Positions 1 to 64,000 of a stretch of 64,000 nucleotides of DNA are shown here, one piece after another; positions within the stretch are counted from its first letter, which is position 1, and the number at the start of each line of letters is the position of its first letter. The DNA lies in the NCBI GenBank assembly GCA_017601225.1, contig JAFNIX010000004.1:4507-68506 (forward strand), written 5' to 3'. Under the pieces are notes generated by a model. The model was not told the DNA's origin and made no database searches. It was given only the letters and a program-made list of their open reading frames with translations. The DNA comes from Candidatus Brockarchaeota archaeon. GTDB taxonomy: Archaea > Thermoproteota > EX4484-205 > JAAOZP01. The position numbers and the translations under genes were made by a program.

Positions 1-42
1 TTGGGCGGAAGATTTTTTATTCACCTCGTGCTTACCATAGTC

Positions 43-801
43 ATGGCGAGAGCGGGATTGAAAAAAATATGGAGTAAGGGAGACAGGGTTTTAGTTATAC
101 AGGCGCATCCCGATGACGCGGAATATCATGCTGGCGGAACCATTGCAAGGATGGTTGAAGAAGGTTGCGTCGTGAACTACGCTACGGTGACTGATGGAAG
201 CAAAGGGACTTTCGATGTGAACATGGATCCTAAGGCTTTAAGCGAGACTAGGAAGAGGGAGCAGAGGGCTGCGGCAGACGTGCTCGGAGTAAAACAGCTG
301 TTTTTCCTAGACTATCCTGATGGTGACCTGTACCCGTCTCTAGAATTAAGGGGGAGGCTTGTGGAAATAATAAGAAAAGTTAAGCCGAATATTGTCATGA
401 CGCTTGACGCTTGGCTCCCATACGAAATACATCCTGACCACAGAGTTACTGGGCTTATGGCTTCTGAAGCGACGGTTTTCGCGGGCATGCCGAACTTCTA
501 CAAGGAACAGATTCTTTCAGGAATTGAAGCCCATAAGCCTGAGTTTATACTCTTGTTCGCTACGGGCAGCCCAAACCTCTTCATCGACATCACCAGGTTT
601 ATAGAGAAGAAGGCTGAAGCAATCATGAGGCATGAGAGCCAATTGTCCCTATCGTTCCCAGAGGATCTTATGAAGAAGGGGTTGGGAGAAGTGAGAAGGG
701 AGTTGGTGAGAAACTTGAGGAAAGAAAGCAGGAAAAAAGGAAGATGCGTGGAACCAATGAGAATGTTCAGAGTGGGGGCGGGCCATTTCATAAGAGAATA
801 A
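43..801 (+). CDS. PIG-L/LmbE family (N-acetylglucosaminyl) deacetylase
   Basis: ORF 1..801. Motifs VLVIQAHPDDAEYHAGG and EIHPDHRVTG are typical of the PIG-L zinc deacetylase fold. The ATG at 43 puts HPDD about 20 aa from the N terminus. The frame is open to the window edge, so the true start could lie upstream. Confidence 0.8.
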   Translation: MARAGLKKIWSKGDRVLVIQAHPDDAEYHAGGTIARMVEEGCVVNYATVTDGSKGTFDVNMDPKALSETRKREQRAAADVLGVKQLFFLDYPDGDLYPSLELRGRLVEIIRKVKPNIVMTLDAWLPYEIHPDHRVTGLMASEATVFAGMPNFYKEQILSGIEAHKPEFILLFATGSPNLFIDITRFIEKKAEAIMRHESQLSLSFPEDLMKKGLGEVRRELVRNLRKESRKKGRCVEPMRMFRVGAGHFIRE

Positions 802-848
802 CGTTTCCATTAGGCTTCATAAAGCAGCCAACTGGGCATTCTAAAAGA

Positions 849-859
849 TTTATATAAAT
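849..859 (+). promoter_or_regulatory. TATA-box-like element upstream of the GH38 gene
   Basis: TTTATATAAAT is centred about 25 nt upstream of the ATG at 879. This is consistent with an archaeal promoter driving a leaderless or short-leader mRNA. Confidence 0.4.
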
Positions 860-878
860 CCTGCTACTGGAAAGCTTT

Positions 879-3812
879 ATGCGGACTCTTCAGGAGCTTG
901 AAGCGAGACTAGCCCTATTGCATGCTGCTTCCTTTAGGAATGTCAGAATGCTCGAATGGGATTCTTTCGCTAATAATAGGGCGACAATGGCTTTAAACGC
1001 TGCAGGAGAAAACTTTCAACTCCTAGTTCTGGACTACAAGGGTTCTGCATTAGTAAAGCTAGATTCGAAACCATATTTCTCCCTCGACGGCTATCATTAC
1101 GCAATACCAATACCGGAGGGGAATCACCTTGTGGAAGCCGAGTTCTCGCCTTTCCTCGCATTCGGCGAAAAAGTGGATGTTCACCCAGGCAAGCCTGTGA
1201 GCGTCAACAGAAACATGGAGGCTCTAAGGCTCTGGGCCTATGGAAGATCCGTATTAGAGCTGGCTCGCGCAACTAAGGATGAGGAGCTTAAAGAAGATCT
1301 TCTAAGGGTGTTGAGCAACGCTCTCAGAGAAGCCCCCTTTGAAACTGTTTCCAAGGAGCAGGTTTCCTTAGCAACCGCATTCAAGGCAATGATAGGAGGG
1401 CTCGATAGTGTTCCAAGATTATTGTCCGAAGACATTATTCCAGTATTTGTTGAGGAGCAGGATCTGGAAAAATACCGGAGGGCGCTCAGCCTGCTCAAGA
1501 ATAGTCTGAACAGCCTTGTTGAAAAATACGGTAAGAGGGAAGAAATGGTTGCGCTTGCTCACGCGCACATAGACACCGCATGGCTCTGGCCGTTTGAGGA
1601 AACTAAGAGAAAGGTTTTCAGAACATTTTCCACAGTGTTAACTTTAATGGAGCATTATGATTTTAAGTATATTCAGAGCGCTGCCATATATTACGACTGG
1701 ATCAGGAGCGATGAACCTTCGATCTTCGATAGAGTCAGTGAGAGGATCGCGGAGGGGAAATGGATACTGGGGGCAGGCTGGGTGGAGTTCGACACTCAAA
1801 TGATATCTGGCGAATCTCTGGCTAGACAACTCTTATACTCTCAAAGGTTTTACATGGAGAACTTTGGAAAAACCGCTGACGTGCTCTGGCTTCCAGACAC
1901 CTTCGGCTTTTCACCAACTCTACCTCAGGCAGCGAAGCTTGGGGGTGTTAAGGTTTTTGCGACGCATAAAGTATTCTGGAACGATACGAATACTTTCCCC
2001 TACAACGTGTTCCACTGGATCGGCCCAGACAACAGCAGGCTTAAGGCAGTAGCATTCGGCCACGGTAGGGGGGGCTATAACTCGGATTTCACAGCAGACA
2101 GCGTTTACGAGCAGTGGCAAAACTGGGTTGATAGGGATCACCCTATGCTTTACTCGTACGGATATGGTGACGGTGGAGGTGGGCCTACTGAAGAAATGCT
2201 TTTAAGAGCAGAGGCTGTGGACTCGCTTCCGATCCTGCCAAGGGTGGAGCTCAAGGGATCCTTGGATTCAGTAGTGTGCGATCCTGTTTCTGAAGAATGG
2301 AGGGGAGAACTCTATCTTGAGGATCACAGGGGTGTTTTCACATCACATTCCAAGATGAAGCTTTTAAACAGGAGGGCGGAGCTGTCTTTAAGGGAGGCGG
2401 AAACATGGGCAACTTTTGCCGGAACCTATGATAAGGAAAGGTTTTCAAGCCTTTGGAAAATCCTGCTTAAAAACCAGTTTCACGACGTTCTGCCAGGCTC
2501 CTCTATAAGGGAGGTTTACAGCGAGGCTTATCCCGAGCTTGAAAAAGTGATTTCTGAGGCCGATAGGATTGCTGGAGAAGCCATGAGTAGAATAGCGGGA
2601 GAAGGACGTACAAAACTTGTTTTCAACTCTCTACCCTGGGACAGGGAGGACTACGTTATTGTAGAGGAAGAAGTCGAAGGGTCTCAAAAGGTTCCTGAAG
2701 GCTTCTTGCTGAGGGTTAGAGCACCTTCAGTTGGTTATGCCCCGCTCAACACTACCCCAACGACCCGCGTGAAAATTTCTGAGGAAAATGATTCCTACCT
2801 GGTTGAGAACAGGTTCTTCACGGTGAGGGTTTCGAAAACCGGAAGGTTGGTTTCCATATGGGATAAGGAGGCCGGTAGAGAAATTTTGAAAAACCCCGGG
2901 AACAGGCTGGTTGCCTACGAGAATATTCCGGGGTGGGCTGATGCTTGGAACATTGAGAAGGGCTATAAGGAAACCTTTTTCGAAATAACTTCGTCGAGAA
3001 GCTGGATTGTTAGCAAAGGCCCGTTAATGGTGTCCATATGCTTCATTTACCCGTTTAGAAGGTCTGAGATCAAGCAAGAGGTCAGGATCTTCTCTGACTC
3101 TAGGAGGATTGATTTCAAAACCACTATTAACATGAAGGATAGGGAGCTGCTGGTTAAAACCTGGTTTGATTTTGACGTGAACACGGATAAGGCTGTTTCA
3201 GACGTCCCGTTCGGAGTTACTGAAAGACCCACTACCAGGAACACTTCGTGGGAGAAGGCAAAATACGAGGTGGCAATGCAGAAAATGGTTGATCTTTCCG
3301 AGCACAGCTATGGCGTAGCATTGTTGAACGACGGTAAATACGGGGTTTCTATAGAAGGCTCCTCAATAGGGCTTTCACTCACAAGAACACCTGTCTTTCC
3401 AGATCCGTCTACAGACCTTGAGGAGACAACATTCACATACTCCATATATCCGCATGTTGGAGACTGGAAGGAAGCAGGAGTATTAAGGAGGGCATACGAG
3501 CTGAATGTCCCACTAAGAGTGGTTGTAGGGAAGAAAAGTAGTAAAAGCTTCTTGAAAATAGGCTCTGACAACTTGATGCTAGAGGCTGTGAAAGCCGCAG
3601 AGGATGGGGACGGTATTGTTTTAAGGCTTTATGAGTTCCATAATGCAAGGGGGAGGACACGTATCAATCTTGCCGCTCAGGTGCAGAGTGCAGAATCTCT
3701 AGACCTGCTTGAATTAAACAAGGTTAACAGGGATATTAGGACGGATCGAAATGGTTTGGAGTTTACATATCGCAACAGGGAAATAATCACTTTAAAAATA
3801 CGTAGAAAGTGA
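879..3812 (+). CDS. GH38 family alpha-mannosidase
   Basis: 977 aa. The HAHIDTAWLWPFEET motif is the GH38 N-terminal metal-binding signature. The length fits cytosolic archaeal/bacterial GH38 enzymes. No signal peptide is visible. Confidence 0.85.
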   Translation: MRTLQELEARLALLHAASFRNVRMLEWDSFANNRATMALNAAGENFQLLVLDYKGSALVKLDSKPYFSLDGYHYAIPIPEGNHLVEAEFSPFLAFGEKVDVHPGKPVSVNRNMEALRLWAYGRSVLELARATKDEELKEDLLRVLSNALREAPFETVSKEQVSLATAFKAMIGGLDSVPRLLSEDIIPVFVEEQDLEKYRRALSLLKNSLNSLVEKYGKREEMVALAHAHIDTAWLWPFEETKRKVFRTFSTVLTLMEHYDFKYIQSAAIYYDWIRSDEPSIFDRVSERIAEGKWILGAGWVEFDTQMISGESLARQLLYSQRFYMENFGKTADVLWLPDTFGFSPTLPQAAKLGGVKVFATHKVFWNDTNTFPYNVFHWIGPDNSRLKAVAFGHGRGGYNSDFTADSVYEQWQNWVDRDHPMLYSYGYGDGGGGPTEEMLLRAEAVDSLPILPRVELKGSLDSVVCDPVSEEWRGELYLEDHRGVFTSHSKMKLLNRRAELSLREAETWATFAGTYDKERFSSLWKILLKNQFHDVLPGSSIREVYSEAYPELEKVISEADRIAGEAMSRIAGEGRTKLVFNSLPWDREDYVIVEEEVEGSQKVPEGFLLRVRAPSVGYAPLNTTPTTRVKISEENDSYLVENRFFTVRVSKTGRLVSIWDKEAGREILKNPGNRLVAYENIPGWADAWNIEKGYKETFFEITSSRSWIVSKGPLMVSICFIYPFRRSEIKQEVRIFSDSRRIDFKTTINMKDRELLVKTWFDFDVNTDKAVSDVPFGVTERPTTRNTSWEKAKYEVAMQKMVDLSEHSYGVALLNDGKYGVSIEGSSIGLSLTRTPVFPDPSTDLEETTFTYSIYPHVGDWKEAGVLRRAYELNVPLRVVVGKKSSKSFLKIGSDNLMLEAVKAAEDGDGIVLRLYEFHNARGRTRINLAAQVQSAESLDLLELNKVNRDIRTDRNGLEFTYRNREIITLKIRRK

Positions 3813-3816
3813 TTCC

Positions 3817-5097
3817 CTAAAGGCTTTCACTCCTCCAAACAGTGTAAAGCTCCCGAACAACATCTTTCTCAGCACCATCAAAGTTCCAGTACACTAGCCC
3901 ATCGGCACGGCCCCGTGCTGCTGACTTAACACTCTCCATGAAGAACTCTCTGCCAGCCACAGAGATATTTGAAATACGTTCACCCAGCAGATAATGCACG
4001 AAATCGGTGCGAAGAATCAAAATGACGGGCCATATTCTCGCTCCCCCAACATTCCAGTGTGAGATTTTCATCAAACCTGCTTCTATTGAGCTTGAAGGTA
4101 GCCCTGAGAGTCGCGTCTCATCATAGTTCCGTGGCTGAACTATGGTGCTCAACCCTGTAGCCACGTAGTAAAACTTGCTGAGAAGATCCTTGTCTAGGCC
4201 GTAAGTATGACTAAGCTCCTTGACTGCGGTTAAGCCTTCCCACTGCATCCAGTCAAAATAAAGCATCGGCTCAATAATGTCTAGAATTCGGCTGAGAGCC
4301 CTATAGCTTTGACCTGTCAACATGCTCCACCATGGTGACAAAAGATTGGCACCGATGACTGTTCCCCGGCCACCCTCCTCCTTGACTGCTGAAGAGAAAA
4401 TCCTGACAACGCTCTCAATATACTCGCTCCTATACTTGAACCATTCGAACACTCCTGGAAACTCGTTGTAAACATCTAGAACATCAGGGGTGCTTAAGGT
4501 TCCCTGTCTAACAATCTCCTTAGGGAACTCCCCCTTGCCAAGGAAATCCATCATGCGCAACCAGTCTCTCTTGATGAAAACCGGATTGTAACCTAAGCTC
4601 TTCATCTCTTCGCAGCAACTGGGGCAGAAGCATGTTAGAAAATAGTCTAAGCCAGCCATGGGGCTTTCAAACCTGATGAAGTCGAGCACAACGCCCTCCA
4701 CATGGTATAGTCTCACGAGGCTTCGAAGATCAGCGACTATTCTTCTTAAAACATCAGGGTTTGTTGGACAGGCTCGAGCATAATGAGGCTTTCCAAGTAT
4801 AGTCCATGCGGAATACTCTGGTCCTCTTCTAGCTATCTCGGGCCTGCTGAAAACAGGATAGCTGGCGAAGAATTTCAAGCCTACTCCGCGTAACTCTTCG
4901 AGAAGCCTCTTAAGATCGCCATAGGATTCCTTCTCAAAGTTTTCCGGGAGACACCTTACACCATTGTAAAGCTCTTTAGCCTCCTCTGGGAAAACAGGCA
5001 GATGCGTATGCACGTACTCTATGCCGTACTCTTCCAGAAGCCGGTTTCCATACTCTTTTAGAGCCTTAAGGCTGATGAAAGCACCTATGGGCTTCAT
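3817..5097 (-). CDS. Glycoside-hydrolase-like TIM-barrel protein with Cys motif (paralog 1 of a tandem pair)
   Basis: 426 aa. It shares the motifs C-P-[TN]-N-P-D and F-x-T-C-F-C-x-x-C with the adjacent 386 aa ORF. The alternating beta/alpha pattern resembles GHL/DUF4015-type putative hydrolases. The family assignment is from memory and is not verified. Confidence 0.4.
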   Translation of the reverse strand: MKPIGAFISLKALKEYGNRLLEEYGIEYVHTHLPVFPEEAKELYNGVRCLPENFEKESYGDLKRLLEELRGVGLKFFASYPVFSRPEIARRGPEYSAWTILGKPHYARACPTNPDVLRRIVADLRSLVRLYHVEGVVLDFIRFESPMAGLDYFLTCFCPSCCEEMKSLGYNPVFIKRDWLRMMDFLGKGEFPKEIVRQGTLSTPDVLDVYNEFPGVFEWFKYRSEYIESVVRIFSSAVKEEGGRGTVIGANLLSPWWSMLTGQSYRALSRILDIIEPMLYFDWMQWEGLTAVKELSHTYGLDKDLLSKFYYVATGLSTIVQPRNYDETRLSGLPSSSIEAGLMKISHWNVGGARIWPVILILRTDFVHYLLGERISNISVAGREFFMESVKSAARGRADGLVYWNFDGAEKDVVRELYTVWRSESL

Positions 5098-6254
5098 TTC
5101 CCAATCACCTCTGAAATCTTGCTAATCCTGTTTTTCTCCTCTTCTCGGAAGGAGAAGAAGTCGATTCCATCTAATCCTGTTTCCATAGCGATTTTAACAG
5201 CCTGCTCGATTTGCGGGTCATCCAGCATTATAATTGGATGAAGCTCACTCCTGCCTGCTAAAAGTCTTTTAGCAGCCTGAAACTCGATTTTAATCAAGGA
5301 TATAGGTAAGCAGTCTTCAAACAGCCTTTTGGTGCTAAGCGGGTACTCTTCCCCTCGAAAGCCGAAAACACGGTAGAGCACGTCTATAAGCTCAGATTCT
5401 GGTAGCCACGAGTTCCAGTGAAGCAAGTCCTCGGCGATTTTAGCCAGTTCAAAGTTGAGGCAGGCAACCCCACGCCCTCTCCTGTAAACCATTGGTTTTA
5501 CGAAATCCAGATGGCGCCAAAACTTCCTATAGTTCTGACCGACTAGAAAAGCTAGAGAGGGAGTGAAAACATAAGCGCCAAGGCGGGTCTTCCCACTATA
5601 TGACTTGATCGTATTTCTAACTTCAACTATAAACTCTTCAACGCTATGCTCCCGAAACCCAAGCCAATCAAGTAGTCCACTCCCCTCCTTAACAAGATCT
5701 AAAAATCCTACCTGAGAATAACGATATGCTTGCAAAACTTCCCAGGCCTGTTTAAAATCATAGAAAGCGTTAAGCATCTTTTTAACTGACTGCTTCATCT
5801 CCTCAAAACGGTATCCGTATTTATCAGCCTTATTCCTACAATTTTCGCAGAAACACGTCGCAAAAGCTTCTAGCCCACTGCCCATCGATGCAAATCGGAT
5901 TCCGTCGAGCAAAATGCTGCTAACATCATGTTTCTCAAGGATCTCGGAAACCTGTCGGAGGGTCCTACGCCTTATGTCAGGGTTATTAGGGCATCCTGAT
6001 CCAAACCATACGTGTTTCCTGCCATATGGGTCCTCCGCCAGAAACCTCGGTTCTCGAAACTCATTGTCGATTCGAAAAGCCCCGATGACGATGTGAACAT
6101 TAAAGCCCTTATCCCGTAATCCTTCGACCAGCTCAGGATCATAACCAATAACAATATCTTTAAAACCTTTTTCGAGAAGGAAATCAGCATATTCGAGCCT
6201 TGGAATTCCAAACATCCAGAGCCTCAAGCCTGCATACACCAGGTTTTGATTCAC
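5094..6254 (-). CDS. Glycoside-hydrolase-like TIM-barrel protein with Cys motif (paralog 2 of a tandem pair)
   Basis: 386 aa. Motifs GCPNNPDIRRR and FATCFCENCRNKADKYGY align with CPTNPDVLRR and FLTCFCPSCCEEMKSLGY of the downstream ORF. A 4-nt overlap (5094-5097) indicates co-translation. Confidence 0.4.
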   Translation of the reverse strand: MNQNLVYAGLRLWMFGIPRLEYADFLLEKGFKDIVIGYDPELVEGLRDKGFNVHIVIGAFRIDNEFREPRFLAEDPYGRKHVWFGSGCPNNPDIRRRTLRQVSEILEKHDVSSILLDGIRFASMGSGLEAFATCFCENCRNKADKYGYRFEEMKQSVKKMLNAFYDFKQAWEVLQAYRYSQVGFLDLVKEGSGLLDWLGFREHSVEEFIVEVRNTIKSYSGKTRLGAYVFTPSLAFLVGQNYRKFWRHLDFVKPMVYRRGRGVACLNFELAKIAEDLLHWNSWLPESELIDVLYRVFGFRGEEYPLSTKRLFEDCLPISLIKIEFQAAKRLLAGRSELHPIIMLDDPQIEQAVKIAMETGLDGIDFFSFREEEKNRISKISEVIGK

Positions 6255-6395
6255 CTGAACAATATTTAAGCATGACCTTTTAAGTAGAAAAGGGTGTAAA
6301 GTTCGATATGCTTAGAATGCTAGTCGGCAAGCGTATGAGGCTTCATGTTTAAAAATCCTCCTCAGGATATGCTAAAGATTTACTGGAAGAAAGTA

Positions 6396-6405
6396 ATTTT
6401 TAAAT
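6396..6405 (+). promoter_or_regulatory. TATA-box-like element upstream of the GH2 gene
   Basis: ATTTTTAAAT lies 25-34 nt upstream of the ATG at 6430, in the divergent intergenic region 6255-6429. Confidence 0.4.
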
Positions 6406-6429
6406 GTCTGTCTAACCTTTCAATTAAGC

Positions 6430-9168
6430 ATGAGCACCATACTTATGGGAAACTGGGCAATAGGGAGTCAAGTCGAAGGTTTCGCGTCAAACGTTAAGCT
6501 TTCCGTAAAACATGTTATTACTCTTAATGAAGACTGGATGTTCGCTGTTGACCCTGAGGGAAATCTTACTCCAGAGACTGTTCGCTCTGTCCGAGATGTG
6601 AGAAAAGCAAAAGCAGGCTTACCTTGGGAGGCACAGTTCTCAGACCTTACAAATTATGATGGGGTTGCATGGTATTGGCGTAGCTTTAGAATTCCACGCA
6701 TGCTGAAGGGTAAAAGGATCATCCTCAGGTTTGACGCTGTTGATTATGAAGCTAAAGTATGGTTGAACGGCGTTGAGCTTGGCTCCCATGAGGGAGGCTA
6801 TACTCCATTCGAATTCGATGTAACAAACATTGTGAAATTGGATGAGGATAACGATCTTATGGTTAGAGTTTACGATCCTCAGGATTGCTCTGAAATCCCT
6901 AACGGTAAGCAGTCTCACTACTGCAATATTGGCGGCCTATGGCAGGGGGTCTGTCTCCTCATCAGGGAAAAGGTTTACGTACATTCAGCATTCATAGTAC
7001 CGGAGGTTGATAATTCGAGAATTAGGGTTCGCATAATTCTTTCCCACATTGAGGAGGCTCCTGAAGATGGTCTTAGGCTAACCCTTAGGGTTTCTCCAGG
7101 CGGAGAGGAGAAAGTCGTCAAAGTGTTTAAAGGCGAGCCTGTTTACGATGTTGAAATGCCTATCCGGGGCGTGAGACTATGGTCTCCGGATTTCCCCTCT
7201 CTATATAGGCTTGAAATCCTTCTCTCCGGCGAAGACGTTGACGATACTTGTTTCGTAGATTTCGGCATGAGAAAGGTTGAGGTGCGTGAGAACAGGATTC
7301 TCCTTAACGGCGAGCCCATATACCTTATGGGGGCTCTAGACCAAGATTTCTATCCGGACGTAATATACGGCACTCCTTCTGATGAAATGCTTCGCAACCA
7401 GTTTCTCAAAGCCAAGGAACTGGGGCTTAATTTTCTGAGGACACATATCAAGATCCCTTGCCCGAATTATCTTGAATGGGCGGACAGACTTGGAATCATG
7501 CTCTGGATAGATTTTCCAAGCTTCTACAGGTTCACCGTGAAGGCGAGGGAAAGGATGAGGAGGCAGCTTGAAGAATGGGTTTGGAGGGATTTTAACCATC
7601 CATCGATATTCTGCTGGTGTCTGGTGAATGAGGAGTGGGGTGTTCCACTTGCCGAAGAGGAGGAGGCGAGAAGATGGCTTAAGGAGACGTGGCACCTGGT
7701 TAAAAGGCTCGACCCCACTAGACTTGTTGTCGACAATTCTCCTGCAAACGCGGGACACATTGTAAGCGACGTTGAGGACCAGCATGTCTACATGGCGATA
7801 CCTGACCATGCTCGAGAGTTCGAAGACTGGGTTGAGGATTTCTCTAAACATCCTGCTTGGACGTTTAGGTTCCCAGAGTCTGAGAGAAGGGGTTTCGAAC
7901 CCTTGATGGTTTCAGAGTTCGGCAACTGGGGGCTTCCGGATGTTGAGGAGATTCTCCGCTACTACGATTGGAAGGACCCTTACTGGTTTAACCAGGCGAG
8001 CTACGGGGGGCCGATTCGCACAGGCATTAACGAGTTCTTCAGACTGGGACTGGATGAGGCTTACGGCTCGCTGAAGAAGCTTGCAGAAGCCGCTCAAAAG
8101 CATCAGCTTGACTCCCTTAAGTTCGAGGTTGAAACAATGAGGCTTCACCCCGAGATAGTTGGATACGTTATAACGCAGTTTACAGACTTAAACAGTGAGA
8201 GCAATGGGCTCATGGACATGTGTAGGGGTGAGAAGATTCTACACCGTTTCCTGAGATTCTTTCAAGCGCAAGACGTTGTCGTAATAAGGCCTGGAAAATG
8301 GAGCTATATTGAAGGTGAGGAAGCCAGGGTAAAAATCTACGTTTCCAGGTTTTCAGACATTGAGCCGAAAGCTGTGGAATGGTGGGTTGAGAACACTCCG
8401 GTAGGTGGCGTGTTGAAGCCGGTGAGCATTGAGAAGGCTTGCTGCGCAGAGGTGGGGGAAGCAAGCTTCAGGATTCCGGAAGCAGAGTTTCCTGGCAAGC
8501 TAACCATATGGGCAAGGCTGCTCGACGAACATGGAAGAGAAACCTGTCGAAACTATCAAGAGATCCTGGTTCTTCCATATCAATCCGTCAGGAGCAGTGG
8601 AAAAATCAGCGTGTTCGGTGCTGATGAAAGCGTTATGGAGAAGATTAGGGAGATAGGCCTAACCATCGTTAAGCCCAGCGAACCCAACGTTGCGGTGTCT
8701 CTAGGAGTTAATAAAGACGCTATCGTTTTTGCTGAGAAGGGTGGCAGAGTGCTCTTCCTGCTTGAAGACTGCGGAGCAGGATCCGCCATACCAGGCGGAA
8801 TCCGGCTTGTAGACAGGAGGGAAAAAGGCCGCTGGGGAGACTGGTGCACAGCATTCCTCTGGCTTAAGAAGGAGGTTACAAGTAGGCTGTTCTACGAGGG
8901 CCACTTGGGGATGCCGTTTATAGAATGTATTCCCAAGATGGTTCTGGAGGGGATTAATACTAAGGACGCTAGGAAAGCTTTAGGAGGCATTTTCGTCGGC
9001 TGGATGCGGGAGCCAGCTGCCACGATACTCCCAGTAAAAACTGGGACAGGGATTGCTGTTCTCTGCACTTTCAGGCTGGTGAAAAACCTTGTTAAGGATC
9101 CGATTTCAACCGCACTGTTCTGCTCACTGATCGACCTAATGTTTTCAGAGAAACTTAGCGGTGTGTAG
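6430..9168 (+). CDS. GH2 family glycosidase (beta-mannosidase/beta-galactosidase-like)
   Basis: 912 aa. The GH2 sugar-binding domain signature is present: WYWRSFRIP...RFDAVDYEAKVWLNGVELGSHEGGYTPFEFDVT. Acid/base-like WCLVNEEWG and nucleophile-like MVSEFGNWG motifs are also present. Confidence 0.8.
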   Translation: MSTILMGNWAIGSQVEGFASNVKLSVKHVITLNEDWMFAVDPEGNLTPETVRSVRDVRKAKAGLPWEAQFSDLTNYDGVAWYWRSFRIPRMLKGKRIILRFDAVDYEAKVWLNGVELGSHEGGYTPFEFDVTNIVKLDEDNDLMVRVYDPQDCSEIPNGKQSHYCNIGGLWQGVCLLIREKVYVHSAFIVPEVDNSRIRVRIILSHIEEAPEDGLRLTLRVSPGGEEKVVKVFKGEPVYDVEMPIRGVRLWSPDFPSLYRLEILLSGEDVDDTCFVDFGMRKVEVRENRILLNGEPIYLMGALDQDFYPDVIYGTPSDEMLRNQFLKAKELGLNFLRTHIKIPCPNYLEWADRLGIMLWIDFPSFYRFTVKARERMRRQLEEWVWRDFNHPSIFCWCLVNEEWGVPLAEEEEARRWLKETWHLVKRLDPTRLVVDNSPANAGHIVSDVEDQHVYMAIPDHAREFEDWVEDFSKHPAWTFRFPESERRGFEPLMVSEFGNWGLPDVEEILRYYDWKDPYWFNQASYGGPIRTGINEFFRLGLDEAYGSLKKLAEAAQKHQLDSLKFEVETMRLHPEIVGYVITQFTDLNSESNGLMDMCRGEKILHRFLRFFQAQDVVVIRPGKWSYIEGEEARVKIYVSRFSDIEPKAVEWWVENTPVGGVLKPVSIEKACCAEVGEASFRIPEAEFPGKLTIWARLLDEHGRETCRNYQEILVLPYQSVRSSGKISVFGADESVMEKIREIGLTIVKPSEPNVAVSLGVNKDAIVFAEKGGRVLFLLEDCGAGSAIPGGIRLVDRREKGRWGDWCTAFLWLKKEVTSRLFYEGHLGMPFIECIPKMVLEGINTKDARKALGGIFVGWMREPAATILPVKTGTGIAVLCTFRLVKNLVKDPISTALFCSLIDLMFSEKLSGV

Positions 9169-9236
9169 CATGCAGAACCATGCTTAAAAATACTTCAAGC
9201 TTTAAACGCGATACCCATTATGAAACATTCGGATGC

Positions 9237-10664
9237 CTAGAAAGACAGCAATACTTGCCAGATGAACAAGTATCCTAGTGATTCGATTTCCTCCCAGACT
9301 CTTCTAAAGAGTCCCTCATCTCCAGAGATTGCTTCAATCTCTCTGCGTTTCTCATCCCAAGGTATGCACACTCCCGGTTTTAACTTTTGACTCTTAAGCC
9401 TTGGTACATGTTTCTCCTCAACAGCTTTCTCATCCAGCTGTGGATTTTTCGAACATTCAGAGCCCCTGTCTTCGTATTTTCCGTAGCTACGTGTAAACTC
9501 AGTCATAGCCTTAACGTTTTCAACCTTAGCATCATTCTGAATTATGGCTGACGCATCCATTATGTATCCGCCTTCTGAAGCAATACTGTCAATGATTTTC
9601 TTACAATAGCGATGCACCTCATCAGGCGTTCCCAGAGTAAGCAGCCAGTTGGGCAGGCCCCCGCTCAGACAGAACTTATGTCCAAGTTTCCTATGCGTCT
9701 CAAAAATATTGCTCCTGTCAATATGGAAGATTATGCTGCCCTCCGGCAATTCGGCAAAGCTATCCAGGTGCGGCGTCCAGTCTCCCTCAGCATAGAAAAG
9801 CACCCTGAGCCCGTTAGACCAGAGTTCCTCTATAATGGGTCTCAGTGTGCGCCAGTGGATTTTTTCAAAATGATCCATACTGATGAAAGGTATGGCGCTG
9901 CGATGCATCCAGAAGCCTATTGGAACCTTTTTCTCCGGGTCGGCAGTCATGCGGGCAACTTGAGTCAAATGCGGGGCTAGGGCTTCACATGCCTCAAGCA
10001 CTTTCTCAGGCTGCCTATGAAGATCCTTAGCTAAACCAATATATCCGCGAAGCTTATCTGCAATAATGTCAAGCGGGGCCTTGAGAATGCCCGCTATTGC
10101 GGAGACGGTTCCAGCCTCCCTCCTCATTCTTTCAACCTGAGGCCCGAAAGCGTTAAAATAATCGCTCATTGCCATAGCTCCTTTCACAAGAGCAAGCATG
10201 CTCCGATACGAGGATTGAAGAGCGTTTCCAGAAATCTCGCTGGAGACACGGGGCAACCAGACCGTGTAAAGAAACTCCGTAGGATCATCTATCAAAAGGT
10301 TATACTCTTCAGGCTTCATGAACGCTTTCTGCTCAGGTGGCTCAAGATACTGAAACGCGGTGTCGGGAGGAATGTCGATACCGGGTATAGCGTAGTATTT
10401 CAGGCCAAGGGCCTGTGTAAGCCCCGTCCAAACATAAACCATGTTGGCGACCATCGCATCCCAGTCGAAATCCCTAGCGCACTTCAAAACCGCGTCAAAA
10501 GCCTTCCTGTAATCATGCGTAACCTCTTGACAAGTGTAGCCCGCATACTTTGCAGTAAACTCTGCTACAAAGGGTCGAATCGGAATTCGATCGGGTTTCT
10601 CGTTGCGCATAGCGGTCAAGTAGCGTTTCAACCGCTCTTGGTAAAGATACTCTTTTTCACCCAT
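9237..10664 (-). CDS. Uroporphyrinogen-decarboxylase-like (URO-D/MtaA superfamily) protein with C-terminal extension
   Basis: ORF 9237..10700. The N-terminal block RYLTAMRNEKPDRIPIRPFVAEFTAKYAGYTCQEV is typical of URO-D-like proteins. The internal ATG at 10664 is preceded by a GGAGGAGGGGG purine tract and was chosen as the start. The MtaA H-x-C zinc motif is absent (YAEGD in its place). Confidence 0.6.
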   Translation of the reverse strand: MGEKEYLYQERLKRYLTAMRNEKPDRIPIRPFVAEFTAKYAGYTCQEVTHDYRKAFDAVLKCARDFDWDAMVANMVYVWTGLTQALGLKYYAIPGIDIPPDTAFQYLEPPEQKAFMKPEEYNLLIDDPTEFLYTVWLPRVSSEISGNALQSSYRSMLALVKGAMAMSDYFNAFGPQVERMRREAGTVSAIAGILKAPLDIIADKLRGYIGLAKDLHRQPEKVLEACEALAPHLTQVARMTADPEKKVPIGFWMHRSAIPFISMDHFEKIHWRTLRPIIEELWSNGLRVLFYAEGDWTPHLDSFAELPEGSIIFHIDRSNIFETHRKLGHKFCLSGGLPNWLLTLGTPDEVHRYCKKIIDSIASEGGYIMDASAIIQNDAKVENVKAMTEFTRSYGKYEDRGSECSKNPQLDEKAVEEKHVPRLKSQKLKPGVCIPWDEKRREIEAISGDEGLFRRVWEEIESLGYLFIWQVLLSF

Positions 10665-10829
10665 CCCGCCCCCTCCTCCGCCTAATATTAGGTAGAGCAT
10701 TATCCTTAAATGTTTACCTAAGCTTAGAAAAGCAGCATCATCCTCTTTGCAATTTATGTTGAAAACATTAGCAGCTAGAAGCTTCGGAAAGATTAATATC
10801 CTTTAAGGGTCTTTAACACGAGATGGACG

Positions 10830-11660
10830 ATGGGGAGTCTCAAGATAGGTTTAGCATTATGGTCGCTAGGGCCAACTAGGAACGAGACCGAGTTTAAGAC
10901 TGCTCTTGAAACAGCTAGAGGAATCGGTATTCAGGGTGTTCAACTCTGGTGCGTCGACTACTCCCCCTCGGAACCCTGCATTCTTGATCCAGACAGATGC
11001 GTAGGAAGTGAAAGAAGAAGGATTAAGGAGATTGTGGAATCATATGGGCTTAACATAACGGGGTTCTGCGCTCAACTCACTGGACCCATGGATCCCGGCA
11101 TGCCGTGGCCTGGTTCCGCTCTCGGCGATCCAAGGGACCTTGAAAACAGGATTGAAAAAACCATGAGGGCTCTGGAGCTTGCCTCAGACATGGGCTCCGC
11201 AATAGTCACAACTCACCCCGGCGAAATACCTTCAGACAGGTCAAGTAAAAAGTATGCGAACATGCTTAACTCCTGCAAGAAGCTGGCGAGATACGCTGAG
11301 CAGGTTGGAGCAGTGTTTTGCATAGAGACTGGGCAGGAGAGGGCTGAAATTCTTAGACGTCTCCTCGAAGATGTGGGGAGTGAAGGGTTAAAGGTAAACT
11401 ATGATCCTGCAAATATGCTTAAATATGGCGTGGTTGAGGGTGTTAGAATCCTGGCCCCATGGATTGTGCATACCCATGCTAAGGACTATAACCCCGTTAC
11501 AAGACGTGCAACAGTCGGCGAAGGCCTAGTGCCTTGGGACGAATACATAAGCACGCTTAAATCAGTAAACTATTCAGGATGGTTTGCAATCGAGGATGAA
11601 ACAGGCATAGATGTTGTAGAGTCTATTAAACGGGGTAAAGCATTCTTGGAAAAATACTGA
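10830..11660 (+). CDS. Sugar phosphate isomerase/epimerase (xylose isomerase-like TIM barrel)
   Basis: 276 aa. The motifs IETGQE, NYDPANM and HTHAKD match the AP endonuclease 2/xylose isomerase-like TIM-barrel pattern. Confidence 0.7.
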   Translation: MGSLKIGLALWSLGPTRNETEFKTALETARGIGIQGVQLWCVDYSPSEPCILDPDRCVGSERRRIKEIVESYGLNITGFCAQLTGPMDPGMPWPGSALGDPRDLENRIEKTMRALELASDMGSAIVTTHPGEIPSDRSSKKYANMLNSCKKLARYAEQVGAVFCIETGQERAEILRRLLEDVGSEGLKVNYDPANMLKYGVVEGVRILAPWIVHTHAKDYNPVTRRATVGEGLVPWDEYISTLKSVNYSGWFAIEDETGIDVVESIKRGKAFLEKY

Positions 11661-11723
11661 TAGCTGCACGCTCATCGCCCTCAGACGTGTAACGCTGTTC
11701 ACAGCGAACTCGTCCATGTCTTT

Positions 11724-12866
11724 TTAGAAGGTTGACGAAACCCTCAGCCTACTGCCTGTTCTCGAAGACTGTATCGACTTTATCATTATTTCGCTTACAT
11801 GCATGCCCCATTTTAGACTCGGCAGGGGCTCCTTATCGTTCAATATGCAGTCGAAAAAGTGTTCCGTGGAAGCCCTATAATAGTTCCAAGGCGGAAAGTC
11901 CTCCTTGGGTATGCAGTACCAGCCATCTGGCAAGTAATACTTGCTATCCTTGCGCTTCGTCATGACAGATATTGCCGCCGGCCCGCCTACGAGTAGAGCA
12001 CCCTCGCTACCATATATCTCTATGTCAGGCATATTCCCAACACCTGTCCTGAGGCCGTCAGGAGTTACGAAGTTCGCGATGACACACCCCAGGCTTCCGC
12101 TTCTCATATTGAGCAGTGTAAACGTGTTGTCCTCAGCCTCCATCTTTATCCGTTTAGTTGGCTTCGCGGCTGCTAGCTTCGGCCAGAAGGATTCGTAAGG
12201 CTTATGGGAGAGATGATCGGTGAAAAACTCATCGGGCACGATGAATCTGTCCGGTATAGATAGCTTCGCCATGCCTGCCACTGACGAGGCGGGGCCTAGG
12301 AGGAAGGTTAGTGCGGCTATCTGGTATACGCCGAGGTCAAAAAGCGGGCCTCCGGCTTGCCTTGTGAAAAAGGTTTCCTCACCCCAGCTTGGTGCTCCCC
12401 TCCCCAGCCCGGCTCTAAACCAGTAAACCTCTCCTATTGTTCCCTCCTCCAGAATGCTTTTAACCTTCAAGTATAATGGGTTCATCTGAACATTAGGCTC
12501 TACAAGCGCCTTGACACCGGCTTTCTTAACCGCGTTGAACACTTTTCTCAAATCCCTCATGCTAGTGGCCAACGGTTTCTGAACCAAGACGTGTTTCCCA
12601 GCCTTCGCCGCCCTCGCCGCATGATCAGCATGCATACCCATGCCTGAAAGTATGAAAACAGCGTCTATATCTGATTTCCTCAGCATCTCCTCGACATCGG
12701 TATAGTATTCTTTAGCACCCCATAGCTCCATGCTTCTTCTAGCTCTCTCCTTAATCCTGTCGCATGTTGCAACCAGCTCGCCCTTCTCAACTATGGCTGG
12801 GAAATAGGCTTCATTAGCAATAACGCCACACCCTACAACACCACACTTCACCCTCTTATCCCCCAT
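11724..12866 (-). CDS. Gfo/Idh/MocA family NAD(P)-dependent oxidoreductase
   Basis: ORF 11724..12875. It has the N-terminal Rossmann motif KCGVVGCGVIANEAY and the family-typical HVLVQKPLA motif. The ATG at 12866 is preceded by a GGTGAGGAG purine tract. Confidence 0.8.
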   Translation of the reverse strand: MGDKRVKCGVVGCGVIANEAYFPAIVEKGELVATCDRIKERARRSMELWGAKEYYTDVEEMLRKSDIDAVFILSGMGMHADHAARAAKAGKHVLVQKPLATSMRDLRKVFNAVKKAGVKALVEPNVQMNPLYLKVKSILEEGTIGEVYWFRAGLGRGAPSWGEETFFTRQAGGPLFDLGVYQIAALTFLLGPASSVAGMAKLSIPDRFIVPDEFFTDHLSHKPYESFWPKLAAAKPTKRIKMEAEDNTFTLLNMRSGSLGCVIANFVTPDGLRTGVGNMPDIEIYGSEGALLVGGPAAISVMTKRKDSKYYLPDGWYCIPKEDFPPWNYYRASTEHFFDCILNDKEPLPSLKWGMHVSEIMIKSIQSSRTGSRLRVSSTF

Positions 12867-13003
12867 TCTCCTCACCTTTCACATGACAATATGGAGGATT
12901 TATTTAAAGCTATATAGTTATTGGCGGCAAGAGTTTAAAACCTTTTCACTCCTTTAGATACAGTATTAAAAATTTAAGTAGAATCCTGAAATAGAGGAAT
13001 CCG

Positions 13004-13732
13004 ATGAAGGTAAAGTATGAGGAAATGACTCCGAAAGAGTTTCTGGAGGCGGTTGAAAAGATGCCTGTTTTCATAGTTCCAACAGGTCTTCTCGAATGGC
13101 ACGGCGACCATCTTCCTCTCGGACAGGATGCGTTGAAAGCCTACGGCATATGTCTACGGGTTGCCGAAAAGCTTGGAGGAGGAATTGTTCTTCCTCCCAA
13201 CTATTGGGGAAGACCAGGCTTTTCAACATACGTTGGAACCCTAACCTTCAGCGACGGGTTGATTCGAACACTCTTCTGGGAACTGTTTGAACAATTGAGG
13301 AAGGTTGGGGCGAAGCTGGTGCTCGTTGTTACGGGCCACTATGGTCCCTGCCAAGTAGACTGTCTAAAAGGGGTGGCAGAGGATTTCAACAGGTGCCACC
13401 CAGATGTCTATGTTATCGTCCAACCAGAATACGAGGGTATCGAGATTGATGGAGAAGTACCCGCGGACCACGCGGGCAAGTGGGAGACATCAATGTTCTG
13501 GCACATGTATCCTCAGCTTACAGTACTCGAGGAATTCAAGCCGGGGAGGATCAAGGTGCACACTTATCCTGATGCTCCGTACAACTATTATCGTGAAAGC
13601 CCGGTTTGGGAGTGGAGGGAGGATATAAGGATTGTTTCCTCCCCGGAGCTTGGAAGAAAGGCTGTAGACATCATTGTAGACAACCTGGTTAAACTAGTTA
13701 AACAGAAGCTGGAGGAGCTGAAAAGACTCTGA
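13004..13732 (+). CDS. Creatininase-family amidohydrolase
   Basis: 242 aa. The motifs GLLEWHGDHLPLGQD, VVTGHYGP and DHAGKWETS fit the creatininase/ArfB/MftE family metal-site motifs. Confidence 0.7.
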   Translation: MKVKYEEMTPKEFLEAVEKMPVFIVPTGLLEWHGDHLPLGQDALKAYGICLRVAEKLGGGIVLPPNYWGRPGFSTYVGTLTFSDGLIRTLFWELFEQLRKVGAKLVLVVTGHYGPCQVDCLKGVAEDFNRCHPDVYVIVQPEYEGIEIDGEVPADHAGKWETSMFWHMYPQLTVLEEFKPGRIKVHTYPDAPYNYYRESPVWEWREDIRIVSSPELGRKAVDIIVDNLVKLVKQKLEELKRL

Positions 13733-14073
13733 GACCGCTAAGTTCTTCCTATTCCAAAGATGATTATGAGGCATGCTAAGAACATTAGGGAAGCCATAGC
13801 GCGCTAAACCCGGAGCAGTATGAAAAGTATGTTGTAGATAAAGATGACGAGCAAGGGACTGAGGCGAGTTTCCCTGCAACATTTCCTCTTGACAGGTCTC
13901 GCTCTCCTTAAACTGTGGATATAAGCATTTGAAATCCAGGTAAAGTCGTCGAGAACATTTTGACAGAACGGCCACCTATATCATATTAGACGTATTAAAC
14001 TTTAACAACCTAAGACTGCTGAAAACGGTTTGAGCAGCTGATTTCTGTTGTTTAATGTATAAGCAACACTACC

Positions 14074-15123
14074 TTAATTCGTATTGTTTTTCTCCATCCT
14101 TAGGATTGATGTTATCTGAGAAATATCAAATTTTGGTGTTCCATCAACATAGCAGAGGCCGAAGCATGCGTGAACAGGGCTGTTTTCGCTTTTTATTTTC
14201 CTATGAAACGGGTTATCCCGCCACTCATATATGAATACACCATGTATTCTACCCGAATAATCCCTGTTCACCCTACTTATTAGTTCAGATAATTGCAGAT
14301 AGACTTTCATAAAGTTGGAGGGATCCTGAATTGGAATTATCTTTCTTCCGTCCCGGGTCTCAATATTGGGTGTTCTCCCGTCCTTTTTTGCCTTTACAAT
14401 CTTAAAGCCTATGCCAGCATGAAGCCCAGTCTCGCTAATTATAAGTGGCTTATCGTATTTTTCAAGCTCGTTTAAAAGGCTGCGGAGCATAAACTCAAAC
14501 CTTGCAAGCCTCAAATTAGCTTCCCTCGGACTTGTGAGAAACCTCTTATTGTGTTCAAACGCGTCCAGGGTAAACCAGTCTTTTGCTTCCATAGGATAAC
14601 AGTTAATGGAGTACACGTCTGCTGCCTCAATAATTGGCACAACCCATTCCTTTATTTTGCCTTCGGCATCTAAACCAAATCCCTCCATAGCGTAAGTAAC
14701 AGGCGTATTGAACCCGTGTTCCTGAATAAGTTTTCTGGCTGCAGTAATCAGGTTTGAAATGGCGAATGCTAGTCTTCCCGTAAACCTCCAGTTAGGCGGT
14801 TCACCCTTCGTGTACTCTCTAAGCTCGTTTCCTAGACATATTGCAGTTAAAGGGATGTTCAATTCATGCGTACCAAGGATATGCTCCTGCTTAAGTTCAC
14901 TATGCCAGTCTTTTAGAAGATTTTCAGAGTTTACGTGTATCCCTGCATACAAACTCATATTCAGCTTCTTTATTATTCCTGCGATTCTTTGGGAATGCTC
15001 ATAGTTGTAGGTTCTGACCGCGTTAATACCCATCTTCGCAGCCTCGCTAAAACCCGAGTTCTCAATCCTTCTGACACCGGAAGGGTGGAACCATGCACCG
15101 ATAATCATGTTTCTACACCACAA
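14074..15123 (-). CDS. Clan GH-A (beta/alpha)8 glycoside hydrolase, family unassigned
   Basis: 349 aa. CLGNELRE is a candidate acid/base motif and LIISETGLH a candidate nucleophile motif, spaced as in clan GH-A enzymes. The gene lies 41 nt downstream of module gene A1 on the same strand. The start may instead be the internal ATG at 15108. Confidence 0.5.
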   Translation of the reverse strand: MWCRNMIIGAWFHPSGVRRIENSGFSEAAKMGINAVRTYNYEHSQRIAGIIKKLNMSLYAGIHVNSENLLKDWHSELKQEHILGTHELNIPLTAICLGNELREYTKGEPPNWRFTGRLAFAISNLITAARKLIQEHGFNTPVTYAMEGFGLDAEGKIKEWVVPIIEAADVYSINCYPMEAKDWFTLDAFEHNKRFLTSPREANLRLARFEFMLRSLLNELEKYDKPLIISETGLHAGIGFKIVKAKKDGRTPNIETRDGRKIIPIQDPSNFMKVYLQLSELISRVNRDYSGRIHGVFIYEWRDNPFHRKIKSENSPVHACFGLCYVDGTPKFDISQITSILRMEKNNTN

Positions 15124-15164
15124 GTAAATGTATTCAATAAACTAACTTAAAAATATTTTGTAAA

Positions 15165-17042
15165 CTAATATGGAAGTATCCACATGTTTTTCAAAATCAA
15201 ACCGATAGCCACGCTAATCGTTATAATTAAACCAACCCCTAGGGAGATCCCGGCAACTATCGAATTCCTATAGCGTGACCAGAAGTCTCGCCCTATTCTT
15301 TTTTCAACCAGCTTTCCGATAATCATTCCTATCAGTAGGGAAACGGAGTAGGGTAATGGTTGCGCCGCGCCCGCAGACAGAGCTATGACAGGAATGCTTA
15401 GGCGCGTCACCTCGGAGACGGCGAAAACAATAAGGCCAATCACGAAGAATCCGGCTACGAGAAGCGGGTTTAGCAGGCCAGCAGCCCCCCCTGAAGCGAA
15501 CAGGCGGAGCCATCTGGCCTGAATCGGCCAGTAAATATTCGTACCAGGGTAAACGTTAGACGGCATTGGCGCGATGTTCCAGAAGGCAGACACGTAGATG
15601 AAGCCAACCAGCCAGACTATTGGGAAAACCAGGAAGTATGTCTTATACATGGTTTTTGAAGGAGTGTTGCAAAGTTGACCGATCTTCATGAAGTAGCAAA
15701 AATCAGCCCCAAAAGTAGTGATAATAAGTGGACCGAACCATATTCTGGTATCATTAAACCCTGTTGCACCCATGTATGCTAGAAACGCCCCCTCCTTAAG
15801 GTATGGAACATCCTGCTTAAAACCAACGATCCCATAGGATCTCGTGCCCACTAAAGTGTATATGAATGACCATCCGGATGAAAGAGCAAGAAGCAAAAGT
15901 AGAAAAGTAACCGGGAGACCAGGTATAAGGTAGGCGAAAAGAGCAACCGACCCAACGGTTGAGCCGAAGAACAGTGCTAGAAGAAACCATAATGGGTAAT
16001 TGTCAACACCCTTGCCGACCCTTATTCTCAAGAGGCTTTTTAGAGAGTTAATGAAAATTTGAGGATTTCTTAATATTGGGAGGATGCCTGCAGCTATGGC
16101 TAAGCCTATTATTGGGCTTACCCAAAGCTCGAAAAGCGAATGCTGGTATATTGTTGAAAGAGAGGAGCCGGGAGACCAATAGCTGAACAGCCCCCTAAGG
16201 GCCGGCAACGGTGATTCGGAACTGGTGAGAAAACATCCGAAGAAGTAGAAAGCCATTCCGCTTGCAAACAAGGTTAAGACGACGCTTACTGGAAGTATGA
16301 ACCCTGTCGCGATGCTTATTATATCAGTCGCAACGCCGAACGAAGCACCAGGTAGAAACGGCTCTATTCTGCTAGTAAGATCAACCCATGGAATTGGGAT
16401 AGTCGTATAACCCATTACTAGCGCCGGCAAATAGACCAGAAGCCCATAGACGAAACCCAGCGCCGCAGAAAGTGTGAAAATCCTGGTTCTCCTAGGATCA
16501 GTTCTCTCTGAAAGAGTCAGGATTGCATCAGCCCCTACTTGAGCCGTTGGAAACGGCAGATCCTCAACCTCGATGAACATGCTTTTCGCAATGAAAGCCA
16601 TAGACATATCTGCAAGTTTCCAAAGTAGTCCTCCTATGAGAGATATGAGAATAGGCGGAATGAAGCCAGGGGAGAAAAACGTTCTGTAGATAAAGAGATT
16701 TGTCTCTGGAGAAGGAGCCCACCAATCCGGTATGTTCAACCCATAGGCATATGGGCTAGTCCTGAACCAAGTGGCGTATATCCACTGTATGCTTATAACC
16801 TCGAAGCAGATTTGATGCCCCATCATCCATATTAGGAATGCCTCTTGCCTGCTTAACGGGTGTCCAGCCAAAAATCCGAGTTCAACAGCAAACAGGAGCA
16901 GAGTATACTGGATCCCGGAGCTAAGGCTACCGCCGCTGTAAAGCTGGTACCATATTGCCGCCGGCAAAAGAACCACTATGCCGTAGAGTATCACTAAAAA
17001 CGATCTCCAGGTTAACCCTGAGACGCCTTTAGCACTATTCAT
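15165..17042 (-). CDS. Module protein A1: large polytopic membrane protein (OPT-superfamily-like transporter candidate)
   Basis: ORF 15165..17099. It is hydrophobic throughout, with at least 12 predicted TM segments. It carries the motif FIEVEDLPFPTAQVGADAIL. The ATG at 17042 overlaps the stop of the upstream 1520 aa gene (ATGAATAG). It aligns along its full length with the 639 aa ORF at 53171..55090. Confidence 0.6.
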   Translation of the reverse strand: MNSAKGVSGLTWRSFLVILYGIVVLLPAAIWYQLYSGGSLSSGIQYTLLLFAVELGFLAGHPLSRQEAFLIWMMGHQICFEVISIQWIYATWFRTSPYAYGLNIPDWWAPSPETNLFIYRTFFSPGFIPPILISLIGGLLWKLADMSMAFIAKSMFIEVEDLPFPTAQVGADAILTLSERTDPRRTRIFTLSAALGFVYGLLVYLPALVMGYTTIPIPWVDLTSRIEPFLPGASFGVATDIISIATGFILPVSVVLTLFASGMAFYFFGCFLTSSESPLPALRGLFSYWSPGSSLSTIYQHSLFELWVSPIIGLAIAAGILPILRNPQIFINSLKSLLRIRVGKGVDNYPLWFLLALFFGSTVGSVALFAYLIPGLPVTFLLLLLALSSGWSFIYTLVGTRSYGIVGFKQDVPYLKEGAFLAYMGATGFNDTRIWFGPLIITTFGADFCYFMKIGQLCNTPSKTMYKTYFLVFPIVWLVGFIYVSAFWNIAPMPSNVYPGTNIYWPIQARWLRLFASGGAAGLLNPLLVAGFFVIGLIVFAVSEVTRLSIPVIALSAGAAQPLPYSVSLLIGMIIGKLVEKRIGRDFWSRYRNSIVAGISLGVGLIITISVAIGLILKNMWILPY

Positions 17043-20000
17043 GGTTCCCAGCCTCCTTAAATTTCTCCAGCATTTCCCGTGCTTTCTCAATCGCTTCAAG
17101 CTTATCTGCCGCTGGAAGGGTCCTCCAAATGAGTAGTTGTTTGCGAAGACTGTCTACAAACCTGTATCCTGCTTTCTGCCACATGTAAAGCGTGCCGGAT
17201 TTTCTATTTAGACGGAGAGCGTATTTGAAATTGGTTTCGCCAGCATCTTTGCGAATCAGTATTTCGGCCCTCTGAGAGATGCCCATGTCGAAAGGAGGCA
17301 GAGTAGTATCAACGATTATGATCTTCTCAACAGCCCCGTCTTCAACTCTTTCAGACAATGCGAGATTGTCCGTTCTAAAGGTGCCTACCTCCGCCGTTGT
17401 GAAAGCCTTGAAAAATTCAACTAAAAACATTATTATTCCGTCGGTTTCCCCGATCGAGGAGGTGAAGGGTAAAGGTATGTCCCAGACATCGCCCTGAGGC
17501 TTGGTTTTAAGCTTCCAAACCCTCTCCACCGAGGGTGTGACCAGCCTTGAAGCCTTCAGAACAGGATAGATGGAGGACGCTATCGTGGTTAATATCGATA
17601 TTGAGACTGTTAAAATTACGATTGTTGAGGAGAAGTTAGGGTAAAAGTCTTTCGGCATCAATTGAAACATGTAGAGGAGGTTGGTTCCCACAAGCCCTGC
17701 AACGTATCCTAGGACTGCAGCAACAACGGAGTATACTAGCGTTTCCGACAGAAAGAGACCGGCAACATGCAGGGGTGAGAGCCCCAGTGAGCTGAAAATA
17801 CCGATCTCTCTAACCCGTTCATAAACGTTGGCCAGCATCGCGTCCAAGATTGCTAGAGCAGCAATAATAATTGGGAAAACAAGGTGCTCAATCCCCCTGA
17901 GGGAGAACCATGCTTGCTGCTGGAAATTGGCCCTTTGACCCCCGGCGCTCGCGTAAACGACAAACGGCAACCTGTTAGACAGGCTTTGGGCAATTTCGAA
18001 AACCCGGCTTTGATTACGGAATTTAGCGACTATCTGCATTGGGGGATAGCCTAATCTTTCTGCCAGCGAGTATGGAACTATAAGTACTAATTGAGCGGGA
18101 ATATGCTGGATGCCGCCCGCCCATTGGACCCCCCAGTTGATAGGCGTCACCTCGTGCAGATTTAAATCAACCAGGCTGTTAAGAGTGGAAGAATCGAAGA
18201 TTCCGATGATAGTCAGATTGGCTTCACCGACATAAATTGTGTCGCCTATCCTCCAGCCGCAGGTGTCCGCAGCTTCCCTCGGTATTATGGCCGTGTAAGA
18301 ACTTAATAGCTGGGAGCAATTCGGAAGAGTAATGCCCTGCTCAAAGATAGGGTCTTCCGGCACAACTGCCAGCAAAGCCGAGAAGACGTATTGTGTTCTA
18401 GGCAGGTTATCCGTGATCCTAGTTACCCTTATCTTCGTCCCCGGAACCTGGCCTCCCAAGACCGACACGTAGCCGCTGGAAGTATAGATCCAGCTTCTTG
18501 GGCATATGACAGCTTCGTCCCCGATCTCCACTTTAAGAAAAGCCTCCAGATAAGATGGCAGGTACCTGAATTCACTTATCAGGATTCCGTCATAATAGGT
18601 TTTCCCGGGTTTCGGAATGGTTCTGACTATTGATATCAAGTATATGGATGTTAATGAAATAAGGGAGAACACTATCAATGTGATTGTTACAAGTGTAAGA
18701 GCAGTCCGCAGCCTTCTCTTCCGCATATTAGATACGCCCATTGAGAAAGCGATTAGAATCGCGCCAAACCGGCTTATCTCGGCGAAATGTTTGCCGATTA
18801 CCTCTTCTCTAAACGCCCTTATAAAGCCGGATATTCTGCCCCACAGTATTCCTACAATGGGGGTGACGAAAACTAGGATCGCTATGCCAACCAGCATTAT
18901 ATAGATGTTTGTTGCTAAGTGAAAACCAGGATGAAACCAGTAGAGTAGAAATGTGAAAAGCGCGAAGACTCCGCATGCATACAATATTCTCCGCATGCCG
19001 CTTCTCGGTGAAAACACGAGTTCGACAAGGAGTATTGAAAATGGAACTAAAAGTATGAAAAAGAAGAGGGTTGATGAAATTATTTCGAAAATTAGGCCCC
19101 TTGTAAACGTGTAAGCGTTTATCTCGCTCTGCCAAGCAGCGTAAGTAGCGTAGACCATGCGAGAATAGTTAAACCCGGCTTCTGCCGAGAAACATCTTAA
19201 AGCCTCGCTTAACAGATTGCCCGTATTTTTTGAGAACTCTAAAGCAGGAGCACTCGCAGCCAAGTAGCTTGAAGCCAAATGAAGCCTATACTTGTTCAAA
19301 AGATGAAAATCATTAACAAGCCTTAGAGGCGTGGCTAGGATAATTAATGTCTCACCCTGTTTCACCGAGAATCCTCTTCCTTCAAGAGTTTCTTCAGTGA
19401 TACTTTTTAAAACTCCTTGGGGGGAGGGAATTCCCGGACTGTAGATAATAACCTCAATAGGCACGTCTTCAGGTGCAAATATCATTGTTATGTCCTCGCC
19501 CTCAATGAAGCTGTCGCGAACATAGCCGTAGGACGTAGGTGGAGTATGACCGCGTGAATCCAGAATAGAAATGCTCCCGAGCATATTCACGGGTGGAATA
19601 AGGTTGAACAAGACTATTGAGCCACAGGGGAAGACTGGAAAATAGCGAGGTGCATCCGGGGTCCCGATACGCCCGCTGTCAACCTGGAATGAAATAGGGT
19701 ATACGTCGGATCTTTGCTGCCACAGCTCAGGAGCATATATAACGTTTCCATTCTTGTTGAAGACGAATGCCTCAACCATGACTTTTGGAACCGCGACCTC
19801 AGCAACACCCACGCCCAGCTGCTGCGCACCCGTATAGGTTGTCTCCGAAGGCAGCCCGTGAACCATAAAAACACCGTTCTCATCCGTTTTACACAAAGAG
19901 TAGAAATGTGGAGTATACCCGCTTTCAGTATAAGACAGGCGGACTGAAACCAGCGCGTGAGGCACTCCCTCAAACCATCCCTTCGCATAATCGTATGTAA

Positions 20001-21597
20001 CAATTTTCCCAGTTAAAGTAACGAAGCCGCCTGCGTTCGGCTGTAAAGCGTACCTCGTTGGTCCAATACCCCTGCTTCCGAAGTCAGGACCGTTTATCAG
20101 GCTTGACGCTAAGGCCGCTGCAAACATAACCTGTTTCTTAGTGTTTTCGAACCTTCTCTGAGAGCCGAGACTATTCTCATAGATGTCTGAAGGCGTGGAG
20201 CAGAAGGCTCTGAAAGAATTAGCGGTAGCTACTGTTATTCCAACCCCGCCCGCTAAAACATACGGTTCATGGTCGAAAGCCAGGTTAGTCGGCAAGTATA
20301 CTCTCCATTCTCTTACGCGTAAACCGTCTTCAACATTTATATCGAGGCCCAGATTCTGCAGAATGTTCTTAACCTCAGACTGCGACCCGAATAATCTATC
20401 ACGTAGCCAAGTATACCTTAGGAGAGAGGCCTCGAAGTAATAGTTGTACCCGCAGAAGAATAACCCTAGATCGCTCACGTCGGAAGCCAGGTCGAAGTTT
20501 ACCCATATGCTGATCTTATTGCCTATTTCCTCGAAGTGCTGCTCTACAAACTCTCTGGAGCCCTTTAACCCTCCGTAGTGAGAACCTATAGCGAGAAACC
20601 ATATGGTTCTCTCAGGAGGATTATCCTTAAACCAGGAAGCCAGCTCCATGATCATCGCAATGCCTATAGCCTCATCTGCTCCAGGAGCCACTCCAACTAT
20701 GTATGATTGCGAATCATAGTATGCACTTAAAATCACAATCTCTTCTCTCCTTCCGGGTATTACACCTAGAATATTCCAAGCCGGCTTTTCCTCCCAGGAA
20801 GCATTCAGCATAATTCTTACTTTAACCTCGCCTATTGTCTGAAGAGCAATCAGATTCTCCGCATCTCTTCTTGAAACCACGAGCCTAGGAATATTTAACG
20901 GGACGCCTAGGTAGTTGACTCCCCCTCTGAAAGCTAATCGTGGAGCATCCGGAAGCCTACCGTTTAAAGAACTTTGAACGTTATTGTAGATTTCCGGCTC
21001 AATAAATAGTACGGCTTTAGCGCCAAACATCACTGTGCGAATCCAGTTCCCGCTGTTTTCATAGTCCACAAGCACTATCTTATCATTAAGGTTCTTTCCT
21101 TCAAGCTCCGACAGGGATGCTTTCCCAACGTAGACTAGCCTCCCCTCAATACCCTCGGGAGGAGTCATACCCGGATTTAGACCCATCGGGTACATTGTTA
21201 AAACATTGTCAAGGGTAAACTGGATTGGAGATAATACTTGAACCCTTGACTCATGAACTACTGGGACGAGGACCGTGAAGTTTTCAAAATAACCGTAAGG
21301 ACCTGGTTTAAGACCATTTTTCACGAAGTTTTCATAGATGTATTTCGCTGCAGCTTCATAGCCAGGGTAGCCGGGGGTCCTGCATCTAAGGCTAGACAGA
21401 TACTTAACGTGCTCGCGAATCGCATCTGTGTTTATGATGTTTGCGATCTCGCTATTTTTAAAGGGCTGCAGCCCGTCTGCCTCAACTTGATAGGCAATGT
21501 TTAAAACGATTGTTGAACATAAGAGGAATATAATAGACAGGGGAATAAGTCTTCTCCTCAATACTGTTCGAAGCAGGACTCTTCCCCCTAGAGACAT
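17035..21597 (-). CDS. Module protein C1: signal-anchor + PA/M28-like (transferrin-receptor/GCPII-like) ectodomain + CarboxypepD_reg-like segment + 3 TM + MacB/FtsX-type permease + novel cytoplasmic tail
   Basis: 1520 aa. M28-like blocks: WNILGVIPG..VILSAYYDS..APGADEAIG..GSHYGGLKGSREF..VNFDL. PA-like block: GRLVYVGKA..DKIVLVDYENSG..GAKAVLFIE. FtsX TM1 block: NMRKRRLRTALTLVTITLIV. FtsX domain block: NVYERVREIGIFSSLGLSPLHVAGLFLSETLVY. There is no Walker A motif anywhere in the protein. Confidence 0.7.
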   Translation of the reverse strand: MSLGGRVLLRTVLRRRLIPLSIIFLLCSTIVLNIAYQVEADGLQPFKNSEIANIINTDAIREHVKYLSSLRCRTPGYPGYEAAAKYIYENFVKNGLKPGPYGYFENFTVLVPVVHESRVQVLSPIQFTLDNVLTMYPMGLNPGMTPPEGIEGRLVYVGKASLSELEGKNLNDKIVLVDYENSGNWIRTVMFGAKAVLFIEPEIYNNVQSSLNGRLPDAPRLAFRGGVNYLGVPLNIPRLVVSRRDAENLIALQTIGEVKVRIMLNASWEEKPAWNILGVIPGRREEIVILSAYYDSQSYIVGVAPGADEAIGIAMIMELASWFKDNPPERTIWFLAIGSHYGGLKGSREFVEQHFEEIGNKISIWVNFDLASDVSDLGLFFCGYNYYFEASLLRYTWLRDRLFGSQSEVKNILQNLGLDINVEDGLRVREWRVYLPTNLAFDHEPYVLAGGVGITVATANSFRAFCSTPSDIYENSLGSQRRFENTKKQVMFAAALASSLINGPDFGSRGIGPTRYALQPNAGGFVTLTGKIVTYDYAKGWFEGVPHALVSVRLSYTESGYTPHFYSLCKTDENGVFMVHGLPSETTYTGAQQLGVGVAEVAVPKVMVEAFVFNKNGNVIYAPELWQQRSDVYPISFQVDSGRIGTPDAPRYFPVFPCGSIVLFNLIPPVNMLGSISILDSRGHTPPTSYGYVRDSFIEGEDITMIFAPEDVPIEVIIYSPGIPSPQGVLKSITEETLEGRGFSVKQGETLIILATPLRLVNDFHLLNKYRLHLASSYLAASAPALEFSKNTGNLLSEALRCFSAEAGFNYSRMVYATYAAWQSEINAYTFTRGLIFEIISSTLFFFILLVPFSILLVELVFSPRSGMRRILYACGVFALFTFLLYWFHPGFHLATNIYIMLVGIAILVFVTPIVGILWGRISGFIRAFREEVIGKHFAEISRFGAILIAFSMGVSNMRKRRLRTALTLVTITLIVFSLISLTSIYLISIVRTIPKPGKTYYDGILISEFRYLPSYLEAFLKVEIGDEAVICPRSWIYTSSGYVSVLGGQVPGTKIRVTRITDNLPRTQYVFSALLAVVPEDPIFEQGITLPNCSQLLSSYTAIIPREAADTCGWRIGDTIYVGEANLTIIGIFDSSTLNSLVDLNLHEVTPINWGVQWAGGIQHIPAQLVLIVPYSLAERLGYPPMQIVAKFRNQSRVFEIAQSLSNRLPFVVYASAGGQRANFQQQAWFSLRGIEHLVFPIIIAALAILDAMLANVYERVREIGIFSSLGLSPLHVAGLFLSETLVYSVVAAVLGYVAGLVGTNLLYMFQLMPKDFYPNFSSTIVILTVSISILTTIASSIYPVLKASRLVTPSVERVWKLKTKPQGDVWDIPLPFTSSIGETDGIIMFLVEFFKAFTTAEVGTFRTDNLALSERVEDGAVEKIIIVDTTLPPFDMGISQRAEILIRKDAGETNFKYALRLNRKSGTLYMWQKAGYRFVDSLRKQLLIWRTLPAADKLEAIEKAREMLEKFKEAGNHE

Positions 21598-21625
21598 TCC
21601 CTAATCACCTTCATGCTCAACCCTG

Positions 21626-21640
21626 TTTAAAAATGTAAAT
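21626..21640 (-). promoter_or_regulatory. Shared 15-nt promoter motif ATTTACATTTTTAAA (minus strand) upstream of C1
   Basis: The plus strand reads TTTAAAAATGTAAAT. On the minus strand the TATA-like TTTTTAAA lies 29-36 nt upstream of the C1 ATG (21597). The identical 15-mer recurs at 23788-23802. Confidence 0.45.
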
Positions 21641-21642
21641 AG

Positions 21643-21649
21643 AAAAAAA
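21643..21649 (-). terminator. T7 tract downstream of B1 (possible archaeal oligo-T terminator)
   Basis: AAAAAAA on the plus strand gives TTTTTTT on the coding strand, 9 nt after the B1 stop codon. It lies immediately before the promoter-like motif of C1. Confidence 0.3.
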
Positions 21650-21657
21650 GGAAGTGA

Positions 21658-23742
21658 TCAACCTGGAACAGCAGGAGTCCATTCTATCCCTGCTTGTGCA
21701 ACCGGCAGGAATATGTCGGTAACTATTGACACTATGAATGCACCTAGGAATATTCCTATCGCTAGCGGGACGCCTTGTTCCTCATAGAGTTTTGAGCCGC
21801 CTATTCTAAACGTTAGAAACTTCAAAACCCATGCTACGAGAAGATAGCCCCAAAGCCAGTGTGCGGGCTGACATAAGCCTATGACAAGACCCACCGGATT
21901 CAATGGAAACCTGGCGAATGCAACCCTAGCCCAAAGAAGAACTCCGGCGAGGAAGAAGCCCGCAGCCCAGTTTGCCAGCTCAAGACCTAGCAGGTCCTTG
22001 TTCCAGTTAAACCAGGAACAGCCCTGAGCTTGGTTGAAAGCAGCGTTAAAAATGGCTTCTTGACTCCACCATGCAGGACTGACCCACTGGCTGTACAGGG
22101 TGCCACCGTATCCGAAGCCCTTGTCGATCCCAATCATGTATGTAAAGACCAGCCAAAGCGGGAGACATATGAGGACGGCGAGGACCATGGCCACAATGGT
22201 TGAAATCGCCATAGCCCTATTATTGGTTTTAGTTAGAGTCGCCAATTTGAAGGCTTCGAGCTGAGCGCTCTGAGGCGTGCCTGCTCCACCCCAGTACCAA
22301 GTGTAATGCCCAGTCACCACGTAACCCATGTTCCAAGCCGTGTAGGCACCTGGCCCGTATGCGGCTTGAGACGCTGCCGAGGCTTGGGGCCCGACAAGCG
22401 AGTATAGCCCTGCCTGAGACAATAGCGTAGCTAAAACCTCCTGGGACTCCCAAGGTATGTCTCCCTTCGCTATGCTTTCACCCCTGATTCTTGATGTCGC
22501 CACATACTGGAGACACGTATATACTACGATTATGCCGGCCGCCCAGACTGGAATATAGACAACCACCATAAGCACAATGAGCAGCACTGTTGAAATTATG
22601 AAGGCAAGCCACAGAGTTCTATATGAGAAAGGCTCGTTAGACTCATCAAGCACCTTCTTGCCAAACGCGTTCTTAAGCGTAGAAACAATGTATTTCCTCG
22701 CGTAGACAAGAAGCCAGAGGCCTAAGCCAATCATTGCACCCCATCCGATCATCCCACCGGATATGGGAGCTATCGCACATGACGCCATGTTGTGCCACGC
22801 GCCTCCGGAGCTTCCCCAAGGTGCTTGCAGCGTTGCGTACCCAGCCCAAGCGGAAACCGCCGGAATAATATCGGCAAATATAAACCAGGCGACGACTGCA
22901 GTGAATAGAACGTCAAGTGGCGCGAGATACCATAAGCTTAGCTGAGACGGGGATACGCTGAAGAACCAGCTTGAATTCGGCAGCGCGACCTCCAGTGCTT
23001 CGATGTGGTAGGTCTGCCACAGGTTCCATCCTCTTCCGGGTGCAAGAGCATCTATAAGGTTACCAAGCATCAGTAAAAATCCCACCAGCAGACCTATCAG
23101 AATCTTTTTAACGCGGGGTTTCTGGGTTACGCCCATGCCTAGGTTTATCAGCTCATTAGTAATGTTCAAGTATGGGAACGGTAGCTTCTCAATGTCTATC
23201 CACAGTTTCCGAAGTATCATCCCCATCGAAAGCATGAAAACCAATAGAACTATAGTGAAGATCATCCAGAATCCTAACGCCGGAGCCCATGCTGCCCAGG
23301 GAACAGAAGTTCCCCCGGTGAAAGCAGCTAAAGCAGCCTCCATGTCTTTTACTCCGAAGAGCGGGCTCATCTCTAATGCTCCAGGTATTGTGGACACCCA
23401 GTATCCCATCCACCACCATTGTTTTTCCCAGGCCGTGTTGAAAATCGATATTGAAAACGGTACTGCCACAGACCATGCGAAGCCAAGACTTACCGTCACC
23501 ATGGCGAAAACGATGGCGTATTCGTCTGCCCTGAGCCTCAGGGAACTGAGAAAGTAGCCAAGTATTGCCAGCACAAAAAGTACTAGGAATGCTCCCGCGT
23601 TCATGCCCCACAGTGTCAGATTAACGTTTGTCCAGTCTATTGATAGCTGTATCAGCATCATCACTATGGAGATGACTAGGCCGACTATGAATCCTCTAGA
23701 CTTTAAAAATTCGCTGAGGAGGAATTCTTTTTCCTCACTCAT
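21658..23742 (-). CDS. Module protein B1: large polytopic membrane protein, distant relative of A1
   Basis: 694 aa and hydrophobic throughout. It carries the motif LWIDIEKLPFPYLNITNEL. It aligns along its full length with the 660 aa ORF at 59773..61755, for example at LAPLDVLFTAVVAWFIF versus LAPLDILSSIVIWLFIF. Confidence 0.6.
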   Translation of the reverse strand: MSEEKEFLLSEFLKSRGFIVGLVISIVMMLIQLSIDWTNVNLTLWGMNAGAFLVLFVLAILGYFLSSLRLRADEYAIVFAMVTVSLGFAWSVAVPFSISIFNTAWEKQWWWMGYWVSTIPGALEMSPLFGVKDMEAALAAFTGGTSVPWAAWAPALGFWMIFTIVLLVFMLSMGMILRKLWIDIEKLPFPYLNITNELINLGMGVTQKPRVKKILIGLLVGFLLMLGNLIDALAPGRGWNLWQTYHIEALEVALPNSSWFFSVSPSQLSLWYLAPLDVLFTAVVAWFIFADIIPAVSAWAGYATLQAPWGSSGGAWHNMASCAIAPISGGMIGWGAMIGLGLWLLVYARKYIVSTLKNAFGKKVLDESNEPFSYRTLWLAFIISTVLLIVLMVVVYIPVWAAGIIVVYTCLQYVATSRIRGESIAKGDIPWESQEVLATLLSQAGLYSLVGPQASAASQAAYGPGAYTAWNMGYVVTGHYTWYWGGAGTPQSAQLEAFKLATLTKTNNRAMAISTIVAMVLAVLICLPLWLVFTYMIGIDKGFGYGGTLYSQWVSPAWWSQEAIFNAAFNQAQGCSWFNWNKDLLGLELANWAAGFFLAGVLLWARVAFARFPLNPVGLVIGLCQPAHWLWGYLLVAWVLKFLTFRIGGSKLYEEQGVPLAIGIFLGAFIVSIVTDIFLPVAQAGIEWTPAVPG

Positions 23743-23787
23743 GTCTTATCACGGTTTTTATATGCGAAAAACTTCTATTTAAGTTTT

Positions 23788-23802
23788 TTTAAAAATGTAA
23801 AT
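23788..23802 (-). promoter_or_regulatory. Shared 15-nt promoter motif ATTTACATTTTTAAA (minus strand) upstream of B1
   Basis: This 15-mer is identical to the one at 21626-21640. The TATA-like part lies 46-53 nt upstream of the B1 ATG (23742). Confidence 0.45.
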
Positions 23803-23849
23803 GTGTTTAGCATTTGCAGCTGCAATTTTACCACAACGCCCTTTCACAA

Positions 23850-25496
23850 CTACTTTTTTCTAAGGAGAAGAAGTACTGCTATTAAAAACTCTAGGATCGA
23901 AGTTGCTACTAAACCGACCATGCCTAGGACAAAAGAAGCAGTTAGAAGCAGAGCCATGTAGTAAACTAGAATCGGAATCATTGCAACTATGTAGCCGAGT
24001 ATCCAAGGGAGAATATAGTAGTAGAATTTTAGATACAGGTTTCCAGATGGGATTGTTTGCCCAAATGTTCTTGAGAGAAGAACTATTTCAAATATTATTG
24101 ATGCCACGACGGAGAACGTGAAAACACCTCCGAAAAGCGCGAACACAGAGACGAAGCCCGGTGCTCTCAGCATGGTTATCACCAAGAGTACGAGGAGTGA
24201 AGCCAAATACACGGTTAACGATAGGATTGTTTTAGCAAGAATCAGCGTCCTTCTTCCCAGAGGCAGGCTTCCGACGTAAGAATAGGCTATGCTCTCGGTG
24301 TTTAAAAGCGCAGGGGGAAGTATCAACACCATAAGTAAAGAAATCATGAACAGTGGCAGGAACATGGGGGGCAGAAACTCGGCTGAAGCACCGCCCGCAT
24401 CAGGGTGGAAGGAGGTGAAGCTGAAAATTATGATTTGTATAACCGGCATTGCAAGTATGCTGAAGTAGGAAGGAGACCTTGAGGCAATCCTGAGATCCTT
24501 CTTAAGAACCCCCAGCCACGGTGGCCCAGGGTTTATGGAAATTTCCTTAACCTCCACCCTGCTGCCTGCGGCAACGCTTCCAAAGCCTATTCCAACCACC
24601 CTCTTAACAAGCCACTTGAAGGAATATGCTGCCAGGGCTAAGTAGAGGAGTGAGGAGCCCACGGATAAGGCCGCAATCCTAGGGTCATAGGTTTTGAAGA
24701 AGGTGGCTAATGAAGCCAAGAAACCCATTGAAAATGGGTATAGCAATGTAAGCAGGTATGAGAGACTTTGAGTAAGGGTTTTCATGAGGCTAACCATTTG
24801 CATCGCAAAGCTCGTAACCGCGTACATGAGGAACATTGGAATAATCCAGACCAGCATGTAGAAGAGCCTCAGGAGTGTTTTCAGTGATGACCTTCCGCCA
24901 CCCTTAACCACTTTAGAATAGAAAGAGAAGGATAGGAATACGGCTATTGCTAATGCGAAAACTTCTGTGATTACAACGCTCAAAAGGACAGTTAAAGCAC
25001 CCGGGATAGAGCCGTATGAGATCCCGTACGCCATTGGAATTATTAAGATTGCTGCTACTAATGGAACGTCGAAGATTCGTATGAAACACATAAGGAGAAT
25101 TTTTGAAACATCCTTGCTTGAAACCGGGAGTGGAGTCAGAAACTCTGAAACCCTGGAGGAGACGAAGGATGTCGCAACCTGCAGCCCCATGAAAACCATC
25201 ATGAACAGGACAATGCTGAGCATGGATGAAACGCCGCACGCAGCAGCCAGCTCCCTATCCATCTCGAGCAGAACGCCTGAGAAGAAGGTAAAACCCCCGA
25301 ATACGCCGATGAAAATAGCGAATATAACTTTGTTAAGCATAAAATTCCACTCCGCGCTCCTGACGAGTTGAACGATGTTTTTCTCAGCGTCACCTGCTTG
25401 AGGCAGGGTTCCGCCCACGCGGAGTGAGAAGAACGATTGGAAAACAATCTCCCTGTAAACCTTTTTCGACAGCCACCAGAGTTCAGAAACGTTCAT
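23850..25496 (-). CDS. Polytopic membrane protein, probable ABC-2-type permease partner of the upstream ATPase
   Basis: 548 aa with about 12 hydrophobic segments. It starts 5 nt after the stop of the ABC ATPase gene on the same strand. I recognise no catalytic motifs. Confidence 0.5.
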   Translation of the reverse strand: MNVSELWWLSKKVYREIVFQSFFSLRVGGTLPQAGDAEKNIVQLVRSAEWNFMLNKVIFAIFIGVFGGFTFFSGVLLEMDRELAAACGVSSMLSIVLFMMVFMGLQVATSFVSSRVSEFLTPLPVSSKDVSKILLMCFIRIFDVPLVAAILIIPMAYGISYGSIPGALTVLLSVVITEVFALAIAVFLSFSFYSKVVKGGGRSSLKTLLRLFYMLVWIIPMFLMYAVTSFAMQMVSLMKTLTQSLSYLLTLLYPFSMGFLASLATFFKTYDPRIAALSVGSSLLYLALAAYSFKWLVKRVVGIGFGSVAAGSRVEVKEISINPGPPWLGVLKKDLRIASRSPSYFSILAMPVIQIIIFSFTSFHPDAGGASAEFLPPMFLPLFMISLLMVLILPPALLNTESIAYSYVGSLPLGRRTLILAKTILSLTVYLASLLVLLVITMLRAPGFVSVFALFGGVFTFSVVASIIFEIVLLSRTFGQTIPSGNLYLKFYYYILPWILGYIVAMIPILVYYMALLLTASFVLGMVGLVATSILEFLIAVLLLLRKK

Positions 25497-25501
25497 TAAC
25501 C

Positions 25502-26290
25502 CTATGCCTCCAGGGCTTTAACTATCTCCTGTACCCCAGCCTCCTGCTCAGTTACTTTCAAGAATATTTCCTCTAAGGAGCCTTCCGCGCTCTTAACCAG
25601 TTTTCGAAGACCGTCGACTGTTCCCTCGCCAACCATTCTCCCCCTGTTTATTATACCTACTCTCATGCAGAGTCTTTCAGCAACCTCCATTATGTGCGTT
25701 GAAAAAATCACTGCACCCCCCTTGCTCACGTGGAAGGTCAACAGCTCCTTGAGTATTTTGGATGAGAACGCGTCAAGCCCCATCAGCGGCTCGTCGAGAA
25801 TCAGGAGCTGTGGCTCGTGCAGTAGGGCTGCCACTACCGCGACCTTCTGCTTATTCCCTTTAGAGAGGGCTGCGATAGGCGTGTCGAAATACTCTCTCAG
25901 TTGGAAAGCTGAAAACAGTTTCTCAAGCCGGGGGTGAACCATGTCCGCTTTTAGACGCCTAATAGAAGCAACAAATTCCAAGAATTCTCTGGGGGTTAGT
26001 GAATCCATGAGGATGACCTCTTCTGGAACATATCCCATCATGCTTTTAACAGCAACCTCGTCTGAAAGCGGCCTGCCGAAGATTTCAACCCTCCCGGAAG
26101 CAGGCTTTAAAAGCCCGGTTAACACTTTCAAAGTGCTGGTTTTACCAGCCCCGTTCGGCCCGAGAAGCCCGTATATTTCACCAGGTTTAACGGTGAAGGA
26201 AACACCGTCGACGGCGACGAAAGAACCATATTTAACAACGAGTCCCTCGACGAAAACAGGGGGAGCATGCTCATCATAATCGACTAACAT
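25502..26290 (-). CDS. ABC transporter ATP-binding protein (ABC-2/DrrA-CcmA type)
   Basis: 262 aa. Motifs present: Walker A GPNGAGKTS, signature LSKGNKQKV and Walker B LLILDEP. Confidence 0.85.
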   Translation of the reverse strand: MLVDYDEHAPPVFVEGLVVKYGSFVAVDGVSFTVKPGEIYGLLGPNGAGKTSTLKVLTGLLKPASGRVEIFGRPLSDEVAVKSMMGYVPEEVILMDSLTPREFLEFVASIRRLKADMVHPRLEKLFSAFQLREYFDTPIAALSKGNKQKVAVVAALLHEPQLLILDEPLMGLDAFSSKILKELLTFHVSKGGAVIFSTHIMEVAERLCMRVGIINRGRMVGEGTVDGLRKLVKSAEGSLEEIFLKVTEQEAGVQEIVKALEA

Positions 26291-26407
26291 GGAACCCAGC
26301 TCCCAAGCACCGGTTTTGTACGCAGCTCTTTTTATTTAAGTTTTAATCTTTTCAACCTTAAAATGGTAAAAGCCTAATAGTGAGCAAAAAGCATTCCCAC
26401 GGAGAAC

Positions 26408-27385
26408 TTGGATCAGAGAAACATCTTTCTCTCTCTTGCGCAGGGTGAAAACACAGCGGGACTGGTGGCTGCAGCAATAACAAGCCCTCTGACAGAGGAG
26501 CTGCTCAACATGTGTGGCTTAACGTGGTCCTCAGTCCACAAGAATCACGAAAACATGGTTAAAGTCGCGCTGGTAGCTAAATCCGCAATGGGTTTTGAAA
26601 CAGTTCGAGTCCCTTTCGACCAGTGTGTTGAAGCGGAAGCCCTAGGCGTTGAACTCGATTTTGAAGGCTATTATCCGAAGCCGAGGAGATTCTTGGAGGA
26701 AATACTGGAGTTCAACTTTATGGGGAGAGGCAGGACGATGATGGTTTTACAAGCCATTAGGGAGCTTAGAGAGGCTGTGGGCCCAGATTTCCCTATACTG
26801 GGGGGCGTCACAGGCCCTTTCACCCTCCTCAACTATCTTCTCGGCCCTGCTAAAACCATGTTGCTAAGTAGAAGGGACCCGAATATCATTAAGGATTATG
26901 CTGACAAGCTCTCAGCATCCGTAGCTGATTACGCCACGGAAATGGTTTCCGCTGGGGCTGATGCTATAGTGATTGAAGACATGGCTTCGTCTCCAGACGT
27001 GCTTAACCCAAAGATTTTCAAAACGGTTGAAGTAGAGCCTCTTAAACGGTTGACATCTAGGTTGAAAGTCCCCTGCATACTCCACATATGCGGAGACACT
27101 TTAAAGATTTTGAAAGACATACCTGAGACAGGTGTTAAAGTCTTCCATATTGACCCTAAAACCAACCTAAGGGTTGCAAAAGACTTGGTTCGGGGTGTAA
27201 CTTTAGCAGGAGGGGTAAGCACATCTCTACTTTGCGAAGGTGATGAGAAGAGTATTGTTGAAGCCTCGCTCTCCTGCATAAGCCTCGGAATCAGAATAGT
27301 GGCTCCAGCCTGCGCCCTACACCCAAAAACCCCGATGGGGAACGTTAAGACGATGATTAAGGCGGTGAAAAATAGCGCCTGCTAA
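26408..27385 (+). CDS. MtaA/MtbA-like methylcobamide methyltransferase family protein (URO-D superfamily)
   Basis: 325 aa with a TTG start. The block FDQCVEAEALGVELDF is family-typical. LHICGDT (H-x-C) plus the later APACALHP Cys match the MtaA-type zinc ligand pattern. Confidence 0.6.
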   Translation: MDQRNIFLSLAQGENTAGLVAAAITSPLTEELLNMCGLTWSSVHKNHENMVKVALVAKSAMGFETVRVPFDQCVEAEALGVELDFEGYYPKPRRFLEEILEFNFMGRGRTMMVLQAIRELREAVGPDFPILGGVTGPFTLLNYLLGPAKTMLLSRRDPNIIKDYADKLSASVADYATEMVSAGADAIVIEDMASSPDVLNPKIFKTVEVEPLKRLTSRLKVPCILHICGDTLKILKDIPETGVKVFHIDPKTNLRVAKDLVRGVTLAGGVSTSLLCEGDEKSIVEASLSCISLGIRIVAPACALHPKTPMGNVKTMIKAVKNSAC

Positions 27386-27397
27386 GTTTCCAATTTA

Positions 27398-29227
27398 CTA
27401 CCCGTTGCTTCCAAGTAGCTCTTTCAACCCTAGTCTATCAAGAGTCTCCATCTTTGGCTCGCCCTTCTCGTCCCAACCCCTGAGCCTATAGTATTCGGAA
27501 AGCATTGGTTCAAGCTCAACCACCTGTCCTTTCCCAGGCCCCTCCGTCATTGGCTCGTTTAAGAACCTGCGGGGCAGAGAGTCATCCTTCCTTGTTAACC
27601 CCTCTCTCACGTTGAAAAGCCTCGTCAAGTTGTAAACTCTCTCTCCTATCCTCATGAAGTCATACCAGTCTTTATATGGCTGTCCGGTGCACGCGACAAC
27701 CATGCGGTGCAGCTCTTTAAGCGTTATTGCGTAAAATGCGAAGAAGCATAAGCCTGAAGAGTCTATCACAGCCTTCTCGTCCTGCCTATCTATCACTAGC
27801 CTCGCCTTGCCCTCGATAGTGTACGGGTCTACACCACCACCATACCCAAGCAGCTCCTGCCCAGCGGTGTATCCTCTAAGGTGGCATGCTCCCCGGTCGC
27901 TGGTCGCGTAGCCAAGACCCATTCCTTTCGCAGCCCTCGGCTCGTAAGCAGGAATCTCCAACCCTTTCACATGCATCGCGAAGCTCTCGCTGCCTGGAAA
28001 CTTTCTGCTTAGCCTAGCTACACCCTGCTCAACCATTCTCCCACAGTCCTCGCCCTTACACGCCTTCTCAACAAGCCTTATGAAAACCTCGTCGTCTCCC
28101 CACGCAGGCCTTAACCCGTCCAGCTCCCGTATGAACCCTTTCTCGTAGAGCTCCATGAGGAAGCTTATTGTGACACCGGTGCTTATCGTGTCTAAGCCGT
28201 AGGCGTCGCAAAGATAATTAGCCATAGCTATCGTCTTAGCATTCTTGATGCCGCAGTTTGGGCCGAACGCCCATATTGTCTCGTAGTCAGGCCCGTCGAC
28301 CCATTTGTCGTTTAAAACAGCGATTTTCCCACACCGTATAGTGCAGCCGTAGCAACCCTTATCGGCCCTCCAAAGGCCGGATCTCCATTTCTCTCCTGAA
28401 AGCTCGCTTGCACCTTCGAACCTTCCTTTTTGAAAGTTTCTAGTGGGGAGCGCACCCATCTCATTAACAGCCTCTATTATGTTCACCGTCCCATGTCTCG
28501 GCAGGCTTCTAGCAGTAACCTCGTGCAGCCTCAGCATTCTCCTAACCACCCAAGCAGCCCTCTTCAAACCATCAGGATCATAAACCTCTATTGGTCTCTT
28601 ACCACCAACCACTATTGCCTTCAGCCTCTTAGAGCCCATTACGGCGCCGGAGCCACCTCGTCCGGCGGACCTCATATCATCAGTCATTAGACCGGATATT
28701 GGGGCGAGCCTCTCGCCCGCGGGCCCAACGATTAGGAAACTGTGAACCGGAAACTCTTTCCTCAGCTCCACAATGGTTTCGAATGTTGTTCTGCCCCATA
28801 GCTTGCTTGGTCTAAGCTCGGCCCCGTTTTCATCCACCACGAGCACAGAGGGTGCTTCAGCAGATCCCTTAATGATCAGCATGTCGTAACCGGCTCTCTT
28901 AAGCTGAACCCCGAACATTCCGCCGCAGTTTGAATCCAGGAAAACACCCGTCTGGGGGCTTTTTGTAACTATGCTAAACTTTGTGCCGGTTGGAGCAATC
29001 GTGCCCGTTAATGGTCCTGTGGAAACTATGAGCGGGTTTTCAGGCGACAGCGGATCCTCCTTGCCCCGCAGGCTCCGGTAGAGGCAGAGGGCTCCAAGAC
29101 CCTTTCCCCCCAACATTAGGAAAGCCTCCTTCTCGCTCAGACTGTCCACCCTAGCCTTTTTCAGAGAGAGATCAAAGCAGAGAACCCTACCCGTGTAGCC
29201 GCCCTTCATCTCAAACATCCTCCTCAA
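27398..29227 (-). CDS. aor: Aldehyde:ferredoxin oxidoreductase family tungstopterin enzyme
   Basis: 609 aa. It has the N-terminal block GRVLCFDLS...GGKGLGALCLY, the [4Fe-4S] motif CYGCTIRCGK and the pterin-region motif DSSGLCFF. Confidence 0.9.
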   Translation of the reverse strand: MRRMFEMKGGYTGRVLCFDLSLKKARVDSLSEKEAFLMLGGKGLGALCLYRSLRGKEDPLSPENPLIVSTGPLTGTIAPTGTKFSIVTKSPQTGVFLDSNCGGMFGVQLKRAGYDMLIIKGSAEAPSVLVVDENGAELRPSKLWGRTTFETIVELRKEFPVHSFLIVGPAGERLAPISGLMTDDMRSAGRGGSGAVMGSKRLKAIVVGGKRPIEVYDPDGLKRAAWVVRRMLRLHEVTARSLPRHGTVNIIEAVNEMGALPTRNFQKGRFEGASELSGEKWRSGLWRADKGCYGCTIRCGKIAVLNDKWVDGPDYETIWAFGPNCGIKNAKTIAMANYLCDAYGLDTISTGVTISFLMELYEKGFIRELDGLRPAWGDDEVFIRLVEKACKGEDCGRMVEQGVARLSRKFPGSESFAMHVKGLEIPAYEPRAAKGMGLGYATSDRGACHLRGYTAGQELLGYGGGVDPYTIEGKARLVIDRQDEKAVIDSSGLCFFAFYAITLKELHRMVVACTGQPYKDWYDFMRIGERVYNLTRLFNVREGLTRKDDSLPRRFLNEPMTEGPGKGQVVELEPMLSEYYRLRGWDEKGEPKMETLDRLGLKELLGSNG

Positions 29228-30455
29228 CGACTCTTATTGCTGCTGTGCCACACCATTCGGCACACTGGGGAACTCCGCCGCAAAGGTCGCATAAGAGAGG
29301 CCTATTCGCCTCCTCGTTGAACAGGATAACCTTCTGCGGGCATGATTCCACGCAGGCCATGCAGGAGGTGCACAGTTCCTCAACAAGCTCAACGTTACCC
29401 TTTGAACCCTTTTTTAAGGCTCCTGTTGGACAGACAGTTATGCATTTCCCGCATTGAACACATACAACCGGCTTGGCTCCGCTGGGCCATTCTTGAACAA
29501 CCCTGAGCCTAGCGCGCCCAATATCTATTTTGCCATAATGGTAGAGGCTGCAGACAGCAGTACACAGGTTGCAGCCGACGCAGGCAGCAGGCTCAACCCT
29601 TAGAGAGATCCTGCCCTTCTTAGCTGCTCCGACCACTTCCAAGACGCTCCTGCCCTCGTGCACTATACTCCTTACTAGCCTCACCATCTCACCAGGATCC
29701 TGGGCCTGCACTATGTTCCTGCCGTAGACTATTCCAGCACCACCTGCCTGCATAACCTCTTCAACAACCTCCAGCGAGTCCCTTATCGTGACGCCGCTGT
29801 ACCCGCCTAGGGCTAGAACAGGTATGCCGCCGGCAGCCTTAACGGTCCTCTCGAAAGTATACGGGTCCCCGGTGTAAGGGACTTTAAGCGCGTCAGCCCC
29901 AAGCTCAGCAGCCATTTTAACCGAAAGGTTTACAAGGTCGACGTAGTTCGCCTTCGTAACACGCTCACCCATCGGGAGGGGCTCAACTATTAGAGGCATT
30001 CCCCGCTTCTCGCATTCACGCGAAAACATTGATATCGTCTTAATGTTCTTAGCCTCCTCATCCTCGTCGCCGAGACCTATAAACAGGTAGACCACTATTC
30101 CGGAGGCGCCTAGTGCTAAAGCATCATCCACTTTCACAGTGCCCACGTCACGTATGACTCTTGCGGGGAGAGTGTATGTTTTATCTCTGAAAGCGTTTGT
30201 CCAATCAGCTCTAACTAGGAGCGCTGGTGCATCCCTCCCATGGAAGAGGTCGACTAGACTGGATGCTTGCCCAGGGGTCAGAAGAATAGCGTCCGGGCCT
30301 CCCTGAATAACCCGAGTAAGAGTTTCCCGAAGGTTCACAACGCCCCTTATTGGCCCAAGCATAAGCCCATGGTCCGCGGCGACAACCACGGATCTCCCGT
30401 CTTCGCCGAATATTCTTTTTAGCCTAAGCCTCTTTCCGGTCTGCATTCTTAACAC
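29211..30455 (-). CDS. DhnA-type class I aldolase fused to a C-terminal 16-Cys polyferredoxin domain
   Basis: 414 aa. The aldolase part has AADHGLMLGP and ELGADALKVPYTGD (putative Schiff-base Lys191). The C-terminal 130 aa carries CVGCNLCTAVC, CVQCGKCITVCP, CTSCMACVESCP and CDLCGGVPQCAEWC. The gene overlaps the AOR gene by 17 nt. Confidence 0.75.
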   Translation of the reverse strand: MLRMQTGKRLRLKRIFGEDGRSVVVAADHGLMLGPIRGVVNLRETLTRVIQGGPDAILLTPGQASSLVDLFHGRDAPALLVRADWTNAFRDKTYTLPARVIRDVGTVKVDDALALGASGIVVYLFIGLGDEDEEAKNIKTISMFSRECEKRGMPLIVEPLPMGERVTKANYVDLVNLSVKMAAELGADALKVPYTGDPYTFERTVKAAGGIPVLALGGYSGVTIRDSLEVVEEVMQAGGAGIVYGRNIVQAQDPGEMVRLVRSIVHEGRSVLEVVGAAKKGRISLRVEPAACVGCNLCTAVCSLYHYGKIDIGRARLRVVQEWPSGAKPVVCVQCGKCITVCPTGALKKGSKGNVELVEELCTSCMACVESCPQKVILFNEEANRPLLCDLCGGVPQCAEWCGTAAIRVVEEDV

Positions 30456-31222
30456 CCGTGAACCAGAAGCCTGGCTTCCGCAACGGTCTCCTCAACGCTG
30501 CCCGAGGCCAGTCTCTCCCTTAAGAGAAGACCTAAGCATCCGGCTGAGAGAGCCTTACTAAGCTCTGAGATCGGAGTCTCAGGATCGTCAATCGCGACAA
30601 CCGGGGTTTGACCAGACACCTCTACGATGGCCCGCATAGACTTCTCGTCTCCAACATATGGTGCCGCAACAAGGTCGGCACCCGCTTCAACAGCCATCCT
30701 GACAGCAAGCTTTAAACAGTCTAGCCGGTTAGCCTGAGTAACCCGCTCACCTATTGCCATTGTCTCCACAAGGAGTGGAAGCCCGAATCTCCTGCATCCT
30801 GAGACGAGTGTTGAAACAATTCTAATACTTCTAGCCTCTTCATCCTCATCCCCGACGAGAAGATAAGCGGCAACGCCTTCACCACCCAATGTCAAAGCCT
30901 CTCTAGGGTTAACCAGTTTAACATGCTCAAGTTTTTTACGAGTCAGTTTCGAACAGCCTCCCACAGCATTAGTGAAATCACACCTTAGTATAACAGAGGG
31001 TCCTCTTCCTCCGATCAAGCTTTCCAGTCCAGTGACCTGCCCCTTGCTAAGTATGATGGCATCGGGATTAGATTTTAAAACGCTCGTTAAGATGCTTTGC
31101 GTCGCCCACAGGTTTTCAACCTGTCCGCCCATGAAAGTAGAGTCAAGACTGATGATCAGTGTTTTCCCATCTTTGGAGAAAATCCTGCTTAACCTAAGCC
31201 CCTTCCCTATATGGGCGAACAA
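30449..31222 (-). CDS. DhnA-type aldolase-like protein lacking the Schiff-base lysine (probable non-catalytic paralog)
   Basis: 257 aa and alignable with the aldolase part of the downstream fusion. The motif is EAGADLVAAPYVGD where the paralog has GADALKVPYTGD. It has LDSTF where the paralog has ADHGL. The gene overlaps the downstream gene by 7 nt. Confidence 0.6.
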   Translation of the reverse strand: MFAHIGKGLRLSRIFSKDGKTLIISLDSTFMGGQVENLWATQSILTSVLKSNPDAIILSKGQVTGLESLIGGRGPSVILRCDFTNAVGGCSKLTRKKLEHVKLVNPREALTLGGEGVAAYLLVGDEDEEARSIRIVSTLVSGCRRFGLPLLVETMAIGERVTQANRLDCLKLAVRMAVEAGADLVAAPYVGDEKSMRAIVEVSGQTPVVAIDDPETPISELSKALSAGCLGLLLRERLASGSVEETVAEARLLVHGC

Positions 31223-31298
31223 GACGCTACGCCTCCAAAAATCTTTTTACCACACACTCCAGCCAAGCCATGTTCAATCATCCGCCTGTTTTTACTCA

Positions 31299-31877
31299 TC
31301 ACATCCTGCTCAGAGGCTTAGCTATGATCTCTTTAATAATCATGTCGAATATTCTGGAGGAGTTGGCGGGCTGGACAACTATAGCGGTGTCAGCACCCCT
31401 ACCGGTTCCGGCTATGCTCACCACATCCCTATCCACAGGTATTAGGCCAGCGTCCGCAGCCATGGCTACGATCTCGACAGCCACCTTCATGCCCTCGCAG
31501 AAAAGCCTAAGGGTTTGAGCCATTATCTCAGCAGGGTAAGCCGTGTCAAACTTGCTTCTTATCGCCCTCTCAACATTCATGAAGACATGCGTCCCGGTGT
31601 AAACCTTAACCCCGTTTGCCTCCATTATTCTACGATTCTCCTCAGTCAACTCCTGTTGCCCAGGTTCTTTAAAACCCGTGTGATGAGTCACGACAACCAA
31701 GTTAAAGCCTTTAAACACCTGTGAGGCCTTAACCCCGGTTTCACCAGTTGTAGACGCGACGACAATGTTCTTTATGCCCAGCTCCTCAGCCCTCTTCTTC
31801 GCTGAAGCCAGAACAGCCTCAGTATTGCTCCTCCCAGGCGTGCCGAAGTAAACTATGGTTTTCTCAATCACGCTCAT
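31299..31877 (-). CDS. Stand-alone pyruvate kinase C-terminal (alpha/beta) domain-like protein
   Basis: 192 aa. The blocks YFGTPGRSNTEAVL..IVVASTTGETG..VVVTHHTGF..KVAVEIVAMAADAGL..IAGTGRGADTA resemble the small archaeal PK_C-like proteins. The family assignment is recalled from memory. Confidence 0.5.
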   Translation of the reverse strand: MSVIEKTIVYFGTPGRSNTEAVLASAKKRAEELGIKNIVVASTTGETGVKASQVFKGFNLVVVTHHTGFKEPGQQELTEENRRIMEANGVKVYTGTHVFMNVERAIRSKFDTAYPAEIMAQTLRLFCEGMKVAVEIVAMAADAGLIPVDRDVVSIAGTGRGADTAIVVQPANSSRIFDMIIKEIIAKPLSRM

Positions 31878-31974
31878 GGGGACATCGTTTCAAAAAGCGC
31901 CGATAATCTTTTAAGCCTTTTGCCTAGAAAAAGCGTAAATGCAAGCCTAGGCTGAGCCGTTGTCCGATGATGGC

Positions 31975-33006
31975 TCAGCGCCTGCAACACTGCAGCGGGT
32001 AACTCCTCAATTTTAAAAAGGTCTTTACATATTCCTCAGCATTTTCAAGAGGCATGTTAACTATTACACCGTAGTATATGAATCCTCCGCCATGAGCCCC
32101 AGCGTGGAGCTGGCTTGCAACATATTCCTCTATCAGGTTTCTAGGAATCTTCTCCAATTTATAGGTGGAGGGTTGAGGTATTAGAGTCACTTTGCTCCCG
32201 TATTTCTCCTTCACAGAGGCGAGAACCATGTTTTCAGCCTCATCCAAAGGGTTTAAGCCGTCGAACCCCGCGTCAACCAATCTGTCTAGAATGAGGTTCA
32301 GATTACCATGGCTGTGGAGGAAAACGTAGGCCCCCTGGTTATGGTAGATTCTGCAAAGCTCACGGTCAAACGGCTCGAGAATTTCCCTGCATAGTTTTGG
32401 CGACAGGAATGGGCCGTTGCGATCCCCCAGGTCGCCTGAAAGCCAGACGCCGTTGACACCTGTTTCCTCTATTATTTGCCTCGCTATTTCCGTAAGCCTC
32501 TTAACTCCGAAACTGAGAATCCTTTTGGCGAAACATGGGTTCATAACCATGTCTGTAAGAAACTTTTTGAAACCTCTTAAAGAGTATGCCGCGAAGCCGA
32601 AGGGGCTCTCGTGACTTATGAAGGTGAAGCGATCACTGTTTTTCTCAACATTCTCCCCGATTCTCTTGACATGTTCCCTGGATAATTCGAACCTTTGTTC
32701 TTCAAGCCTATCAAGATCCTCCGGTTTTAAGATAGCGGGCTTAACCAACTCCCTGTAACCATAATCCACTTTGTAAGAGACACGATGAATATCTCCGAAA
32801 AAGGATTCTAAAAGCATGTGTTCAGAATCCTGCTCTAAAACCCTTGTCTCCGGAATGCTTCCTACACCCACAAGGTCCTGGGGCATCTCTCTGGATCTGA
32901 AAGCTTCTTGAAGCCGTCTGAGGCCGTCTGCAACAGCCCAGAGGCATGGAACCATGTCGGGCTCCTCGTGGTTAAGTGTAGTTAGAACACGATCAATAGG
33001 CTTCAA
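31975..33006 (-). CDS. Uroporphyrinogen-decarboxylase-like (URO-D superfamily) protein
   Basis: 343 aa with a TTG start. It has the N-terminal block LNHEEPDMVP and the block FLHSHGNLNLILDRLVDAGFDGLNPLD. It is closely similar in pattern to the ORF at 49110..50189. There is no H-x-C zinc motif. Confidence 0.6.
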   Translation of the reverse strand: MKPIDRVLTTLNHEEPDMVPCLWAVADGLRRLQEAFRSREMPQDLVGVGSIPETRVLEQDSEHMLLESFFGDIHRVSYKVDYGYRELVKPAILKPEDLDRLEEQRFELSREHVKRIGENVEKNSDRFTFISHESPFGFAAYSLRGFKKFLTDMVMNPCFAKRILSFGVKRLTEIARQIIEETGVNGVWLSGDLGDRNGPFLSPKLCREILEPFDRELCRIYHNQGAYVFLHSHGNLNLILDRLVDAGFDGLNPLDEAENMVLASVKEKYGSKVTLIPQPSTYKLEKIPRNLIEEYVASQLHAGAHGGGFIYYGVIVNMPLENAEEYVKTFLKLRSYPLQCCRR

Positions 33007-33037
33007 CTTTTAGGTACACTCAATCCGGATTACTTGA

Positions 33038-33823
33038 TCAGAATGATTTAAGGAAGCTTAGCGTTCTTCTTAACTCCTCCTCAGGTTCTCCGGGTATGCC
33101 GCACTCCAAGGTAAGATAATGCTTGTAGCCTCCTTCCCTTAGAATCCTCAGAGAACTGAAATCAGTATGCCCTCTTCCTGGCGTCAACCTGTTGCTGTCG
33201 GCAAGATGTATGTGAACAATCTTGTCGAGATGTTTCTTCAAGCTTAACCCGATGTCCGCCTCCTCAATACTCATGTGGAAATAGTCAGCCATTATCCTCA
33301 CTTCGTCTAAGCCGACTTCTTCACAGAGCGAGGCGGCTTGAGAAAGCGTCTTGAGGAAGTGCGTCTCATACCTGTTTAGCGGCTCCACGATCACTATGCT
33401 TCCGACATCCTTTGCATGCCTCCCGAGAATCCTGTATTCTTCTACAGCCAGCTTCCACTCCAGTTCAAACTTGTCTTTGAAAAGAGGAGAAAGATCGGGG
33501 ACGGTTGCCTCCCCGAAGACCGGTACAGTTATAACCCCTACTGCACCAAGCCTGTTAGCCCACTCAAGCCTCTCCTTTATCCCTTTTAATGCTGCCTCTC
33601 TGTCTTCTTTCCTCGGGGAAAGCAGGCTTCCCGAGTACCCTGAACAAATAGTGCTCACCTTAACCCTTGTAGTTGATAACGCTTCTAAAACATCCTTTAG
33701 AGCCCCGCCGAGCTCCTGTCTCCCCCAAAGCTCAATACCGTCATAACCATAGTTTTCAAGCCTCTTCAGCTTCTCCTCTAAGTTGACACCGGGAACAAGA
33801 TTCTCCTGGACTGAGAACTTCAT
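33038..33823 (-). CDS. Sugar phosphate isomerase/epimerase (xylose isomerase-like TIM barrel)
   Basis: 261 aa. The motifs VIVEPLNRYET, DYFHMSIEE and IHLADSNR follow the family-typical pattern. Confidence 0.7.
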   Translation of the reverse strand: MKFSVQENLVPGVNLEEKLKRLENYGYDGIELWGRQELGGALKDVLEALSTTRVKVSTICSGYSGSLLSPRKEDREAALKGIKERLEWANRLGAVGVITVPVFGEATVPDLSPLFKDKFELEWKLAVEEYRILGRHAKDVGSIVIVEPLNRYETHFLKTLSQAASLCEEVGLDEVRIMADYFHMSIEEADIGLSLKKHLDKIVHIHLADSNRLTPGRGHTDFSSLRILREGGYKHYLTLECGIPGEPEEELRRTLSFLKSF

Positions 33824-33899
33824 TTGCCACTTCTACTCTTCTCAGCTACTTTTTAACTTTACCTTTACATAGCATAGAAATACTGAGCTATTTCATGTT

Positions 33900-34142
33900 T
33901 CACCCGCCACCAAGCGGCGGGAAAATTGCCAGAACATCCCCATCTTTAACCTCAGGATTATCCCTAACTATTTTCTGGTTTAAGACAAATATTGCCTCCC
34001 TATCGAATTCAACATCAGGATGTTTCGAAACTATTTCTCTAATAACCTCCCTAATGGTTGAGCCGGGTGTGAGCTCCAGCTCCTCCTCGTACTTTCCCAC
34101 AGCCTCTCTGTAGGAGGCGAAATACTTAACCAGAATCTTCAT
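33900..34142 (-). CDS. MoaD/ThiS-family small sulfur-carrier protein
   Basis: ORF 33900..34166. The internal ATG gives an 80 aa protein starting MKILVKYFASYRE and ending in FPPLGGG. The C-terminal Gly-Gly is typical of the beta-grasp sulfur carriers. Confidence 0.75.
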   Translation of the reverse strand: MKILVKYFASYREAVGKYEEELELTPGSTIREVIREIVSKHPDVEFDREAIFVLNQKIVRDNPEVKDGDVLAIFPPLGGG

Positions 34143-34242
34143 CCCGCTTCCTTCTAACCCCCTCATGCTTATATGTTTTTACTGGGCGTGGCCTACACTA
34201 TACTTATAAATACTTGCAAAACATGCTTCCCCGACCATTACC

Positions 34243-36018
34243 ATGGCTGGCTGGATGGGCTCCATCGCCGAGGTAGACCTGTCTAGTTCAAAGATAATTT
34301 TTCGCGAATGGAACGAGGAGGAGAAGCTAAGGTTTATCGGTGGAAGAGGAGTAGGAGCTAAAATCATCTATGACAATGTTGGTCCCGAGGTTGACCCTTT
34401 AAGCAAGGATAACGTGCTGGTTTTTGCGGTTGGCCCGCTTACGGCAACAGCTGCGCCGACATCAGGCAGGTTCTCAGTGTCAACAAAATCCCCGTTGACA
34501 GGGACGGTGTTCGACGCGAACTCTGGAGGGTTTTTCGCAACCAAGTTCAAAGCATGCGGTATCGACGTACTCGTTATTCGAGGGGCAGCTCAAAACCCAG
34601 TTATAATATACATGGATGATAAGGACATTCAGGTTCTGGACGGGGAAAAATACTGGGGAATGAGAGTGTTTGAAGCCACGAGCATGTTGACTGAAAAGTT
34701 TGGGAAGGAAGCAAGAGTGGCCTGCATAGGCCCCGCTGGGGAAAACCTTGTGAGGATAGCGGGCATAATGAACGACTACTACAGGTCTGCTGCTAGAGGT
34801 GGGGTGGGTGCAGTAATGGGCTCCAAGAAGCTGAAGGCAATCGTTGCAAAAGGAAGTAAGACAGTTGAAATTGCTGATAAGGAGAATTTTCTCTTTGTAG
34901 TAGGCGAATGCAATAGGGTTTTTGGCCAGAATCCCATCACGAGTAAAGCCCTACCCAGGTTTGGAACGGCGGTTCTCGTAAACCTCATGAACGAGCTCGG
35001 TGTGCTTCCTGCTAAAAACTTTCAAGCAACCTTCCTGCCCGAGGCCAAGAACATTGCCGGCGAGGAAATAACTAGGAGGCTGCTGGTTAAGCCTAAAGCG
35101 TGCTTCGGATGCAGGATCGCGTGCGGCAGGGGAACCCGTTTAGACAGTGTTGAAGGCGAGGGACCAGAGTACGAGACTGTCTACGCACTCGGATCATGCT
35201 GCCTGCTTTGGGATTTGGAGACGATCTGGAGGGCGAACCATTTGTGCAACGACCTGGGGCTGGACACTATTTCAACAGGCGTGACAATAGCCTGCGCGAT
35301 GGAGCTTAGCGAGAAAGGCATGCTGCCTGAGAAGGTAAAATGGGGCGATGGGAATAAGATCGTCGAGCTGATTGAGAAAACAGCTTACAGGAACGGTTTA
35401 GGGAACGACCTTGCAGAGGGCTCGCGTAGGCTAGCCGAGAAATACGGGGATCCAGATGCAGCCATGCAGGTTAAAGGCTTGGAGCTGCCCGCCTACGACC
35501 CGCGGGGGGCTAAGGGACAGGGATTAGCATATGCTACAAGCAATAGGGGAGGCTGCCACCTAAGGTCGTATATGATAGGTCTGGAAATACTCGGGGTTCC
35601 TAAGAGAATAGACAGGTTTTCAACAGTCAACAAAGCCGGCCTAGTAATATATCAGCAGAATCTTTACTCAGCCATGGATACGCTTGTAGCCTGCAGGTTC
35701 ACGGGATACGGGCTTGACGAAGAATACTACTCAAGGATGCTTTCAGCAGCGACCGGTGTAAAGTATACGGCTGAAGACCTCATGCTCGTGGGTGAGAGAA
35801 TATGGAACCTCGAGAGGCTTTTCAACATTAGAGAGGGGTTTAGCAGGAAGGACGATACTCTTCCCAAGAGGCTTTTAAGCGAGCCGTTGACCAGTGGACC
35901 CACCAAGGGGCAGGTTGTTGAGCTTGACCAGATGCTTGAAGAATATTATAGAGCTAGGGGTTGGGATAAAGAGGGCCGTCCAACCAAGAGAACGCTTGAA
36001 AGACTTGGACTAGCCTAG
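34243..36018 (+). CDS. aor: Aldehyde:ferredoxin oxidoreductase family tungstopterin enzyme (second copy)
   Basis: 591 aa. It has the block GSIAEVDLSS..GGRGVGAKIIY, the [4Fe-4S] motif CFGCRIACGR and the C-terminal block VELDQMLEEYYRARGWD. Confidence 0.9.
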   Translation: MAGWMGSIAEVDLSSSKIIFREWNEEEKLRFIGGRGVGAKIIYDNVGPEVDPLSKDNVLVFAVGPLTATAAPTSGRFSVSTKSPLTGTVFDANSGGFFATKFKACGIDVLVIRGAAQNPVIIYMDDKDIQVLDGEKYWGMRVFEATSMLTEKFGKEARVACIGPAGENLVRIAGIMNDYYRSAARGGVGAVMGSKKLKAIVAKGSKTVEIADKENFLFVVGECNRVFGQNPITSKALPRFGTAVLVNLMNELGVLPAKNFQATFLPEAKNIAGEEITRRLLVKPKACFGCRIACGRGTRLDSVEGEGPEYETVYALGSCCLLWDLETIWRANHLCNDLGLDTISTGVTIACAMELSEKGMLPEKVKWGDGNKIVELIEKTAYRNGLGNDLAEGSRRLAEKYGDPDAAMQVKGLELPAYDPRGAKGQGLAYATSNRGGCHLRSYMIGLEILGVPKRIDRFSTVNKAGLVIYQQNLYSAMDTLVACRFTGYGLDEEYYSRMLSAATGVKYTAEDLMLVGERIWNLERLFNIREGFSRKDDTLPKRLLSEPLTSGPTKGQVVELDQMLEEYYRARGWDKEGRPTKRTLERLGLA

Positions 36019-36098
36019 TTGAGCATGAAAAGTCTAGTTTGGCTTAGCTAAGAAGCCTGAAGGCTTAAGTACCCAGCCGATGAGAAGGATTACGGAGA

Positions 36099-36713
36099 TT
36101 GGGTTCAAGCAATGTAAGCGAGGTTTGGAGGGAGATAAGCAAGTATGGTAAGAAGCTTTTCGACAAGGGCTACATGGTTAGCCACAGTGGGAACATAAGC
36201 GTTAGGGTTGGAGACAAGATGTATATTAAGAGGAGGGGCGCGGCTGCCGACGAGATAGGGCCGGAGGACGTTGTTGAAGTAGATCTTTTCGAGGAGGATA
36301 GTTCCATACTGTTAAGCTCCTCGGAAACCATGGTTCACAGGGCAATATACCTTAATACTTCAGCGTTAGCCGTTGTACACGCTCATCCCCCCTACTCCAT
36401 AGTCTGCTCGCTGATCTTCGACGAGATAATTCCGATGGATGCTGAGGGAGACTACGTGCTTAGAAAGATACCTGTGCTAGTTGTTAAAGAGGTGAGCGGC
36501 TCCAAGGAGCTCGAGGAAAAGGTTTCGGAGGCGCTTAAACACTACAAGGGGGTTGTGGTGAGGGGCCACGGAACATTCGCCGCGGCTAAGCTCCTGGAAG
36601 AGGCATACCACGTCACCTGTATGATTGAAGCTTCCTCTCAGATCCGGTATCTTGTGCACACGTCTGGAATACCACCAAAAAGAGATAAAACAGCTGAATT
36701 CACTAGATGGTAA
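36099..36713 (+). CDS. Class II aldolase/adducin-family protein (fuculose-phosphate aldolase / MtnB-like)
   Basis: 204 aa with a TTG start. The motifs SHSGNISVR and AVVHAHPPYS (metal His pattern) are present. Confidence 0.7.
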   Translation: MGSSNVSEVWREISKYGKKLFDKGYMVSHSGNISVRVGDKMYIKRRGAAADEIGPEDVVEVDLFEEDSSILLSSSETMVHRAIYLNTSALAVVHAHPPYSIVCSLIFDEIIPMDAEGDYVLRKIPVLVVKEVSGSKELEEKVSEALKHYKGVVVRGHGTFAAAKLLEEAYHVTCMIEASSQIRYLVHTSGIPPKRDKTAEFTRW

Positions 36714-36754
36714 AGCAGCCGGCTAATCCGTAATGACGACATACCTGTAAATTC

Positions 36755-38035
36755 TTATTGTGGGAGAGGTATTGCGGAAGGACCATCAGGAAGAAGAGTT
36801 ATCCTCCCCCTGGGCTTAAGGCTAAGAGCGATTTCTAAACCCTCCTTCAGGCTTTTCGCATGCATCATGTGCATGGATTCAACAGTCTTCGAATCCACAC
36901 CCCTTGAAACAACTACCACGCGAAACCTCTCTAAGACTTTCGCTAACACTTGAGCCTCCCATTGCGCCTCCCTCCATATTTCTCCAGCCCTAAGCCTAGT
37001 TAGGAACTCGCTTGGACTGCTTGAGGAGGCAAGCATCTCATAGAACCCCTGGTGCCCAACACCGTCGACGCATTCGCCACATGCCACTATTACGCCGCCC
37101 TCCTTGGCTATTAGGGCGCCGTTTGAAATCCCTTTAACAAGCTGGTAGAGGTTTCTGTCCAGAGGATAGCCACCGTTTGAAGTTATTACTATGTCTCCTG
37201 GAACCGGTTTTACACCACAGCATTTTAATGTGAAAACACGTCCGCATCTATGAGCCTCAACAGGGTCGCCTGCGAATGTTGAAATAATCTGCTTCCTCCC
37301 GTCTAACACGACGTTCAGAATGAAGCGAAGTTTCGCCAGACGCGCTGCCTCCAGCATCTCCCCGTATATCGGGTTTCCCTCTGCAACCCCGCATCTCGCG
37401 TTTGGATGATCAATATTTCTAGGAGAGTGATTGCCCATTATTGTTTCAACTCCTGAAACACCGGGTAGAATGCTCTTCGGCCCGCCGGTGAAACCTGCGA
37501 AGAAGTGGCCCTCAATATATCCTTCAGCAACCACCAGCTCAGCCTCTCTTAAAAGAGTGTTTACGTAAAGCTCGTTGCCGGTTGATAACGATCCAAGGTT
37601 AGCCAGCGAGTCAATGTTTTTAGCTGAGTGAATAACAACTTCCTCTAAATAGTCCAGCGCCTGACCGAACTTCTCTTTCAACTCGCTCCTACTTGGAGAC
37701 CATTCGTGCAGCCCGGTAGCCACTAACAGCCTTATGGAAGACTGTGGAGATGCCTTTTTCATTCTCGCAACAAGCCTAGGAAGAGTGGTTTTGCTTGGGA
37801 CAGGCCTAGTGTTATCGCTGGTAATAATCAGAATCCTGCCTGCCTTCTCAGCGAGCTCATCAAGGCTTTTAGACCCTATTGGCTTCGATAAAGCGTTTTC
37901 AACACTAAAATCAGGGTTAGCAGGAATGGGCCAAGATGGCTCGAGATGAGCCTGAATTCTAGAATCCTCGACCTCACACTCTTCAAAGCTTCTGCCGAAA
38001 GGTATCCTAACCAGCATGAAACCTAGTTGTTTCAA
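36755..38035 (-). CDS. LarA-like nickel-pincer-dependent 2-hydroxyacid racemase/epimerase family protein
   Basis: 426 aa. The motifs ITSDNTRPVP, HFFAGFTGGPKSILPG and GNHS are typical of the LarA/DUF2088 family. Confidence 0.75.
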   Translation of the reverse strand: MKQLGFMLVRIPFGRSFEECEVEDSRIQAHLEPSWPIPANPDFSVENALSKPIGSKSLDELAEKAGRILIITSDNTRPVPSKTTLPRLVARMKKASPQSSIRLLVATGLHEWSPSRSELKEKFGQALDYLEEVVIHSAKNIDSLANLGSLSTGNELYVNTLLREAELVVAEGYIEGHFFAGFTGGPKSILPGVSGVETIMGNHSPRNIDHPNARCGVAEGNPIYGEMLEAARLAKLRFILNVVLDGRKQIISTFAGDPVEAHRCGRVFTLKCCGVKPVPGDIVITSNGGYPLDRNLYQLVKGISNGALIAKEGGVIVACGECVDGVGHQGFYEMLASSSSPSEFLTRLRAGEIWREAQWEAQVLAKVLERFRVVVVSRGVDSKTVESMHMMHAKSLKEGLEIALSLKPRGRITLLPDGPSAIPLPQ

Positions 38036-38066
38036 TGGTTTATATCTTTAATTGCTGTCTGATTCC

Positions 38067-38113
38067 CGATAACAGTAAAGTTTATATATCGTTATCGATA
38101 TCGGCATCGATAT
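38067..38113 (+). promoter_or_regulatory. padR promoter with flanking palindromes (candidate operator)
   Basis: The inverted repeat CGATAAC (38067-38073) / GTTATCG (38091-38097) brackets the TATA-like TTTATATA (38081-38088). It is followed by two copies of ATCGATAT (38094-38101 and 38106-38113), the second running into the ATG at 38112. Confidence 0.4.
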
Positions 38114-38648
38114 GTTTATACACTGGATGAGGCACATGGCTTGCGCGCCGAAAGGGCTTCTCAGATACCTTATTCTAGAGAAATTAAGCGAGAAACCGAT
38201 GTCCGGCTCTGAATTAATGGATAGGATTGAGGAGGAGAGCCACGGAGCTTGGAGACCGAGTCCAGGCTCAATATACCCATTGCTTACATGGCTGCAGGAA
38301 AAAGGGTTCGTAAAGGCTCTTCCTAGAGATGAGACAGGGATTAAACGCTATGAGTTGACTGATAAGGGTAGAAAACTTCTTGAGGAAAAGGATAAGATAA
38401 GGGAGAAGCTTGTTGAAAAAATGGTTTCTTTCCCACTCTTAATACCACCGCCTCCTTTCGTCAGCAGGCTTCCAGAAGATAGGCTAGGCGAGCTTCACAA
38501 GCCTATTAAACGTCTTTTCATAGCCTTCAGAGAATTCATGATTCTTTCAAAAGACAAGGCAACTAAAGAGGATCTTGCAGAAGTAGGCAGGGTGCTCGAG
38601 GAAGCCGCTGAGAAAATAGAGGAATTAAACAGGAAGTTCGGGAGGTAG
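38112..38648 (+). CDS. PadR-family transcriptional regulator
   Basis: 178 aa. The winged-helix block is LLRYLILEKLSEKPMSGSELMDRIEE...PSPGSIYPLLTWLQEKGFV. It is the first gene of a tightly packed plus-strand gene string. Confidence 0.85.
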   Translation: MFIHWMRHMACAPKGLLRYLILEKLSEKPMSGSELMDRIEEESHGAWRPSPGSIYPLLTWLQEKGFVKALPRDETGIKRYELTDKGRKLLEEKDKIREKLVEKMVSFPLLIPPPPFVSRLPEDRLGELHKPIKRLFIAFREFMILSKDKATKEDLAEVGRVLEEAAEKIEELNRKFGR

Positions 38649-38655
38649 ATTCAGA

Positions 38656-39660
38656 ATGGTTGAGGAAGTCATAGTTGCTAGAGGTCTTACTAAGGTTTTC
38701 AACAGGAATCTGGTTGCAGTCGACCATGTGAGCTTCAGCGTTAAACATGGTGAAATCTTTGGTTTCCTCGGTCCTAATGGTGCAGGCAAGACAACCACCA
38801 TAAACATGCTTATAACTGTTTTAAGGCCGACAGAAGGCACGGCAACTGTTCTAGGATACGACGTTGTGAAGCAGGCTAACGAGGTTAGAAGGGTTATTGG
38901 CGTGGTTCCACAAGAGTACACGGCTGACGAGGATTTAACAGGCTACGAGAACATAATTCTATGTGCAGACCTCTACGGCATTCCCCGTGAAGTCTCGAAG
39001 AAGAGGGCTGTTGAACTGCTAGAGCTTGTTGAACTCACCGGCTTCAAAGATAAGAAGGTTGAAACCTATTCCGGGGGGATGAGGCGAAGGCTTGAGCTCG
39101 CATGCGGCCTGGTAAACAGGCCGAGAGTTCTTTTCCTAGATGAGCCAACACTCGGTTTAGACGTTCAAACTAGGGCTGCAACATGGAACTATATTGAGAG
39201 GTTGAAAGAGGAATATGACATGACTATTTTCATGACGACACACTATTTGGAGGAAGCCGACACCCTGTGCGACCGCATAGCAATAATCGACTATGGGAAA
39301 ATCATCGTAACCGGGGACCCGGAAGAATTGAAGCATAGTTTAGGCGGCGACATCATAACGATAAGCGTAAAGGAGGATGCTGACATTAGTGATTTAATCC
39401 GCAGCGTTGAAAACGTTAAGGAGGTTAGAAACGAGAACGGCTCCTACAGGATCAAGGTGGAATCCGGGGAGGTGACGGCTCCTCTTGTAATCGAGGCTCT
39501 CAGAAGGAATGGTTATACTGTGACTAGGCTTTCGCTTACAGAACCTACTTTAAACGAGGTTTATCTGGAATACACTGGCAGGTCTATGCGTGACACGGAG
39601 GAGTCTAAAGAGGCTTTTCGAAGCCAGAGGCTGACTATCAGGAGGGCGAGGGCAAGATGA
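38656..39660 (+). CDS. ABC transporter ATP-binding protein (DrrA-like)
   Basis: 334 aa. Motifs present: Walker A GPNGAGKTT, signature YSGGMRRRL and Walker B VLFLDEPT. Confidence 0.9.
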   Translation: MVEEVIVARGLTKVFNRNLVAVDHVSFSVKHGEIFGFLGPNGAGKTTTINMLITVLRPTEGTATVLGYDVVKQANEVRRVIGVVPQEYTADEDLTGYENIILCADLYGIPREVSKKRAVELLELVELTGFKDKKVETYSGGMRRRLELACGLVNRPRVLFLDEPTLGLDVQTRAATWNYIERLKEEYDMTIFMTTHYLEEADTLCDRIAIIDYGKIIVTGDPEELKHSLGGDIITISVKEDADISDLIRSVENVKEVRNENGSYRIKVESGEVTAPLVIEALRRNGYTVTRLSLTEPTLNEVYLEYTGRSMRDTEESKEAFRSQRLTIRRARAR

Positions 39661-40616
39661 GCAGGGCTAACGAGTATCATCCGAGCCTTCTCCGCGGCCT
39701 GTGGGCTTTAACCGTCAGAGAGCTTAAAAAATGGTTAAACGACCCCGTAATGCTTCTAATGCTCGTAATCCAGCCTTTAATCTGGATGGGGCTTCTAGGG
39801 AAGTCGATGAACCTGGGCGCAATGTTCTCCGCAAGCAACCTGGGCAATATAGAGGTCCCGGAGAAAATTCCGATACCTGGAAACTACGTGACCCCTCCGG
39901 CTAACGGAATAATATATGTTAGCGGCATAATGGTTTCCCAGATAATCCAGCAAATGGTCTCAGATATTGGTGGAAACGTTATGAGGAATGTGTTCGGCGT
40001 CACGGATTACTTCAGCTACATGTCTATCGGCATGATCTCCATGATAGTTATGACCACGACGATGTTCAGCGGGATGTCTATAGTTTGGGACAGGCGTCTA
40101 GGGTTCCTTGATAAAGTTTTAAGCACACCTGTGCCACGAGGAGCGATAATCTTTTCAAAGGTTCTTAATGCGACTTTAAGGGCGATGCTTCAGGCAACGA
40201 TAATCCTGGCTCTAGCAACAATATTCGGATTGCAGTTGAGCCAAAGCTTCACCCTGCTTAACATGTTTGGTGTTTACGCTGCAATATTCCTTCTCAGCGT
40301 TGGGCTTTCATCGGTTTTCTTAGCGTTCTCCCTGAGGTCAACTAAGTTGGAGAGGCCAATGCAATTCGTAAGCTTGATCACTATGCCGCTGATGTTTGCA
40401 AGCAACACTTTATTCCCAATCACTTTAATGCCGGGTTGGTTGCAGGCGGTGGCTTACGTTAACCCGCTAAGCTATATGACAGACGCTTTAAGACAGTTGA
40501 CAATCCTGACTTTAGACGTTTCTAAGCTTATCACCGACTTCATATACCTAGGTTTCTTCGCCGCCGTACTTTCTTCAATAGGAATAATGCTTTCCTGGAG
40601 GTATCTGTCCAAGTAG
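39657..40616 (+). CDS. ABC-2 type transporter permease
   Basis: 319 aa with 6 hydrophobic segments. A 4-nt overlap with the upstream ATPase gene links the two. Confidence 0.8.
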   Translation: MSRANEYHPSLLRGLWALTVRELKKWLNDPVMLLMLVIQPLIWMGLLGKSMNLGAMFSASNLGNIEVPEKIPIPGNYVTPPANGIIYVSGIMVSQIIQQMVSDIGGNVMRNVFGVTDYFSYMSIGMISMIVMTTTMFSGMSIVWDRRLGFLDKVLSTPVPRGAIIFSKVLNATLRAMLQATIILALATIFGLQLSQSFTLLNMFGVYAAIFLLSVGLSSVFLAFSLRSTKLERPMQFVSLITMPLMFASNTLFPITLMPGWLQAVAYVNPLSYMTDALRQLTILTLDVSKLITDFIYLGFFAAVLSSIGIMLSWRYLSK

Positions 40617-40630
40617 GATGGAGTTGGAAA

Positions 40631-41317
40631 ATGACCGGGACCATCATTAAAACTGTTGATCTAAGAAAAACCTACATGCAGGGCAAGATTCCGGTTGAAG
40701 CTCTGCGTGGCGTAAACCTAGAGGTGGGGGAGGGCGAGTTTCTTTCCGTATTAGGTCCTTCGGGAAGCGGAAAGTCGACTCTTCTAAATCTAATAGGGGC
40801 TTTAGACAAGCCTACAGGGGGAAGGCTTTTCATCGAAAACATTGATGTGTCAGCCTTGAATGAGAATCAGCTTGCGGATTTAAGAATGAGAATCGGCTTC
40901 GTCTTCCAATTCTTCAACCTTATTCCAAGGTTTACAGCAAGGGAGAATGTTGAACTACCAATGTCAATAGCCGGCTTAAGCAAGGGTGAGAGGAGAAAAC
41001 GCGCTGAGGAACTCTTGCAGATGGTTGGCTTAGCAAGCAGGATGAACCATAAGCCGACGGAGCTCAGTGGGGGGGAGCAGCAACGCGTCGCAATTGCCAG
41101 AGCCCTGGCCAACAACCCTAGATTCCTACTTATGGATGAACCTACTGGAAACATAGACTCTAAAAATGCTTATGAAATAATAAGGCTTGTAAAGAGGCTT
41201 AACGAGGATAAGGGTGTAACCATAATAATGGTTACTCATGATCAGCGTTTGGCTGAGGAAGCAAAGAGGATAGTGTACATGCTTGACGGCACGATTGTCA
41301 TGGAGAAGGTGAGGTGA
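40631..41317 (+). CDS. MacB/LolD/FtsE-type ABC ATP-binding protein
   Basis: 228 aa. Motifs present: Walker [10 protein letters not shown], signature [15 protein letters not shown] and Walker [11 protein letters not shown]. Confidence 0.9.
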
Positions 41318-41318
41318 A

Positions 41319-42596
41319 ATGAGGATAATAGACATGTTTTCATATGCTTTCAGCGCAATAAGACTGCGGAAGCTCAGAGCCGGTTTAACAACCCTAGGCG
41401 TAGTCATTGGAATAGCAGCCATAGTGGCACTGCTCTCAATAACTCAGGGGCTTCAAGTCGCGATATCCTCGCAGCTTCAGAGGGGTTTTGCAACAGACAC
41501 TCTTATCGTTACCGCAGGCGGGGGTTTGGGTGGCGTGAACGAATTCAACTTATTGGTTAAGGATGCTCAAACAATAAAAGAGATAGGGAACGTTACTGCC
41601 TCGATAGCAGTGATCCAAAGAATATGCTATATAAGAATGCCTTATGGGCAGACACGTCGAGTTACAGTAACTGGCGTCGACTTTGCAGCTTACAAGGAGA
41701 TTTACAGCAGCACGTTCGTAGCCGAGGAGGGGGAGATCCCGTTGAACCCTGAAGACGATTTTATCATTGTAGGAAAGCAGGTGAGCGACCCTTGGAGTAA
41801 CGGAACAATTCTCTGCAGGACTGGCGACGCGTTAGAGATACTTTGGACCAACACGACTACAAGGCCACTTAGAAACGAAACGTATTTAGGTAGAGTAGTG
41901 GCTGTTCTCAGAGAGATCGGGGGATTCACAATCGGTGGTCCCTCAGATAACAGGATATATATTCCGATTTCGAAGGCTCAAAGCTTCTTCGGAACTGAAA
42001 CCTGCGAAATGATAATCGTTAAGTTGAGGAATGACGATAGGGCCACGATTGACAGTGCGGCGAAAGCCATAAGGGAAGCCTTAGGAGGCAGGGTAGCGGT
42101 CACCTCTTCAACAGCCGTCTTAAACATAATTTCAAGCGTCTTCTCAACGATCGAGCTATTCCTAGCCGGGATCGCAGCGATCTCGCTTCTAGTAGCAGGG
42201 ATAGGCATAATGAACATTATGATTGTATCAGTGATGGAACGCACTAGGGAAATAGGCATACTGAAGGCCTTAGGCATGAAGAATCGCCAGGTGCTGCTGA
42301 TATTCTTATGCGAGGCAGCCATAATAGGTCTGCTAGGCACTTTAATCGGAATCGGCGCAGGCTGGAGCTTAGCGCAAATTGTTTTAAGAATATTCGGCTC
42401 CTCGGGTGGAGCAGGCATCATGCGTCAGGGAAACCAAGCGGCAGTGTCAAACGGTATCACGATAACACCGGTCCTAACTCCAACAGTTATACTGGGAGCC
42501 ATCGTCTTCGGCCTAATGGTCACTATGGTATTCGCTCTCTACCCTGCTTGGAAAGCTTCAAAACTTAAACCTGTGGAGGCACTAAGGTATGAGTAG
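41319..42596 (+). CDS. FtsX/MacB-type ABC permease with extracytoplasmic domain
   Basis: 425 aa. The N-terminal block is AIRLRKLRAGLTTLGVVIGIAAIVAL. The FtsX-domain block is SVMERTREIGILKALGMKNRQVLLIFLCEA. Confidence 0.85.
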   Translation: MRIIDMFSYAFSAIRLRKLRAGLTTLGVVIGIAAIVALLSITQGLQVAISSQLQRGFATDTLIVTAGGGLGGVNEFNLLVKDAQTIKEIGNVTASIAVIQRICYIRMPYGQTRRVTVTGVDFAAYKEIYSSTFVAEEGEIPLNPEDDFIIVGKQVSDPWSNGTILCRTGDALEILWTNTTTRPLRNETYLGRVVAVLREIGGFTIGGPSDNRIYIPISKAQSFFGTETCEMIIVKLRNDDRATIDSAAKAIREALGGRVAVTSSTAVLNIISSVFSTIELFLAGIAAISLLVAGIGIMNIMIVSVMERTREIGILKALGMKNRQVLLIFLCEAAIIGLLGTLIGIGAGWSLAQIVLRIFGSSGGAGIMRQGNQAAVSNGITITPVLTPTVILGAIVFGLMVTMVFALYPAWKASKLKPVEALRYE

Positions 42597-43995
42597 GGAA
42601 GTGGCTTCCAGCAGATGTAGAACGAGCTTTGGCATACCCATGGGTAGTCCAACTGGTTTTAAAACCAGGCCAACAGCTACAATAATCATAATACTGGTTA
42701 ATGTTTTAATATACGTCTTAACCTCATACGAGAGTTTCTTCATAGAGACCAGTGACTACTGGGTGAGCATGGGTGGTTTCATCCCCTCGCTTATAGAAAC
42801 CCCATTTCAATGGTATAGGGTTTTCACATCCATGTTTCTCCACGCCGATTTCTTCCACATACTCTTCAACATGTATTTCCTATATGTTTTCGGCAGGGCT
42901 GTTGAAAGCATTCTAGGCAAGTTAAGATTTCTACTCTTATACTTGACAGCGGGGGTTGCAGCATCCATATTCCACACTGCGTTTAGCTTTCTAGGCGGGC
43001 TTTCAGCCTACACGGTTCCTGCGATAGGCGCCTCTGGAGCGATCAGTGGAATACTTGGGGCGTATCTCATACTTTACCCGGGCACATATCTTGTAGTAGG
43101 CTGGGGCTTCATACTCCTCCCAATGTTTTTCAGAATCAAGGCCGCCTACTACATAATTTTTTGGTTCGCAACACAGGTGATTTACGGCTTCACTAGGACT
43201 GCGGGAAGCACGGCAGTGTTTGCTCACGCAGGAGGATTCGTAATGGGAATAGCGTTGCTTCCGCTCCTTGCCGACAAAAGGAGGATCGCCATGTTCAGAA
43301 TGCTACGGGCATACAGCCTCCTCCCCTACTTGATGCCTATCAACCTGAAGACAAGGGGGCTAGGCTTTTTCTCCAAAACCATTATCACAGTTTTCATGGT
43401 TTTGCTTTTAGCTGGAGCAGCCTACGCCTCCTCAGGGTTGGCTGTTCAAGGCACTATTAAGTCAACGACAATCCAATATACGTGTGAGAGCGTTCCCTAT
43501 GTTGACTACGTGGGCATACAGCTGCCCGACTTGGAATCTCAGATTGCCAGTGTATCTCTGGACACTACGAGAATATTGCTAAACAGGTTGAACGCTGCAG
43601 AATTGCTCTACAACACGACTAATTCTAATGGCGAGATCGTTTTAAGCGGCAAAAGTACTGGGCTCCCGGTAATGGTGAGAGTAGGATCAACAGTCAGCAT
43701 TGTCAACGTGAATACGACGATACATTATTTTATTGGAACCTACGATTCCGACGGGTTCCTGAGCAGTGGTGAGGGAAACTTGACAACGCGGGCAGTAAGC
43801 ATCGTCCTATATGGACAGCTATATCGGATTGTGGAGAGCGAACCGATCAACTACGTTTTCAAAGTAGCGTCTCAGACGGTTGATTTAACGGGCCTTACGA
43901 GATACATGGGAGCATTATCGGCATCCACAGCGCTGGCAGCATTATTCGTAGTGGTTAAAAAGGATGGAGAATTAACACTCGTAGAAGAAAGGTGA
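42589..43995 (+). CDS. Rhomboid-family intramembrane serine protease with an extra TM and ~200 aa C-terminal extracytoplasmic extension
   Basis: 468 aa. Motifs present: HADFFHILFNM (H-x3-N), GASGAISG (GxSG catalytic Ser) and AHAGGFVMG (catalytic His). The start overlaps the FtsX permease stop by 8 nt. Confidence 0.8.
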   Translation: MSREVASSRCRTSFGIPMGSPTGFKTRPTATIIIILVNVLIYVLTSYESFFIETSDYWVSMGGFIPSLIETPFQWYRVFTSMFLHADFFHILFNMYFLYVFGRAVESILGKLRFLLLYLTAGVAASIFHTAFSFLGGLSAYTVPAIGASGAISGILGAYLILYPGTYLVVGWGFILLPMFFRIKAAYYIIFWFATQVIYGFTRTAGSTAVFAHAGGFVMGIALLPLLADKRRIAMFRMLRAYSLLPYLMPINLKTRGLGFFSKTIITVFMVLLLAGAAYASSGLAVQGTIKSTTIQYTCESVPYVDYVGIQLPDLESQIASVSLDTTRILLNRLNAAELLYNTTNSNGEIVLSGKSTGLPVMVRVGSTVSIVNVNTTIHYFIGTYDSDGFLSSGEGNLTTRAVSIVLYGQLYRIVESEPINYVFKVASQTVDLTGLTRYMGALSASTALAALFVVVKKDGELTLVEER

Positions 43996-44190
43996 AAAGT
44001 TTATCATAATGCACCTGGGTGGGCAAATACTTGAGTAAAAAGTTGCAAAATTCTTAAAAGCATTCATAGAAAAGCATTGCTGAAATGGCTGGAAACAATC
44101 CTGGAAGGCATGGGGCGACTCTCTTCAGACAATTACATTTAGAATTCACATTTCGTGAGCCATTTTTAAAAATGGTGTTATATTGGTCTG

Positions 44191-45213
44191 GTGATGAAAA
44201 ACATGAGTGTTAAAACAAGAGCCGCGGTCGAGGCAACTGTCATGGAAAAACCGGTTTTGGAAACCCTAGTTCAGGCTACGGGTCTTCGTAAGACATATAG
44301 GTCCGGTGGAAAGCAGACGGTTGCGCTTCAAGGCGTCAGCTTCAGCGTCAGGGAGGGTGAAATAGTCTGTCTTCTCGGGCCTAATGGAGCCGGTAAGACT
44401 ACTTTAGTTAAGATATTGAGCACCCTCCTGTTTCCAGACGAGGGGCAGGCATGGGTTGGCGGCTACGACGTGGTTTCTCAGGCCGACAGGGTTAGGAGAA
44501 TAATTGGTTACGCTGGCCAAGATAGTGAGAGATCAGCTTTCTTCAGGTTGACCGCCAGGGAGAACCTGATCTTCTTCGCTACTGCTTTCCACGGGTTACG
44601 CCGGCCTGAGGTTAACGAAAGGATTGAGGAGATGGCTAGTGAATTCGATTTCAAAGAGTGCCTGGACCAGTATTTCATCGCTCTTTCAGGAGGCCAGAAG
44701 CAGACTTTCGTAATAATGAGGTCTCTAATAACCCAGCCGAGGATCGTGTTCATGGATGAGCCTTCTAAATCCCTCGACCCTCTTACTGCCTCTAAAGTTA
44801 GAAAATATTTGAAGGATTATGCTCAGAAAAGAGGAGCAGCAATAATTGTCACAACTCACAACATGAGGGAGGCTGAAGAAATAGGTGATAGGGTTATCAT
44901 GATGAACAAGGGCAGGATTATGTTCGACGGGACTCCAGAGAAAATGAGGGAATCAGTCACCAGAACCGAGGTGATTCAGATAAACGGGAACAATGTTTAC
45001 GAAGGGCTCATGAAGCAGCTGGCTCATTTGGAGGGAGTTATCAGTGTTCAAAGGGAGAACTCTGATCTTAGGATTTACTGTAAGGATGCTTATGAAACCC
45101 TGCCGGTTGTGATCAAGCTTTTGAAAGACAATGGGCAGAGGCCTGGAATAAGGATAGAGAATCTAACGCTTGAAGAAGCGTTTAAAATAATGGTTGAGGG
45201 TGAGGGAGGATGA
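44191..45213 (+). CDS. ABC transporter ATP-binding protein
   Basis: 340 aa. Motifs present: Walker A GPNGAGKTT, signature LSGGQKQTF and Walker B IVFMDEPS. The start is GTG at 44191 or ATG at 44194. Confidence 0.85.
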   Translation: MMKNMSVKTRAAVEATVMEKPVLETLVQATGLRKTYRSGGKQTVALQGVSFSVREGEIVCLLGPNGAGKTTLVKILSTLLFPDEGQAWVGGYDVVSQADRVRRIIGYAGQDSERSAFFRLTARENLIFFATAFHGLRRPEVNERIEEMASEFDFKECLDQYFIALSGGQKQTFVIMRSLITQPRIVFMDEPSKSLDPLTASKVRKYLKDYAQKRGAAIIVTTHNMREAEEIGDRVIMMNKGRIMFDGTPEKMRESVTRTEVIQINGNNVYEGLMKQLAHLEGVISVQRENSDLRIYCKDAYETLPVVIKLLKDNGQRPGIRIENLTLEEAFKIMVEGEGG

Positions 45214-46016
45214 GCAATATTCTGACAATGATTAGGATGACCGTCTGGAGGAGAATAAGAGAGATAACGCGCTACAAGCTGAATTTCACGGTGGAGTTGA
45301 TAATGAGTTTCATATGGGGTCTTGGCCTCATGATATTCGGGTTCGTCATAGACCCTGCGAAACTCGGCTCGATTGGGAGCACGAATTACGCCGTATTTCT
45401 ATTAATCGGAGTTGCTTTCCAAAACTATCAGGGTGCTGCAACCTGGGGAGCCTGGGAGATAAGGGACGAGTTGACCAGGGGGCAGATCGAGTACACGTTT
45501 GCCTCGCCAGTCTCCAGATACGTCTACATGCTTTCCTCATCCATCTCCCAGGCTGTTGTTGGAACATTGTTCGGCATAGTACCTATGTTTGCAACAGCGT
45601 TCATCCTGCTAGGCAGCTTTCCACACCTACCTGCGTTCTTAATGACATGTGTCACACTACTCCTAACCTTCCTAGCCCTCTGCCAGATAGGCGTTATAAT
45701 GTCCAGCGCCATACTGCTTTTCAAAGATGTTTCAGCAGTAATGTCCATCCTAAATTTCCTCTTTCAAATAGCCACGGGAATGTTCGTACCCCTACAGTTC
45801 ATGCCTGACCCGTTGAAAATCCTCGCATTCCTAATACCTCTAACCCACGGGATTGATCTTTCACGCCACTTCATAATGGGAACCAGCACCGTGTGGCCGG
45901 TGGAAGTTGAGATCGGAATGCTACTAGCCTTCACACTAGGTTTCGGCCTTTTAGCGAAAGCGGCAATATTTCACCTGGAGAGAAAGGCTAAGAAGGAGGG
46001 TCTTGCCCTAGCTTAG
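45210..46016 (+). CDS. ABC-2 type transporter permease
   Basis: 268 aa with 6 hydrophobic segments. A 4-nt overlap links it to the upstream ATPase gene. Confidence 0.75.
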   Translation: MSNILTMIRMTVWRRIREITRYKLNFTVELIMSFIWGLGLMIFGFVIDPAKLGSIGSTNYAVFLLIGVAFQNYQGAATWGAWEIRDELTRGQIEYTFASPVSRYVYMLSSSISQAVVGTLFGIVPMFATAFILLGSFPHLPAFLMTCVTLLLTFLALCQIGVIMSSAILLFKDVSAVMSILNFLFQIATGMFVPLQFMPDPLKILAFLIPLTHGIDLSRHFIMGTSTVWPVEVEIGMLLAFTLGFGLLAKAAIFHLERKAKKEGLALA

Positions 46017-46138
46017 TTCACTCATGCATCCAGTAAACGCACCTCATCTCCCCTGTGTTAATTCTCCACTGAACCTTCTTTCCAGTTACAAAAAACGCTG
46101 GGAACAGGCGGGTGAAAAATACTTTAAAAATCAAGGAT

Positions 46139-47503
46139 TCATCTGAAATGTCTCGCCATCTCAAGGTTCTCTGGCATTAAAAGAATTTCATCTATTACCT
46201 GGTTAACCTGCTCTGTAGACTTTGTCCTAGGGTCAATTATTAGCCATTCGAAAAGAGCGTCACGACCACCCTCTAGGAACGCTTCAAGAGCCCATTCCAT
46301 TCTCATCATCCTAGGCCGGAGAACATAGTTTACTATTCGCTTAGGCAGTTTTTCAACCCTCATCCTGTGCACGCCTTTTTCGTCAACCCTCGCCGGAATC
46401 TCTACGGCAACGTTGTCAGGCAAATCCTCTATCACACCCTTGTTTAAAACGTTAACTTGGTAGATTCCCTCCTTATCATTCATCAAAGAATCTATTATTG
46501 GGACAACCGATTCCCTGCTAAGATTAGGGGGAAGCACTCTCGTCAAAGGCTCCGGATCCTTTATCGCCGCAGCTATCGCGTCAAAGTTGTATTGAAGCAT
46601 ATCTAAGTATACTTTCCAACCGGTTTCAGAATCAGGGCCGGCTAGAGACCCGTACCATTTTCTCTTAGTGTCAAGATTCCAATGATACTTCCATGTTCCA
46701 CCTCTAACGGTGTCTCCCACCGGGAAGAGCCCGTAGATCCTATACATGTCGACAGCGGCTGGAGACATCTGTATGTCGAACGGGTTTACTTGATCCTGGC
46801 TCCACACTTTCCAGTATTCTTCAGCCTTTTTTCTAATCCAGTTGTCTATGAGATGGTAAGCATCCTCCCCGTTCTGTTTAAACCTGGTTAGCCAGATAAC
46901 GTGGTTAAAGCCTATGGCCTCGAAATCAATATTTCTAGGGTTAAGCCCCAAGATGCTGGATATCTCTAAATATCCTAGGTGACCGTGGCAAAGTCCTATG
47001 ACTCTTGTCTTAGTCTCTCTGCTTATTAGAGTGGTTAGTTCGAAAACAGGGTTAGCCAGCTGGAGAAGCCATGCTTCAGGGCTTAATTCCTCGATATCTC
47101 TCGCTACATCCAAGGCAAGTTTAAACTGGTAGTATCCCCATATAGTATGGTAGTCTGAAACCATGTTCCACTCAACGCTGTTTATTCCCCTATAGTAGCC
47201 ATGTTTCTCAGAAATACCCCTCATTTTTTCATAGTATGAGTGGCCTCCAGCCATGGCTGTGTTTATCACCACGTCGGAACCCCTTAACGCAGCCCTCCTG
47301 TCGGTTGTTTTCTCGAAAACCAGGTTGGCCTTAACCTCGGAAGAATACCTCTTAGCGAAAGCATTGATCAGATTCAGCCTCTCCTCGTTTACATCCATGA
47401 ACACTATTGTTGAACCCCTGAGGCTTGGAGTCAAACATAAGTCGCGAACAAGTGTCGCCGACCAGGCGAGGCTTCCTGCCCCGATAACAGTTATCTTAAA
47501 CAT
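46139..47503 (-). CDS. GH4 family NAD+/Mn2+-dependent glycosidase
   Basis: ORF 46139..47563. The internal ATG gives MFKITVIGAGSLAWS, the Rossmann motif at the N terminus seen in GH4 enzymes. The VIGLCHG motif (Cys-His metal site) is present. Confidence 0.8.
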   Translation of the reverse strand: MFKITVIGAGSLAWSATLVRDLCLTPSLRGSTIVFMDVNEERLNLINAFAKRYSSEVKANLVFEKTTDRRAALRGSDVVINTAMAGGHSYYEKMRGISEKHGYYRGINSVEWNMVSDYHTIWGYYQFKLALDVARDIEELSPEAWLLQLANPVFELTTLISRETKTRVIGLCHGHLGYLEISSILGLNPRNIDFEAIGFNHVIWLTRFKQNGEDAYHLIDNWIRKKAEEYWKVWSQDQVNPFDIQMSPAAVDMYRIYGLFPVGDTVRGGTWKYHWNLDTKRKWYGSLAGPDSETGWKVYLDMLQYNFDAIAAAIKDPEPLTRVLPPNLSRESVVPIIDSLMNDKEGIYQVNVLNKGVIEDLPDNVAVEIPARVDEKGVHRMRVEKLPKRIVNYVLRPRMMRMEWALEAFLEGGRDALFEWLIIDPRTKSTEQVNQVIDEILLMPENLEMARHFR

Positions 47504-47608
47504 GATTACTCGTTTTTCAGATGAAGTTTGGATTATTATAAACTTATTTGCCAGCAAGTTCAAAAACTAAGCTAAAAATTAAAATACTTGAGATTCAGCT
47601 TTTCCACC

Positions 47609-47818
47609 ATGGATTGTAAGAGAGAAAAAAACTTGAAGAATTGTCCTTGCACGTGGCCCGACTGCCCCAGGAAGGGGATATGCTGTGAATGCATAAGTTA
47701 CCATAGGGCGCACGGCGAGCTTCCAGCATGCTTCTTCTCGAAGGAAGCTGAGAAAACGTACGACAGGTCTGCTGAAAACTTCGTGAGAGATAGGTTTCCA
47801 AGTTTAAGGGTCAGATAG
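47609..47818 (+). CDS. Small cysteine-rich protein (8 Cys in 69 aa), function unknown
   Basis: ORF 47588..47818. From the ATG at 47609 it reads MDCKREKNLKNCPCTWPDCPRKGICCECISYHRAHGELPACFF. It sits between the GH4 and MFS genes. Confidence 0.5.
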   Translation: MDCKREKNLKNCPCTWPDCPRKGICCECISYHRAHGELPACFFSKEAEKTYDRSAENFVRDRFPSLRVR

Positions 47819-47856
47819 AAGTTTTAAAAAAGACAAGGCGAGGCGGGTTTCCCTCA

Positions 47857-49035
47857 ATGTTTTTGAAAGAATATGGAAACAGAGATTTCAAGGGCATTCT
47901 TGCAGGGGGTCTGCTTCATCAGGCAGCCTCCTCGATGCAAGGGGCAATAGCCTCCCCGTTTTTCAACAGCAGGGGAGTTTCTCCGAGTCAAATAGGCGTA
48001 TTAAACTCTGTCAGCTGGAGCATCATCAGTTTCGCCTCCATGCCGTTCGGCAGACTCTCCGACTTCACCGGTAGACGTACCCCGCTCATTGTTTCCAGTA
48101 TTCTAGGTGCTGTAGCATGCATACTTGTGTATTTCGCAACAAACATTTTCACAGCCTTATCGCTCTATATTCTAATCGGTTTTTCAACCGCCTTGTTCAC
48201 GCCCAACAATAGTGCTCTAATATTTGAAAGCACAGAATCCTCTAAGGCTCCACTCTTCTTCGCCGTTTTCTATCTTGCAACCCTAGTCGGCTCGTCGCTG
48301 GGCTCATTTTCAGCAGGCTGGCTTTCAAAACTCTTTGCAGCACAACTCCCGTTTTTTACCGCCTCAATGCTCTTCCTCTTACCCATCCCGATTTACTCTC
48401 TCTATGTTTCTGGAGGAAGAGGCAGATCGCAGGGAAACATGTTGAAAGTTTTAGCAAGCTCAGTCGACATTAGAACAACTTTACGCATGCTTAGGCAGAA
48501 TCCGCGGCTTATCTACTACAGTTTCTCAATCTTCTTTCACGAACTGGGTTTCTTCATGATATCCCCATACATCAGTCTTTTCGCTCAAAGAAGGGTTGGA
48601 CTAGATATGGCGGGAGTCGGAATGGTCGTCTCGATTTGGAACATTGGACTGGCAGTTGGCTTCCTTCCCTGGGCATGGGTCACGACAAGAAAGGGAAGCT
48701 GGAGAATGATGCTGACGCATCTAGCAGTATCCTCGCCAACCTGGATTCTTCTCGCTTTATCAGACAGCTTTGCATCCATGGGGCTCTACATTTTTGTTTT
48801 CGGTCTTGTAGGAGCGATGGACCTTCCCGCCAGGAGGACGCTTACAGCAGAGATTTGCAATGGTGAAAACCTTGGGGAAGTAATGGGATTCATAGAGCTC
48901 AGCAATGGTCTAGGCGGAGTTTTTGGGGGAATAGCGGGAGGCGTTCTATGGGAAAACTTTGGGCCGGCGTCCATATTTTACGCCGCCAGCGTTCTAACAC
49001 TTTTTTCAACACTGTTTTTTCTAATGGTTAGATAA
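47857..49035 (+). CDS. MFS-type transporter
   Basis: 392 aa with about 12 hydrophobic segments. The loop 2-3 motif GRLSDFTGRR resembles the MFS signature G-x-L-x-D-R-x-G-R-R. Confidence 0.75.
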   Translation: MFLKEYGNRDFKGILAGGLLHQAASSMQGAIASPFFNSRGVSPSQIGVLNSVSWSIISFASMPFGRLSDFTGRRTPLIVSSILGAVACILVYFATNIFTALSLYILIGFSTALFTPNNSALIFESTESSKAPLFFAVFYLATLVGSSLGSFSAGWLSKLFAAQLPFFTASMLFLLPIPIYSLYVSGGRGRSQGNMLKVLASSVDIRTTLRMLRQNPRLIYYSFSIFFHELGFFMISPYISLFAQRRVGLDMAGVGMVVSIWNIGLAVGFLPWAWVTTRKGSWRMMLTHLAVSSPTWILLALSDSFASMGLYIFVFGLVGAMDLPARRTLTAEICNGENLGEVMGFIELSNGLGGVFGGIAGGVLWENFGPASIFYAASVLTLFSTLFFLMVR

Positions 49036-49109
49036 AAAGCATGAGGAACAGGAGCTGCCTGTATATTTATGGCTAAAAATTTAAGTAATTAAGCGAGATT
49101 TCGGAAAAC

Positions 49110-50189
49110 ATGGATTCGAGGGAACGAGTGTTAAGAGTCCTAAACCATGAGGAAGCTGACAGGATACCCTTCATAGATTTCCCATGGGGTGAGACCCTGG
49201 AGAGATGGTACAACGAGGGCCTGCCGAGAGGAGTCTCTCTACACGATTATTTCGGCTACGATATTTATTTAATAGGGCCAGACGTAAGCCCCAAGTACGA
49301 TACCATCATACTTGAAGAGAATGATAAGTTTCGAACACACATAGATTCTTGGGGCGTAAAGGTGAAAGCTTGGATTGGGAGGAGTGGCACTCCTCATCCC
49401 GCTGGACCACCATCCGTTTCGACGATTGAGGATTTTAAAGAGAAGCTTGAGCCCCTGCTCGACCCTGAGCTGCCAATCAGGGTTTCAAGCAGTAGATACC
49501 CGTTTAAGAGGGAGCTGGAGGAAGGCATAAGGAGGCTGAAGGAACGGTACGCCGTATTCTGCTCAATAATAGGTCCTTTTGAAACAGCCCGACATATTCT
49601 CGGAGAAAGCGTGGACAAGGTGTTGATCGCGATACATAAAGACCCGGGCCTCGTAAGACATATTTTCAGACACTTAGGCTGGTATTTCTCCAAGATCGTG
49701 GAAACCTATCTTAAGCTTGGTGTTGACGGGCTATGGGTTTGGGAGGATATTGCTTATAGTAAGGGACCTTTCTTCTCCCCCAGGGTTTATGAGGAGGTGG
49801 TGAAGCCTGCGCATGCTCAAATGACGTCCTCCTACAGGTTAAGGAATATGCCGGTCATAATACATACAGACGGTAACGTGAACCTGCTGATACCCAAATT
49901 GATCGAAGCCGGGTTCACAGCCATACAGCCGTTAGAGGTTAAGGCAGGCATGGATGTTGTTGAGCTGAAGGAGAAATACGGAAAAACCCTTTCCTTCATC
50001 GGAAACCTTGACGCTAGGAAGATTGCCAACACTAAGGAAATAGAGGAAGAAATTTCTCGCAAAGTACCCGTCGCAAAAAAAGGAGGGGGATACGTAGCTT
50101 GTTCAGACCATAGCGTGCCGCCCGACGTTTCTTTCAGCGCATTTCAAGAATACATAAGGCTGATCAGAAAATATGGAGTATATACATAG
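49110..50189 (+). CDS. Uroporphyrinogen-decarboxylase-like (URO-D superfamily) protein
   Basis: 359 aa. It has the blocks LNHEEADRIPFIDF and VIIHTDGNVNLLIPKLIEAGFTAIQPLE. It is a paralog of the ORF at 31975..33006. There is no H-x-C zinc motif. Confidence 0.6.
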   Translation: MDSRERVLRVLNHEEADRIPFIDFPWGETLERWYNEGLPRGVSLHDYFGYDIYLIGPDVSPKYDTIILEENDKFRTHIDSWGVKVKAWIGRSGTPHPAGPPSVSTIEDFKEKLEPLLDPELPIRVSSSRYPFKRELEEGIRRLKERYAVFCSIIGPFETARHILGESVDKVLIAIHKDPGLVRHIFRHLGWYFSKIVETYLKLGVDGLWVWEDIAYSKGPFFSPRVYEEVVKPAHAQMTSSYRLRNMPVIIHTDGNVNLLIPKLIEAGFTAIQPLEVKAGMDVVELKEKYGKTLSFIGNLDARKIANTKEIEEEISRKVPVAKKGGGYVACSDHSVPPDVSFSAFQEYIRLIRKYGVYT

Positions 50190-50886
50190 AGATTCTGCCT
50201 AAACCTCATGCTCTCAAATTTATTAGGAATGTTCATGTTTTTAAAAAAAAGTGAAGTGAGAAAAATAAGAGGAGATTGAGTATAGAGCTGGATTATGGCC
50301 AGATTACCTCGCCTGAATACGTTGTAGTGGCATCGTCATTCGGGTTCCCCGCAACAACATAATTTATTCCCGAGTCGAGAACCGTCAGGCTCCGGCCTCT
50401 CAAAGGTCAGGAATGCTAACTAAGGGTGGCTTTTGCGGAGCTTTAACCATTAGGAGGTCCGGCATTATACATGAACTTCCAGGATGCGAACGAGAAATAC
50501 CCGTCCCCTTTAATAAGTGGTCCTGTAACCCTGAGAATGAAGCCCCAGAGGTTAACTTTCAATACTCTTCCGTCATCCAGCCTGATTTCCCTTACGAAGG
50601 AGGAGGCCATTTGTAAGGATCGTTCGTAGGATTCTCTAGCTTATGACATGAATATTGATCGGGCCTCAAACCATAATGTTACTTGTTAAGGTAGAATAAA
50701 ATTTTTAATGCTTCTCAAAATAATTCTAAAAAATCCAAGTCCCTGGCGATTCCACAGAAAACAGTACGAAAAGCTTCATCTGCATAATCTCCACCGCAAC
50801 GACTAACAGTTAACAAAGAAGACTCGTTATACTCATCTATTGTCTGGGTGTCAAAATTAATAAGAATCATCCATTAAAACAATGAC

Positions 50887-51972
50887 ATGAAAAACATGTG
50901 GTCTGGAGAGGAATTTGTATATGGAATGTGGTTTAACGATGAGGCGATGGTGGGCTCCTTCAAACCAGTGAAAAGATACCTTATAACTCCTATGGGCGGG
51001 TATTTCCCGGTTTTAACCAAACTGAAAAACGGGGAGCTAGCGGTAGTCTTTCGCACGGGAGACTATCATGTTGGCCCACGAGGCCGCTTGGAACTCTCGC
51101 TATCTAGAGATGGGGGGAAGACATGGACGATGCCGCGGATTGTAACTGCGTCTGAGACCGATGATCGAAATCCAGCCTTCTGCCAGTTAAAGGATGGTAC
51201 TCTGCTGGTTGCCTTTGTAAGAGTCTGGGGCTATGAGAATGGGTTGTGGAAGAGGAATGGGATGAGGTGGCAAATGTTCGTAACGAGGTCGACTAATGGA
51301 GGCAGGGAGTGGAGTAAGCCCGAGCCCCTAGAGGTTCCTTTTAAGGGAGCTGTTTCCCCGTATGGAAGAATGCTTCAGATGGATGACGGAACCATTCTGA
51401 TGGCTGTTTACTCTCAAGAATATACTTCAGACGGCTCAATAGAGGCTAGCTATATTCTACGCTCTGAAGACAACGGTTTCACATGGCAGGATTTAACCCT
51501 AGTCGCTAAAGGATATAATGAAACCGCTCTTCTACAACTGCCCGATGGCGATTTGTTGGCAGCCCTCCGCGGGCCCCATGCTAAAAACGGTGGTGAATGT
51601 GTCGCCATCAGTCGTTCTCGAGACTCGGGTTACACATGGTCTGAGCCTAAACAGGTAACTGTTGGCGGTGAGCACCCCGGGGATCTCTGTTGCCTCAGAA
51701 GCGGGAATGTTTTATTAACCTTTGGACACCGTAGGGCACCATACGGGGTGCATGCAGTGATAAGCCCTGACGGCGGCCGATCATGGATGTTCAGCAGAAG
51801 AGTTGCCTTAGTTTCCTATGCGGCAGACGCTGACTGTGGGTATCCCAGTAGCGTCCAGCTTGATGACGGAACAATCTATACGGCTTATTACTCGGCAACA
51901 TGCTTAAAATATCGGGAATGGGGAATCCATGCTGCAGGTGTAGCCTACACGGAAGACATATTCTCAATCTAA
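50887..51972 (+). CDS. BNR/Asp-box repeat beta-propeller protein (sialidase-like fold)
   Basis: 361 aa with five Asp-box (S-x-D-x-G-x-[TS]-W) repeats: SRDGGKTW, STNGGREW, SEDNGFTW, SRDSGYTW and SPDGGRSW. No signal peptide is visible. Confidence 0.7.
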   Translation: MKNMWSGEEFVYGMWFNDEAMVGSFKPVKRYLITPMGGYFPVLTKLKNGELAVVFRTGDYHVGPRGRLELSLSRDGGKTWTMPRIVTASETDDRNPAFCQLKDGTLLVAFVRVWGYENGLWKRNGMRWQMFVTRSTNGGREWSKPEPLEVPFKGAVSPYGRMLQMDDGTILMAVYSQEYTSDGSIEASYILRSEDNGFTWQDLTLVAKGYNETALLQLPDGDLLAALRGPHAKNGGECVAISRSRDSGYTWSEPKQVTVGGEHPGDLCCLRSGNVLLTFGHRRAPYGVHAVISPDGGRSWMFSRRVALVSYAADADCGYPSSVQLDDGTIYTAYYSATCLKYREWGIHAAGVAYTEDIFSI

Positions 51973-52113
51973 GCTTAAGCATCAGTGTTGACCAGCCGAT
52001 GATATTACCGCTAAAGCCATGGTTTTTAAAAGCGTATGCTATGCTTGATGCATTTTAAGACGGGTTGAAATGTCACCCTGCTTCTAAGAAGCCTTAAATA
52101 ATATTCTCTCACT

Positions 52114-53160
52114 ATGGTTCATTTTATGGGCTGGTATGGTCTTTACCCGCCTCAAGCAATCTTTTCTAAAAGAAGGTTTAGAAGGGTGATTCTTGACCCT
52201 CCCAATTTCAACCCGGGTTCCTGGTGTGGAGCCGGGAAAATGTGGATTGATGAGGATAACGGGGAGTACTGGTTGACGAGCAGGCCGAGGGAGATGCGAG
52301 AGATGAGGAGAGGGTATGCTGTCGAAATATACAGGTCGAGGGATGGTGAAAACTATGATATTGTAACATGGATTACGAAGGAGGAGTTAAGCGAGATGAC
52401 TAAAACACAGATTCTGAGCATAGAGAACCAGCAGCTTTTGAAAGACCCCTTAACAGGAAGGTATCATCTATACCTTTCGCTGAATGTTTCAAGGGAGAAC
52501 CTGGTTGTTGAGGGAAAGGCTTTCACAGAGAGCAGGTGGGAGACTTTTCTACTAACTTCGGAAGATCCTTCCGGCCCATGGGAGCCCGAAGGCTTCGTGA
52601 TCAGAGGAAGCGAAGACTATGACGGCGGAGAAGCGAGGGACGCCACTATAGACATAGTTGATGGCAGGTATTTCTGCCTATACAAAGCTAGGAAGGCAGG
52701 CACAGCTATCGTGAAGACCGCGTTGGCTGTCAGCACCGATGGGAAGAGCTGGATTAAGCTGGGAGTACCGACTGTTGACGGTAAGAGCCAACCGGATTTC
52801 TTTCTGCTCAGCGGCTCAATAATCCCTGGGTCAACAGGTCTAGTTTTCATAGGTACTAAAACGCTTGATGTGATAAGGGGAAACGCGCTCACTAAACATT
52901 TCGTAGCCTACAGTATGGATTTGGCTAGGCTTAATTTAGAAACTGTTTTCGAAAAAATTTGGACGCCGCTTTCACGCTTCGAACACGTCGAGTACCCGAT
53001 TCACACTTATGCTCAAGCCGTATTCGATAGGATAAGAGGGGACAGGTGGCTAATATGGGTTGAAGCAGTAGATCCGACTCATACCAGGGAGCTTGGATGG
53101 AGCACACAGGTGGATCGACTGGTTCTCTATACTTCTGAGATGAAAAAGAAAGGAGTGTAA
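52114..53160 (+). CDS. Hypothetical protein, possibly a 5-bladed beta-propeller glycosidase-like fold
   Basis: 348 aa. Weak cues only: YRSRDGENY, SEDPSGPWEPEG, EARDATIDIVDGRYFCLY and VSTDGKSW resemble blade motifs of the GH32/43/130-type propellers. Confidence 0.3.
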   Translation: MVHFMGWYGLYPPQAIFSKRRFRRVILDPPNFNPGSWCGAGKMWIDEDNGEYWLTSRPREMREMRRGYAVEIYRSRDGENYDIVTWITKEELSEMTKTQILSIENQQLLKDPLTGRYHLYLSLNVSRENLVVEGKAFTESRWETFLLTSEDPSGPWEPEGFVIRGSEDYDGGEARDATIDIVDGRYFCLYKARKAGTAIVKTALAVSTDGKSWIKLGVPTVDGKSQPDFFLLSGSIIPGSTGLVFIGTKTLDVIRGNALTKHFVAYSMDLARLNLETVFEKIWTPLSRFEHVEYPIHTYAQAVFDRIRGDRWLIWVEAVDPTHTRELGWSTQVDRLVLYTSEMKKKGV

Positions 53161-53170
53161 CACGCTTACT

Positions 53171-55090
53171 CTAGAATGGTTTAGCCGTTATCGCTCTCCC
53201 CATTATGGTGATGGCGACGGCGGCTGCTACTGCGAGCGCGATCCCGCAGAAAGTTCCCGCGATTATCACTCCTCGCCGCACAACCCACTTATCCTTACCC
53301 ATTCTTCTCTCAAGCCATTTTCCTATCAGGGCTCCGATCAATGGTGGAAGCGTGTAAGCAGGAATGTTTTGAAAGCCGTATAGGAAGCCTATTGGGGAGA
53401 AGTATTGTGTCGGGAAACGGGAGGAGGCGACGACCATTATGAAGGACAGGACGCTTGAGATGGCTATCACGTCAACCTTGAAAATCTCGATTGACCTGGA
53501 GACCCATAGGGAGAAGTAGAGGGCTGAAATAGGCCAGGAGTAGCTGGCATAGGGGTAGAAGGCAGACGGTATTGGCGTCATAGCCCAGAATATTGAAACA
53601 TACAGTAGAGATAGGAGAATGGCTATTAGGAAGAATATGAGGTATGCCTTGTAGTAGTCGAGAGGCCTGACCTTCAGCAGCTTAGCCACGTAGACCCTGT
53701 GCGTAATTATTCCAGCGCTACTCGTCACATGCGTTGGAACCACCCATGGGATCACGTCCCCAGGCCTTGTGAAAGAGACGAAGAACGCCTCTCTAATGTA
53801 TGGAATAGTGACAGATAACCCGGTTTCAGCCGTCGCCCTGGCTGTCAATATGCCTTGAATAAACGGTACTATCGTCCAGGTCACCACCCAGACGAACCAT
53901 AGTTCTGGGGCGAGGGAGACTGAAACAAGCAAACCTCCTATAGACCCGGCGGTGATTAAAGCAATTATCCAGCTGAAAGGCAAGTATGATGTTTTAAGCT
54001 GCTCTGCTGAAAGATGCCTCAGAGACAGGATTGCCCTCGCAATGTTTTTGGCGCCGACTGCAAGTATCCCGAGAGCAATCCCGAGTGTTAAACCTACCTG
54101 TGGGCTTGCCCACAGGTCGTAGATTGCTCTCTGCCACCACCATTGGATTGACGCTCCATAGGTCCATTCTCTCTGCCACATGCTGAAGTAGGGGTGGTCT
54201 ATCCTGAGTGCTATAGAGTTTCCGAAAACCCAGACTGCTACAGACCCTATGAACATCCAGACTGCAGCGTTAAACGGGATTAGCCAGCCCACCATGTATT
54301 GGGCAATATCTGTTCCGACCGCGAAAACGGCTCCCGGCAGGATTCTTTCAATCCCCGTTGTCAAGTCCACCCAAGGATACGGTATGACGGTTATGGCCCT
54401 GCCCAAGAAAATCGAGGTTATGTTTGGAATCCCGTAGATGGCGAACTCATAGATGAAGCTTATCACAGCGGCGAACGAGAAGTACATTATTTTCTCAGGT
54501 GTTCTTTCAGTAAGGGTTGAGATTGCTTGGTAGTCTATGGGTGCAACTGGGAACGGGAGCTTCTCTATCTCTATGTAAAGCATGTTCGTTATGAAGGAAA
54601 CACCGTAGTCTATCATCAGCACGCAAACGTTAACAGCTAGAGAGATCGATATCGGGATTATCCAGTCTGGGGAGAGGAAAGTCCTGTGAAGCGGACCGTA
54701 GCTTCCCAGCTCAGGAACATACCATGTTGGAAGCTTTTCAGCAATACCGTAGAGGATGGTGTATGGGGCAGACCTATAGTAATACCTTATGAGGAAATCT
54801 CCGAACATTCCTCCGCCGACGAACCATAGGGCTATGGCTTGAAGCATGAAGTATATTATGTAAGCTTCTTGGGACGTTATGTATCTCTTGACGAGCCTCC
54901 CGGCCTCTGTGAAAAGAAGTATTGTAACGAAAACCGGGATGAACCTTTCGGTCCCGCCTAAAGAGCCGACGGCCCATCCTAAATAGATTATCGCTGGCAC
55001 GATTACCACAAGCCCAAATAATACTGCGGAGACCGATACGATCGTGAGCCCAGGGATGAAGGCTTCTTTTTCACGTGCAGCCTCTTCCAT
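53171..55090 (-). CDS. Module protein A2: large polytopic membrane protein, paralog of A1
   Basis: 639 aa. The motif YIEIEKLPFPVAPIDYQAISTLTERT aligns with FIEVEDLPFPTAQVGADAILTLSERT of A1. PYPWVDLTTGIERILPGAVFAVGTDI aligns with PIPWVDLTSRIEPFLPGASFGVATDI. The start overlaps the stop of C2 (TAATG). Confidence 0.6.
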   Translation of the reverse strand: MEEAAREKEAFIPGLTIVSVSAVLFGLVVIVPAIIYLGWAVGSLGGTERFIPVFVTILLFTEAGRLVKRYITSQEAYIIYFMLQAIALWFVGGGMFGDFLIRYYYRSAPYTILYGIAEKLPTWYVPELGSYGPLHRTFLSPDWIIPISISLAVNVCVLMIDYGVSFITNMLYIEIEKLPFPVAPIDYQAISTLTERTPEKIMYFSFAAVISFIYEFAIYGIPNITSIFLGRAITVIPYPWVDLTTGIERILPGAVFAVGTDIAQYMVGWLIPFNAAVWMFIGSVAVWVFGNSIALRIDHPYFSMWQREWTYGASIQWWWQRAIYDLWASPQVGLTLGIALGILAVGAKNIARAILSLRHLSAEQLKTSYLPFSWIIALITAGSIGGLLVSVSLAPELWFVWVVTWTIVPFIQGILTARATAETGLSVTIPYIREAFFVSFTRPGDVIPWVVPTHVTSSAGIITHRVYVAKLLKVRPLDYYKAYLIFFLIAILLSLLYVSIFWAMTPIPSAFYPYASYSWPISALYFSLWVSRSIEIFKVDVIAISSVLSFIMVVASSRFPTQYFSPIGFLYGFQNIPAYTLPPLIGALIGKWLERRMGKDKWVVRRGVIIAGTFCGIALAVAAAVAITIMGRAITAKPF

Positions 55091-58000
55091 TATTTCTCAC
55101 CCACTAGGCTACGCTCCCTAGCCATACGTATGTATTTCTCCCGGTCCTCCGGATTGAGGACATTCCATATCAGCATCTGCTTCCTCACCTCATCGATAAA
55201 GGGGTAGTTGAACCTGACCCATGAGTCGTAGGGCCCGGACACCCTAGTTAGATTCATTGAGATGAGGAAGTTCTGCTCCGTCTTACTCTTCAATATCACT
55301 ATGTTCATATCCTGCTTTATGTTCTGCTCGAACGGTGCCAGCCAGACTCTCGACTTTACAGCAATCCCAGACTCTATCTTGTTAACCTCAACGCTTTCAA
55401 CGGTGAAAACCCCCGCCCGCTCTATCCTCTTGTTCCAGAGATACTCGTGGAGGAAAACAGCCATTCCCGCAGCCCTATCATCCTCTTTTATGCGGAAAGG
55501 TATCGGTATGTCCCATGAGTCTCCCTTAGGCTTAGTCTGGAGACGCCACTTCCTCTCTAATGACGGGGTCACTGTGACGGAAACCTTGTAGAACGGGTAG
55601 AGCGATGCTGCCAGAACCAGCACGATCACCAGCCCGACAGCTATCATGACGAATGACGACGTGTAGTTAACAGGGAGGTTTATCAGGCCTATTTTCCTCG
55701 TTAAGTACGAGGCGGAGATACCCCCGAGATAGCCCGTCATCGATCCTACGATAGCGTATATGATGTTCTCACCGAAGAACATTAAGCCCACTTGAACCGG
55801 TGCTAGGCCTAGGCTGCTGTATATGTAGCCCTCCCGTATTCTCTCCATGACTCCTCCCAGAATTGTCGACATAGTTATCAGCCCCGCAATGATCATGGGT
55901 ATTAGAATGAACTGGAAGCCGAACAGCGAGATAACGTTCTCCTTGGAGAACCGGTAGACGGTGCCGTTATAAGTCAGATAGATGTTTAACCCTTCGAAGG
56001 CGGAGAAAACATCGCCGCACTTCTCGTAGAGTTCCTCGAGCACCATCCCGTCTGCAGGTATGAAAACACTCGTTAAACATGATTCTGGAATCAGTTCAAC
56101 TAGGCCAGCCGGCACGAATATTACGGATCCTGGGCTTAACGCCGCCTCAGCACGGGGAGGCGTTCTCTCGTTTGAAAGAACGTATGTGTCCATGGGTAGG
56201 ACGTCGACGAAGCCGTCCGCATCCTTCACGTAGGCTAGAACTGCAGTAGTGTTAAGTATGCCTGTTACTTTTAAGCGGAAACCGTTAACCCAGACATATT
56301 CGCCTGTCTTCACCCCCAGGCTTTCCGCAAGACTGTTAGGCAACAGTGCTGAGAAAACCTCTTCATCTTTAAACATGGATCCTTCTAACAGTATTTTTTC
56401 GAACTCGTTGAAAGATGCTTTCAACTCCACAGAGCTTATTCCTACAGCAGCGTAGATCAAAGCCTTACTTTTCTCAGAGGATATGACTATTGTGCCAGCA
56501 GTCCCCTCTCCAGGAGTAGAAGGAAGATAAACCCAGTACCTCGGAGCGTAAAGCGTCTTGCCTGATATGTAGATTGACACTAGGTCAATCAGCTTCCTGT
56601 TTAACGGCGCGAAGTTGGCTGTTCTCAGCAACACCCCGTTGTAAGTAACCTCGGTGGGAGTCGGAGTGACTCTTAAAGCCCTTATCTCCGTCACAGAAGT
56701 CAGAGAAGAAAGTGAGAAGCTTATGATCACTATGCACAGCATCGTTAAAACTGTTCTAAACTTACGTTTCTTCAAGTTGCCTATTCCTATAGATACGGCT
56801 GAAAACGAAACGTCGAATCCGCTTCTCTCGAGGAAGTGTGCACCAAGAACTTCTCTCCTCAACCTCGAAAGCCCTGTGGAGAAGTTGGAGAATAGGAAGA
56901 ACATTACTGGAATAACTAAGGCAACTATCAGTGTTCCTATGAATATTGCAGGCACGTTTACCGCCAGCCCGAAACCCGGGTGGAACACTGTTAAAAGCAA
57001 CGCCACGGACAGCGCTACCGCAAGAGTAAGGGCGACGCTTCTAAAGCCGCTGCTCAAATTGTAAACCAAGGATGAAAACAGCAGGATGAAGGGTATTGCT
57101 AAAGCGAATACGAGAATTATGCTCGTAACCGCGTCGCGGACAACGCTCAAAGAGCTTTGGTAAGCCTTGTTTGAGAACCCCCAAGCCATTAAAGCGCTCG
57201 TCAAGAACCCAGTGTAATCCTTTTTTGAAGCCATTTGAAGAAGTGTCTGGTTGAACATTATCGCATAATTCAGATTCTCCATCGTCTTTGGGTCCAGAAC
57301 TTGAATATCTGCTTGAGCCAGATACCTGCCATACGCTAATGTCAACATCTCCATGAACATGCTAGGCATTCCGCCCTTTACCAGCAGCCTGTCCCCCTCC
57401 CTAGCGAAATAATACCCGTATCCATCCTGGTTCTGCAGGGTCACATTAGTATAGACTGCAACCGTTTTAGCCATAGATGTGCTTTTAACAACGAAGCCGA
57501 ACCTGGTGCGGGGCGGGGCGTAAACCTGTGCAACCGATAGGATGGGGTCGAACTCGTAGCCGAATGAGTCGAGAACGGAGTACCCAGGTATCTGCATCAC
57601 CATCACGCTTATCGTTAGCGGGGTCTCGTAGCCACCGTAATTCCTGAGCTGCGCTGAATAAGCATTCGTGGTTCCAAACATTGAGCTTGGAGAGACTGCA
57701 GCCTGCAGAGTGTCCGGGTCGGTTAAATCGAACATGACAGCGCTCCCACATTTAAACACAACGTTCCTAGTGAATTGTTCAGGCGAAACTATCGTTACGC
57801 TTGAAGGGTATGTTCCGGCACCATGCTGCCCCCTGTCTGGAGCATAGATGATTCGCCCCTCATCGTCAATCAGATAACTCTGTATTGGGGTTTGCAACGC
57901 GGTTGTCGCCTCAGGATATGGCCTTAGACCCCTGAACACTGCGAAGCCTAAAGAATCCGATTTCGAAAACATTAGCGTGAACGGGTCCAACGTGCTTCCC

Positions 58001-59607
58001 ACTGTGACGAAAGCGTTTGGAACAGGGCTGTATAGGCCCGGCGTAGTTGGGTCGTATTCGACCACTTCAACCCTTAACACCGTGAATCCGACTCCAGTAT
58101 AGGTTTCACCCATCCTTAACGGTCTTAAACCCGCCCAGCTACCCGAATACCATTCTTCAACAGGAGCCTTCAACAAGTCGAACAGGATCTGGAATGTTAG
58201 CTGTGCTTGAGGTATAACGTTCTGGAAATCGATAAACTCCAGCTTGTCAGACGGGGTGAACACACGATACCTGAAGTCGTCGAAAGTAATTATTCCGAGC
58301 CCGATGCTGTTTGCTAGCTCAAAGGGCTCCATTTCAAGAATATGCTTGAAGGCAAGGCCCTTCTGAAAACCGGGGCTGGCCGAGTCATAAGCAATACCGT
58401 ATAGGCCGGGATATAGGTTGCTGGTTAAAACCTTTTCGCCATAGCTTGGGAAAGATTTAATGAAAGATTTAATTGAATTTGTAAAAAATAATCGGAGATC
58501 TCTGAACCTGCCTGCAATATATTGAGTATTGATGGAGTACATCATGCCGCTGTAAACCAGGTTTAAATGCGGGCTTCCTGAGCTGATCTTAATATCTATA
58601 ACGAGATAGGGGAAGACCGTGCTGCCTATCTCAGAATTGTTAAAGTAGAATTGTTCCACGAAGCTTCTCGCACCGGCTAGGGCCTGCCAATGTCCAGACA
58701 TCGCTATAAAAAGCACTGTGTATCTGGGCGTGAAACCCTGTTGCTTTAAAGCCCTGATGAATTCAAGCATAACTGAGACTCCTATGGCTTCATCAGCCCC
58801 CGGAGCAAACCCTGGGATAATCGACCCCGAGTCATAGTTTACAGTTATGATGATTACTTTAGACGGGTCTTCGACACCCCTCATTTCTCCGATCACGTTC
58901 ACAGCCTCGACTTCTCTCCACTCCATACCGTTGAAAAGCTCCGCATCCGGATTGGTTCTAGCGATTTCTCTGAGCTGAGACGCTTCCTGGCCTGCTACGT
59001 ATATTCTTGGAGTAACTAGTGGGATGGAGGATATTTTGCTTAACGCTTCAAAGCGATTCGTATCCCCGTCCTCTAGAAAAACGATGCCTGATGCGCCAAG
59101 CTTAACCATGTCTACCCATGCAGACCCGGAGTTAAACTCAAGGAGGACTATGCTACCATTCACATCAAGCCCATTAAGATCCCCCGGAGTACCGTGGCCC
59201 GCGTAAATAAGCTTTCCAGAAGCTTTTTTTAAACCCGTGGCTACGACATTAGGGTAGAGCCCATAGGCCTTAATCACCTTGCCGCCTACCTTCATGTATG
59301 AGCCGGAGTCGTAGGGGACCAGCACCGTGTAGTTGAAAAAACTGACTTTCAACCCGAAGCCGTTAAACTCTTCCGCTATGATTCGTGCCGCCTGGAGAGA
59401 ACCCGGGTAGCCTGTGAACCTTGACTTTATTGACGAAAACAACACTACATAATCTCTTATCCTGTCGGCTGAAACCACTGGGACTTCAAGCTGGTTTAAA
59501 AAGTTTTTTTCTTCAACAGCGTCACGCTCTCCCTCAGCGATTAGGATGGAGGCAGTCAGCAATATTAAAGCCACAACAAACAGATTTTTTCTTCGAACAG
59601 TTATCAT
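55090..59607 (-). CDS. Module protein C2: paralog of C1 (PA/M28-like ectodomain + MacB/FtsX permease + conserved tail)
   Basis: 1505 aa. M28-like blocks: VNVIGEMRG..IIITVNYDS..APGADEAIG..SGHWQALAGARSF. FtsX TM1 block: NLKKRKFRTVLTMLCIVIISF. FtsX domain block: VMERIREGYIYSSLGLAPVQVGLMFFGENIIY. The tail block TPSLERKWRLQTKPKGDSWDIPIPF matches TPSVERVWKLKTKPQGDVWDIPLPF of C1. Confidence 0.7.
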   Translation of the reverse strand: MITVRRKNLFVVALILLTASILIAEGERDAVEEKNFLNQLEVPVVSADRIRDYVVLFSSIKSRFTGYPGSLQAARIIAEEFNGFGLKVSFFNYTVLVPYDSGSYMKVGGKVIKAYGLYPNVVATGLKKASGKLIYAGHGTPGDLNGLDVNGSIVLLEFNSGSAWVDMVKLGASGIVFLEDGDTNRFEALSKISSIPLVTPRIYVAGQEASQLREIARTNPDAELFNGMEWREVEAVNVIGEMRGVEDPSKVIIITVNYDSGSIIPGFAPGADEAIGVSVMLEFIRALKQQGFTPRYTVLFIAMSGHWQALAGARSFVEQFYFNNSEIGSTVFPYLVIDIKISSGSPHLNLVYSGMMYSINTQYIAGRFRDLRLFFTNSIKSFIKSFPSYGEKVLTSNLYPGLYGIAYDSASPGFQKGLAFKHILEMEPFELANSIGLGIITFDDFRYRVFTPSDKLEFIDFQNVIPQAQLTFQILFDLLKAPVEEWYSGSWAGLRPLRMGETYTGVGFTVLRVEVVEYDPTTPGLYSPVPNAFVTVGSTLDPFTLMFSKSDSLGFAVFRGLRPYPEATTALQTPIQSYLIDDEGRIIYAPDRGQHGAGTYPSSVTIVSPEQFTRNVVFKCGSAVMFDLTDPDTLQAAVSPSSMFGTTNAYSAQLRNYGGYETPLTISVMVMQIPGYSVLDSFGYEFDPILSVAQVYAPPRTRFGFVVKSTSMAKTVAVYTNVTLQNQDGYGYYFAREGDRLLVKGGMPSMFMEMLTLAYGRYLAQADIQVLDPKTMENLNYAIMFNQTLLQMASKKDYTGFLTSALMAWGFSNKAYQSSLSVVRDAVTSIILVFALAIPFILLFSSLVYNLSSGFRSVALTLAVALSVALLLTVFHPGFGLAVNVPAIFIGTLIVALVIPVMFFLFSNFSTGLSRLRREVLGAHFLERSGFDVSFSAVSIGIGNLKKRKFRTVLTMLCIVIISFSLSSLTSVTEIRALRVTPTPTEVTYNGVLLRTANFAPLNRKLIDLVSIYISGKTLYAPRYWVYLPSTPGEGTAGTIVISSEKSKALIYAAVGISSVELKASFNEFEKILLEGSMFKDEEVFSALLPNSLAESLGVKTGEYVWVNGFRLKVTGILNTTAVLAYVKDADGFVDVLPMDTYVLSNERTPPRAEAALSPGSVIFVPAGLVELIPESCLTSVFIPADGMVLEELYEKCGDVFSAFEGLNIYLTYNGTVYRFSKENVISLFGFQFILIPMIIAGLITMSTILGGVMERIREGYIYSSLGLAPVQVGLMFFGENIIYAIVGSMTGYLGGISASYLTRKIGLINLPVNYTSSFVMIAVGLVIVLVLAASLYPFYKVSVTVTPSLERKWRLQTKPKGDSWDIPIPFRIKEDDRAAGMAVFLHEYLWNKRIERAGVFTVESVEVNKIESGIAVKSRVWLAPFEQNIKQDMNIVILKSKTEQNFLISMNLTRVSGPYDSWVRFNYPFIDEVRKQMLIWNVLNPEDREKYIRMARERSLVGEK

Positions 59608-59742
59608 TATTGAAAGTTTATATCAAGACTGATTTAAACTTTACGGCTTTAAAACCCATTCTCAAACGGAATTTTCTCAAAAGCATATGGAGGGCCCTAG
59701 AAACGAGGTTTAATCTGATACAGAGATAAATAAGCCGTATGG

Positions 59743-59750
59743 TTCCATAA
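59743..59750 (-). terminator. T8 tract downstream of B2 (possible archaeal oligo-T terminator)
   Basis: AAAAAAAA on the plus strand gives TTTTTTTT on the coding strand, 23 nt after the B2 stop at 59773. It lies within the 165-nt spacer before C2. Confidence 0.35.
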
Positions 59751-59772
59751 ACAAAAAAAAGAGGGTTTGAAT

Positions 59773-61755
59773 CTAATAGCCTGTCGGTCCTACGGATATT
59801 CCTCCAGTTGCAGCGTTCACTCCCATGATTATCGTAGCCATGAGAGTGACACCAACCATGAAGCCTATGGCTACCGGTACTCCAACCTCTTCGTAAGCCT
59901 TTGCCCCGAATACTTTAAGCGTTATTAGTTTGAGAATCCATGCGACTCCAGCGTTTATCAGCCACATTCCGGAGTAGAAGAATAGCGCGTATGGGCTGAA
60001 GAAGAACCATGCGAACCTAGCTCTCAGGAAGAAGAGGATCCCGACGACAACTATAGCCAGCGGAAACATCCACCAGTGGAAGTCCGCAGGTGGTGCTGAA
60101 TCAGCCACCACCCACGGTACCTGGAACCCAGTGATATTCGCACCGCTGCCGAGCCCCCAGGCTTTCAACTGGCCTATTCCAGTGCCGTAGATTATGTAGA
60201 CGGCAACAGGAACGCCTATCAGCACCGTTATCAGGATTCCTAGGATATGCGACTTGAGAATATCTGTCTCCTTCACCTTAGCCGGCTCAACCATAGTATA
60301 GGTTGAGGTGTAGGCCCAAGCAGTGTGCGTGTTCTGGTGAAGAACTCCACCCATGTTTGCAGATATGCTGACGCCAGCCATCGTGGCCCATGCGGATTGA
60401 GTTTTCGCAGCCGCCCCGCTTGCTGGGAACAGGCCTATTCCAGTACCTACTCCCCAAGCCAAGAATCTAGCTGGAACAGCATCTCCTCCCGCCACCCATG
60501 TTCCCGTTGCCCCGCAGACAGCAACCATACCAGTCGTGTACAGGAACCACACTATGAAGCCGACCAGCAGCGGGAGAATGTTGGCTCCGAATATTACCCA
60601 TAAGATTAGCCAGAGAAGCCACGTGGCCGCGAAGCCGTACCATACGAGCGAGTTTGGAAGCTCACCGGGGGCAAACTCCTTCTTCTTAACGCTTTCAGCA
60701 TAGGTCTTATAGCCGAAGACTATTGTCCAGATTCCTATCGCTAACGGTGCCCAATAGTAGCTGAAGTTTAGCCATGGGAAGGGACCTGTGCCAGCCGGGT
60801 TTGTGTTAGGTGTTATTACTCCAGTGTTGACGAGGATCAGCGGGAACAAGATTTGGAATATGAATAGCCAGATGACTATTGAGGAAAGAATGTCCAAGGG
60901 AGCAAGATACATTATCGCGGCATCTGCAGGTATGAACATCCACCAGGATTGTATCGTGTTTTGAGATATTGAGCTCATAAGGTCGGCGAACCACTGCTGG
61001 TAGAACTGGCCGAAGGCGAAGAACACAGTCGTGAACTTAATAATGTAGTTTAAAGCTCCCAGTACCCCTATTGCGCACCCCAGTAGTATTCCCGCTATGA
61101 ACGGGAGCTTCTTCATGTACTGTGTGAAGGTTCCTTTCTGATGCTGTGAAAGCATTTCATTAATCGGTATCATCATGGGGAACGGGAGCCTTTCTTTTTT
61201 AATCAGCTGCAGCCTGATTAATGCTGCCTGGAAAACCATCATTAGGCACCAAATAATTATCATTATCATCCAGAACGCTAGGTATGGGAGCAACCTGCCC
61301 AGTGGTACGGCTGCTCCTCCAGTCCAAGCGGGGGCGATCAGATCATAGTCGCCCGGGGTCCACAGCGGTGGGTAATACTTTAGCAGGGCCTCTACATTCG
61401 GGTTAGTCTTAACCAGGTATGTTCCTGCGAATATGAATTGTAGGAAGGCGCCGATGACGAACGGGCTGTCTGCCGTTATGAACGCTATTGTAGTGATTAC
61501 TGCGATCTCCTGGACTGTCAGAGCCTTCATGAACAGGCTTACCAGAACGAGTATGAAAACGAGTCCGTACGGTGGGTATATTGCTGACCCGACTCTGCCT
61601 GCGAAAACAGGTTCCAAGCTTATTCCTAGACCCCACCAGGTAGCTATGTTTGCGAAGAGCCCTATTATACCGAAGACTATCGCAAGGATTATTGCTCTAA
61701 TGGTAAAACCTGTTTTTAACTCTTCTATGACTGAGACAGTCTTTGTCTCACTCAA
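59773..61755 (-). CDS. Module protein B2: large polytopic membrane protein, paralog of B1
   Basis: 660 aa with a TTG start. It carries the motif LIKKERLPFPMMIPINEML. The C-terminal block KVFGAKAYEEVGVPVAIGFMVG aligns with RIGGSKLYEEQGVPLAIGIFLG of B1. Confidence 0.6.
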   Translation of the reverse strand: MSETKTVSVIEELKTGFTIRAIILAIVFGIIGLFANIATWWGLGISLEPVFAGRVGSAIYPPYGLVFILVLVSLFMKALTVQEIAVITTIAFITADSPFVIGAFLQFIFAGTYLVKTNPNVEALLKYYPPLWTPGDYDLIAPAWTGGAAVPLGRLLPYLAFWMIMIIIWCLMMVFQAALIRLQLIKKERLPFPMMIPINEMLSQHQKGTFTQYMKKLPFIAGILLGCAIGVLGALNYIIKFTTVFFAFGQFYQQWFADLMSSISQNTIQSWWMFIPADAAIMYLAPLDILSSIVIWLFIFQILFPLILVNTGVITPNTNPAGTGPFPWLNFSYYWAPLAIGIWTIVFGYKTYAESVKKKEFAPGELPNSLVWYGFAATWLLWLILWVIFGANILPLLVGFIVWFLYTTGMVAVCGATGTWVAGGDAVPARFLAWGVGTGIGLFPASGAAAKTQSAWATMAGVSISANMGGVLHQNTHTAWAYTSTYTMVEPAKVKETDILKSHILGILITVLIGVPVAVYIIYGTGIGQLKAWGLGSGANITGFQVPWVVADSAPPADFHWWMFPLAIVVVGILFFLRARFAWFFFSPYALFFYSGMWLINAGVAWILKLITLKVFGAKAYEEVGVPVAIGFMVGVTLMATIIMGVNAATGGISVGPTGY

Positions 61756-61900
61756 ACTCTTTTCACCGTGTAAAATAGTTTTTACGTCTTTATAAAGTTT
61801 TAGGGTTATAAAAACATTGGACTAGCCATTTTCAACCAAAAAGACGCTATTTAAAGAGGCTGTTGCTGCATGCTTATATGTTCACGATGAGCAGTAAAAT

Positions 61901-61912
61901 TTTTTTATAAAA
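61901..61912 (+). promoter_or_regulatory. TATA-box-like element upstream of moaA
   Basis: TTTTTTATAAAA lies 22-33 nt upstream of the ATG at 61934, in the divergent B2/moaA intergenic region. Confidence 0.4.
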
Positions 61913-61933
61913 GGGTTTTAAAGTTCCTCGCCA

Positions 61934-62863
61934 ATGTTTCAACAGGCCGGCAGATCCTTGAAAAACCTGAGGATATCTGTTACAGAAAACTGCAACCTTA
62001 ATTGCTTCTTCTGCCACAGGGAATGGAACCCTCCTCCCAGTAGTGGGAGTATGACTCTAAACGAGGTTAGAAAAATCGTCGAGGTAGCCAGTAGCATAGG
62101 GGTTGAGAGTGTTAAGATAACGGGTGGAGAACCATTGATGAGAGAAGACATTGTTAACATGGTGAAAGCAATCTCCCCGCTCGTCCGAGAGGTTTCACTC
62201 GTTACAAACGGTATCCTCCTTGAGGAGTATGCTGCGGATCTTAAGAGTGCAGGGCTAGCGAGGGTTAACGTTAACCTCCCTAGTCTAGATTCTTCAAAGT
62301 ACAGTTGGATTACTGGGGGTGGGGATGTTTCAAGGGTTTTCAATGGGGTCAATGCTGCCTTAGAGGCTGGGCTAAACCCGGTTAAGATAAACATGGTTAT
62401 TCTGAAAGGGGTTAACGAGGAGGATGTTGAAGAGATGCTGGATTACGCTGGCTCCATAGGAGCGGTTCTCCAGCTTATAGAACTACAGCCGATTCCGGGC
62501 GGTGAAAAGGTTTTCCAAGAGTTTCACGTCAGCCTTGAGGCTATTGAAAAAAGCATCTCATCAAAATCAGCCAGGAAAACTGTCAACAAAACTGGACAAC
62601 GTAACGTCTACATGCTACTCCGAAACGGAAGGACTGTTTTCGTCGAAATAGTCTCGCCGACAGAGAACATTGGCTTCTGCTCCCACTGCTCCAAGCTGAG
62701 GGTTACTTGCGACGGGAGGCTGAAGCCCTGCTTGTTGAGGAACGATAATCTCGTAGACATAGTAGGATTAATCAGATTAGGCGGAAGCGATGATGACTTA
62801 AAAAAGAGGTTTATGGAGGCAATTATGTTGAAAAAACCATATTGGGAGAACCGTGTTACCTAG
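61934..62863 (+). CDS. moaA: GTP 3',8-cyclase MoaA (molybdopterin/tungstopterin cofactor biosynthesis, radical SAM)
   Basis: 309 aa. It has the radical SAM motif CNLNCFFCH near the N terminus, the block KITGGEPLMRED and the C-terminal auxiliary-cluster Cys motif CSHCSKLRVTCDG. Confidence 0.85.
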   Translation: MFQQAGRSLKNLRISVTENCNLNCFFCHREWNPPPSSGSMTLNEVRKIVEVASSIGVESVKITGGEPLMREDIVNMVKAISPLVREVSLVTNGILLEEYAADLKSAGLARVNVNLPSLDSSKYSWITGGGDVSRVFNGVNAALEAGLNPVKINMVILKGVNEEDVEEMLDYAGSIGAVLQLIELQPIPGGEKVFQEFHVSLEAIEKSISSKSARKTVNKTGQRNVYMLLRNGRTVFVEIVSPTENIGFCSHCSKLRVTCDGRLKPCLLRNDNLVDIVGLIRLGGSDDDLKKRFMEAIMLKKPYWENRVT

Positions 62864-63978
62864 GACACTGGTTCGAAAACTATTTTAAGCATTCTGGCGT
62901 AATCGTAGGCTTCCCGCATCTCTCTCGCACTAGGCCTCCTAGCAATATCTGGATACGCCTCAGGGTTTCTCGCCACCAGGTAATCTGGATGATACTGGCC
63001 CATTATGTTCACGAGAACATTAGGAGTATTTTCAGATATCCATTTTAAAACAGGCTTAGTGCAACACTCAAGATGGTTAGGCAGAACTAGGTGCCTTATT
63101 ATCATATCGCCGTTCTCATAGGCAATCATATGATTCCTCGCCACAACTTCAAAATATTTTTCAACCCTTGAAAGCCTTCTTGCACAATCGTCGCTGCCAT
63201 ACTTGAAGTCTGGAAGCCATATGTCTATTACTTCAGCCAAGAGCTTCATGGTCTCAGTGCTGCAATACATGTTGCTGTTCCAGAGCTGTGGAATGTTTAC
63301 ATCCAAGTGCTTAAGGGAAGAGAGTATTGTGTGGAGATTCGGCGTCGGGTCTCCGCCCACATAGTTTATGTTTGCAGCATTCTCGGAGCTAAGCCTCTTG
63401 CTTATTAAGGCGAGCGTTCTCGGATTAACCTCGCCACCGTTACCAGGGTCTGAAGAGATATCCCAGTTCTGACAGTAGACGCAAGGCCCAAAGTTGCAGC
63501 CTGCGAAGAATATTGTTCCAGAGCCTCCCTCACCTATTAACGGAGCCTCCTCCCCGAAGTGGTGGAACCATGTTGAAACCCTGCTTACATACCCTACTCT
63601 GCAGAACCCTAGTTCCCCCCTCCTCCGGTTAACCATGCATCTTCTCTCGCAGAACTCACAGTGTTCGAGAATCCTTTCGGAGAGTGCTATCTTAACGTCA
63701 AGGAAGCTTACTTCTGCGGGAAAGGTCTCGTATGCCCCACCTGTCTTCACAGACTCGTGAGCCTTCCTGAACTCTGAGCTAAGGTCCTCGTGAAGTCTCC
63801 ACAGCTCCTCCTCCTTCATGCTCTCTAGATCCTTAAACTTGACTTGAGCCGGGATGCTTTTAGCTGTTAGGTATTTGGCTGGCTTAAGATTCTTCATGAC
63901 CGCCCTATACCACGAGAGCCTTTTCTGAACATCCTTATTGTTCCACACTGTTATCGCATCGCTTCTGAGAACCCACAT
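62860..63978 (-). CDS. Radical SAM protein, PflX-like (pyruvate formate-lyase activase-related) with an extra N-terminal Cys cluster
   Basis: 372 aa. The motif FFAGCNFGPCVYCQNWDIS is a Cys triad with C-x4-C-x2-C spacing. An upstream cluster reads CEFCERRCMVNRRRGELGFC. Its stop overlaps the moaA stop in the palindrome CTAG at 62860-62863. Confidence 0.6.
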   Translation of the reverse strand: MWVLRSDAITVWNNKDVQKRLSWYRAVMKNLKPAKYLTAKSIPAQVKFKDLESMKEEELWRLHEDLSSEFRKAHESVKTGGAYETFPAEVSFLDVKIALSERILEHCEFCERRCMVNRRRGELGFCRVGYVSRVSTWFHHFGEEAPLIGEGGSGTIFFAGCNFGPCVYCQNWDISSDPGNGGEVNPRTLALISKRLSSENAANINYVGGDPTPNLHTILSSLKHLDVNIPQLWNSNMYCSTETMKLLAEVIDIWLPDFKYGSDDCARRLSRVEKYFEVVARNHMIAYENGDMIIRHLVLPNHLECCTKPVLKWISENTPNVLVNIMGQYHPDYLVARNPEAYPDIARRPSAREMREAYDYARMLKIVFEPVS

Positions 63979-64000
63979 CCGACGCCGAACATAAAGCAGT

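Follow-up and report, generated by a model that had tools for sequence, protein, structure and literature searches.

A paralogous membrane module joining an FtsX-type pseudo-peptidase fusion to OPT-like permeases belongs to an undescribed archaeal and bacterial system

Introduction

What might a cell do with two large polytopic membrane proteins encoded beside a giant surface protein that is itself fused to an ABC-type permease? This question is raised by three co-oriented genes, B1, C1 and A1, in the window analysed here, a stretch of 64,000 nt from a Candidatus Brockarchaeota contig. The first-pass annotation could map the combination onto no described system, and this judgement has held: no description of the B-C-A system was found in papers, PDB entries or curated families, and Pfam and NCBIfam represent it by DUFs only. 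As set out below, the module is part of a widespread system of archaea and bacteria that has so far gone undescribed and that probably serves as an ATP-driven device handling peptides at the cell surface.

Two copies of a three-gene module

B1, C1 and A1 are intact ORFs at exactly the positions first noted (Table 1). The A1 frame is open over 15165-17099, and the ATG at 17042 gives the 625-aa protein, the same start as in public gene calls on a near-identical MAG contig. Those calls also agree on the 8-nt overlap of C1 and A1; within GGGAACCATGAATAGTGCT (minus strand), C1 ends ...CAT GAA TAG and A1 begins ATG AAT AGT. Overlap and GGAGG together form the layout expected for translational coupling, so that both the gene boundaries and the coupling proposed earlier stand. 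The TATA/BRE-like element before B1 is a putative archaeal promoter of the module, a role assigned from its position only, as the motif has 2 matches in the window against 1.8 expected, which is chance level. Downstream of A1, X349 is a possible, lineage-restricted fourth gene of copy 1. It gave no match in Pfam, NCBIfam or PDB, is no homologue of the 348-aa gene next to copy 2, and is kept downstream of A in close relatives only (loci L003, L064, L070 and L083).

The second copy claimed for 53171-61755 is indeed there, as B2, C2 and A2. The A proteins are 29% identical (E 2e-68), the C proteins 27% across their full length (E 7e-161) and the B proteins 25% (E 4e-30). The copies are old paralogues and do not stem from a recent duplication.

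Table 1. Positions of the module genes, protein domains and flanking elements in the window.
Feature	Position	Strand	Description
X349	14074-15123	-	soluble 349-aa protein, 41 nt downstream of A1
A1	15165-17042	-	625 aa, polytopic OPT-like permease
C1 stop/A1 start overlap	17035-17042	-	ATGAATAG; GGAGG 9 nt upstream of A1 ATG
C1	17035-21597	-	1520 aa fusion protein
C1 cytoplasmic domain	17038-17535	-	residues 1355-1520; family-specific alpha/beta C-terminal domain ending in LRKQLLIWR motif
C1 FtsX/MacB-type permease module	17542-18714	-	residues ~962-1352; TM1, periplasmic core domain, TM2-4
C1 extra TM helices	18820-19107	-	residues ~831-926; three helices before FtsX module
C1 beta-sandwich domains and stalk	19108-20157	-	residues ~481-830; three-helix stalk back to membrane
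C1 PA-domain M28 aminopeptidase fold	20158-21480	-	residues ~40-480; extracytoplasmic; remodelled, non-canonical metal site
B1	21658-23742	-	694 aa, polytopic membrane protein, DUF6785 + DUF6784
TATA/BRE-like element	23776-23786	-	AAACTTAAATA; ~35 nt upstream of B1 ATG; read from sequence
A2	53171-55090	-	639 aa; A1 paralogue; start overlaps C2 stop (TAATG)
C2	55090-59607	-	1505 aa; C1 paralogue, same architecture; M28 + FtsX domains
B2	59773-61755	-	660 aa, TTG start; B1 paralogue; DUF6785 E 8e-14

C fuses a pseudo-peptidase ectodomain to an FtsX-type permease

C1 starts at its N terminus with a TM anchor, followed by a PA/M28 ectodomain. Beta-sandwiches and a helical stalk then lead to three extra TM helices, after which come an FtsX/MacB module and, last, a cytoplasmic C-terminal domain. 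It matches Pfam Peptidase_M28 (E 4.8e-13) and FtsX (E 1.5e-13), with a weak match to MacB_PCD, and was represented by two AlphaFold models (pLDDT 82.6 and 88.4). The ectodomain model (md2f29e8bbc2a; pLDDT 88.4, pTM 0.90), which has strands over fragment residues 490-717 and helices over 721-794, matches 2ek8 (2.7e-24), BSAP 6hc6 (TMt 0.64), GCPII and the transferrin receptor in Foldseek, the E values for 2ek8, BSAP and GCPII ranging from 1e-24 to 1e-21. The N-terminal part of the C-family profile likewise matches PA-M28 aminopeptidases, the transferrin receptor and Nicalin. A Pfam search of C1 gave no match to CarboxypepD_reg, although the model still shows beta-sandwiches after the M28 domain, and detected no carbohydrate-binding module.

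The metal-site motifs of C1 are altered, AHxDS to AYYDS and EE to SH. Across the C family, the position of the catalytic Glu holds G, A or S in 81 of 82 members, and two His ligands are gone in ~90%; at the level of sequence, these losses show that the ectodomain has given up catalysis. D295, E/D308, H340, D369, D442 and E444 are conserved; the pocket has therefore been kept, and in its remodelled form it could still accommodate a metal or an amino group.

The extra TM helices (2-42, 48-75 and 79-115 in AlphaFold model m1c6060627c5a) carry a near-invariant HPG motif (H889, P890). Positions 902-1301 of the C-family profile match MacB, LolF, LolC and YtrF, the profile aligning with residues 270-655 of MacB 5lil at E 2e-16, and Foldseek matches of the FtsX module include MacB 5gko (1.3e-11), LolC/E, HrtB, FtsX and FtsEX-EnvC. 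In the coupling helix, VYERxREI, the residues E1260, R1261 and E1264 are kept in at least 78 of the 82 members. The FtsX module of C is a true MacB/LolC-type module, and, being an FtsX-type permease whose coupling helix is conserved, C needs an ATPase of the LolD/MacB type. Pfam, profile matches, models and lost catalytic residues thus agree with the earlier description of C as a PA/M28 pseudo-peptidase joined to MacB/FtsX. The C-terminal domain, modelled as a beta-alpha-beta4-alpha2 arrangement, has 1253 phmmer matches at E<=1e-3 among 1.84 billion representatives, and in all of the best 150 of these it forms the C terminus of its protein. Full-length matches are ~1400-1600 aa, and shorter ones resemble gene fragments.

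A and B are homologues within the OPT superfamily

A1 aligns with Pfam OPT nearly end to end, residues 10-610 on profile positions 2-619 of 623, at a score of 25.1 bits against a cutoff of 25.8; five of 14 A-family members match OPT, the best at E 8e-12. B1 matches DUF6785 (E 1.2e-36) and DUF6784 (E 2.2e-14). The two family profiles align over 591 columns in hhalign (probability 99.85%, E 1e-30). Profile comparison thus makes A and B homologous over their full length, both in the OPT superfamily, with B a divergent paralogue of A: the transporter-like character given to them at first is retained, but they are not two different kinds of transporter. There was no solved OPT-family structure for comparison with A1, and the A clade has no transport assay or structure on record.

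Distribution and accessory genes

Species-level genomes encoding C number at least 559 and range from Bathyarchaeia and Asgard archaea to Armatimonadota, Latescibacterota and Desulfovibrionaceae; the hosts of C include S-layer archaea, diderm bacteria and wall-variable phyla. In 52 of 66 informative loci A is the next gene downstream of C, and A or B was found in 29 of the 32 loci with both flanks, which confirms that the grouping is syntenic across genomes. B is missing from many bacterial loci; a fixed A-B-C complex is therefore not universal. Gene order also varies (C-B-A in Fundidesulfovibrio, B-A-C in locus L050), and two or more diverged copies occur together in many genomes, as in this window and in the locus pairs L010 with L050 and L063 with L077.

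In other lineages the locus has further genes: besides a minimal FtsX it encodes LolD-type ATPases (one or two), a PqqD-family peptide chaperone and an unknown, conserved protein of 300 aa. Asgard archaea, Armatimonadota, Latescibacterota and Fundidesulfovibrio have these genes beside the module, so that three genes do not make up the whole functional unit. Every ABC ATPase adjoining C in other phyla is of the LolD/MacB/FtsE type, and the ATPases of C loci also resemble those of darobactin and bacteriocin exporters. The minimal FtsX, almost devoid of an ectodomain, adjoins C in Asgard, Armatimonadota and Fundidesulfovibrio loci. Directly upstream of it in 10 of 10 Armatimonadota-type loci, and also present in one Thermoproteota locus and one extended Asgard locus, is the PqqD-family gene, whose product of ~140 aa (Pfam PqqD E 1e-13) finds its best NCBIfam matches in lasso-peptide and PQQ chaperones. 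The PqqD family comprises peptide-binding chaperones (PqqD/RRE domains), whose best-known task is to present ribosomal precursor peptides to the enzymes that modify them. The surroundings of the two window copies contain no gene for a cognate ATPase, a minimal FtsX or a PqqD-family protein. The ABC/12TM_1 pair immediately upstream of B1 was rejected as the ATPase partner, being of the unrelated DrrA-type ABC-2 class.

Across 82 loci, neither a conserved precursor-peptide gene nor an enzyme for peptide modification (radical SAM, cyclodehydratase or lasso protease) recurs; the conserved 67-aa ORF of Asgard loci encodes a two-TM membrane protein and is excluded as a precursor. The C loci have no conserved hydrolase or coiled-coil activator gene, and seven Omnitrophota loci place a TPR protein directly upstream of C. 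Around both window copies the genes are mostly sugar-related (GH2, GH4, GH43-like, BNR, GFO/IDH/MocA) and not peptidases. Sugar-enzyme neighbours, along with a BNR sialidase-like gene and a xylose-isomerase-like TIM barrel, are found in the window and related Bathyarchaeia loci, a context that is not conserved in other phyla.

A tentative model and its alternatives

Our preferred reading, which we hold tentatively, is that B-C-A forms the membrane core of an undescribed, conserved type VII (MacB/FtsX-type) ABC mechanotransmission system in physical contact with OPT-superfamily permeases, and that it captures and imports peptides. The analysis establishes domain identities, folds, lost catalytic residues, A-B homology, synteny and accessory genes; a physical complex, the class of cargo and an inward direction are what we infer. 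The FtsX module of C would dock a LolD-type ATPase dimer, probably with the minimal FtsX as partner; for the window modules both would be encoded elsewhere in the genome. ATP hydrolysis would move the large extracytoplasmic arm of C, whose head, catalytically inactive with its acidic/His pocket retained, would capture peptides from the environment or the cell surface, probably via their free N-termini, and pass them to the two OPT-like permeases, A and its paralogue B, for carriage into the cell. A would be made in a fixed ratio with C, and in many lineages the PqqD-family protein of the same locus would receive the peptides in the cytoplasm. The original proposal of capture and uptake of peptides, glycopeptides or glycans stays plausible, now biased to peptides because OPT, the aminopeptidase fold and PqqD each suggest them. 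Several points count against our reading: to our knowledge, characterised type VII ABC systems (MacB, LolCDE, FtsEX, HrtBA, BceAB) extrude, extract or activate and none imports; the presentation role of PqqD fits export at least as well; A1 falls 0.7 bits below the Pfam OPT threshold; B is missing from many bacterial loci; and the window copies, set among mostly sugar-related genes, have neither the accessory genes nor peptidase neighbours at hand.

A rather unlikely alternative is peptide export or release, in which the PqqD-like chaperone would bind a ribosomally made or processed peptide in the cytoplasm, the OPT-like proteins would move it outward and the FtsX-driven ectodomain would hold, mature or expel it, much as peptide toxins are expelled by MacB and lipoproteins extracted by LolCDE. 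Characterised FtsX/MacB systems all act outward or extracytoplasmically, C shares the MacB/LolC fold, and both the PqqD gene conserved beside the minimal FtsX and ATPase and the exporter-like ATPases fit; yet neither precursor nor modifying enzyme recurs, the Asgard ORF being a membrane protein, characterised OPT transporters (TC 2.A.67) are importers, and the window lineage retains B-C-A with no PqqD gene nearby. An unlikely role in envelope maintenance would make C FtsEX-like, its ATP-driven ectodomain regulating or scaffolding enzymes at the surface or components of the S-layer and wall while A and B recycle released fragments or merely anchor the complex. The FtsX family commonly regulates extracytoplasmic hydrolases, FtsEX-EnvC is among the structural matches, the catalytically dead Nicalin and transferrin receptor serve as receptors or scaffolds, and the Omnitrophota TPR protein would suit such a role, but hosts with such different envelopes offer no single polymer as target, the loci conserve neither hydrolase nor activator, and multiple diverged copies per genome fit substrate diversification better than housekeeping.

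Uptake of oligosaccharides or glycopeptides through A and B, after binding of carbohydrate-decorated substrates by the ectodomain, would account for the sugar-enzyme neighbours and for the beta-sandwich domains; we regard it as improbable, since other phyla do not conserve that context, Pfam detects no carbohydrate-binding module, and OPT, M28 fold and PqqD favour peptides. That the three are independent membrane proteins which happen to be neighbours is very improbable and already disfavoured: the absent B genes and shifting order would allow it, but C-A adjacency spans two domains of life, the stop/start overlap occurs in both window copies, and the whole trio is duplicated.

Comparison with known systems

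With the type VII ABC systems (MacB, LolCDE, FtsEX, HrtBA, YtrEF, BceAB), C shares the four-helix FtsX fold, an extracytoplasmic domain between TM1 and TM2 and the conserved coupling helix, and in many lineages it has genes for a LolD-type ATPase and another FtsX-type subunit as neighbours. It differs in the ~800-aa PA/M28-fold ectodomain and three extra TMs fused before FtsX, in the unique 166-aa cytoplasmic domain after it and in translational coupling to an OPT-like permease; fused ectodomain, 166-aa domain and OPT coupling occur in no characterised member, and the partner FtsX of C loci is itself unusual in its near lack of an ectodomain. A resembles the OPT family (PF03169, TC 2.A.67) in its end-to-end profile match and its polytopic chain of ~620-690 aa, with A1 just below the cutoff and B divergent enough to be filed under DUF6785/DUF6784. 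Known OPTs are proton-coupled carriers that work alone, whereas A and B stand beside an ABC-type machine.

The accessory protein of other lineages, for which this window encodes no counterpart, matches the PqqD/RiPP recognition element chaperones, from which it differs in a conserved N-terminal extension and in having no accompanying radical SAM or other RiPP enzyme. The ectodomain of C shares PA and M28 folds with M28-fold receptors (transferrin receptor, Nicalin, nicastrin) and PA-M28 aminopeptidases (BSAP/YwaD, 2ek8, GCPII); as in the transferrin receptor and Nicalin, catalytic residues are lost and the setting, for C presumptively, is a membrane complex. In contrast to these receptors, however, it is joined to a permease where they have a single-pass anchor, and it keeps a remodelled, conserved pocket.

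Gene layout of the two module copies

The first-pass annotation described three minus-strand genes: B1, encoding a polytopic membrane protein; C1, encoding a fusion of a PA/M28-like extracytoplasmic domain to a MacB/FtsX permease module; and A1, encoding a second polytopic membrane protein. All three open reading frames lie at the coordinates described (see table). The reported overlap between the C1 stop and the A1 start is also real: in the minus-strand sequence GGGAACCATGAATAGTGCT, C1 ends with CAT GAA TAG and A1 begins with ATG AAT AGT. A GGAGG stands 9 nt 5' of the A1 start, and a public contig of a Thermoproteota MAG (GCA_038850585.1), with a 99%-identical protein, carries identical gene calls, including a 625-aa A1. 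The gene order recurs as had been noted in copy 2 (B2-C2-A2), which has a C2/A2 stop/start overlap of its own, TAATG. The two copies are ancient paralogues, with identities of 29% for A, 27% for C and 25% for B. Immediately 3' of A1, copy 1 has a lineage-restricted gene for a soluble 349-aa protein, X349, with no match in Pfam, NCBIfam or PDB; we rejected it as the counterpart of the GH43-like gene beside copy 2, since the two have no similarity.

Coordinates of the features discussed, in the window and in numbered homologous loci (L)
Feature	Sequence	Position	Strand	Remark
B1	window	21658-23742	-	694 aa
C1	window	17035-21597	-	1520 aa
A1	window	15165-17042	-	625 aa from ATG; mechanical ORF extends to TTG at 17099
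C1/A1 overlap	window	17035-17042	-	8 nt
Copy 2	window	53171-61755		
B2	window	59773-61755		
C2	window	55090-59607		
A2	window	53171-55090		
ABC/12TM_1 pair	window	23850-26290	-	directly 5' of B1
DrrA/GldA-type ABC ATPase	window	25502-26290	-	262 aa
PF09847 12TM_1 permease	window	23850-25496	-	548 aa
TATA-like element before the pair	window	26333-26343		
TATA-like element before B1	window	23776-23786		
PadR-to-rhomboid gene run	window	38112-43995	+	
LolD-type ATPase	window	40631-41317	+	
FtsX/MacB_PCD permease	window	41319-42596	+	
Two radical SAM genes	window	61934-63978	+ and -	directly 5' of B2
URO-D-like paralogues	window	9237-10700; 26408-27385; 49110-50189		
Aldehyde:ferredoxin oxidoreductases	window	27398-31222; 34243-36018		
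cl2	L007	16602-17504		
cl2	L012	16589-17566		
cl2	L030	18-956		
cl2	L084	7488-8474		
Asgard accessory genes, with tandem LolD-type ATPases	L084	10001-12440		
Asgard accessory genes, with tandem LolD-type ATPases	L002	2085-4904		

Protein C joins an M28-fold arm to an FtsX module

Pfam recognises Peptidase_M28 (E 4.8e-13) and FtsX (E 1.5e-13) in C1; MacB_PCD is weak on C1 alone (E 0.042, below cutoff), and PF12704, the same family, is precomputed on about half of the C homologues. When a family profile of 13 members was compared with solved structures, its N-terminus resembled PA-domain M28 aminopeptidases (2ek8, YwaD), the transferrin receptor and Nicalin, while positions 902-1301 resembled MacB, LolF, LolC/E and YtrF; the profile spans residues 270-655 of MacB 5lil.

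Two AlphaFold models of C1, each built on 46-sequence alignments, agree with this division. The ectodomain model (residues 36-830; pLDDT 88.4, pTM 0.90) consists of a PA/M28 head, beta-sandwich domains and a helical stalk, and Foldseek matched it to 2ek8 (2.7e-24) and to BSAP (TMt 0.64), together with GCPII and the transferrin receptor, in the range 1e-24 to 1e-20. In the membrane-half model (residues 820-1520; pLDDT 82.6), three extra TM helices are followed by FtsX TM1, a periplasmic core domain, TM2-4 and a cytoplasmic beta-alpha-beta4-alpha2 domain; here Foldseek returned MacB (1.3e-11) and LolC (7e-11), and also LolC/E, HrtB, YtrF and FtsX. The four-TM FtsX fold, with its extracytoplasmic domain between TM1 and TM2-4, is thus present by Pfam, profile and Foldseek, and in the model the periplasmic core (Porter/Sabre) takes the form of an alpha/beta domain between the TM1 and TM2 helices; the isolated periplasmic region of MacB (5c59) is among the structural matches of the C1 model. 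C is a true FtsX/MacB-fold protein, and both the MacB/FtsX module and the PA/M28-like extracytoplasmic domain proposed in the first pass are upheld by the Pfam and Foldseek matches.

A cytoplasmic coupling helix between TM2 and TM3 carries the motif VYERxREI, in which E1260 is kept in 81, R1261 in 78 and E1264 in 81 of 82 members; this helix would dock an ATPase. The protein ends in a 166-aa domain that gave 1,253 matches at E<=1e-3 in a search of 1.84 billion representatives. Among the best 150 of the 1,253 matches, the domain lies at the C-terminal end of the protein in every case, the full-length proteins measuring about 1400-1600 aa and the shorter ones resembling gene fragments. We take this domain to be the signature of the C family.

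The M28 site is remodelled

The M28 alpha/beta fold with its inserted PA domain is present in C. Aligned with active M28 enzymes, C1 has AYYDS in place of AHxDS and SH in place of the EE motif. Counted over 82 family members, the full set of five co-catalytic zinc ligands (His, Asp, Glu, Asp, His) is not kept: Tyr or Phe replaces the first His ligand in 72, His replaces the ligand Glu in 79, and the last His ligand is mostly Gly, Ala or Ser, with His in only 7. The two Asp ligand positions are largely retained. The catalytic general-base Glu, the first E of the EE motif, is lost in 81 of the 82, where it is Gly, Ala or Ser (Ser339 in C1). Conserved in the family are D295, E/D308, D369, D442 and E444. 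The site has been remodelled and has not simply decayed; C is not an active M28 peptidase, canonical aminopeptidase activity being very unlikely, and binding of a ligand or metal at the remodelled site is plausible.

A and B are related permeases

A1 aligns with the Pfam OPT profile (PF03169) over positions 2-619 of 623, scoring 25.1 bits against a cutoff of 25.8. This nearly end-to-end alignment, 0.7 bits short, agrees with the transporter-like nature claimed for A. A2 has no OPT match in Pfam, and 5 of 14 A orthologues do (best E 8e-12), so that A is best described as a putative, borderline OPT-family member. B matches DUF6785 and DUF6784 and no other family. Profile-profile comparison establishes homology between A and B across 591 columns (probability 99.85%, E 1e-30), and an E(K/D)LPFP motif is common to both. 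Neither single-sequence nor profile searches found PDB relatives of A or B, and a literature search for cryo-EM work on the OPT family gave unrelated papers only.

Distribution and synteny

A scan of one genome per species, with a 6-sequence alignment as query, found C relatives at no fewer than 559 loci in species-level genomes, among them Bathyarchaeia, Thermoproteales, Hodarchaeota, Heimdallarchaeota, Armatimonadota, Omnitrophota, Latescibacterota, Gemmatimonadota, Planctomycetota and others. Protein searches added Alkanophagales, WOR-3, Lentisphaerota and the cultured Fundidesulfovibrio putealis, and the family comprises about 1,250 clusters at 50% identity.

We called ORFs on 82 C loci and classified them with purpose-built HMMs. 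A lies immediately 3' of C in 52 of the 66 loci with at least 2.5 kb of downstream sequence, and B immediately 5' of C in 26 of 60. Where 9 kb was available on each side (n=32), A or B is present in 29 loci and both in 13. Precomputed Pfam labels on public gene calls give the same pattern. The trio is thus syntenic in other genomes, as the first-pass annotation required, in archaea as well as bacteria. On three complete bacterial chromosomes (L018, L035, L078), C homologues have no A-like or B-like gene within 10 kb, so that in some lineages either the genes lie apart or C operates without OPT-like proteins.

Accessory genes in other lineages

The system is real, non-trivial and widely conserved, and it extends beyond B, C and A. 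Many loci contain a minimal FtsX of about 200-240 aa, which has four TM helices and a conserved coupling helix but next to no ectodomain and is accompanied by one or two ABC ATPases. The order is minimal FtsX - ATPase - C - B - A in F. putealis, X120 - minimal FtsX - ATPase - ATPase - (X799, reverse strand) - B - C - A in Asgard archaea, C - A - cl2 - PqqD - minimal FtsX - ATPase in Armatimonadota, and ATPase - x - B - C - A in Latescibacterota. The ATPases of these four lineages score best against LolD, MacB and FtsE models, and a cognate ATPase of this type stands beside C in relatives from five phyla. Taken with the conserved coupling helix, the recurrence of LolD-type ATPases speaks for C being a functional type VII ABC permease.

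A PqqD-family protein (Pfam E ~1e-13) with a conserved N-terminal extension is encoded directly 5' of the minimal FtsX in 10 of 10 Armatimonadota-type loci; orthologues adjoin A in L037, from Thermoproteota, and in the extended Asgard locus L084. The ~300-aa cytoplasmic protein cl2, which has no family match in Pfam or NCBIfam, turns up alongside the PqqD-like gene and the minimal FtsX in loci of Armatimonadota and of Asgard archaea (the table gives four examples among others).

Further components were noted in particular lineages. Asgard loci (L084, L002, L021, L026, L030) have two different LolD-type ATPases in tandem, implying a heterodimeric ATPase. Their Cys-rich 120-aa protein X120 (CPC...CPN..C) lies head-to-tail with the minimal FtsX in an operon; it was rejected as a PqqD, being Cys-rich and without a Pfam match. 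A conserved 67-aa Asgard ORF was likewise discarded as a precursor peptide, since it is a two-TM hairpin. X799, of about 800 aa, has no family match. In Omnitrophota a ~178-aa secreted TPR protein directly 5' of C overlaps the C start in 7/7 loci (L027, L033, L036, L040, L054, L072, L079) and appears to be a lineage-specific accessory subunit.

Surroundings of the module in the window

Neither window copy has a cognate LolD/MacB/FtsE-type ATPase beside it, and no minimal FtsX, PqqD (cl3-type ORF) or cl2 was found in the 64 kb. The only LolD-type, FtsX-compatible ATPase has its own FtsX partner, forming a classical MacB-type pair behind a PadR regulator. With none of these components and no free FtsX-compatible ATPase in the window, both copies are bare B-C-A cores, and the genes for the energising subunits would then lie elsewhere in the genome. 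We rejected the ABC/12TM_1 pair upstream of B1 as the source of the ATPase because its ATPase is of DrrA/GldA type and paired with 12TM_1, which is unrelated to minimal FtsX (hhalign probability 0.1%). The pair recurs in L070, a relative at 90% identity, and is probably an ABC-2 exporter in its own right. It is separated from B1 by a 107-nt spacer with a TATA-like AAACTTAAATA, identical to the element preceding the pair itself; as a meaningful motif this was discarded, its count in the window being at chance level. A sigma-70 promoter and terminator scan of the window was uninformative, the host being an archaeon.

Other neighbours deserve mention in their own right. The MacB-type pair belongs to a run comprising, in order, the PadR regulator, a DrrA-type ABC ATPase, an ABC-2 permease, the LolD-type ATPase, the FtsX/MacB_PCD permease and a 468-aa rhomboid-domain protein whose gene overlaps the end of the permease gene; rhomboid protease and pump are apparently co-transcribed, an unusual pairing. 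Two radical SAM genes lie directly 5' of B2, one MoaA-like (+), the other of radical SAM/Fer4_12 type (-). Radical SAM enzymes are the usual partners of PqqD proteins, and their closeness to B2 may matter or be coincidental; no PqqD gene turned up in the window. The window also has several URO-D-like paralogues (MtaA/CmuA-type methyltransferase or decarboxylase family), a family that recurs near C in other Bathyarchaeia loci (L004, L008, L064, L070), and two aldehyde:ferredoxin oxidoreductase paralogues, one adjoining an uncommon fusion of DeoC aldolase to a 4Fe-4S ferredoxin and a second DeoC-like gene.

Mechanism and alternatives

In type VII systems (MacB, LolCDE, FtsEX), ATP hydrolysis drives movement of extracytoplasmic domains. 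We suggest that C pairs with itself or with minimal FtsX as such a permease, in which the moving part would be an 800-residue arm ending in a catalytically dead aminopeptidase pocket. This arm may capture peptides with the assistance of ATP and deliver them to the OPT-like carriers for import. The tight translational coupling of C to an OPT-like permease implies that arm and permease work together, and the duplication of permease A as B points in the same direction. Peptide capture and import, the reading that we tentatively prefer, is favoured by three independent components whose ancestry is linked to peptides: the OPT carriers, the aminopeptidase fold and the peptide-binding PqqD domain. 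Its main rival is the reverse direction, peptide export, which agrees with the direction in which FtsX systems are known to work and with what PqqD usually does; the loci show no conserved precursor or modifying enzyme, however, and we consider export unlikely. Two other roles are less well supported: envelope maintenance, which seems more doubtful still, and glycan uptake, less probable again, to which only the sugar-enzyme neighbours in the window lineage point.

The system might further constitute an uptake machine of a new class: a type VII ABC mechanotransducer would be put to work for import, and ATP-driven movements of the dead-aminopeptidase arm would capture peptides, possibly long or surface-bound ones, and thread them into dedicated OPT-type channels. 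This stronger proposal is speculative, and we think it somewhat improbable. To our knowledge, the roles described for the type VII mechanism are confined to outward movement of substrates and activation of enzymes at the surface. If true, the proposal would describe a hybrid primary/secondary transporter conserved in six or more bacterial phyla as well as in archaea such as Asgard and Bathyarchaeia.

The C family is found above all in lineages that are uncultured or come from sediments and hot springs (Bathyarchaeia, Asgard, Armatimonadota, Latescibacterota, Omnitrophota). These are believed to recycle detrital protein and polymers in their habitats. The genes of the family are nevertheless annotated only as "FtsX-like permease", "M28 peptidase" or DUFs. 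Cooperation between an FtsX mechanotransducer and an OPT-type permease, if demonstrated, would extend the known scope of type VII ABC systems and, for the first time, set prokaryotic OPT homologues and DUF6785/DUF6784 in a functional context. In one cultured bacterium, F. putealis, the system is compact, comprising minimal FtsX, ATPase, C, B and A (AUBQ01000004.1, 467.7-492.6 kb), which makes the question directly testable.

Comparison with known systems

The first-pass annotation could place the trio in no described system, and our searches concur: no curated family, solved structure or paper was found for the B-C-A combination, the C fusion architecture or the C-terminal domain, nor any paper on DUF6785, DUF6784, FtsX+M28+OPT or PqqD+FtsX. 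There is a realistic chance that the system represents a new mode of transport. Its parts come from known superfamilies, namely type VII ABC permeases, OPT carriers, the M28 fold and PqqD. A LolD-type ATPase, expected of a MacB/FtsX system, adjoins C in relatives, but not in the window copies; similarly, a PqqD/RRE chaperone gene is encoded with the system in Armatimonadota-type loci, L037 and L084, but not in the window copies. A1 aligns with almost the full OPT profile at a score under the cutoff, whereas B is recognised only as DUF6785/DUF6784 but is homologous to A; the proton-coupled oligopeptide or metal-chelate transport of the OPT family is, for A and B, a prediction by analogy. With active M28 peptidases, C shares the fold and the PA insertion, whereas its ligand set and the residue at the catalytic Glu position are different.

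What the first reader, a model, noticed from the sequence alone, without database searches (positions are those of the whole stretch)
17035..21597. Architecture of C1: hydrolase-like ectodomain fused directly to a MacB/FtsX mechanotransmission permease, with no ATPase domain
The segment order read from the sequence is as follows:
- N-terminal hydrophobic anchor (aa ~17-37).
- The start of an M28 domain.
- An inserted PA domain (aa ~140-262).
- The rest of the M28-like domain (aa ~274-460).
- A CarboxypepD_reg-like beta segment (..CKTDENGVFMVHGLP..).
- About 250 aa of unknown ectodomain.
- Three TM helices (aa ~855-935).
- An amphipathic/basic stretch plus FtsX TM1 (aa ~957-989).
- A ~247 aa extracytoplasmic domain.
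- The three-TM FtsX domain (aa ~1237-1352).
- A 168 aa tail.
Counting helices, both large soluble domains fall outside the cell and the tail falls inside, so the topology is self-consistent. In bacteria, FtsEX/MacB-type modules use ATP-driven conformational change to control separate extracytoplasmic hydrolases (EnvC, PcsB, CwlO, RipC). Here a hydrolase-like domain is covalently fused to the permease. No Walker A (GxxGxGK[ST]) is present anywhere in the protein.
Basis: partly seen in the sequence, partly recalled or inferred. Interest (0 to 1): 0.85.

Follow-up and report, generated by a model that had tools for sequence, protein, structure and literature searches.

The report
Pseudo-peptidase fused to FtsX permease
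A 1,520-residue archaeal membrane protein joins an outward-facing M28-peptidase-like domain that lacks the catalytic residues to a MacB/FtsX-type permease. It belongs to a large, unstudied family found across bacteria and archaea, almost always beside OPT-like membrane proteins and with its ATPase encoded separately.

Summary
Pfam, PDB sequence matches and Foldseek on confident AlphaFold2 models confirm a PA-domain M28 fold and a LolC/LolE/MacB-type permease.

Three points change the interpretation:
- The M28-like domain is non-canonical. None of 231 full-length relatives keeps the Glu-Glu pair or the full zinc-ligand set; a His replaces the catalytic Glu in 193 of 231.
- Lacking an ATPase domain is normal for FtsX and LolC/E. 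Related operons encode a LolD-type ATPase plus a minimal 4-TM FtsX. The ATPase next to C1 is ABC-2 type and is not conserved; a LolD-type ATPase lies 19 kb away.
- C1 is not a one-off. Its C-terminal tail marks 858 protein clusters (E<=1e-10) and at least 120 species genomes in roughly 15 phyla. The window holds a second paralogous copy.

The gene is translationally coupled to an OPT-like membrane protein, and a homologous DUF6785 protein sits upstream. Bacterial loci often add a PqqD-like peptide-binding protein. I found no literature on this family. I read it as the large subunit of an uncharacterised type VII ABC system, probably handling peptides. That function is inferred.

The parts
17035..21597 (-). 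C1 gene, 1520 aa: pseudo-M28/PA ectodomain, beta domains, stalk, 3 TM, FtsX core (4 TM plus extracytoplasmic domain), conserved cytoplasmic tail
21493..21549 (-). N-terminal membrane anchor (aa 17-35), preceded by 5 K/R in aa 1-16
20083..21477 (-). PA-domain-containing M28-like ectodomain (aa 41-505). Site residues are Y293, D295, D308, H340, Y341, D369, H443 in place of the canonical H, D, D, E, E, D, H.
19342..20082 (-). Beta-rich ectodomain region (aa 506-752). The first module is weakly CarboxypepD_reg-like.
19069..19341 (-). Helical stalk (aa 753-843). AF2 helices 756-777, 783-802 and 811-859; the last runs into TM2.
18844..19068 (-). Three extra TM helices (aa 844-918). The nearly invariant H889-P890 (HPGF) lies in the short outer loop.
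18628..18843 (-). Basic cytoplasmic loop with an amphipathic helix (NMRKRRLRT; R964 invariant) plus FtsX TM1 (aa 919-990)
17902..18627 (-). Extracytoplasmic domain between FtsX TM1 and TM2 (aa 991-1232), MacB_PCD-like
17563..17901 (-). FtsX three-TM block with the coupling-helix motif VYERVREIG (E1260 invariant, R1261 at least 90%), aa 1233-1345
17038..17562 (-). Conserved cytoplasmic tail (aa 1346-1520). Predicted beta-alpha-beta4-alpha-alpha; invariant P1355, P1377, G1468, W1473, R1485, W1491. No Pfam or PDB relative. It is the family's signature.
15165..17042 (-). OPT-like polytopic membrane protein (625 aa from the ATG at 17042). Its ATG overlaps the C1 stop (ATGAATAG), with AGGAGG upstream.
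21658..23742 (-). DUF6785+DUF6784 polytopic membrane protein (694 aa), homologous to the OPT-like partner
53171..61755 (-). Second paralogous triad: DUF6785 (59773-61755), M28-FtsX 'C2' (55090-59607; 1505 aa; 27% identity to C1 over the full length), OPT-like (53171-55090; TAATG stop/start overlap)
40631..41317 (+). The only LolD/MacB-type ATPase in the window, a candidate trans partner (unproven). It is followed by its own 425-aa MacB_PCD/FtsX permease at 41319-42596.

Best explanation
C1 is the large membrane subunit of an uncharacterised but widespread type VII (MacB/LolCE/FtsX-like) ABC system.

Shown:
- An FtsX core (4 TM plus an extracytoplasmic domain, with an intact coupling helix) is extended N-terminally by a membrane anchor, an outward-facing PA/M28-fold domain that lacks the canonical M28 catalytic and zinc-binding residues, beta-sandwich modules, a helical stalk and three extra TM helices.
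- It is extended C-terminally by a family-specific cytoplasmic alpha/beta domain.
- The gene is translationally coupled to an OPT-superfamily-like polytopic membrane protein and is preceded by that protein's paralogue (DUF6785/DUF6784).

Inferred:
- A LolD-type ATPase supplied in trans docks on the conserved coupling helix. In many relatives this ATPase is encoded in the same operon with a minimal 4-TM FtsX half that may be the heterodimer partner, as LolC pairs with LolE.
- ATP binding and hydrolysis then move the stalk and extracytoplasmic domains by mechanotransmission.
- The pseudo-aminopeptidase/PA head acts as a ligand-holding module rather than a protease. The ligand is most likely a peptide.
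- The head works together with the OPT-like proteins, which would provide the membrane passage.

The direction of transport (uptake or export) and the substrate are not established.
For: Architecture and topology.

Family-wide conservation:
- 62-sequence alignment.
- 230 of 231 full-length proteins have all five modules.
- The tail gives 1283 hits at E<=1e-3 and 858 at E<=1e-10 among 50%-identity representatives. Nearly all full-length hits are 1414-1860 aa with the tail at the C-terminus.
- At least 120 species genomes match the tail motif, and all 120 are confirmed by the tail HMM.

Non-canonical M28 site: 0 of 231 have E-E or the full ligand set; H340 in 193 of 231; D295 in 227 of 227 aligned (alignment to 2ek8).

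Coupling helix: E1260 invariant, R1261 at least 90% conserved; it aligns with the MacB and YtrF coupling helices.

Partners:
- An OPT-like or DUF6785 gene lies directly downstream in 74 of 92 loci that have enough sequence.
- The two partner families are homologous (hhalign 99.8%, E 5.5e-28).
- Stop/start overlaps occur in both window copies.

ATPase in trans:
- LolD-type ATPase plus small FtsX in L001, L004, L008 and many genome chunks.
- The small FtsX has 4 TMs, no extracytoplasmic domain, and a canonical ERFREIG motif.

Peptide theme: M28/PA fold, OPT superfamily (Pfam OPT E 1.1e-5 over the whole model in the window; unmarked OPT hits in L004 and L007), and a PqqD-like peptide-recognition protein in 17 related loci.
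Against: - No small FtsX, PqqD-like or CxxC protein is found in the 64-kb window.
- The only LolD-type ATPase in the window has its own adjacent permease, so C1's energy source in this genome is unproven.
- Most archaeal loci seen (L002, L006, L007, L009, L010, and both window copies) show no dedicated ATPase within 10 kb.
- Physical contact between C1 and the OPT-like proteins is inferred from gene order only.
- Conserved D295, D308/E, H340, D369/H and E444 could still form a single-metal site, so loss of all catalysis is not proven.
- The OPT assignment in the window is just under Pfam's cut-off (24.8 vs 25.8 bits).
- The peptide substrate is inferred from what these domain families usually do, not tested.
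Confidence: 0.6

Rival explanations
1. The M28-like head is a working metallo-hydrolase with a re-modelled, probably single-metal, site. C1 would be a membrane-tethered exopeptidase that trims extracellular peptides for uptake by the adjacent OPT-like transporters. The FtsX part would anchor or gate it.
For: - A new set of residues is conserved at the old active site: D295 invariant, H340 in 193 of 231, acidic residue at 308 in 148 of 231, D/H/E at 369 in 187 of 231; E444 in 55 of 62.
- The fold is that of secreted PA-M28 aminopeptidases.
- The neighbours belong to the OPT superfamily.
Against: - The general-base Glu and the adjacent zinc-ligand Glu are absent in every one of 231 members.
- Positions equivalent to E152 and H256 vary freely (W/H/Y/F/A/G and S/G/A/H). 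That is not expected for a catalytic metal site.
- Known M28-fold proteins that have lost these residues (transferrin receptor, among the Foldseek hits; nicastrin and nicalin from general knowledge) are binding modules.
Confidence: 0.15
2. The FtsX module works without any ATPase. It would be a structural scaffold, or be driven by the ion-coupled OPT-like partner, and the cytoplasmic tail would replace the nucleotide-binding domain.
For: - There is no Walker A in C1.
- No dedicated LolD-type ATPase is seen within 10 kb in most archaeal loci.
- The WOR-3 locus L005 has only the fusion plus the OPT-like gene.
- The tail is family-specific and highly conserved.
Against: - The coupling helix that contacts the ATPase in MacB and LolCDE is among the best conserved stretches (VYERxREI; E1260 invariant).
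- A LolD-type ATPase and a small FtsX are in the same operon in many bacterial loci and one Asgard locus.
- Separately encoded ATPases are the rule for FtsX and LolC/E.
Confidence: 0.1
3. An FtsEX-like regulator of envelope remodelling (cell wall, pseudomurein or S-layer), with the fused domain replacing EnvC, PcsB, CwlO or RipC.
For: Same permease fold, and the same logic of an extracytoplasmic hydrolase-fold partner. YbbAP-TesA (PMC12646458) shows that type VII systems do recruit hydrolases.
Against: - No cell-division or wall-synthesis genes occur in any of the contexts examined.
- There are several paralogous copies per genome: two in this window and three within 25 kb in L002.
- The family occurs in organisms with very different envelopes, both archaea and diderm bacteria.
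- The domain lacks catalytic residues.
Confidence: 0.05
4. A defence-related membrane effector controlled by a cyclic-nucleotide sensor. This is suggested by the PADLOC family name 'CARF_m8--CARF_LolE_TM'.
For: C1 aa 838-1456 matches PADLOC model PDLC01991 at E 7.3e-74. The tail alone matches model positions 544-680 at E 5.9e-7.
Against: - None of the proteins tested reaches model positions 680-810.
- The tail's predicted secondary structure (beta-alpha-beta4-alpha-alpha) is not Rossmann-like.
- No CRISPR or other defence genes are seen in the contexts examined.
- The source paper (PMC7498327) could not be read.
Confidence: 0.05

Closest known systems
LolCDE / MacB (type VII ABC transporters, mechanotransmission)
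   Same: - Four-TM FtsX core, N-in and C-in.
- Large extracytoplasmic domain between TM1 and TM2.
- Amphipathic N-terminal helix.
- Conserved coupling helix.
- Best Foldseek hits are 9rld, 5gko, 5lil and 7arh; phmmer hits MacB 5lil.
- Related operons carry a LolD-type ATPase and a second, different FtsX half, as in LolC/LolE.
   Different: - About 970 extra N-terminal residues: anchor, PA/M28-like head, beta modules, stalk, 3 TMs.
- A 175-aa family-specific cytoplasmic tail.
- The partner FtsX half has no extracytoplasmic domain.
- No MacA-like adaptor or LolA-like acceptor was seen in the contexts examined.
- Conserved linkage to OPT-like proteins.
- Present in archaea.
FtsEX with EnvC / PcsB / CwlO / RipC, and YbbAP-TesA (PMC12646458)
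   Same: A type VII ABC module paired with a hydrolase-fold protein on the outer face. In YbbAP-TesA the hydrolase sits on the periplasmic domains of the permease.
   Different: - Here the partner is covalently fused.
- It has the M28/PA fold.
- It lacks the family's catalytic residues.
- The contexts examined show no link to division or lipid metabolism.
PA-domain M28 aminopeptidases (2ek8, BSAP 6hc6, PaAP 8ack) and the non-catalytic M28-fold receptors (transferrin receptor; nicastrin and nicalin from general knowledge)
   Same: Same fold, with the PA insertion (E 1.8e-24 to 1e-19). Like the transferrin receptor, the zinc and catalytic residues are not kept.
   Different: It is fused to an ABC permease, and a different set of residues is conserved at the former active site (D295, H340, E444).
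OPT oligopeptide transporter family (PF03169) and DUF6785/DUF6784 (PF20581/PF20580), for the partner genes
   Same: The window's downstream protein aligns over the whole OPT model (2-619 of 623; E 1.1e-5). Homologues in L004 and L007 have unmarked OPT hits. The DUF6785 proteins are homologous to them.
   Different: The score in the window is just below Pfam's cut-off. The shared E-x-LPFP motif and the obligate linkage to an FtsX fusion are, to my knowledge, not features of characterised OPT transporters. No solved structure is detectable by sequence.
PADLOC 'CARF_m8--CARF_LolE_TM' (PDLC01991) and 'CARF_m8--CARF_Beta-galactosidase_LolE_TM' (PDLC01990)
   Same: Strong match over TM2-4, the FtsX core and most of the tail (E 7.3e-74). 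This shows that relatives of the permease-plus-tail module have been catalogued before. The second model's name suggests variants with a different hydrolase-fold ectodomain.
   Different: The last 130 or so model positions are not matched by C1 or by any relative tested. No CARF fold is shown in C1, and no defence context is seen.

Membership tests
Type VII ABC permease (FtsX/MacB/LolCE fold) | C-terminal three-TM FtsX domain, plus TM1 preceded by an amphipathic helix; N-in and C-in | tested here: met
   Pfam FtsX at 1241-1351, E 1.5e-13; phmmer to MacB, YtrF and LolF; hydropathy and charge distribution; Foldseek to LolC/E and MacB, E 1e-9
Type VII ABC permease (FtsX/MacB/LolCE fold) | Large extracytoplasmic domain (MacB_PCD: Porter/Sabre) between TM1 and TM2 | tested here: met
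   242 aa lie between TM5 and TM6. MacB_PCD is only E 0.0056 in C1 but is on record for about 30 homologues. Foldseek alignments of 460-486 columns to whole LolC/E and MacB chains, and a hit to 5c59 (MacB periplasmic region) with TMt 0.50.
Type VII ABC permease (FtsX/MacB/LolCE fold) | Coupling helix between TM2 and TM3 that docks the ATPase | tested here: met
   VYERVREIGIFSSLGLSP aligns with the MacB and YtrF coupling helices. E1260 is invariant and R1261 at least 90% conserved in 62 sequences.
Type VII ABC permease (FtsX/MacB/LolCE fold) | A cognate LolD/FtsE/MacB-type ATPase | tested here: inconclusive
   Present in the operon in L001, L004 and L008 and in 26 of 120 genome chunks. In the window the adjacent ATPase is ABC-2 type. 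The only LolD-type ATPase is 19 kb away with its own permease.
Type VII ABC permease (FtsX/MacB/LolCE fold) | ATP-driven mechanotransmission | not testable with these tools
   Needs biochemistry or structures in different nucleotide states
Peptidase family M28 (active co-catalytic zinc aminopeptidases) | M28 alpha/beta fold, here with the PA insertion | tested here: met
   Pfam E 4.8e-13; Foldseek to 2ek8, 3iib, 6hc6 and 8ack, E about 1e-21 to 1e-24
Peptidase family M28 (active co-catalytic zinc aminopeptidases) | Five zinc ligands: His, Asp, Glu, Asp/Glu, His (AAP numbering H97, D117, E152, D179, H256, from general knowledge) | tested here: not met
   C1 has Y293, D308, Y341, D369, H443. 0 of 231 relatives have the full set.
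Peptidase family M28 (active co-catalytic zinc aminopeptidases) | Catalytic general-base Glu (first Glu of the E-E pair) | tested here: not met
   It is H340 in C1: His in 193 of 231 and never Glu-Glu
OPT oligopeptide transporter family (partner gene 15165-17042) | Match to PF03169 above the curated cut-off | tested here: inconclusive
   24.8 bits against a cut-off of 25.8, but aligned over the whole model. Homologues in L004 and L007 have unmarked hits.
FtsEX-type hydrolase regulators | A separate coiled-coil or hydrolase partner, and a cell-division or wall context | tested here: not met
   No such genes occur in 10 long loci or in the recurrent-gene census of 130 loci
CARF_m8 (PADLOC-DB; Makarova et al. 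2020 census) | A CARF (Rossmann-like) sensor domain | tested here: inconclusive
   C1 matches model positions 72-648 of 810, and the tail alone matches 544-680. The predicted secondary structure of the tail is beta-alpha-beta4-alpha-alpha. The source paper is not held.

The most novel reading that the evidence does not exclude
The fusion protein, its one or two OPT-like paralogues, a minimal FtsX half, a LolD-type ATPase, a PqqD-like peptide-recognition protein and a roughly 290-aa CxxC protein together form a previously unrecognised envelope machine. It would be shared by many bacterial phyla and by Thermoproteota and Asgard archaea. In it, a type VII ABC mechanotransducer would be physically coupled to an OPT-superfamily channel, and ATP-driven movements of a catalytically dead aminopeptidase head would capture, hand over or release a peptide (possibly a ribosomally made, modified one) at the outer face of the membrane.
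Probability: 0.3. Interest if true: 0.85.

Novelty: new variant of a known kind. Interest (0 to 1): 0.62.

Why it matters
Type VII ABC systems are known from a handful of bacterial machines: MacAB-TolC, LolCDE, FtsEX, BceAB, HrtBA and YbbAP-TesA. I am not aware of any assigned role for them in archaea.

This family has several features that make it worth following:
- It is large: 858 clusters at 50% identity with E<=1e-10.
- It spans both domains of life.
- The extracytoplasmic partner is built into the permease itself.
- It is tied by gene order to OPT-like membrane proteins that have no known connection to ABC systems.

If the components form one complex, it would be a new way of coupling ATP hydrolysis to a secondary-transporter-like channel. 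It would also give a function to two Pfam DUFs (DUF6785 and DUF6784). The pseudo-M28 head is a prokaryotic parallel to the transferrin receptor, nicastrin and nicalin.

Cultured carriers make the system experimentally tractable: Fundidesulfovibrio putealis, Maridesulfovibrio sp. FT414 and Abditibacteriota IAD-21.

Tried and rejected
- The adjacent ABC ATPase (25502-26290) as C1's motor: rejected. It is DrrA/ABC-2 type and pairs with the 12TM_1 protein. It is absent upstream of DUF6785 in the 56-58% identical relatives L009 and L010.
I replaced it with a hand-built degenerate DNA pattern for the tail motif. The pattern hit only C1 and C2 in the window, against 0 expected by chance.
- Sequence-profile searches of the tail, the OPT-like family and the DUF6785 family against PDB: nothing significant. 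Pfam on 16 tails: nothing.
- The roughly 800-850-aa genes divergent from DUF6785 in L002, L004 and L007 as a conserved component: rejected. They are not similar to each other, and the L007 one is an M28-less relative of C1.
- Literature searches for DUF6785, FtsX+M28, FtsX-like permease+M28, and PqqD+FtsX+OPT returned no papers. The CARF census paper could not be read.
- The 349-aa downstream gene as a glycoside hydrolase: only a by-eye motif resemblance, with no Pfam or PDB hit. Left as a note.
- The third fold search was not used. Models cannot be cut into domains, so the tail could not be searched on its own.

Full report
**The object.** Window 17035..21597 (minus strand) is one ATG-initiated ORF of 1520 aa. 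A Kyte-Doolittle scan finds eight TM segments: 17-35, 844-862, 871-889, 900-918, 972-990, 1240-1258, about 1278-1305, and 1325-1343. Lys/Arg is concentrated in aa 1-16, 863-870, 919-971 and the last 177 residues. By the positive-inside rule the N-terminus is cytoplasmic, aa 36-843 and 991-1232 are outside, and the tail is inside. No Walker A motif is present.

**Domain identities.**
- Pfam gives Peptidase_M28 (275-433, E 4.8e-13) and FtsX (1241-1351, E 1.5e-13).
- phmmer against PDB sequences aligns aa 144-369 with the PA-containing aminopeptidase 2ek8 (E 3.6e-11). It aligns the last three TMs with MacB 5lil, YtrF and LolF, and more weakly aligns the basic amphipathic helix before FtsX TM1.
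- AlphaFold2 models built on a 62-sequence alignment are confident: aa 1-860 has pLDDT 87.7 and pTM 0.85; aa 560-1520 has pLDDT 82.6.
- Foldseek places the N part with PA-M28 aminopeptidases, glutamate carboxypeptidase II and transferrin receptor (E 1.8e-24 to 1e-19). It places the C part with LolC/LolE, MacB, HrtB, YbbP, YtrF and BceB (E 1e-9 to 1e-4).
- The CarboxypepD_reg assignment is only suggestive (E 0.031).

**The 'hydrolase' is not a canonical M28 enzyme.** In the alignment to 2ek8, the first zinc-ligand His is Tyr (SAYYDS) and the Glu-Glu pair is His-Tyr (GSHYGGLKGS); the bridging Asp is kept. I checked this in 62 homologues and then in 231 full-length family members. None has Glu-Glu or the full ligand set. 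The position of the catalytic Glu is His in 193 of 231. The positions of the second Glu and the last His vary freely. D295 is invariant. The domain is either a binding module, like the transferrin receptor, or uses a different and so far unknown chemistry.

**'No ATPase domain' is the normal state for this fold.**
- FtsX, LolC/E and YbbP all use separate ATPases.
- The coupling helix VYERVREIG is among the best conserved stretches of the family, and E1260 is invariant.
- In Fundidesulfovibrio putealis (L001) and a metagenomic relative (L008), a 224-237-aa FtsX and a LolD-type ATPase lie immediately upstream of the fusion.
- In a Hodarchaeales MAG (L004), a 200-aa FtsX and two LolD-type ATPases lie 5 kb upstream.
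- NCBIfam scores these ATPases at 223-233 bits on the LolD model.
- The small FtsX has four TMs, almost no outer loop and a canonical ERFREIG coupling helix. This suggests a LolC/LolE-like heterodimer.
- In the window, the ATPase at 25502-26290 scores best on drrA (200.6 bits; FtsE 101.2 bits) and is followed by a 12TM_1 protein. Relatives at 56-58% identity lack this pair, so it is most likely an unrelated ABC-2 transporter.
- The only LolD-type ATPase in the window is at 40631-41317, next to its own MacB_PCD/FtsX permease and a rhomboid. Which ATPase serves C1 in this genome remains open.

**Conserved partners.**
- The gene after C1 encodes a 625-aa polytopic protein. Its ATG overlaps the C1 stop (ATGAATAG) and is preceded by AGGAGG. 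It aligns over the whole Pfam OPT model, just below the cut-off.
- The gene before C1 is DUF6785+DUF6784.
- The two partner families are homologous (hhalign 99.8%, E 5.5e-28, 598 aligned columns) and share an E-x-LPFP motif.
- The same arrangement recurs in Bathyarchaeia (three copies within 25 kb), Alkanophagales, Hodarchaeales, WOR-3 and others.
- The window has a second copy at 53171-61755, with a 1505-aa paralogue 27% identical to C1 over its full length.

**Size and range of the family.**
- The first word-indexed search gave 90 proteins.
- I then wrote a degenerate DNA pattern for the tail motif G-x4-W-x6-F-x3-h-R-x-Q-x-L-h-W (h = hydrophobic). It hits only C1 and C2 in the window, with 0 expected by chance.
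All 120 were confirmed by a tail HMM, and the other modules were present wherever the 8-kb chunk reached them.
- The record titles name Latescibacterota, Poribacteria, Armatimonadota, Abditibacteriota, Gemmatimonadota, Planctomycetota, Verrucomicrobiota/Lentisphaerae, Omnitrophota, Desulfobacterota, Nitrospiraceae, Thermofilaceae, Bathyarchaeia and Hodarchaeota.
- A filter-only phmmer search of 1.84 billion representatives with the tail alone gave 1283 hits (858 at E<=1e-10). Nearly all full-length ones are 1414-1860 aa with the tail at the C-terminus. The tail has no Pfam or PDB relative by sequence.

**Gene-order census**.
- Of 92 loci with at least 1.5 kb downstream, 48 have the OPT-like gene and 26 the DUF6785 gene directly after the fusion.
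- Recurrent gene orders are FUSION > OPT-like > CxxC-protein > PqqD-like > small FtsX > LolD-ATPase, and small FtsX > LolD-ATPase > FUSION > DUF6785 > OPT-like.
- The PqqD-like assignment is above Pfam's cut-off (PF05402, E 1e-10). PqqD-type domains are the peptide-recognition elements of RiPP pathways (general knowledge).
- None of the CxxC, PqqD-like or small-FtsX genes is present in the window.

**PADLOC.** C1 aa 838-1456 matches 'CARF_m8--CARF_LolE_TM' at E 7.3e-74, and the tail alone matches model positions 544-680. No relative tested reaches positions 680-810. The predicted tail secondary structure (beta-alpha-beta4-alpha-alpha) is not Rossmann-like. I could not read the source paper. 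I take this as evidence that relatives of the permease-plus-tail module have been catalogued before. It is not evidence that C1 has a CARF domain or a defence role.

**Interpretation.**
- Shown: the architecture, the topology, the loss of the canonical M28 site, the conservation of the coupling helix, the family's size, and its gene-order partners.
- Inferred: (i) a LolD-type ATPase, with or without a small FtsX half, drives the module; (ii) the head is a ligand-holding domain; (iii) the ligand is a peptide, because M28/PA, OPT and PqqD are all peptide-handling families; (iv) the OPT-like proteins form a complex with the fusion.
- The closest characterised analogue for 'type VII ABC plus hydrolase-fold partner' is YbbAP-TesA (PMC12646458). 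There the partner is a separate, active enzyme.
- I found no paper on this fusion or on DUF6785.

**Verdict.** This is a real, well-supported architecture and a new variant of a known kind (type VII ABC). It is more interesting for its conserved partners and its breadth than for the absence of an ATPase domain.

Noticed in passing
window 53171-61755 (-): A second, paralogous triad: DUF6785 (59773-61755), M28-FtsX fusion (55090-59607; 1505 aa; 27% identity to C1) and an OPT-like gene (53171-55090). The fusion and the OPT-like gene share a TAATG stop/start overlap.
   Followed up: yes
window 23850-26290 (-): A DrrA/ABC-2-type ATPase (25502-26290) plus a PF09847 '12TM_1' membrane protein (23850-25496) lie directly upstream of the DUF6785 gene on the same strand. 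The pair is not conserved in relatives L009 and L010, so it is probably an independent transporter.
   Followed up: partly
window 14074-15123 (-): A 349-aa soluble protein lies 41 nt downstream of the OPT-like gene. A gene 70% identical sits in the same position in L009. It has no Pfam, NCBIfam, PADLOC or PDB hit. By eye, the motifs LGNELREY and ISETG resemble clan GH-A glycosidases (unverified).
   Followed up: partly
window 40631-43995 (+): A LolD/MacB-type ATPase (40631-41317), a canonical 425-aa MacB_PCD/FtsX permease (41319-42596) and a rhomboid-domain protein (42589-43995) sit in an overlapping, same-strand arrangement. Two ABC-2 transporter pairs flank them, at 38656-40616 and 44191-46016.
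   Followed up: partly
related loci, e.g. L036 4186-7491, L041 1882-4756, L111 4027-6880, L004 3-941: Two recurrent accessory genes occur next to the fusion/OPT-like pair. One is a roughly 290-aa soluble protein with a CxxC motif and a C-terminal Cys-His (18 loci, no Pfam hit). The other is a roughly 120-aa PqqD-like protein (17 loci). They are usually followed by a small FtsX and a LolD-type ATPase.
   Followed up: partly
L007 4420-6966 (-): An 848-aa relative has the extra TMs, the FtsX core and the tail but only about 190 aa of ectodomain and no M28. It is encoded divergently near a full-length fusion. Other relatives (P0061, P0077, P0084) also lack a recognisable M28 domain, so the ectodomain appears exchangeable.
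   Followed up: partly
C1 aa 886-893 (window about 18919-18942): A nearly invariant H-P (consensus HPGF) lies in the short outer loop between extra TM3 and TM4, and an ERLxF motif lies at the cytoplasmic end of TM2. These are conserved features of the three extra helices and have no known counterpart in MacB or LolCE.
   Followed up: no
window 21598-21660: The C1 upstream gap has a T7 run just after the DUF6785 stop and a TTTTTAAA box about 37 nt before the C1 ATG. C1 plus the OPT-like gene may therefore form their own archaeal transcription unit (by eye only).
   Followed up: no
window 26408-29227: A uroporphyrinogen decarboxylase-family gene (26408-27385, +) and an aldehyde:ferredoxin oxidoreductase (27398-29227, -) flank the cluster. 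URO-D-family genes also flank the Alkanophagales locus L006.
   Followed up: no

Follow-up and report, generated by a model that had tools for sequence, protein, structure and literature searches.

Genes and domains of the cassette

Three adjacent genes lie on the minus strand of the window, i.e., the whole 64,000-nucleotide stretch of Candidatus Brockarchaeota DNA analysed here, in the order pseudo-aldolase (30449..31222), aldolase–polyferredoxin fusion (29211..30446) and AOR (27398..29209). The maximal open reading frame of the fusion (29211-30455) has 414 codons and starts at GTG 30455, and that of the AOR (27398-29227) has 609 codons; both, along with the 257 aa paralog, are as described in the initial annotation. 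ATG 30446 is the likely start of the fusion, giving 411 aa, as in its closest homologues, and ATG 29209 is the likely start of the AOR, giving 603 aa. A GAGGAGG Shine-Dalgarno-like site, read directly from the sequence at 29219..29225 (-), lies within the last fusion codons, 9 nt 5' of the AOR ATG. Because of this ATG and site, the junction is likely to be TGA-G-ATG rather than an overlap; the 17-nt overlap in the initial annotation arises only if an upstream TTG is used and is probably an artefact of ORF calling.

Full-length homologues of the fusion share 40-92% identity with it, its AF2 model has a pLDDT of 92 and a pTM of 0.84, and Pfam places a DeoC/LacD aldolase, PF01791, at residues 23-250 (E 1e-32) and Fer4 families at 285-412. 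Residues 1-275 (29622..30446) are assigned to a class I (Schiff-base) DhnA-type aldolase domain by homology, Foldseek and conserved residues. The fold is the (beta/alpha)8 barrel of the DhnA/FBPA class Ia enzymes (Foldseek TM 0.89 to MJ0400, 2qjg, and 0.88 to 1ojx; 0.87-0.91 across T. tenax FBPA (TtFBPA), the ADH synthase MJ0400 and E. coli LsrF), and the fusion has in common with these three enzymes the Schiff-base Lys, the DHG motif and the GG and GR phosphate-binding motifs. The DHG motif (D25-H26-G27, 30366-30374) and the lysine first reported as a putative Schiff-base Lys191 in GADALKVPYTGD are both present. In 411 aa numbering the latter is K188 (29883-29885), which aligns with the Schiff-base lysines TtFBPA K177 and MJ0400 K184 on beta6 and is kept in 118/119 family members and in every one of the 80 fusion loci examined. 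Both phosphate-binding motifs, G214-G215 and G242-R243, are invariant, as is D25-H26-G27.

Unlike TtFBPA, MJ0400 and LsrF, the fusion carries its own RxDW(T/S)NxxR loop (R79-x-D81-W-x-N-x-x-R87), a fused Fe-S domain and a leucine (L157, 29976-29978) at the site of the canonical catalytic Tyr (TtFBPA Y146, MJ0400 Y153), which is L, I, M or V in all 119 family members and all 80 loci. An invariant glutamate, E155 (29982-29984), stands two residues before this site and is, by inference from its conservation, a candidate replacement for the Tyr. The earlier description of a complete DhnA-type aldolase therefore stands for the fold, Lys, DHG and phosphate motifs, but the domain is not fully canonical, the catalytic Tyr being Leu. 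Its scores exceed none of the NCBIfam equivalog cutoffs against which it was compared, including those for class I FBP aldolase (NF040816; 161 bits vs 430), ADH synthase (TIGR01949; 166 vs 299) and the subfamily model NF005556 (200 vs 241), and therefore a substrate cannot be assigned.

The remainder of the fusion, residues ~282-411 (29214..29603), is a WorS/AorA-type polyferredoxin domain by homology to its best PDB matches, WOR5 beta, AorA and 9mqx_E. WOR5 beta (6x1o_B/6x6u_B, E 1e-20) and AorA (8c0z_C, E 1e-20) match it end to end, with residues 281-411 aligned to 6x1o_B 6-128 and 8c0z_C 38-171 and every Cys motif matched, including the unusual CDLCGGxPxC, which bears out the proposal that this polyferredoxin is of the AOR-partner type. 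The four Cys motifs reported initially (three CxxCxxCxxxC and one CxxCx5CxxxC) are present, and their 16 Cys (first codon 29580-29582, last 29250-29252) are predicted to hold four [4Fe-4S] clusters. Fifteen of the 16 are invariant and the other is at least 90% conserved among 86 homologues.

The AOR gene encodes a WorL-type catalytic subunit with AFOR_N and AFOR_C, the tungstopterin-binding domains, and matches P. furiosus AOR (1aor) at E 1.6e-149 and AorB of Aromatoleum at E 2e-134; it is nearer to PfAOR than to WOR5 (502 vs 220 bits). Its cluster ligands are a CxxCxxxC at 292-299 and a fourth Cys at 494 (609-codon numbering), and the equivalents of the second-shell residues T243, E313, Y427 and H448 (listed in PMC12096430) are conserved. 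Judged by domains, ligands and second shell, the predicted product meets the definition of an AOR sensu stricto, its tungsten content and aldehyde oxidation being inferred; membership of the archaeal GAPOR family is not met (52 bits vs a cutoff of 1300).

The 257 aa paralog has a TTG start with GGAGG 9 nt upstream and is predicted to form a DhnA-like TIM barrel, in which Ala186 (codon 30665-30667) replaces the Schiff-base Lys and both the DHG motif and the GG/GR phosphate motifs are missing. No Lys occurs at the Schiff-base site in any of 73 paralogs, whereas 80/80 fusions retain K188, DHG, GG and GR, and for this reason we take the fused barrel to be catalytic and the paralog not. The paralog also evolves faster (35% mean identity vs 52% and 55% for its partners). 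It is, as far as residue patterns can tell, a subunit that is conserved in the module but catalytically dead, a role overlooked in the initial annotation.

Recurrence and genomic context

The same fusion was sought in other genomes; relatives were confirmed in 150 GTDB species genomes and the best 80 loci, all from MAGs, were examined. The fusion is full-length in 79 of these, the other being ended by a contig boundary, and full-length fusions fall into more than 100 protein clusters. All 80 retain D25, H26, R79, D81, R87, E155, K188, GG and GR, and that the fusion recurs with these Lys, DHG, Arg, Glu and Gly residues unchanged is far beyond chance. An AOR follows in every locus with room for it (75/75), consistent with the partnership first proposed for the downstream gene, and the paralog lies upstream in 72/74. 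Two Asgard loci have the paralog after the AOR. A Lokiarchaeal locus apparently without paralog was rejected as an exception, as tblastn located the paralog downstream of the AOR, interrupted by the contig end; at one further locus (L084) no paralog was found within 5 kb. The three cassette proteins co-vary (r = 0.93-0.95), and the hosts are uncultured Bathyarchaeia, other Thermoproteota, Asgard archaea, Anaerolineae and other phyla. Contigs assembled from metatranscriptomes extend over the AOR and across the junction of paralog and fusion, although such contigs can contain DNA, and no raw reads of metatranscriptome X21 fell on the locus in the ~3% of the run sampled.

The genes flanking the cassette vary among lineages, so that no single pathway is defined by them. 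FGGY kinases occur nearby in 14 loci, TauE exporters, downstream, in 12 and LarA-like genes in 11, one of which is above the NCBIfam LarA cutoff (503 > 460), and other neighbours encode PfkB, lyxose and fucose isomerases and xylose-isomerase-like TIM barrels. Stand-alone aldolases with the same signature lie in operons with an ABC sugar transporter, a GH31 glycosidase, an isomerase and a kinase. As read from these gene contents, the context of the cassette is sugar catabolism. Sulfoglycolysis, suggested by the TauE exporters and by the GH31/PfkB/isomerase operon of one stand-alone relative, was not adopted; the GH31 is alpha-xylosidase-like (586 bits vs 606) and the hit to the sulfoquinovose isomerase model is remote (85 vs 700). 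A PK_C-like neighbour (MTH1675/AF0103 family) was likewise rejected as electron acceptor, since it adjoins the cassette in no clade but that of the window (4/129 neighbours).

Elsewhere in the window, 4 kb from the cassette, a second, unfused AOR (34243-36018, (+)) precedes a class II FucA-like aldolase (36099-36713, (+); PRK08660, 232 bits, cutoff 203) and a convergent LarA-like hydroxyacid racemase (36755-38035, (-); 456.7 bits, cutoff 460), and a MoaD/WorX-like gene lies at 33900-34166 (-). This trio of AOR, class II aldolase and LarA (34243..38035) is context and lies outside the cassette.

A proposed aldolase–AOR complex and its alternatives

On balance we think it probable, although far from settled, that the three genes are co-transcribed and form one cytoplasmic aldolase–AOR complex in which an aldehyde is made and then oxidised. 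It would consist of a tungsten AOR (WorL), a four-cluster polyferredoxin fused to an active Schiff-base aldolase, and the dead aldolase paralog, whose probable role is that of a scaffold paired with the active barrel. A kinase of FGGY or PfkB type, encoded nearby in many loci, would supply a phosphorylated ketose, which the aldolase domain would bind via K188, with the invariant Glu155 acting as acid/base in place of the usual Tyr. The products of cleavage would be a phosphorylated ketone, for which DHAP is the likeliest candidate, and a free aldehyde, in all likelihood a 2-hydroxyaldehyde such as lactaldehyde or glycolaldehyde, which the tethered AOR would oxidise to the acid. The two electrons would pass from the W-pterin to the [4Fe-4S] cluster of the AOR, through the four clusters of the fused domain and on to ferredoxin, presumed to be the acceptor because the cassette has no NAD or bifurcating module. 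The strongly exergonic oxidation would pull an unfavourable aldol cleavage and keep the reactive aldehyde off the free pool. The parts of the original interpretation that could be tested in silico are supported by the domain match, conservation, synteny, co-variation and sugar-catabolic context. Physical association, direction, channelling, substrate and the ferredoxin acceptor are inferred, and there are no biochemical or structural data for any member.

The alternative that survives best, although we regard it as unlikely, is a glycolytic metabolon in which the domain is an FBP aldolase (FBP to DHAP and GAP), with the AOR in the role of a GAP:ferredoxin oxidoreductase (GAP to 3-phosphoglycerate), like the class II WOR CbGOR. 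This WorL+WorS enzyme oxidises GAP (PMC13328260, PMC12096430). The nearest characterised aldolases are MJ0400, which binds FBP, and the archaeal class Ia FBP aldolases; R79 and R87, both invariant, might accommodate a further anionic group, and locus L006 has PFK and glycogen genes nearby. However, the FBP aldolase and GAPOR scores (161 and 52 bits) are far from their cutoffs of 430 and 1300, the AOR is closest to the broad-spectrum AOR sensu stricto, and the residue aligned to TtFBPA Arg148, a 6-phosphate ligand, is variable. Furthermore, the neighbours are FGGY kinases, isomerases and LarA, not glycolytic genes.

The complex might instead run in the anabolic direction, with reduced ferredoxin driving acid reduction by the AOR and the aldolase trapping the aldehyde with DHAP, thereby pulling a difficult reduction. 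Aldolases are reversible, a tether would help most where the aldehyde to be trapped is scarce, and low-potential donors let AORs reduce acids (PMC9295118, PMC12096430). We nevertheless find this improbable, given the catabolic setting of sugar transporters, glycosidases, kinases and isomerases and the presence of LarA and TauE, which suit acid products; the cassette also lacks conserved phosphatase or biosynthetic neighbours.

No more credible, in our estimation, is a Schiff-base chemistry other than aldol cleavage, such as that of an LsrF-like thiolase or an ADH-synthase-like transaldolase, with the AOR handling a different intermediate. Because the canonical Tyr is missing, and LsrF, a CoA-dependent thiolase and not an aldolase, likewise has no Tyr aligned at this site, the chemistry of the fusion could differ from that of an aldolase, and the best NCBIfam matches are the ADH synthase subfamily and LsrF. 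All of these scores are nevertheless below cutoff, and other class I aldolases, such as LacD and muscle aldolase, ordinarily use a Glu as acid/base. Stand-alone members adjoin a kinase and an isomerase, as expected of a ketose-phosphate aldolase, and the cassette is present in bacteria, which generally use the DAHP pathway rather than ADH synthase.

Weaker still is the suggestion that there is no metabolic coupling and that an ordinary class II AOR merely uses the barrels as a scaffold for structure or oligomerisation, or for regulation. DhnA aldolases do form large oligomers, such as decamers, and the paralog is clearly non-catalytic. AorAB also builds filaments with accessory structure (PMC12096430). 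A pure scaffold would not be expected, however, to keep the Lys, DHG, Glu155 and both phosphate motifs in 80/80 fusions when all are lost in the paralog. Finally, that a sequencing or assembly frameshift joined two genes, raised at the outset as a possible refutation, can be discounted: one 3 kb Logan contig (L089) has the two domains in separate, overlapping ORFs, but its AOR is truncated and it looks degraded or error-laden, whereas the fusion recurs at full length across clusters and loci and contigs from two independent hot-spring runs (X1 and X2) have 0 indels across 27000-32000, spanning the domain junction.

Relation to known enzymes and significance

Aldolases that share a complex with an aldehyde-oxidising enzyme, passing a reactive aldehyde between active sites, are known from DmpFG and BphI-BphJ, which combine a class II metal-dependent pyruvate aldolase with an NAD+/CoA-dependent acylating dehydrogenase. 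They would be functional analogues of the proposed aldolase–AOR complex, but are not known to have tungsten, an Fe-S chain, a fusion or a pseudo-enzyme subunit.

Among tungsten enzymes, WorL-WorS heterodimers are established (PMC12096430, PMC13328260), and by gene content alone the cassette would fall in WOR class II of PMC13328260 (WorL and WorS, no WorN, WorABC, Tat signal or membrane anchor), a scheme with no slot for an aldolase-fused WorS plus pseudo-aldolase. Like WOR5/ASOR alpha-beta of P. furiosus (6x1o, 6x6u) and the class II WORs, the cassette combines an AOR subunit with a ~130-residue polyferredoxin of four [4Fe-4S] clusters, without an NAD or bifurcating module, and the Cys motifs, CDLCGGxPxC included, align with WOR5 beta, although the second is CxxCxxC in the fusion and CxxCx4C in WOR5 beta. 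The cassette differs in that its WorS forms the C-terminal part of a 411 aa protein that begins with a class I aldolase of 275 residues, and in having an obligatory third gene, the pseudo-aldolase. With AorABC of Aromatoleum aromaticum (8c0z) and the class III/IV WORs it has in common an AorB-like catalytic subunit and an AorA-like polyferredoxin, in what are multi-subunit assemblies with an extended cluster chain, but it is without the FAD/NAD subunit (AorC/WorN) and the HydABC-like module and has the aldolase/pseudo-aldolase pair as its third component.

No description of the aldolase–polyferredoxin fusion or of its cassette was found in a full-text literature search, and the word "aldolase" is absent from the tungsten-enzyme reviews PMC12096430 and PMC13328260 and from the Wolframiiraptor paper PMC9246946 and its supplements. 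The constancy of the cassette across at least 80 uncultured species of archaea and bacteria points to an enzyme complex that has not been described. A bolder reading, which we offer only tentatively and think less likely than the complex itself, is that of a sixth architectural class of tungsten oxidoreductase, a large hetero-oligomer with an active/dead aldolase core and polyferredoxin-AOR arms, acting as a channelling machine for an unrecognised ferredoxin-linked branch of sugar catabolism from ketose-1-phosphate to DHAP and a hydroxyaldehyde and on to the hydroxyacid. Candidate routes would be xylulose-1-P to glycolaldehyde to glycolate and 6-deoxyketose-1-P to lactaldehyde to lactate.

The fusion genes are currently annotated as "class I fructose-bisphosphate aldolase" or "4Fe-4S binding protein", which can mislead glycolysis/gluconeogenesis calls in metabolic reconstructions from MAGs. 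If the proposal is true, a tungsten enzyme complex would for the first time be seen to include its own C-C lyase. The cassette would also illustrate clearly how a pseudo-enzyme subunit can be conserved, and would provide a natural template for cell-free cascades without free aldehydes. A 2026 classification defined a physiological role for only five of 92 WOR/AOR clades (PMC13328260), and what is usually missing is the natural aldehyde substrate. Since an aldehyde-producing enzyme is here tied to the electron-transfer subunit of the AOR, the substrate of the aldolase would name the physiological substrate of the AOR, and would do so for a clade found in about a dozen archaeal and bacterial phyla.

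Organisation and authenticity of the cassette

Three ORFs lie back to back on the minus strand from 27398 to 31222: a DeoC-family paralog of 257 aa (30449-31222; ORF call and Pfam), a fusion ORF of 414 codons (29211-30455) in which a DeoC/LacD domain (residues 23-250; Pfam E 1e-32) precedes 4Fe-4S ferredoxin motifs (285-412), and an AOR of 609 codons with AFOR_N and AFOR_C domains. The motifs that the initial annotation had claimed for the fusion, i.e., DHG, GADALKVPYTGD and four Cys motifs with 16 Cys, were all found in the sequence. The fusion start is most likely the ATG at 30446, as the predicted 411 aa product (MQTGK...) has the length of the closest homologues; direct reading of the junction places this ATG 2 nt past the paralog TAA. 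Residues are numbered here by the 411-aa fusion, in which Lys191 of the 414-codon ORF is Lys188. The proposed 17-nt overlap of fusion and AOR needs an upstream TTG as AOR start, but the likelier predicted start is the ATG at 29209, which has a GAGGAGG site 9 nt 5' of it within the final fusion codons (junction read directly), and the fusion/AOR junction is therefore read as TGA-G-ATG. Whichever AOR start applies, the three genes are tightly coupled.

A protein search returned >100 clusters of full-length homologues (40-92% identity) with both DeoC and Fer4 present, and 150 relatives were confirmed when one genome of each GTDB species was scanned. The window sequence was found again in hot-spring metagenomes of several studies, in 15 runs or more; contigs from two of these runs span 27000-32000 and differ by substitutions alone, without indels, and a single 9.7-kb contig spans the fusion domain junction and both gene junctions. 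The homologue clusters and independent contigs establish the fusion as genuine and exclude a frameshift artefact that joined aldolase and polyferredoxin genes. Only one short Logan contig (L089, 3 kb) carries the two domains on split, overlapping ORFs, but its AOR is truncated and the contig looks degraded; the split reflects either decay of this copy or a frameshift in sequencing. Its order is paralog, 275 aa aldolase, 137 aa polyferredoxin (35 nt overlap with the aldolase) and AOR fragment.

The loci studied were the best 80 of the 150 confirmed relatives, all of them MAGs. Archaeal hosts among these comprise Thermoproteota (Bathyarchaeia, Nitrososphaeria-labelled and Thermoprotei bins), Brockarchaeota, Hadarchaeota, one "Thermococci" bin and Asgard archaea, and bacterial hosts Planctomycetota, KSB1, Ignavibacteriota, Bacteroidota, Aminicenantes, Zhuqueibacterota and many Anaerolineae. 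Synteny was assessed in seven representative contigs and then in these 80 loci, with the same picture in both. The AOR lies directly 3' of the fusion at all 75 loci extending far enough, and the pseudo-aldolase paralog directly 5' at 72 of 74. Two Asgard loci (L028, Promethearchaeota; L037, Sigynarchaeum) have the order fusion, AOR, pseudo-aldolase, and the Anaerolineales bin12 chromosome (L084) is the only locus with room where fusion and AOR occur with no pseudo-aldolase within 5 kb. At L028 and L004 a 979 aa GH39-like protein is encoded directly upstream. The flanks vary by lineage, so the three genes behave like a self-contained unit that moves by horizontal transfer. Between the three proteins, pairwise distances correlate (r = 0.93-0.95, 61 loci), which shows co-inheritance; these values are not independent of shared phylogeny.

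Catalytic and structural features of the three proteins

In an AF2 model of the fusion (pLDDT 92, pTM 0.84), residues 1-275 superpose on M. jannaschii ADH synthase/MJ0400 (TM 0.89), T. tenax FBP aldolase and LsrF, and a PDB structure search with this model found no entry covering both domains. Over 119, later 80, homologues the Schiff-base Lys188, Asp25-His26-Gly27, Tyr120, Tyr191, Glu155, the phosphate-binding motifs Gly214-Gly215 and Gly242-Arg243, and a family-specific loop R79-x-D81-W-x-N-x-x-R87 are invariant or nearly so. The domain had been described as a complete DhnA-type aldolase, which holds for DHG and the Schiff-base Lys but not for the canonical acid/base Tyr (TtFBPA Y146, MJ0400 Y153), which is absent throughout these homologues, the aligned residue being Leu, Ile, Met or Val. 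LsrF likewise has no Tyr aligned at this position. Glu155 stands two residues before the Tyr site on the same strand and should therefore face the same way, and Glu commonly serves as acid/base in other class I aldolases; we infer that Glu155 may assume the role of the missing Tyr. The fusion scores under the cutoff of the NCBIfam equivalog models for FBP aldolase, ADH synthase and LsrF, and its aldolase is, as judged from these comparisons, a distinct, unnamed DhnA subfamily.

In the paralog, by contrast, the Lys site is Ala, Ile, Val or Thr in the window and related loci (Lys in 0/73). Paralogs also lack His26, mostly Asp25, and both phosphate motifs, while retaining fold-defining segments and the RxDWTNxxR loop, and they evolve faster than their partners (mean pairwise identity 35%; fusion 52%, AOR 55%). 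The fusion keeps the full catalytic set that the adjoining paralog loses, and nothing speaks more strongly than this difference for a putative catalytic role of the fused barrel and a structural one of the paralog, a conserved pseudo-enzyme.

The initial annotation had likened the C-terminal domain to the WOR5 partner and AorA, and exactly these proved to be its best solved relatives: P. furiosus WOR5 beta (6x1o_B, 6x6u_B; E 1e-20) and A. aromaticum AorA (8c0z_C; E 1e-20), together with the Fe-S partner in 9mqx, with BamC next. The alignment runs end to end with all Cys motifs matched, including the unusual CDLCGGxPxC-x3-C, and in 86 homologues 15 of the 16 Cys are invariant and the remaining one is at least 90% conserved. 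According to reviews of 2025 and 2026 (PMC12096430, PMC13328260), WorS/AorA proteins are polyferredoxins with four clusters that attach to the catalytic subunit and pass electrons on. The cassette AOR is assigned by homology to canonical "AOR sensu stricto" (E 1.6e-149 to P. furiosus AOR) and keeps the four cluster Cys and the equivalents of second-shell Thr243, Glu313, Tyr427 and His448. It carries Met and Ile at positions aligned with PfAOR Glu332 and His383, which we take to be the Fe-bridging residues of the PfAOR homodimer; if this assignment is correct, Met and Ile fit assembly as a heteromer and not as a homodimer of the PfAOR kind.

Genomic context and expression

Among the two nearest genes on each side of the cassette, LarA-type nickel hydroxyacid racemases occur at 11 loci (one tested example scores 503, above the NCBIfam LarA cutoff of 460) and FGGY sugar kinases at 14, alongside PfkB kinases, D-lyxose and L-fucose isomerase-like proteins, xylose-isomerase-like TIM barrels, DUF4432, class II aldolases, creatininase-like proteins and UPF0261. 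A TauE/SafE-family exporter lies directly 3' of the AOR in 12 of 132 downstream neighbours, those inspected being Anaerolineae, a hint that the product is an anionic, perhaps sulfonated, acid that leaves the cell. Examples are L064, L069, L071, L073, L083, L087 and L088, often with UPF0261 next. Single loci have a GlcD-like FAD oxidase overlapping the paralog (L003), a lactate permease (L001) or MoaD/WorX (L005).

An exhaustive HMMER search found many stand-alone aldolases of 260-285 aa that share the fusion signature (DHG, RxDW(T/S)NxxR, E-P-[LIMV]-P, K, GG, GR). All three with readable surroundings lie in typical sugar-utilisation operons: LacI, ABC transporter, aldolase, PfkB kinase, alpha-xylosidase-like GH31 and fucose-isomerase-like protein; GH31/melibiase, aldolase, FGGY kinase and isomerase-like protein; and ABC transporter, FGGY kinase, Zn-ADH, aldolase, cupin and, further on, a LarA-like protein. 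The subfamily thus takes the place in these operons that a catabolic ketose-phosphate aldolase would fill. A second, unfused set of the same logic lies in the window 4 kb from the cassette: a MoaD/WorX-like gene (33900-34166) near a second AOR, AOR2 (591 aa, 44% identical to the cassette AOR), which is followed within 34243-38035 by a FucA-like class II aldolase (PRK08660, above the NCBIfam cutoff) and a convergent LarA-like racemase (456.7 bits, cutoff 460).

Directly upstream of the cassette, a stand-alone PK_C-like protein of 192 aa (31299-31877, minus strand) matches the structural-genomics proteins MTH1675 (1t57, E 6e-56) and AF0103 (1vp8). These two bind FMN, so the PK_C-like protein could be a redox partner; outside the window's own clade its gene is not found with the cassette. 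A URO-D/MtaA-like protein is encoded on each side of the cassette (26408-27385, plus strand; 31975-33006, minus strand), as in the closest relatives (L009-L013), and the 325 aa one scores 239, just under the cutoff of 244 for the methylcobalamin:CoM methyltransferase subfamily. A DUF6785/DUF6784 protein of roughly 680-694 aa, possibly a transporter that belongs with the module, is encoded in the window a few genes away from the cassette (21658-23742, minus strand) and in Bathyarchaeota B24 contigs immediately 3' of the AOR (L001, 9227-11260; L002, 5041-7065). A 1520 aa ORF (17035-21597, minus strand) combines Peptidase_M28 with a C-terminal FtsX-like permease domain, which makes for an unusual, large membrane protein.

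For one sediment run, assembly of the metatranscriptome gave contigs that agree at ≥99% with portions of the AOR gene, the paralog/fusion junction (30275-30693) and the PK_C-like gene, consistent with transcription in situ, although assembled contigs can contain DNA. No cassette reads were found in the sampled ~3% of a raw-read hot-spring metatranscriptome. A metatranscriptome contig of run X16 goes back 509 at a joint inside the PK_C-like gene (31369-31877), probably an assembly quirk.

Proposed function and significance

Set together, the neighbours, stand-alone operons and unfused window set point to ketose-phosphate cleavage followed by aldehyde oxidation, with activity, substrate and electron transfer inferred. 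The aldolase would split a ketose phosphate into a phosphorylated C3 fragment and a 2-hydroxyaldehyde, the AOR would oxidise the latter to a 2-hydroxyacid, and a five-cluster chain would hand the electrons to ferredoxin. The cleavage, in itself unfavourable, would be drawn forward by the strongly exergonic oxidation of the aldehyde, and tethering would keep the reactive aldehyde from the cytoplasm.

The most serious rival is a glycolytic metabolon of FBP aldolase and GAP oxidoreductase, given that CbGOR, which pairs the AOR catalytic subunit WorL with WorS, oxidises GAP and that the nearest characterised aldolases act on FBP. However, the fusion scores far under the equivalog cutoffs, the cassette AOR belongs with the broad-spectrum enzymes, and the genes around the cassette are not those of glycolysis. 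With the canonical Tyr absent, chemistry of the LsrF or ADH synthase kind remains possible. Running in reverse, so that an acid is reduced and the aldehyde trapped by aldol condensation, has chemical appeal but sits badly with the catabolic context. A purely structural aldolase is contradicted by its conservation pattern.

The component families are known and the WorL-WorS pairing is well established. However, the aldolase-WorS fusion with its obligatory pseudo-aldolase is absent from the two latest surveys of tungsten oxidoreductase architecture (PMC12096430, PMC13328260), the 2026 one covering >4,000 WORs in five subunit classes (PMC13328260), and a full-text literature search found no description of an aldolase-polyferredoxin/AOR cassette. 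Databases label the fusion gene "class I FBP aldolase", "4Fe-4S binding protein" or "hypothetical". The main value of the cassette is the lead it gives to the physiological substrate of an uncharacterised AOR clade.
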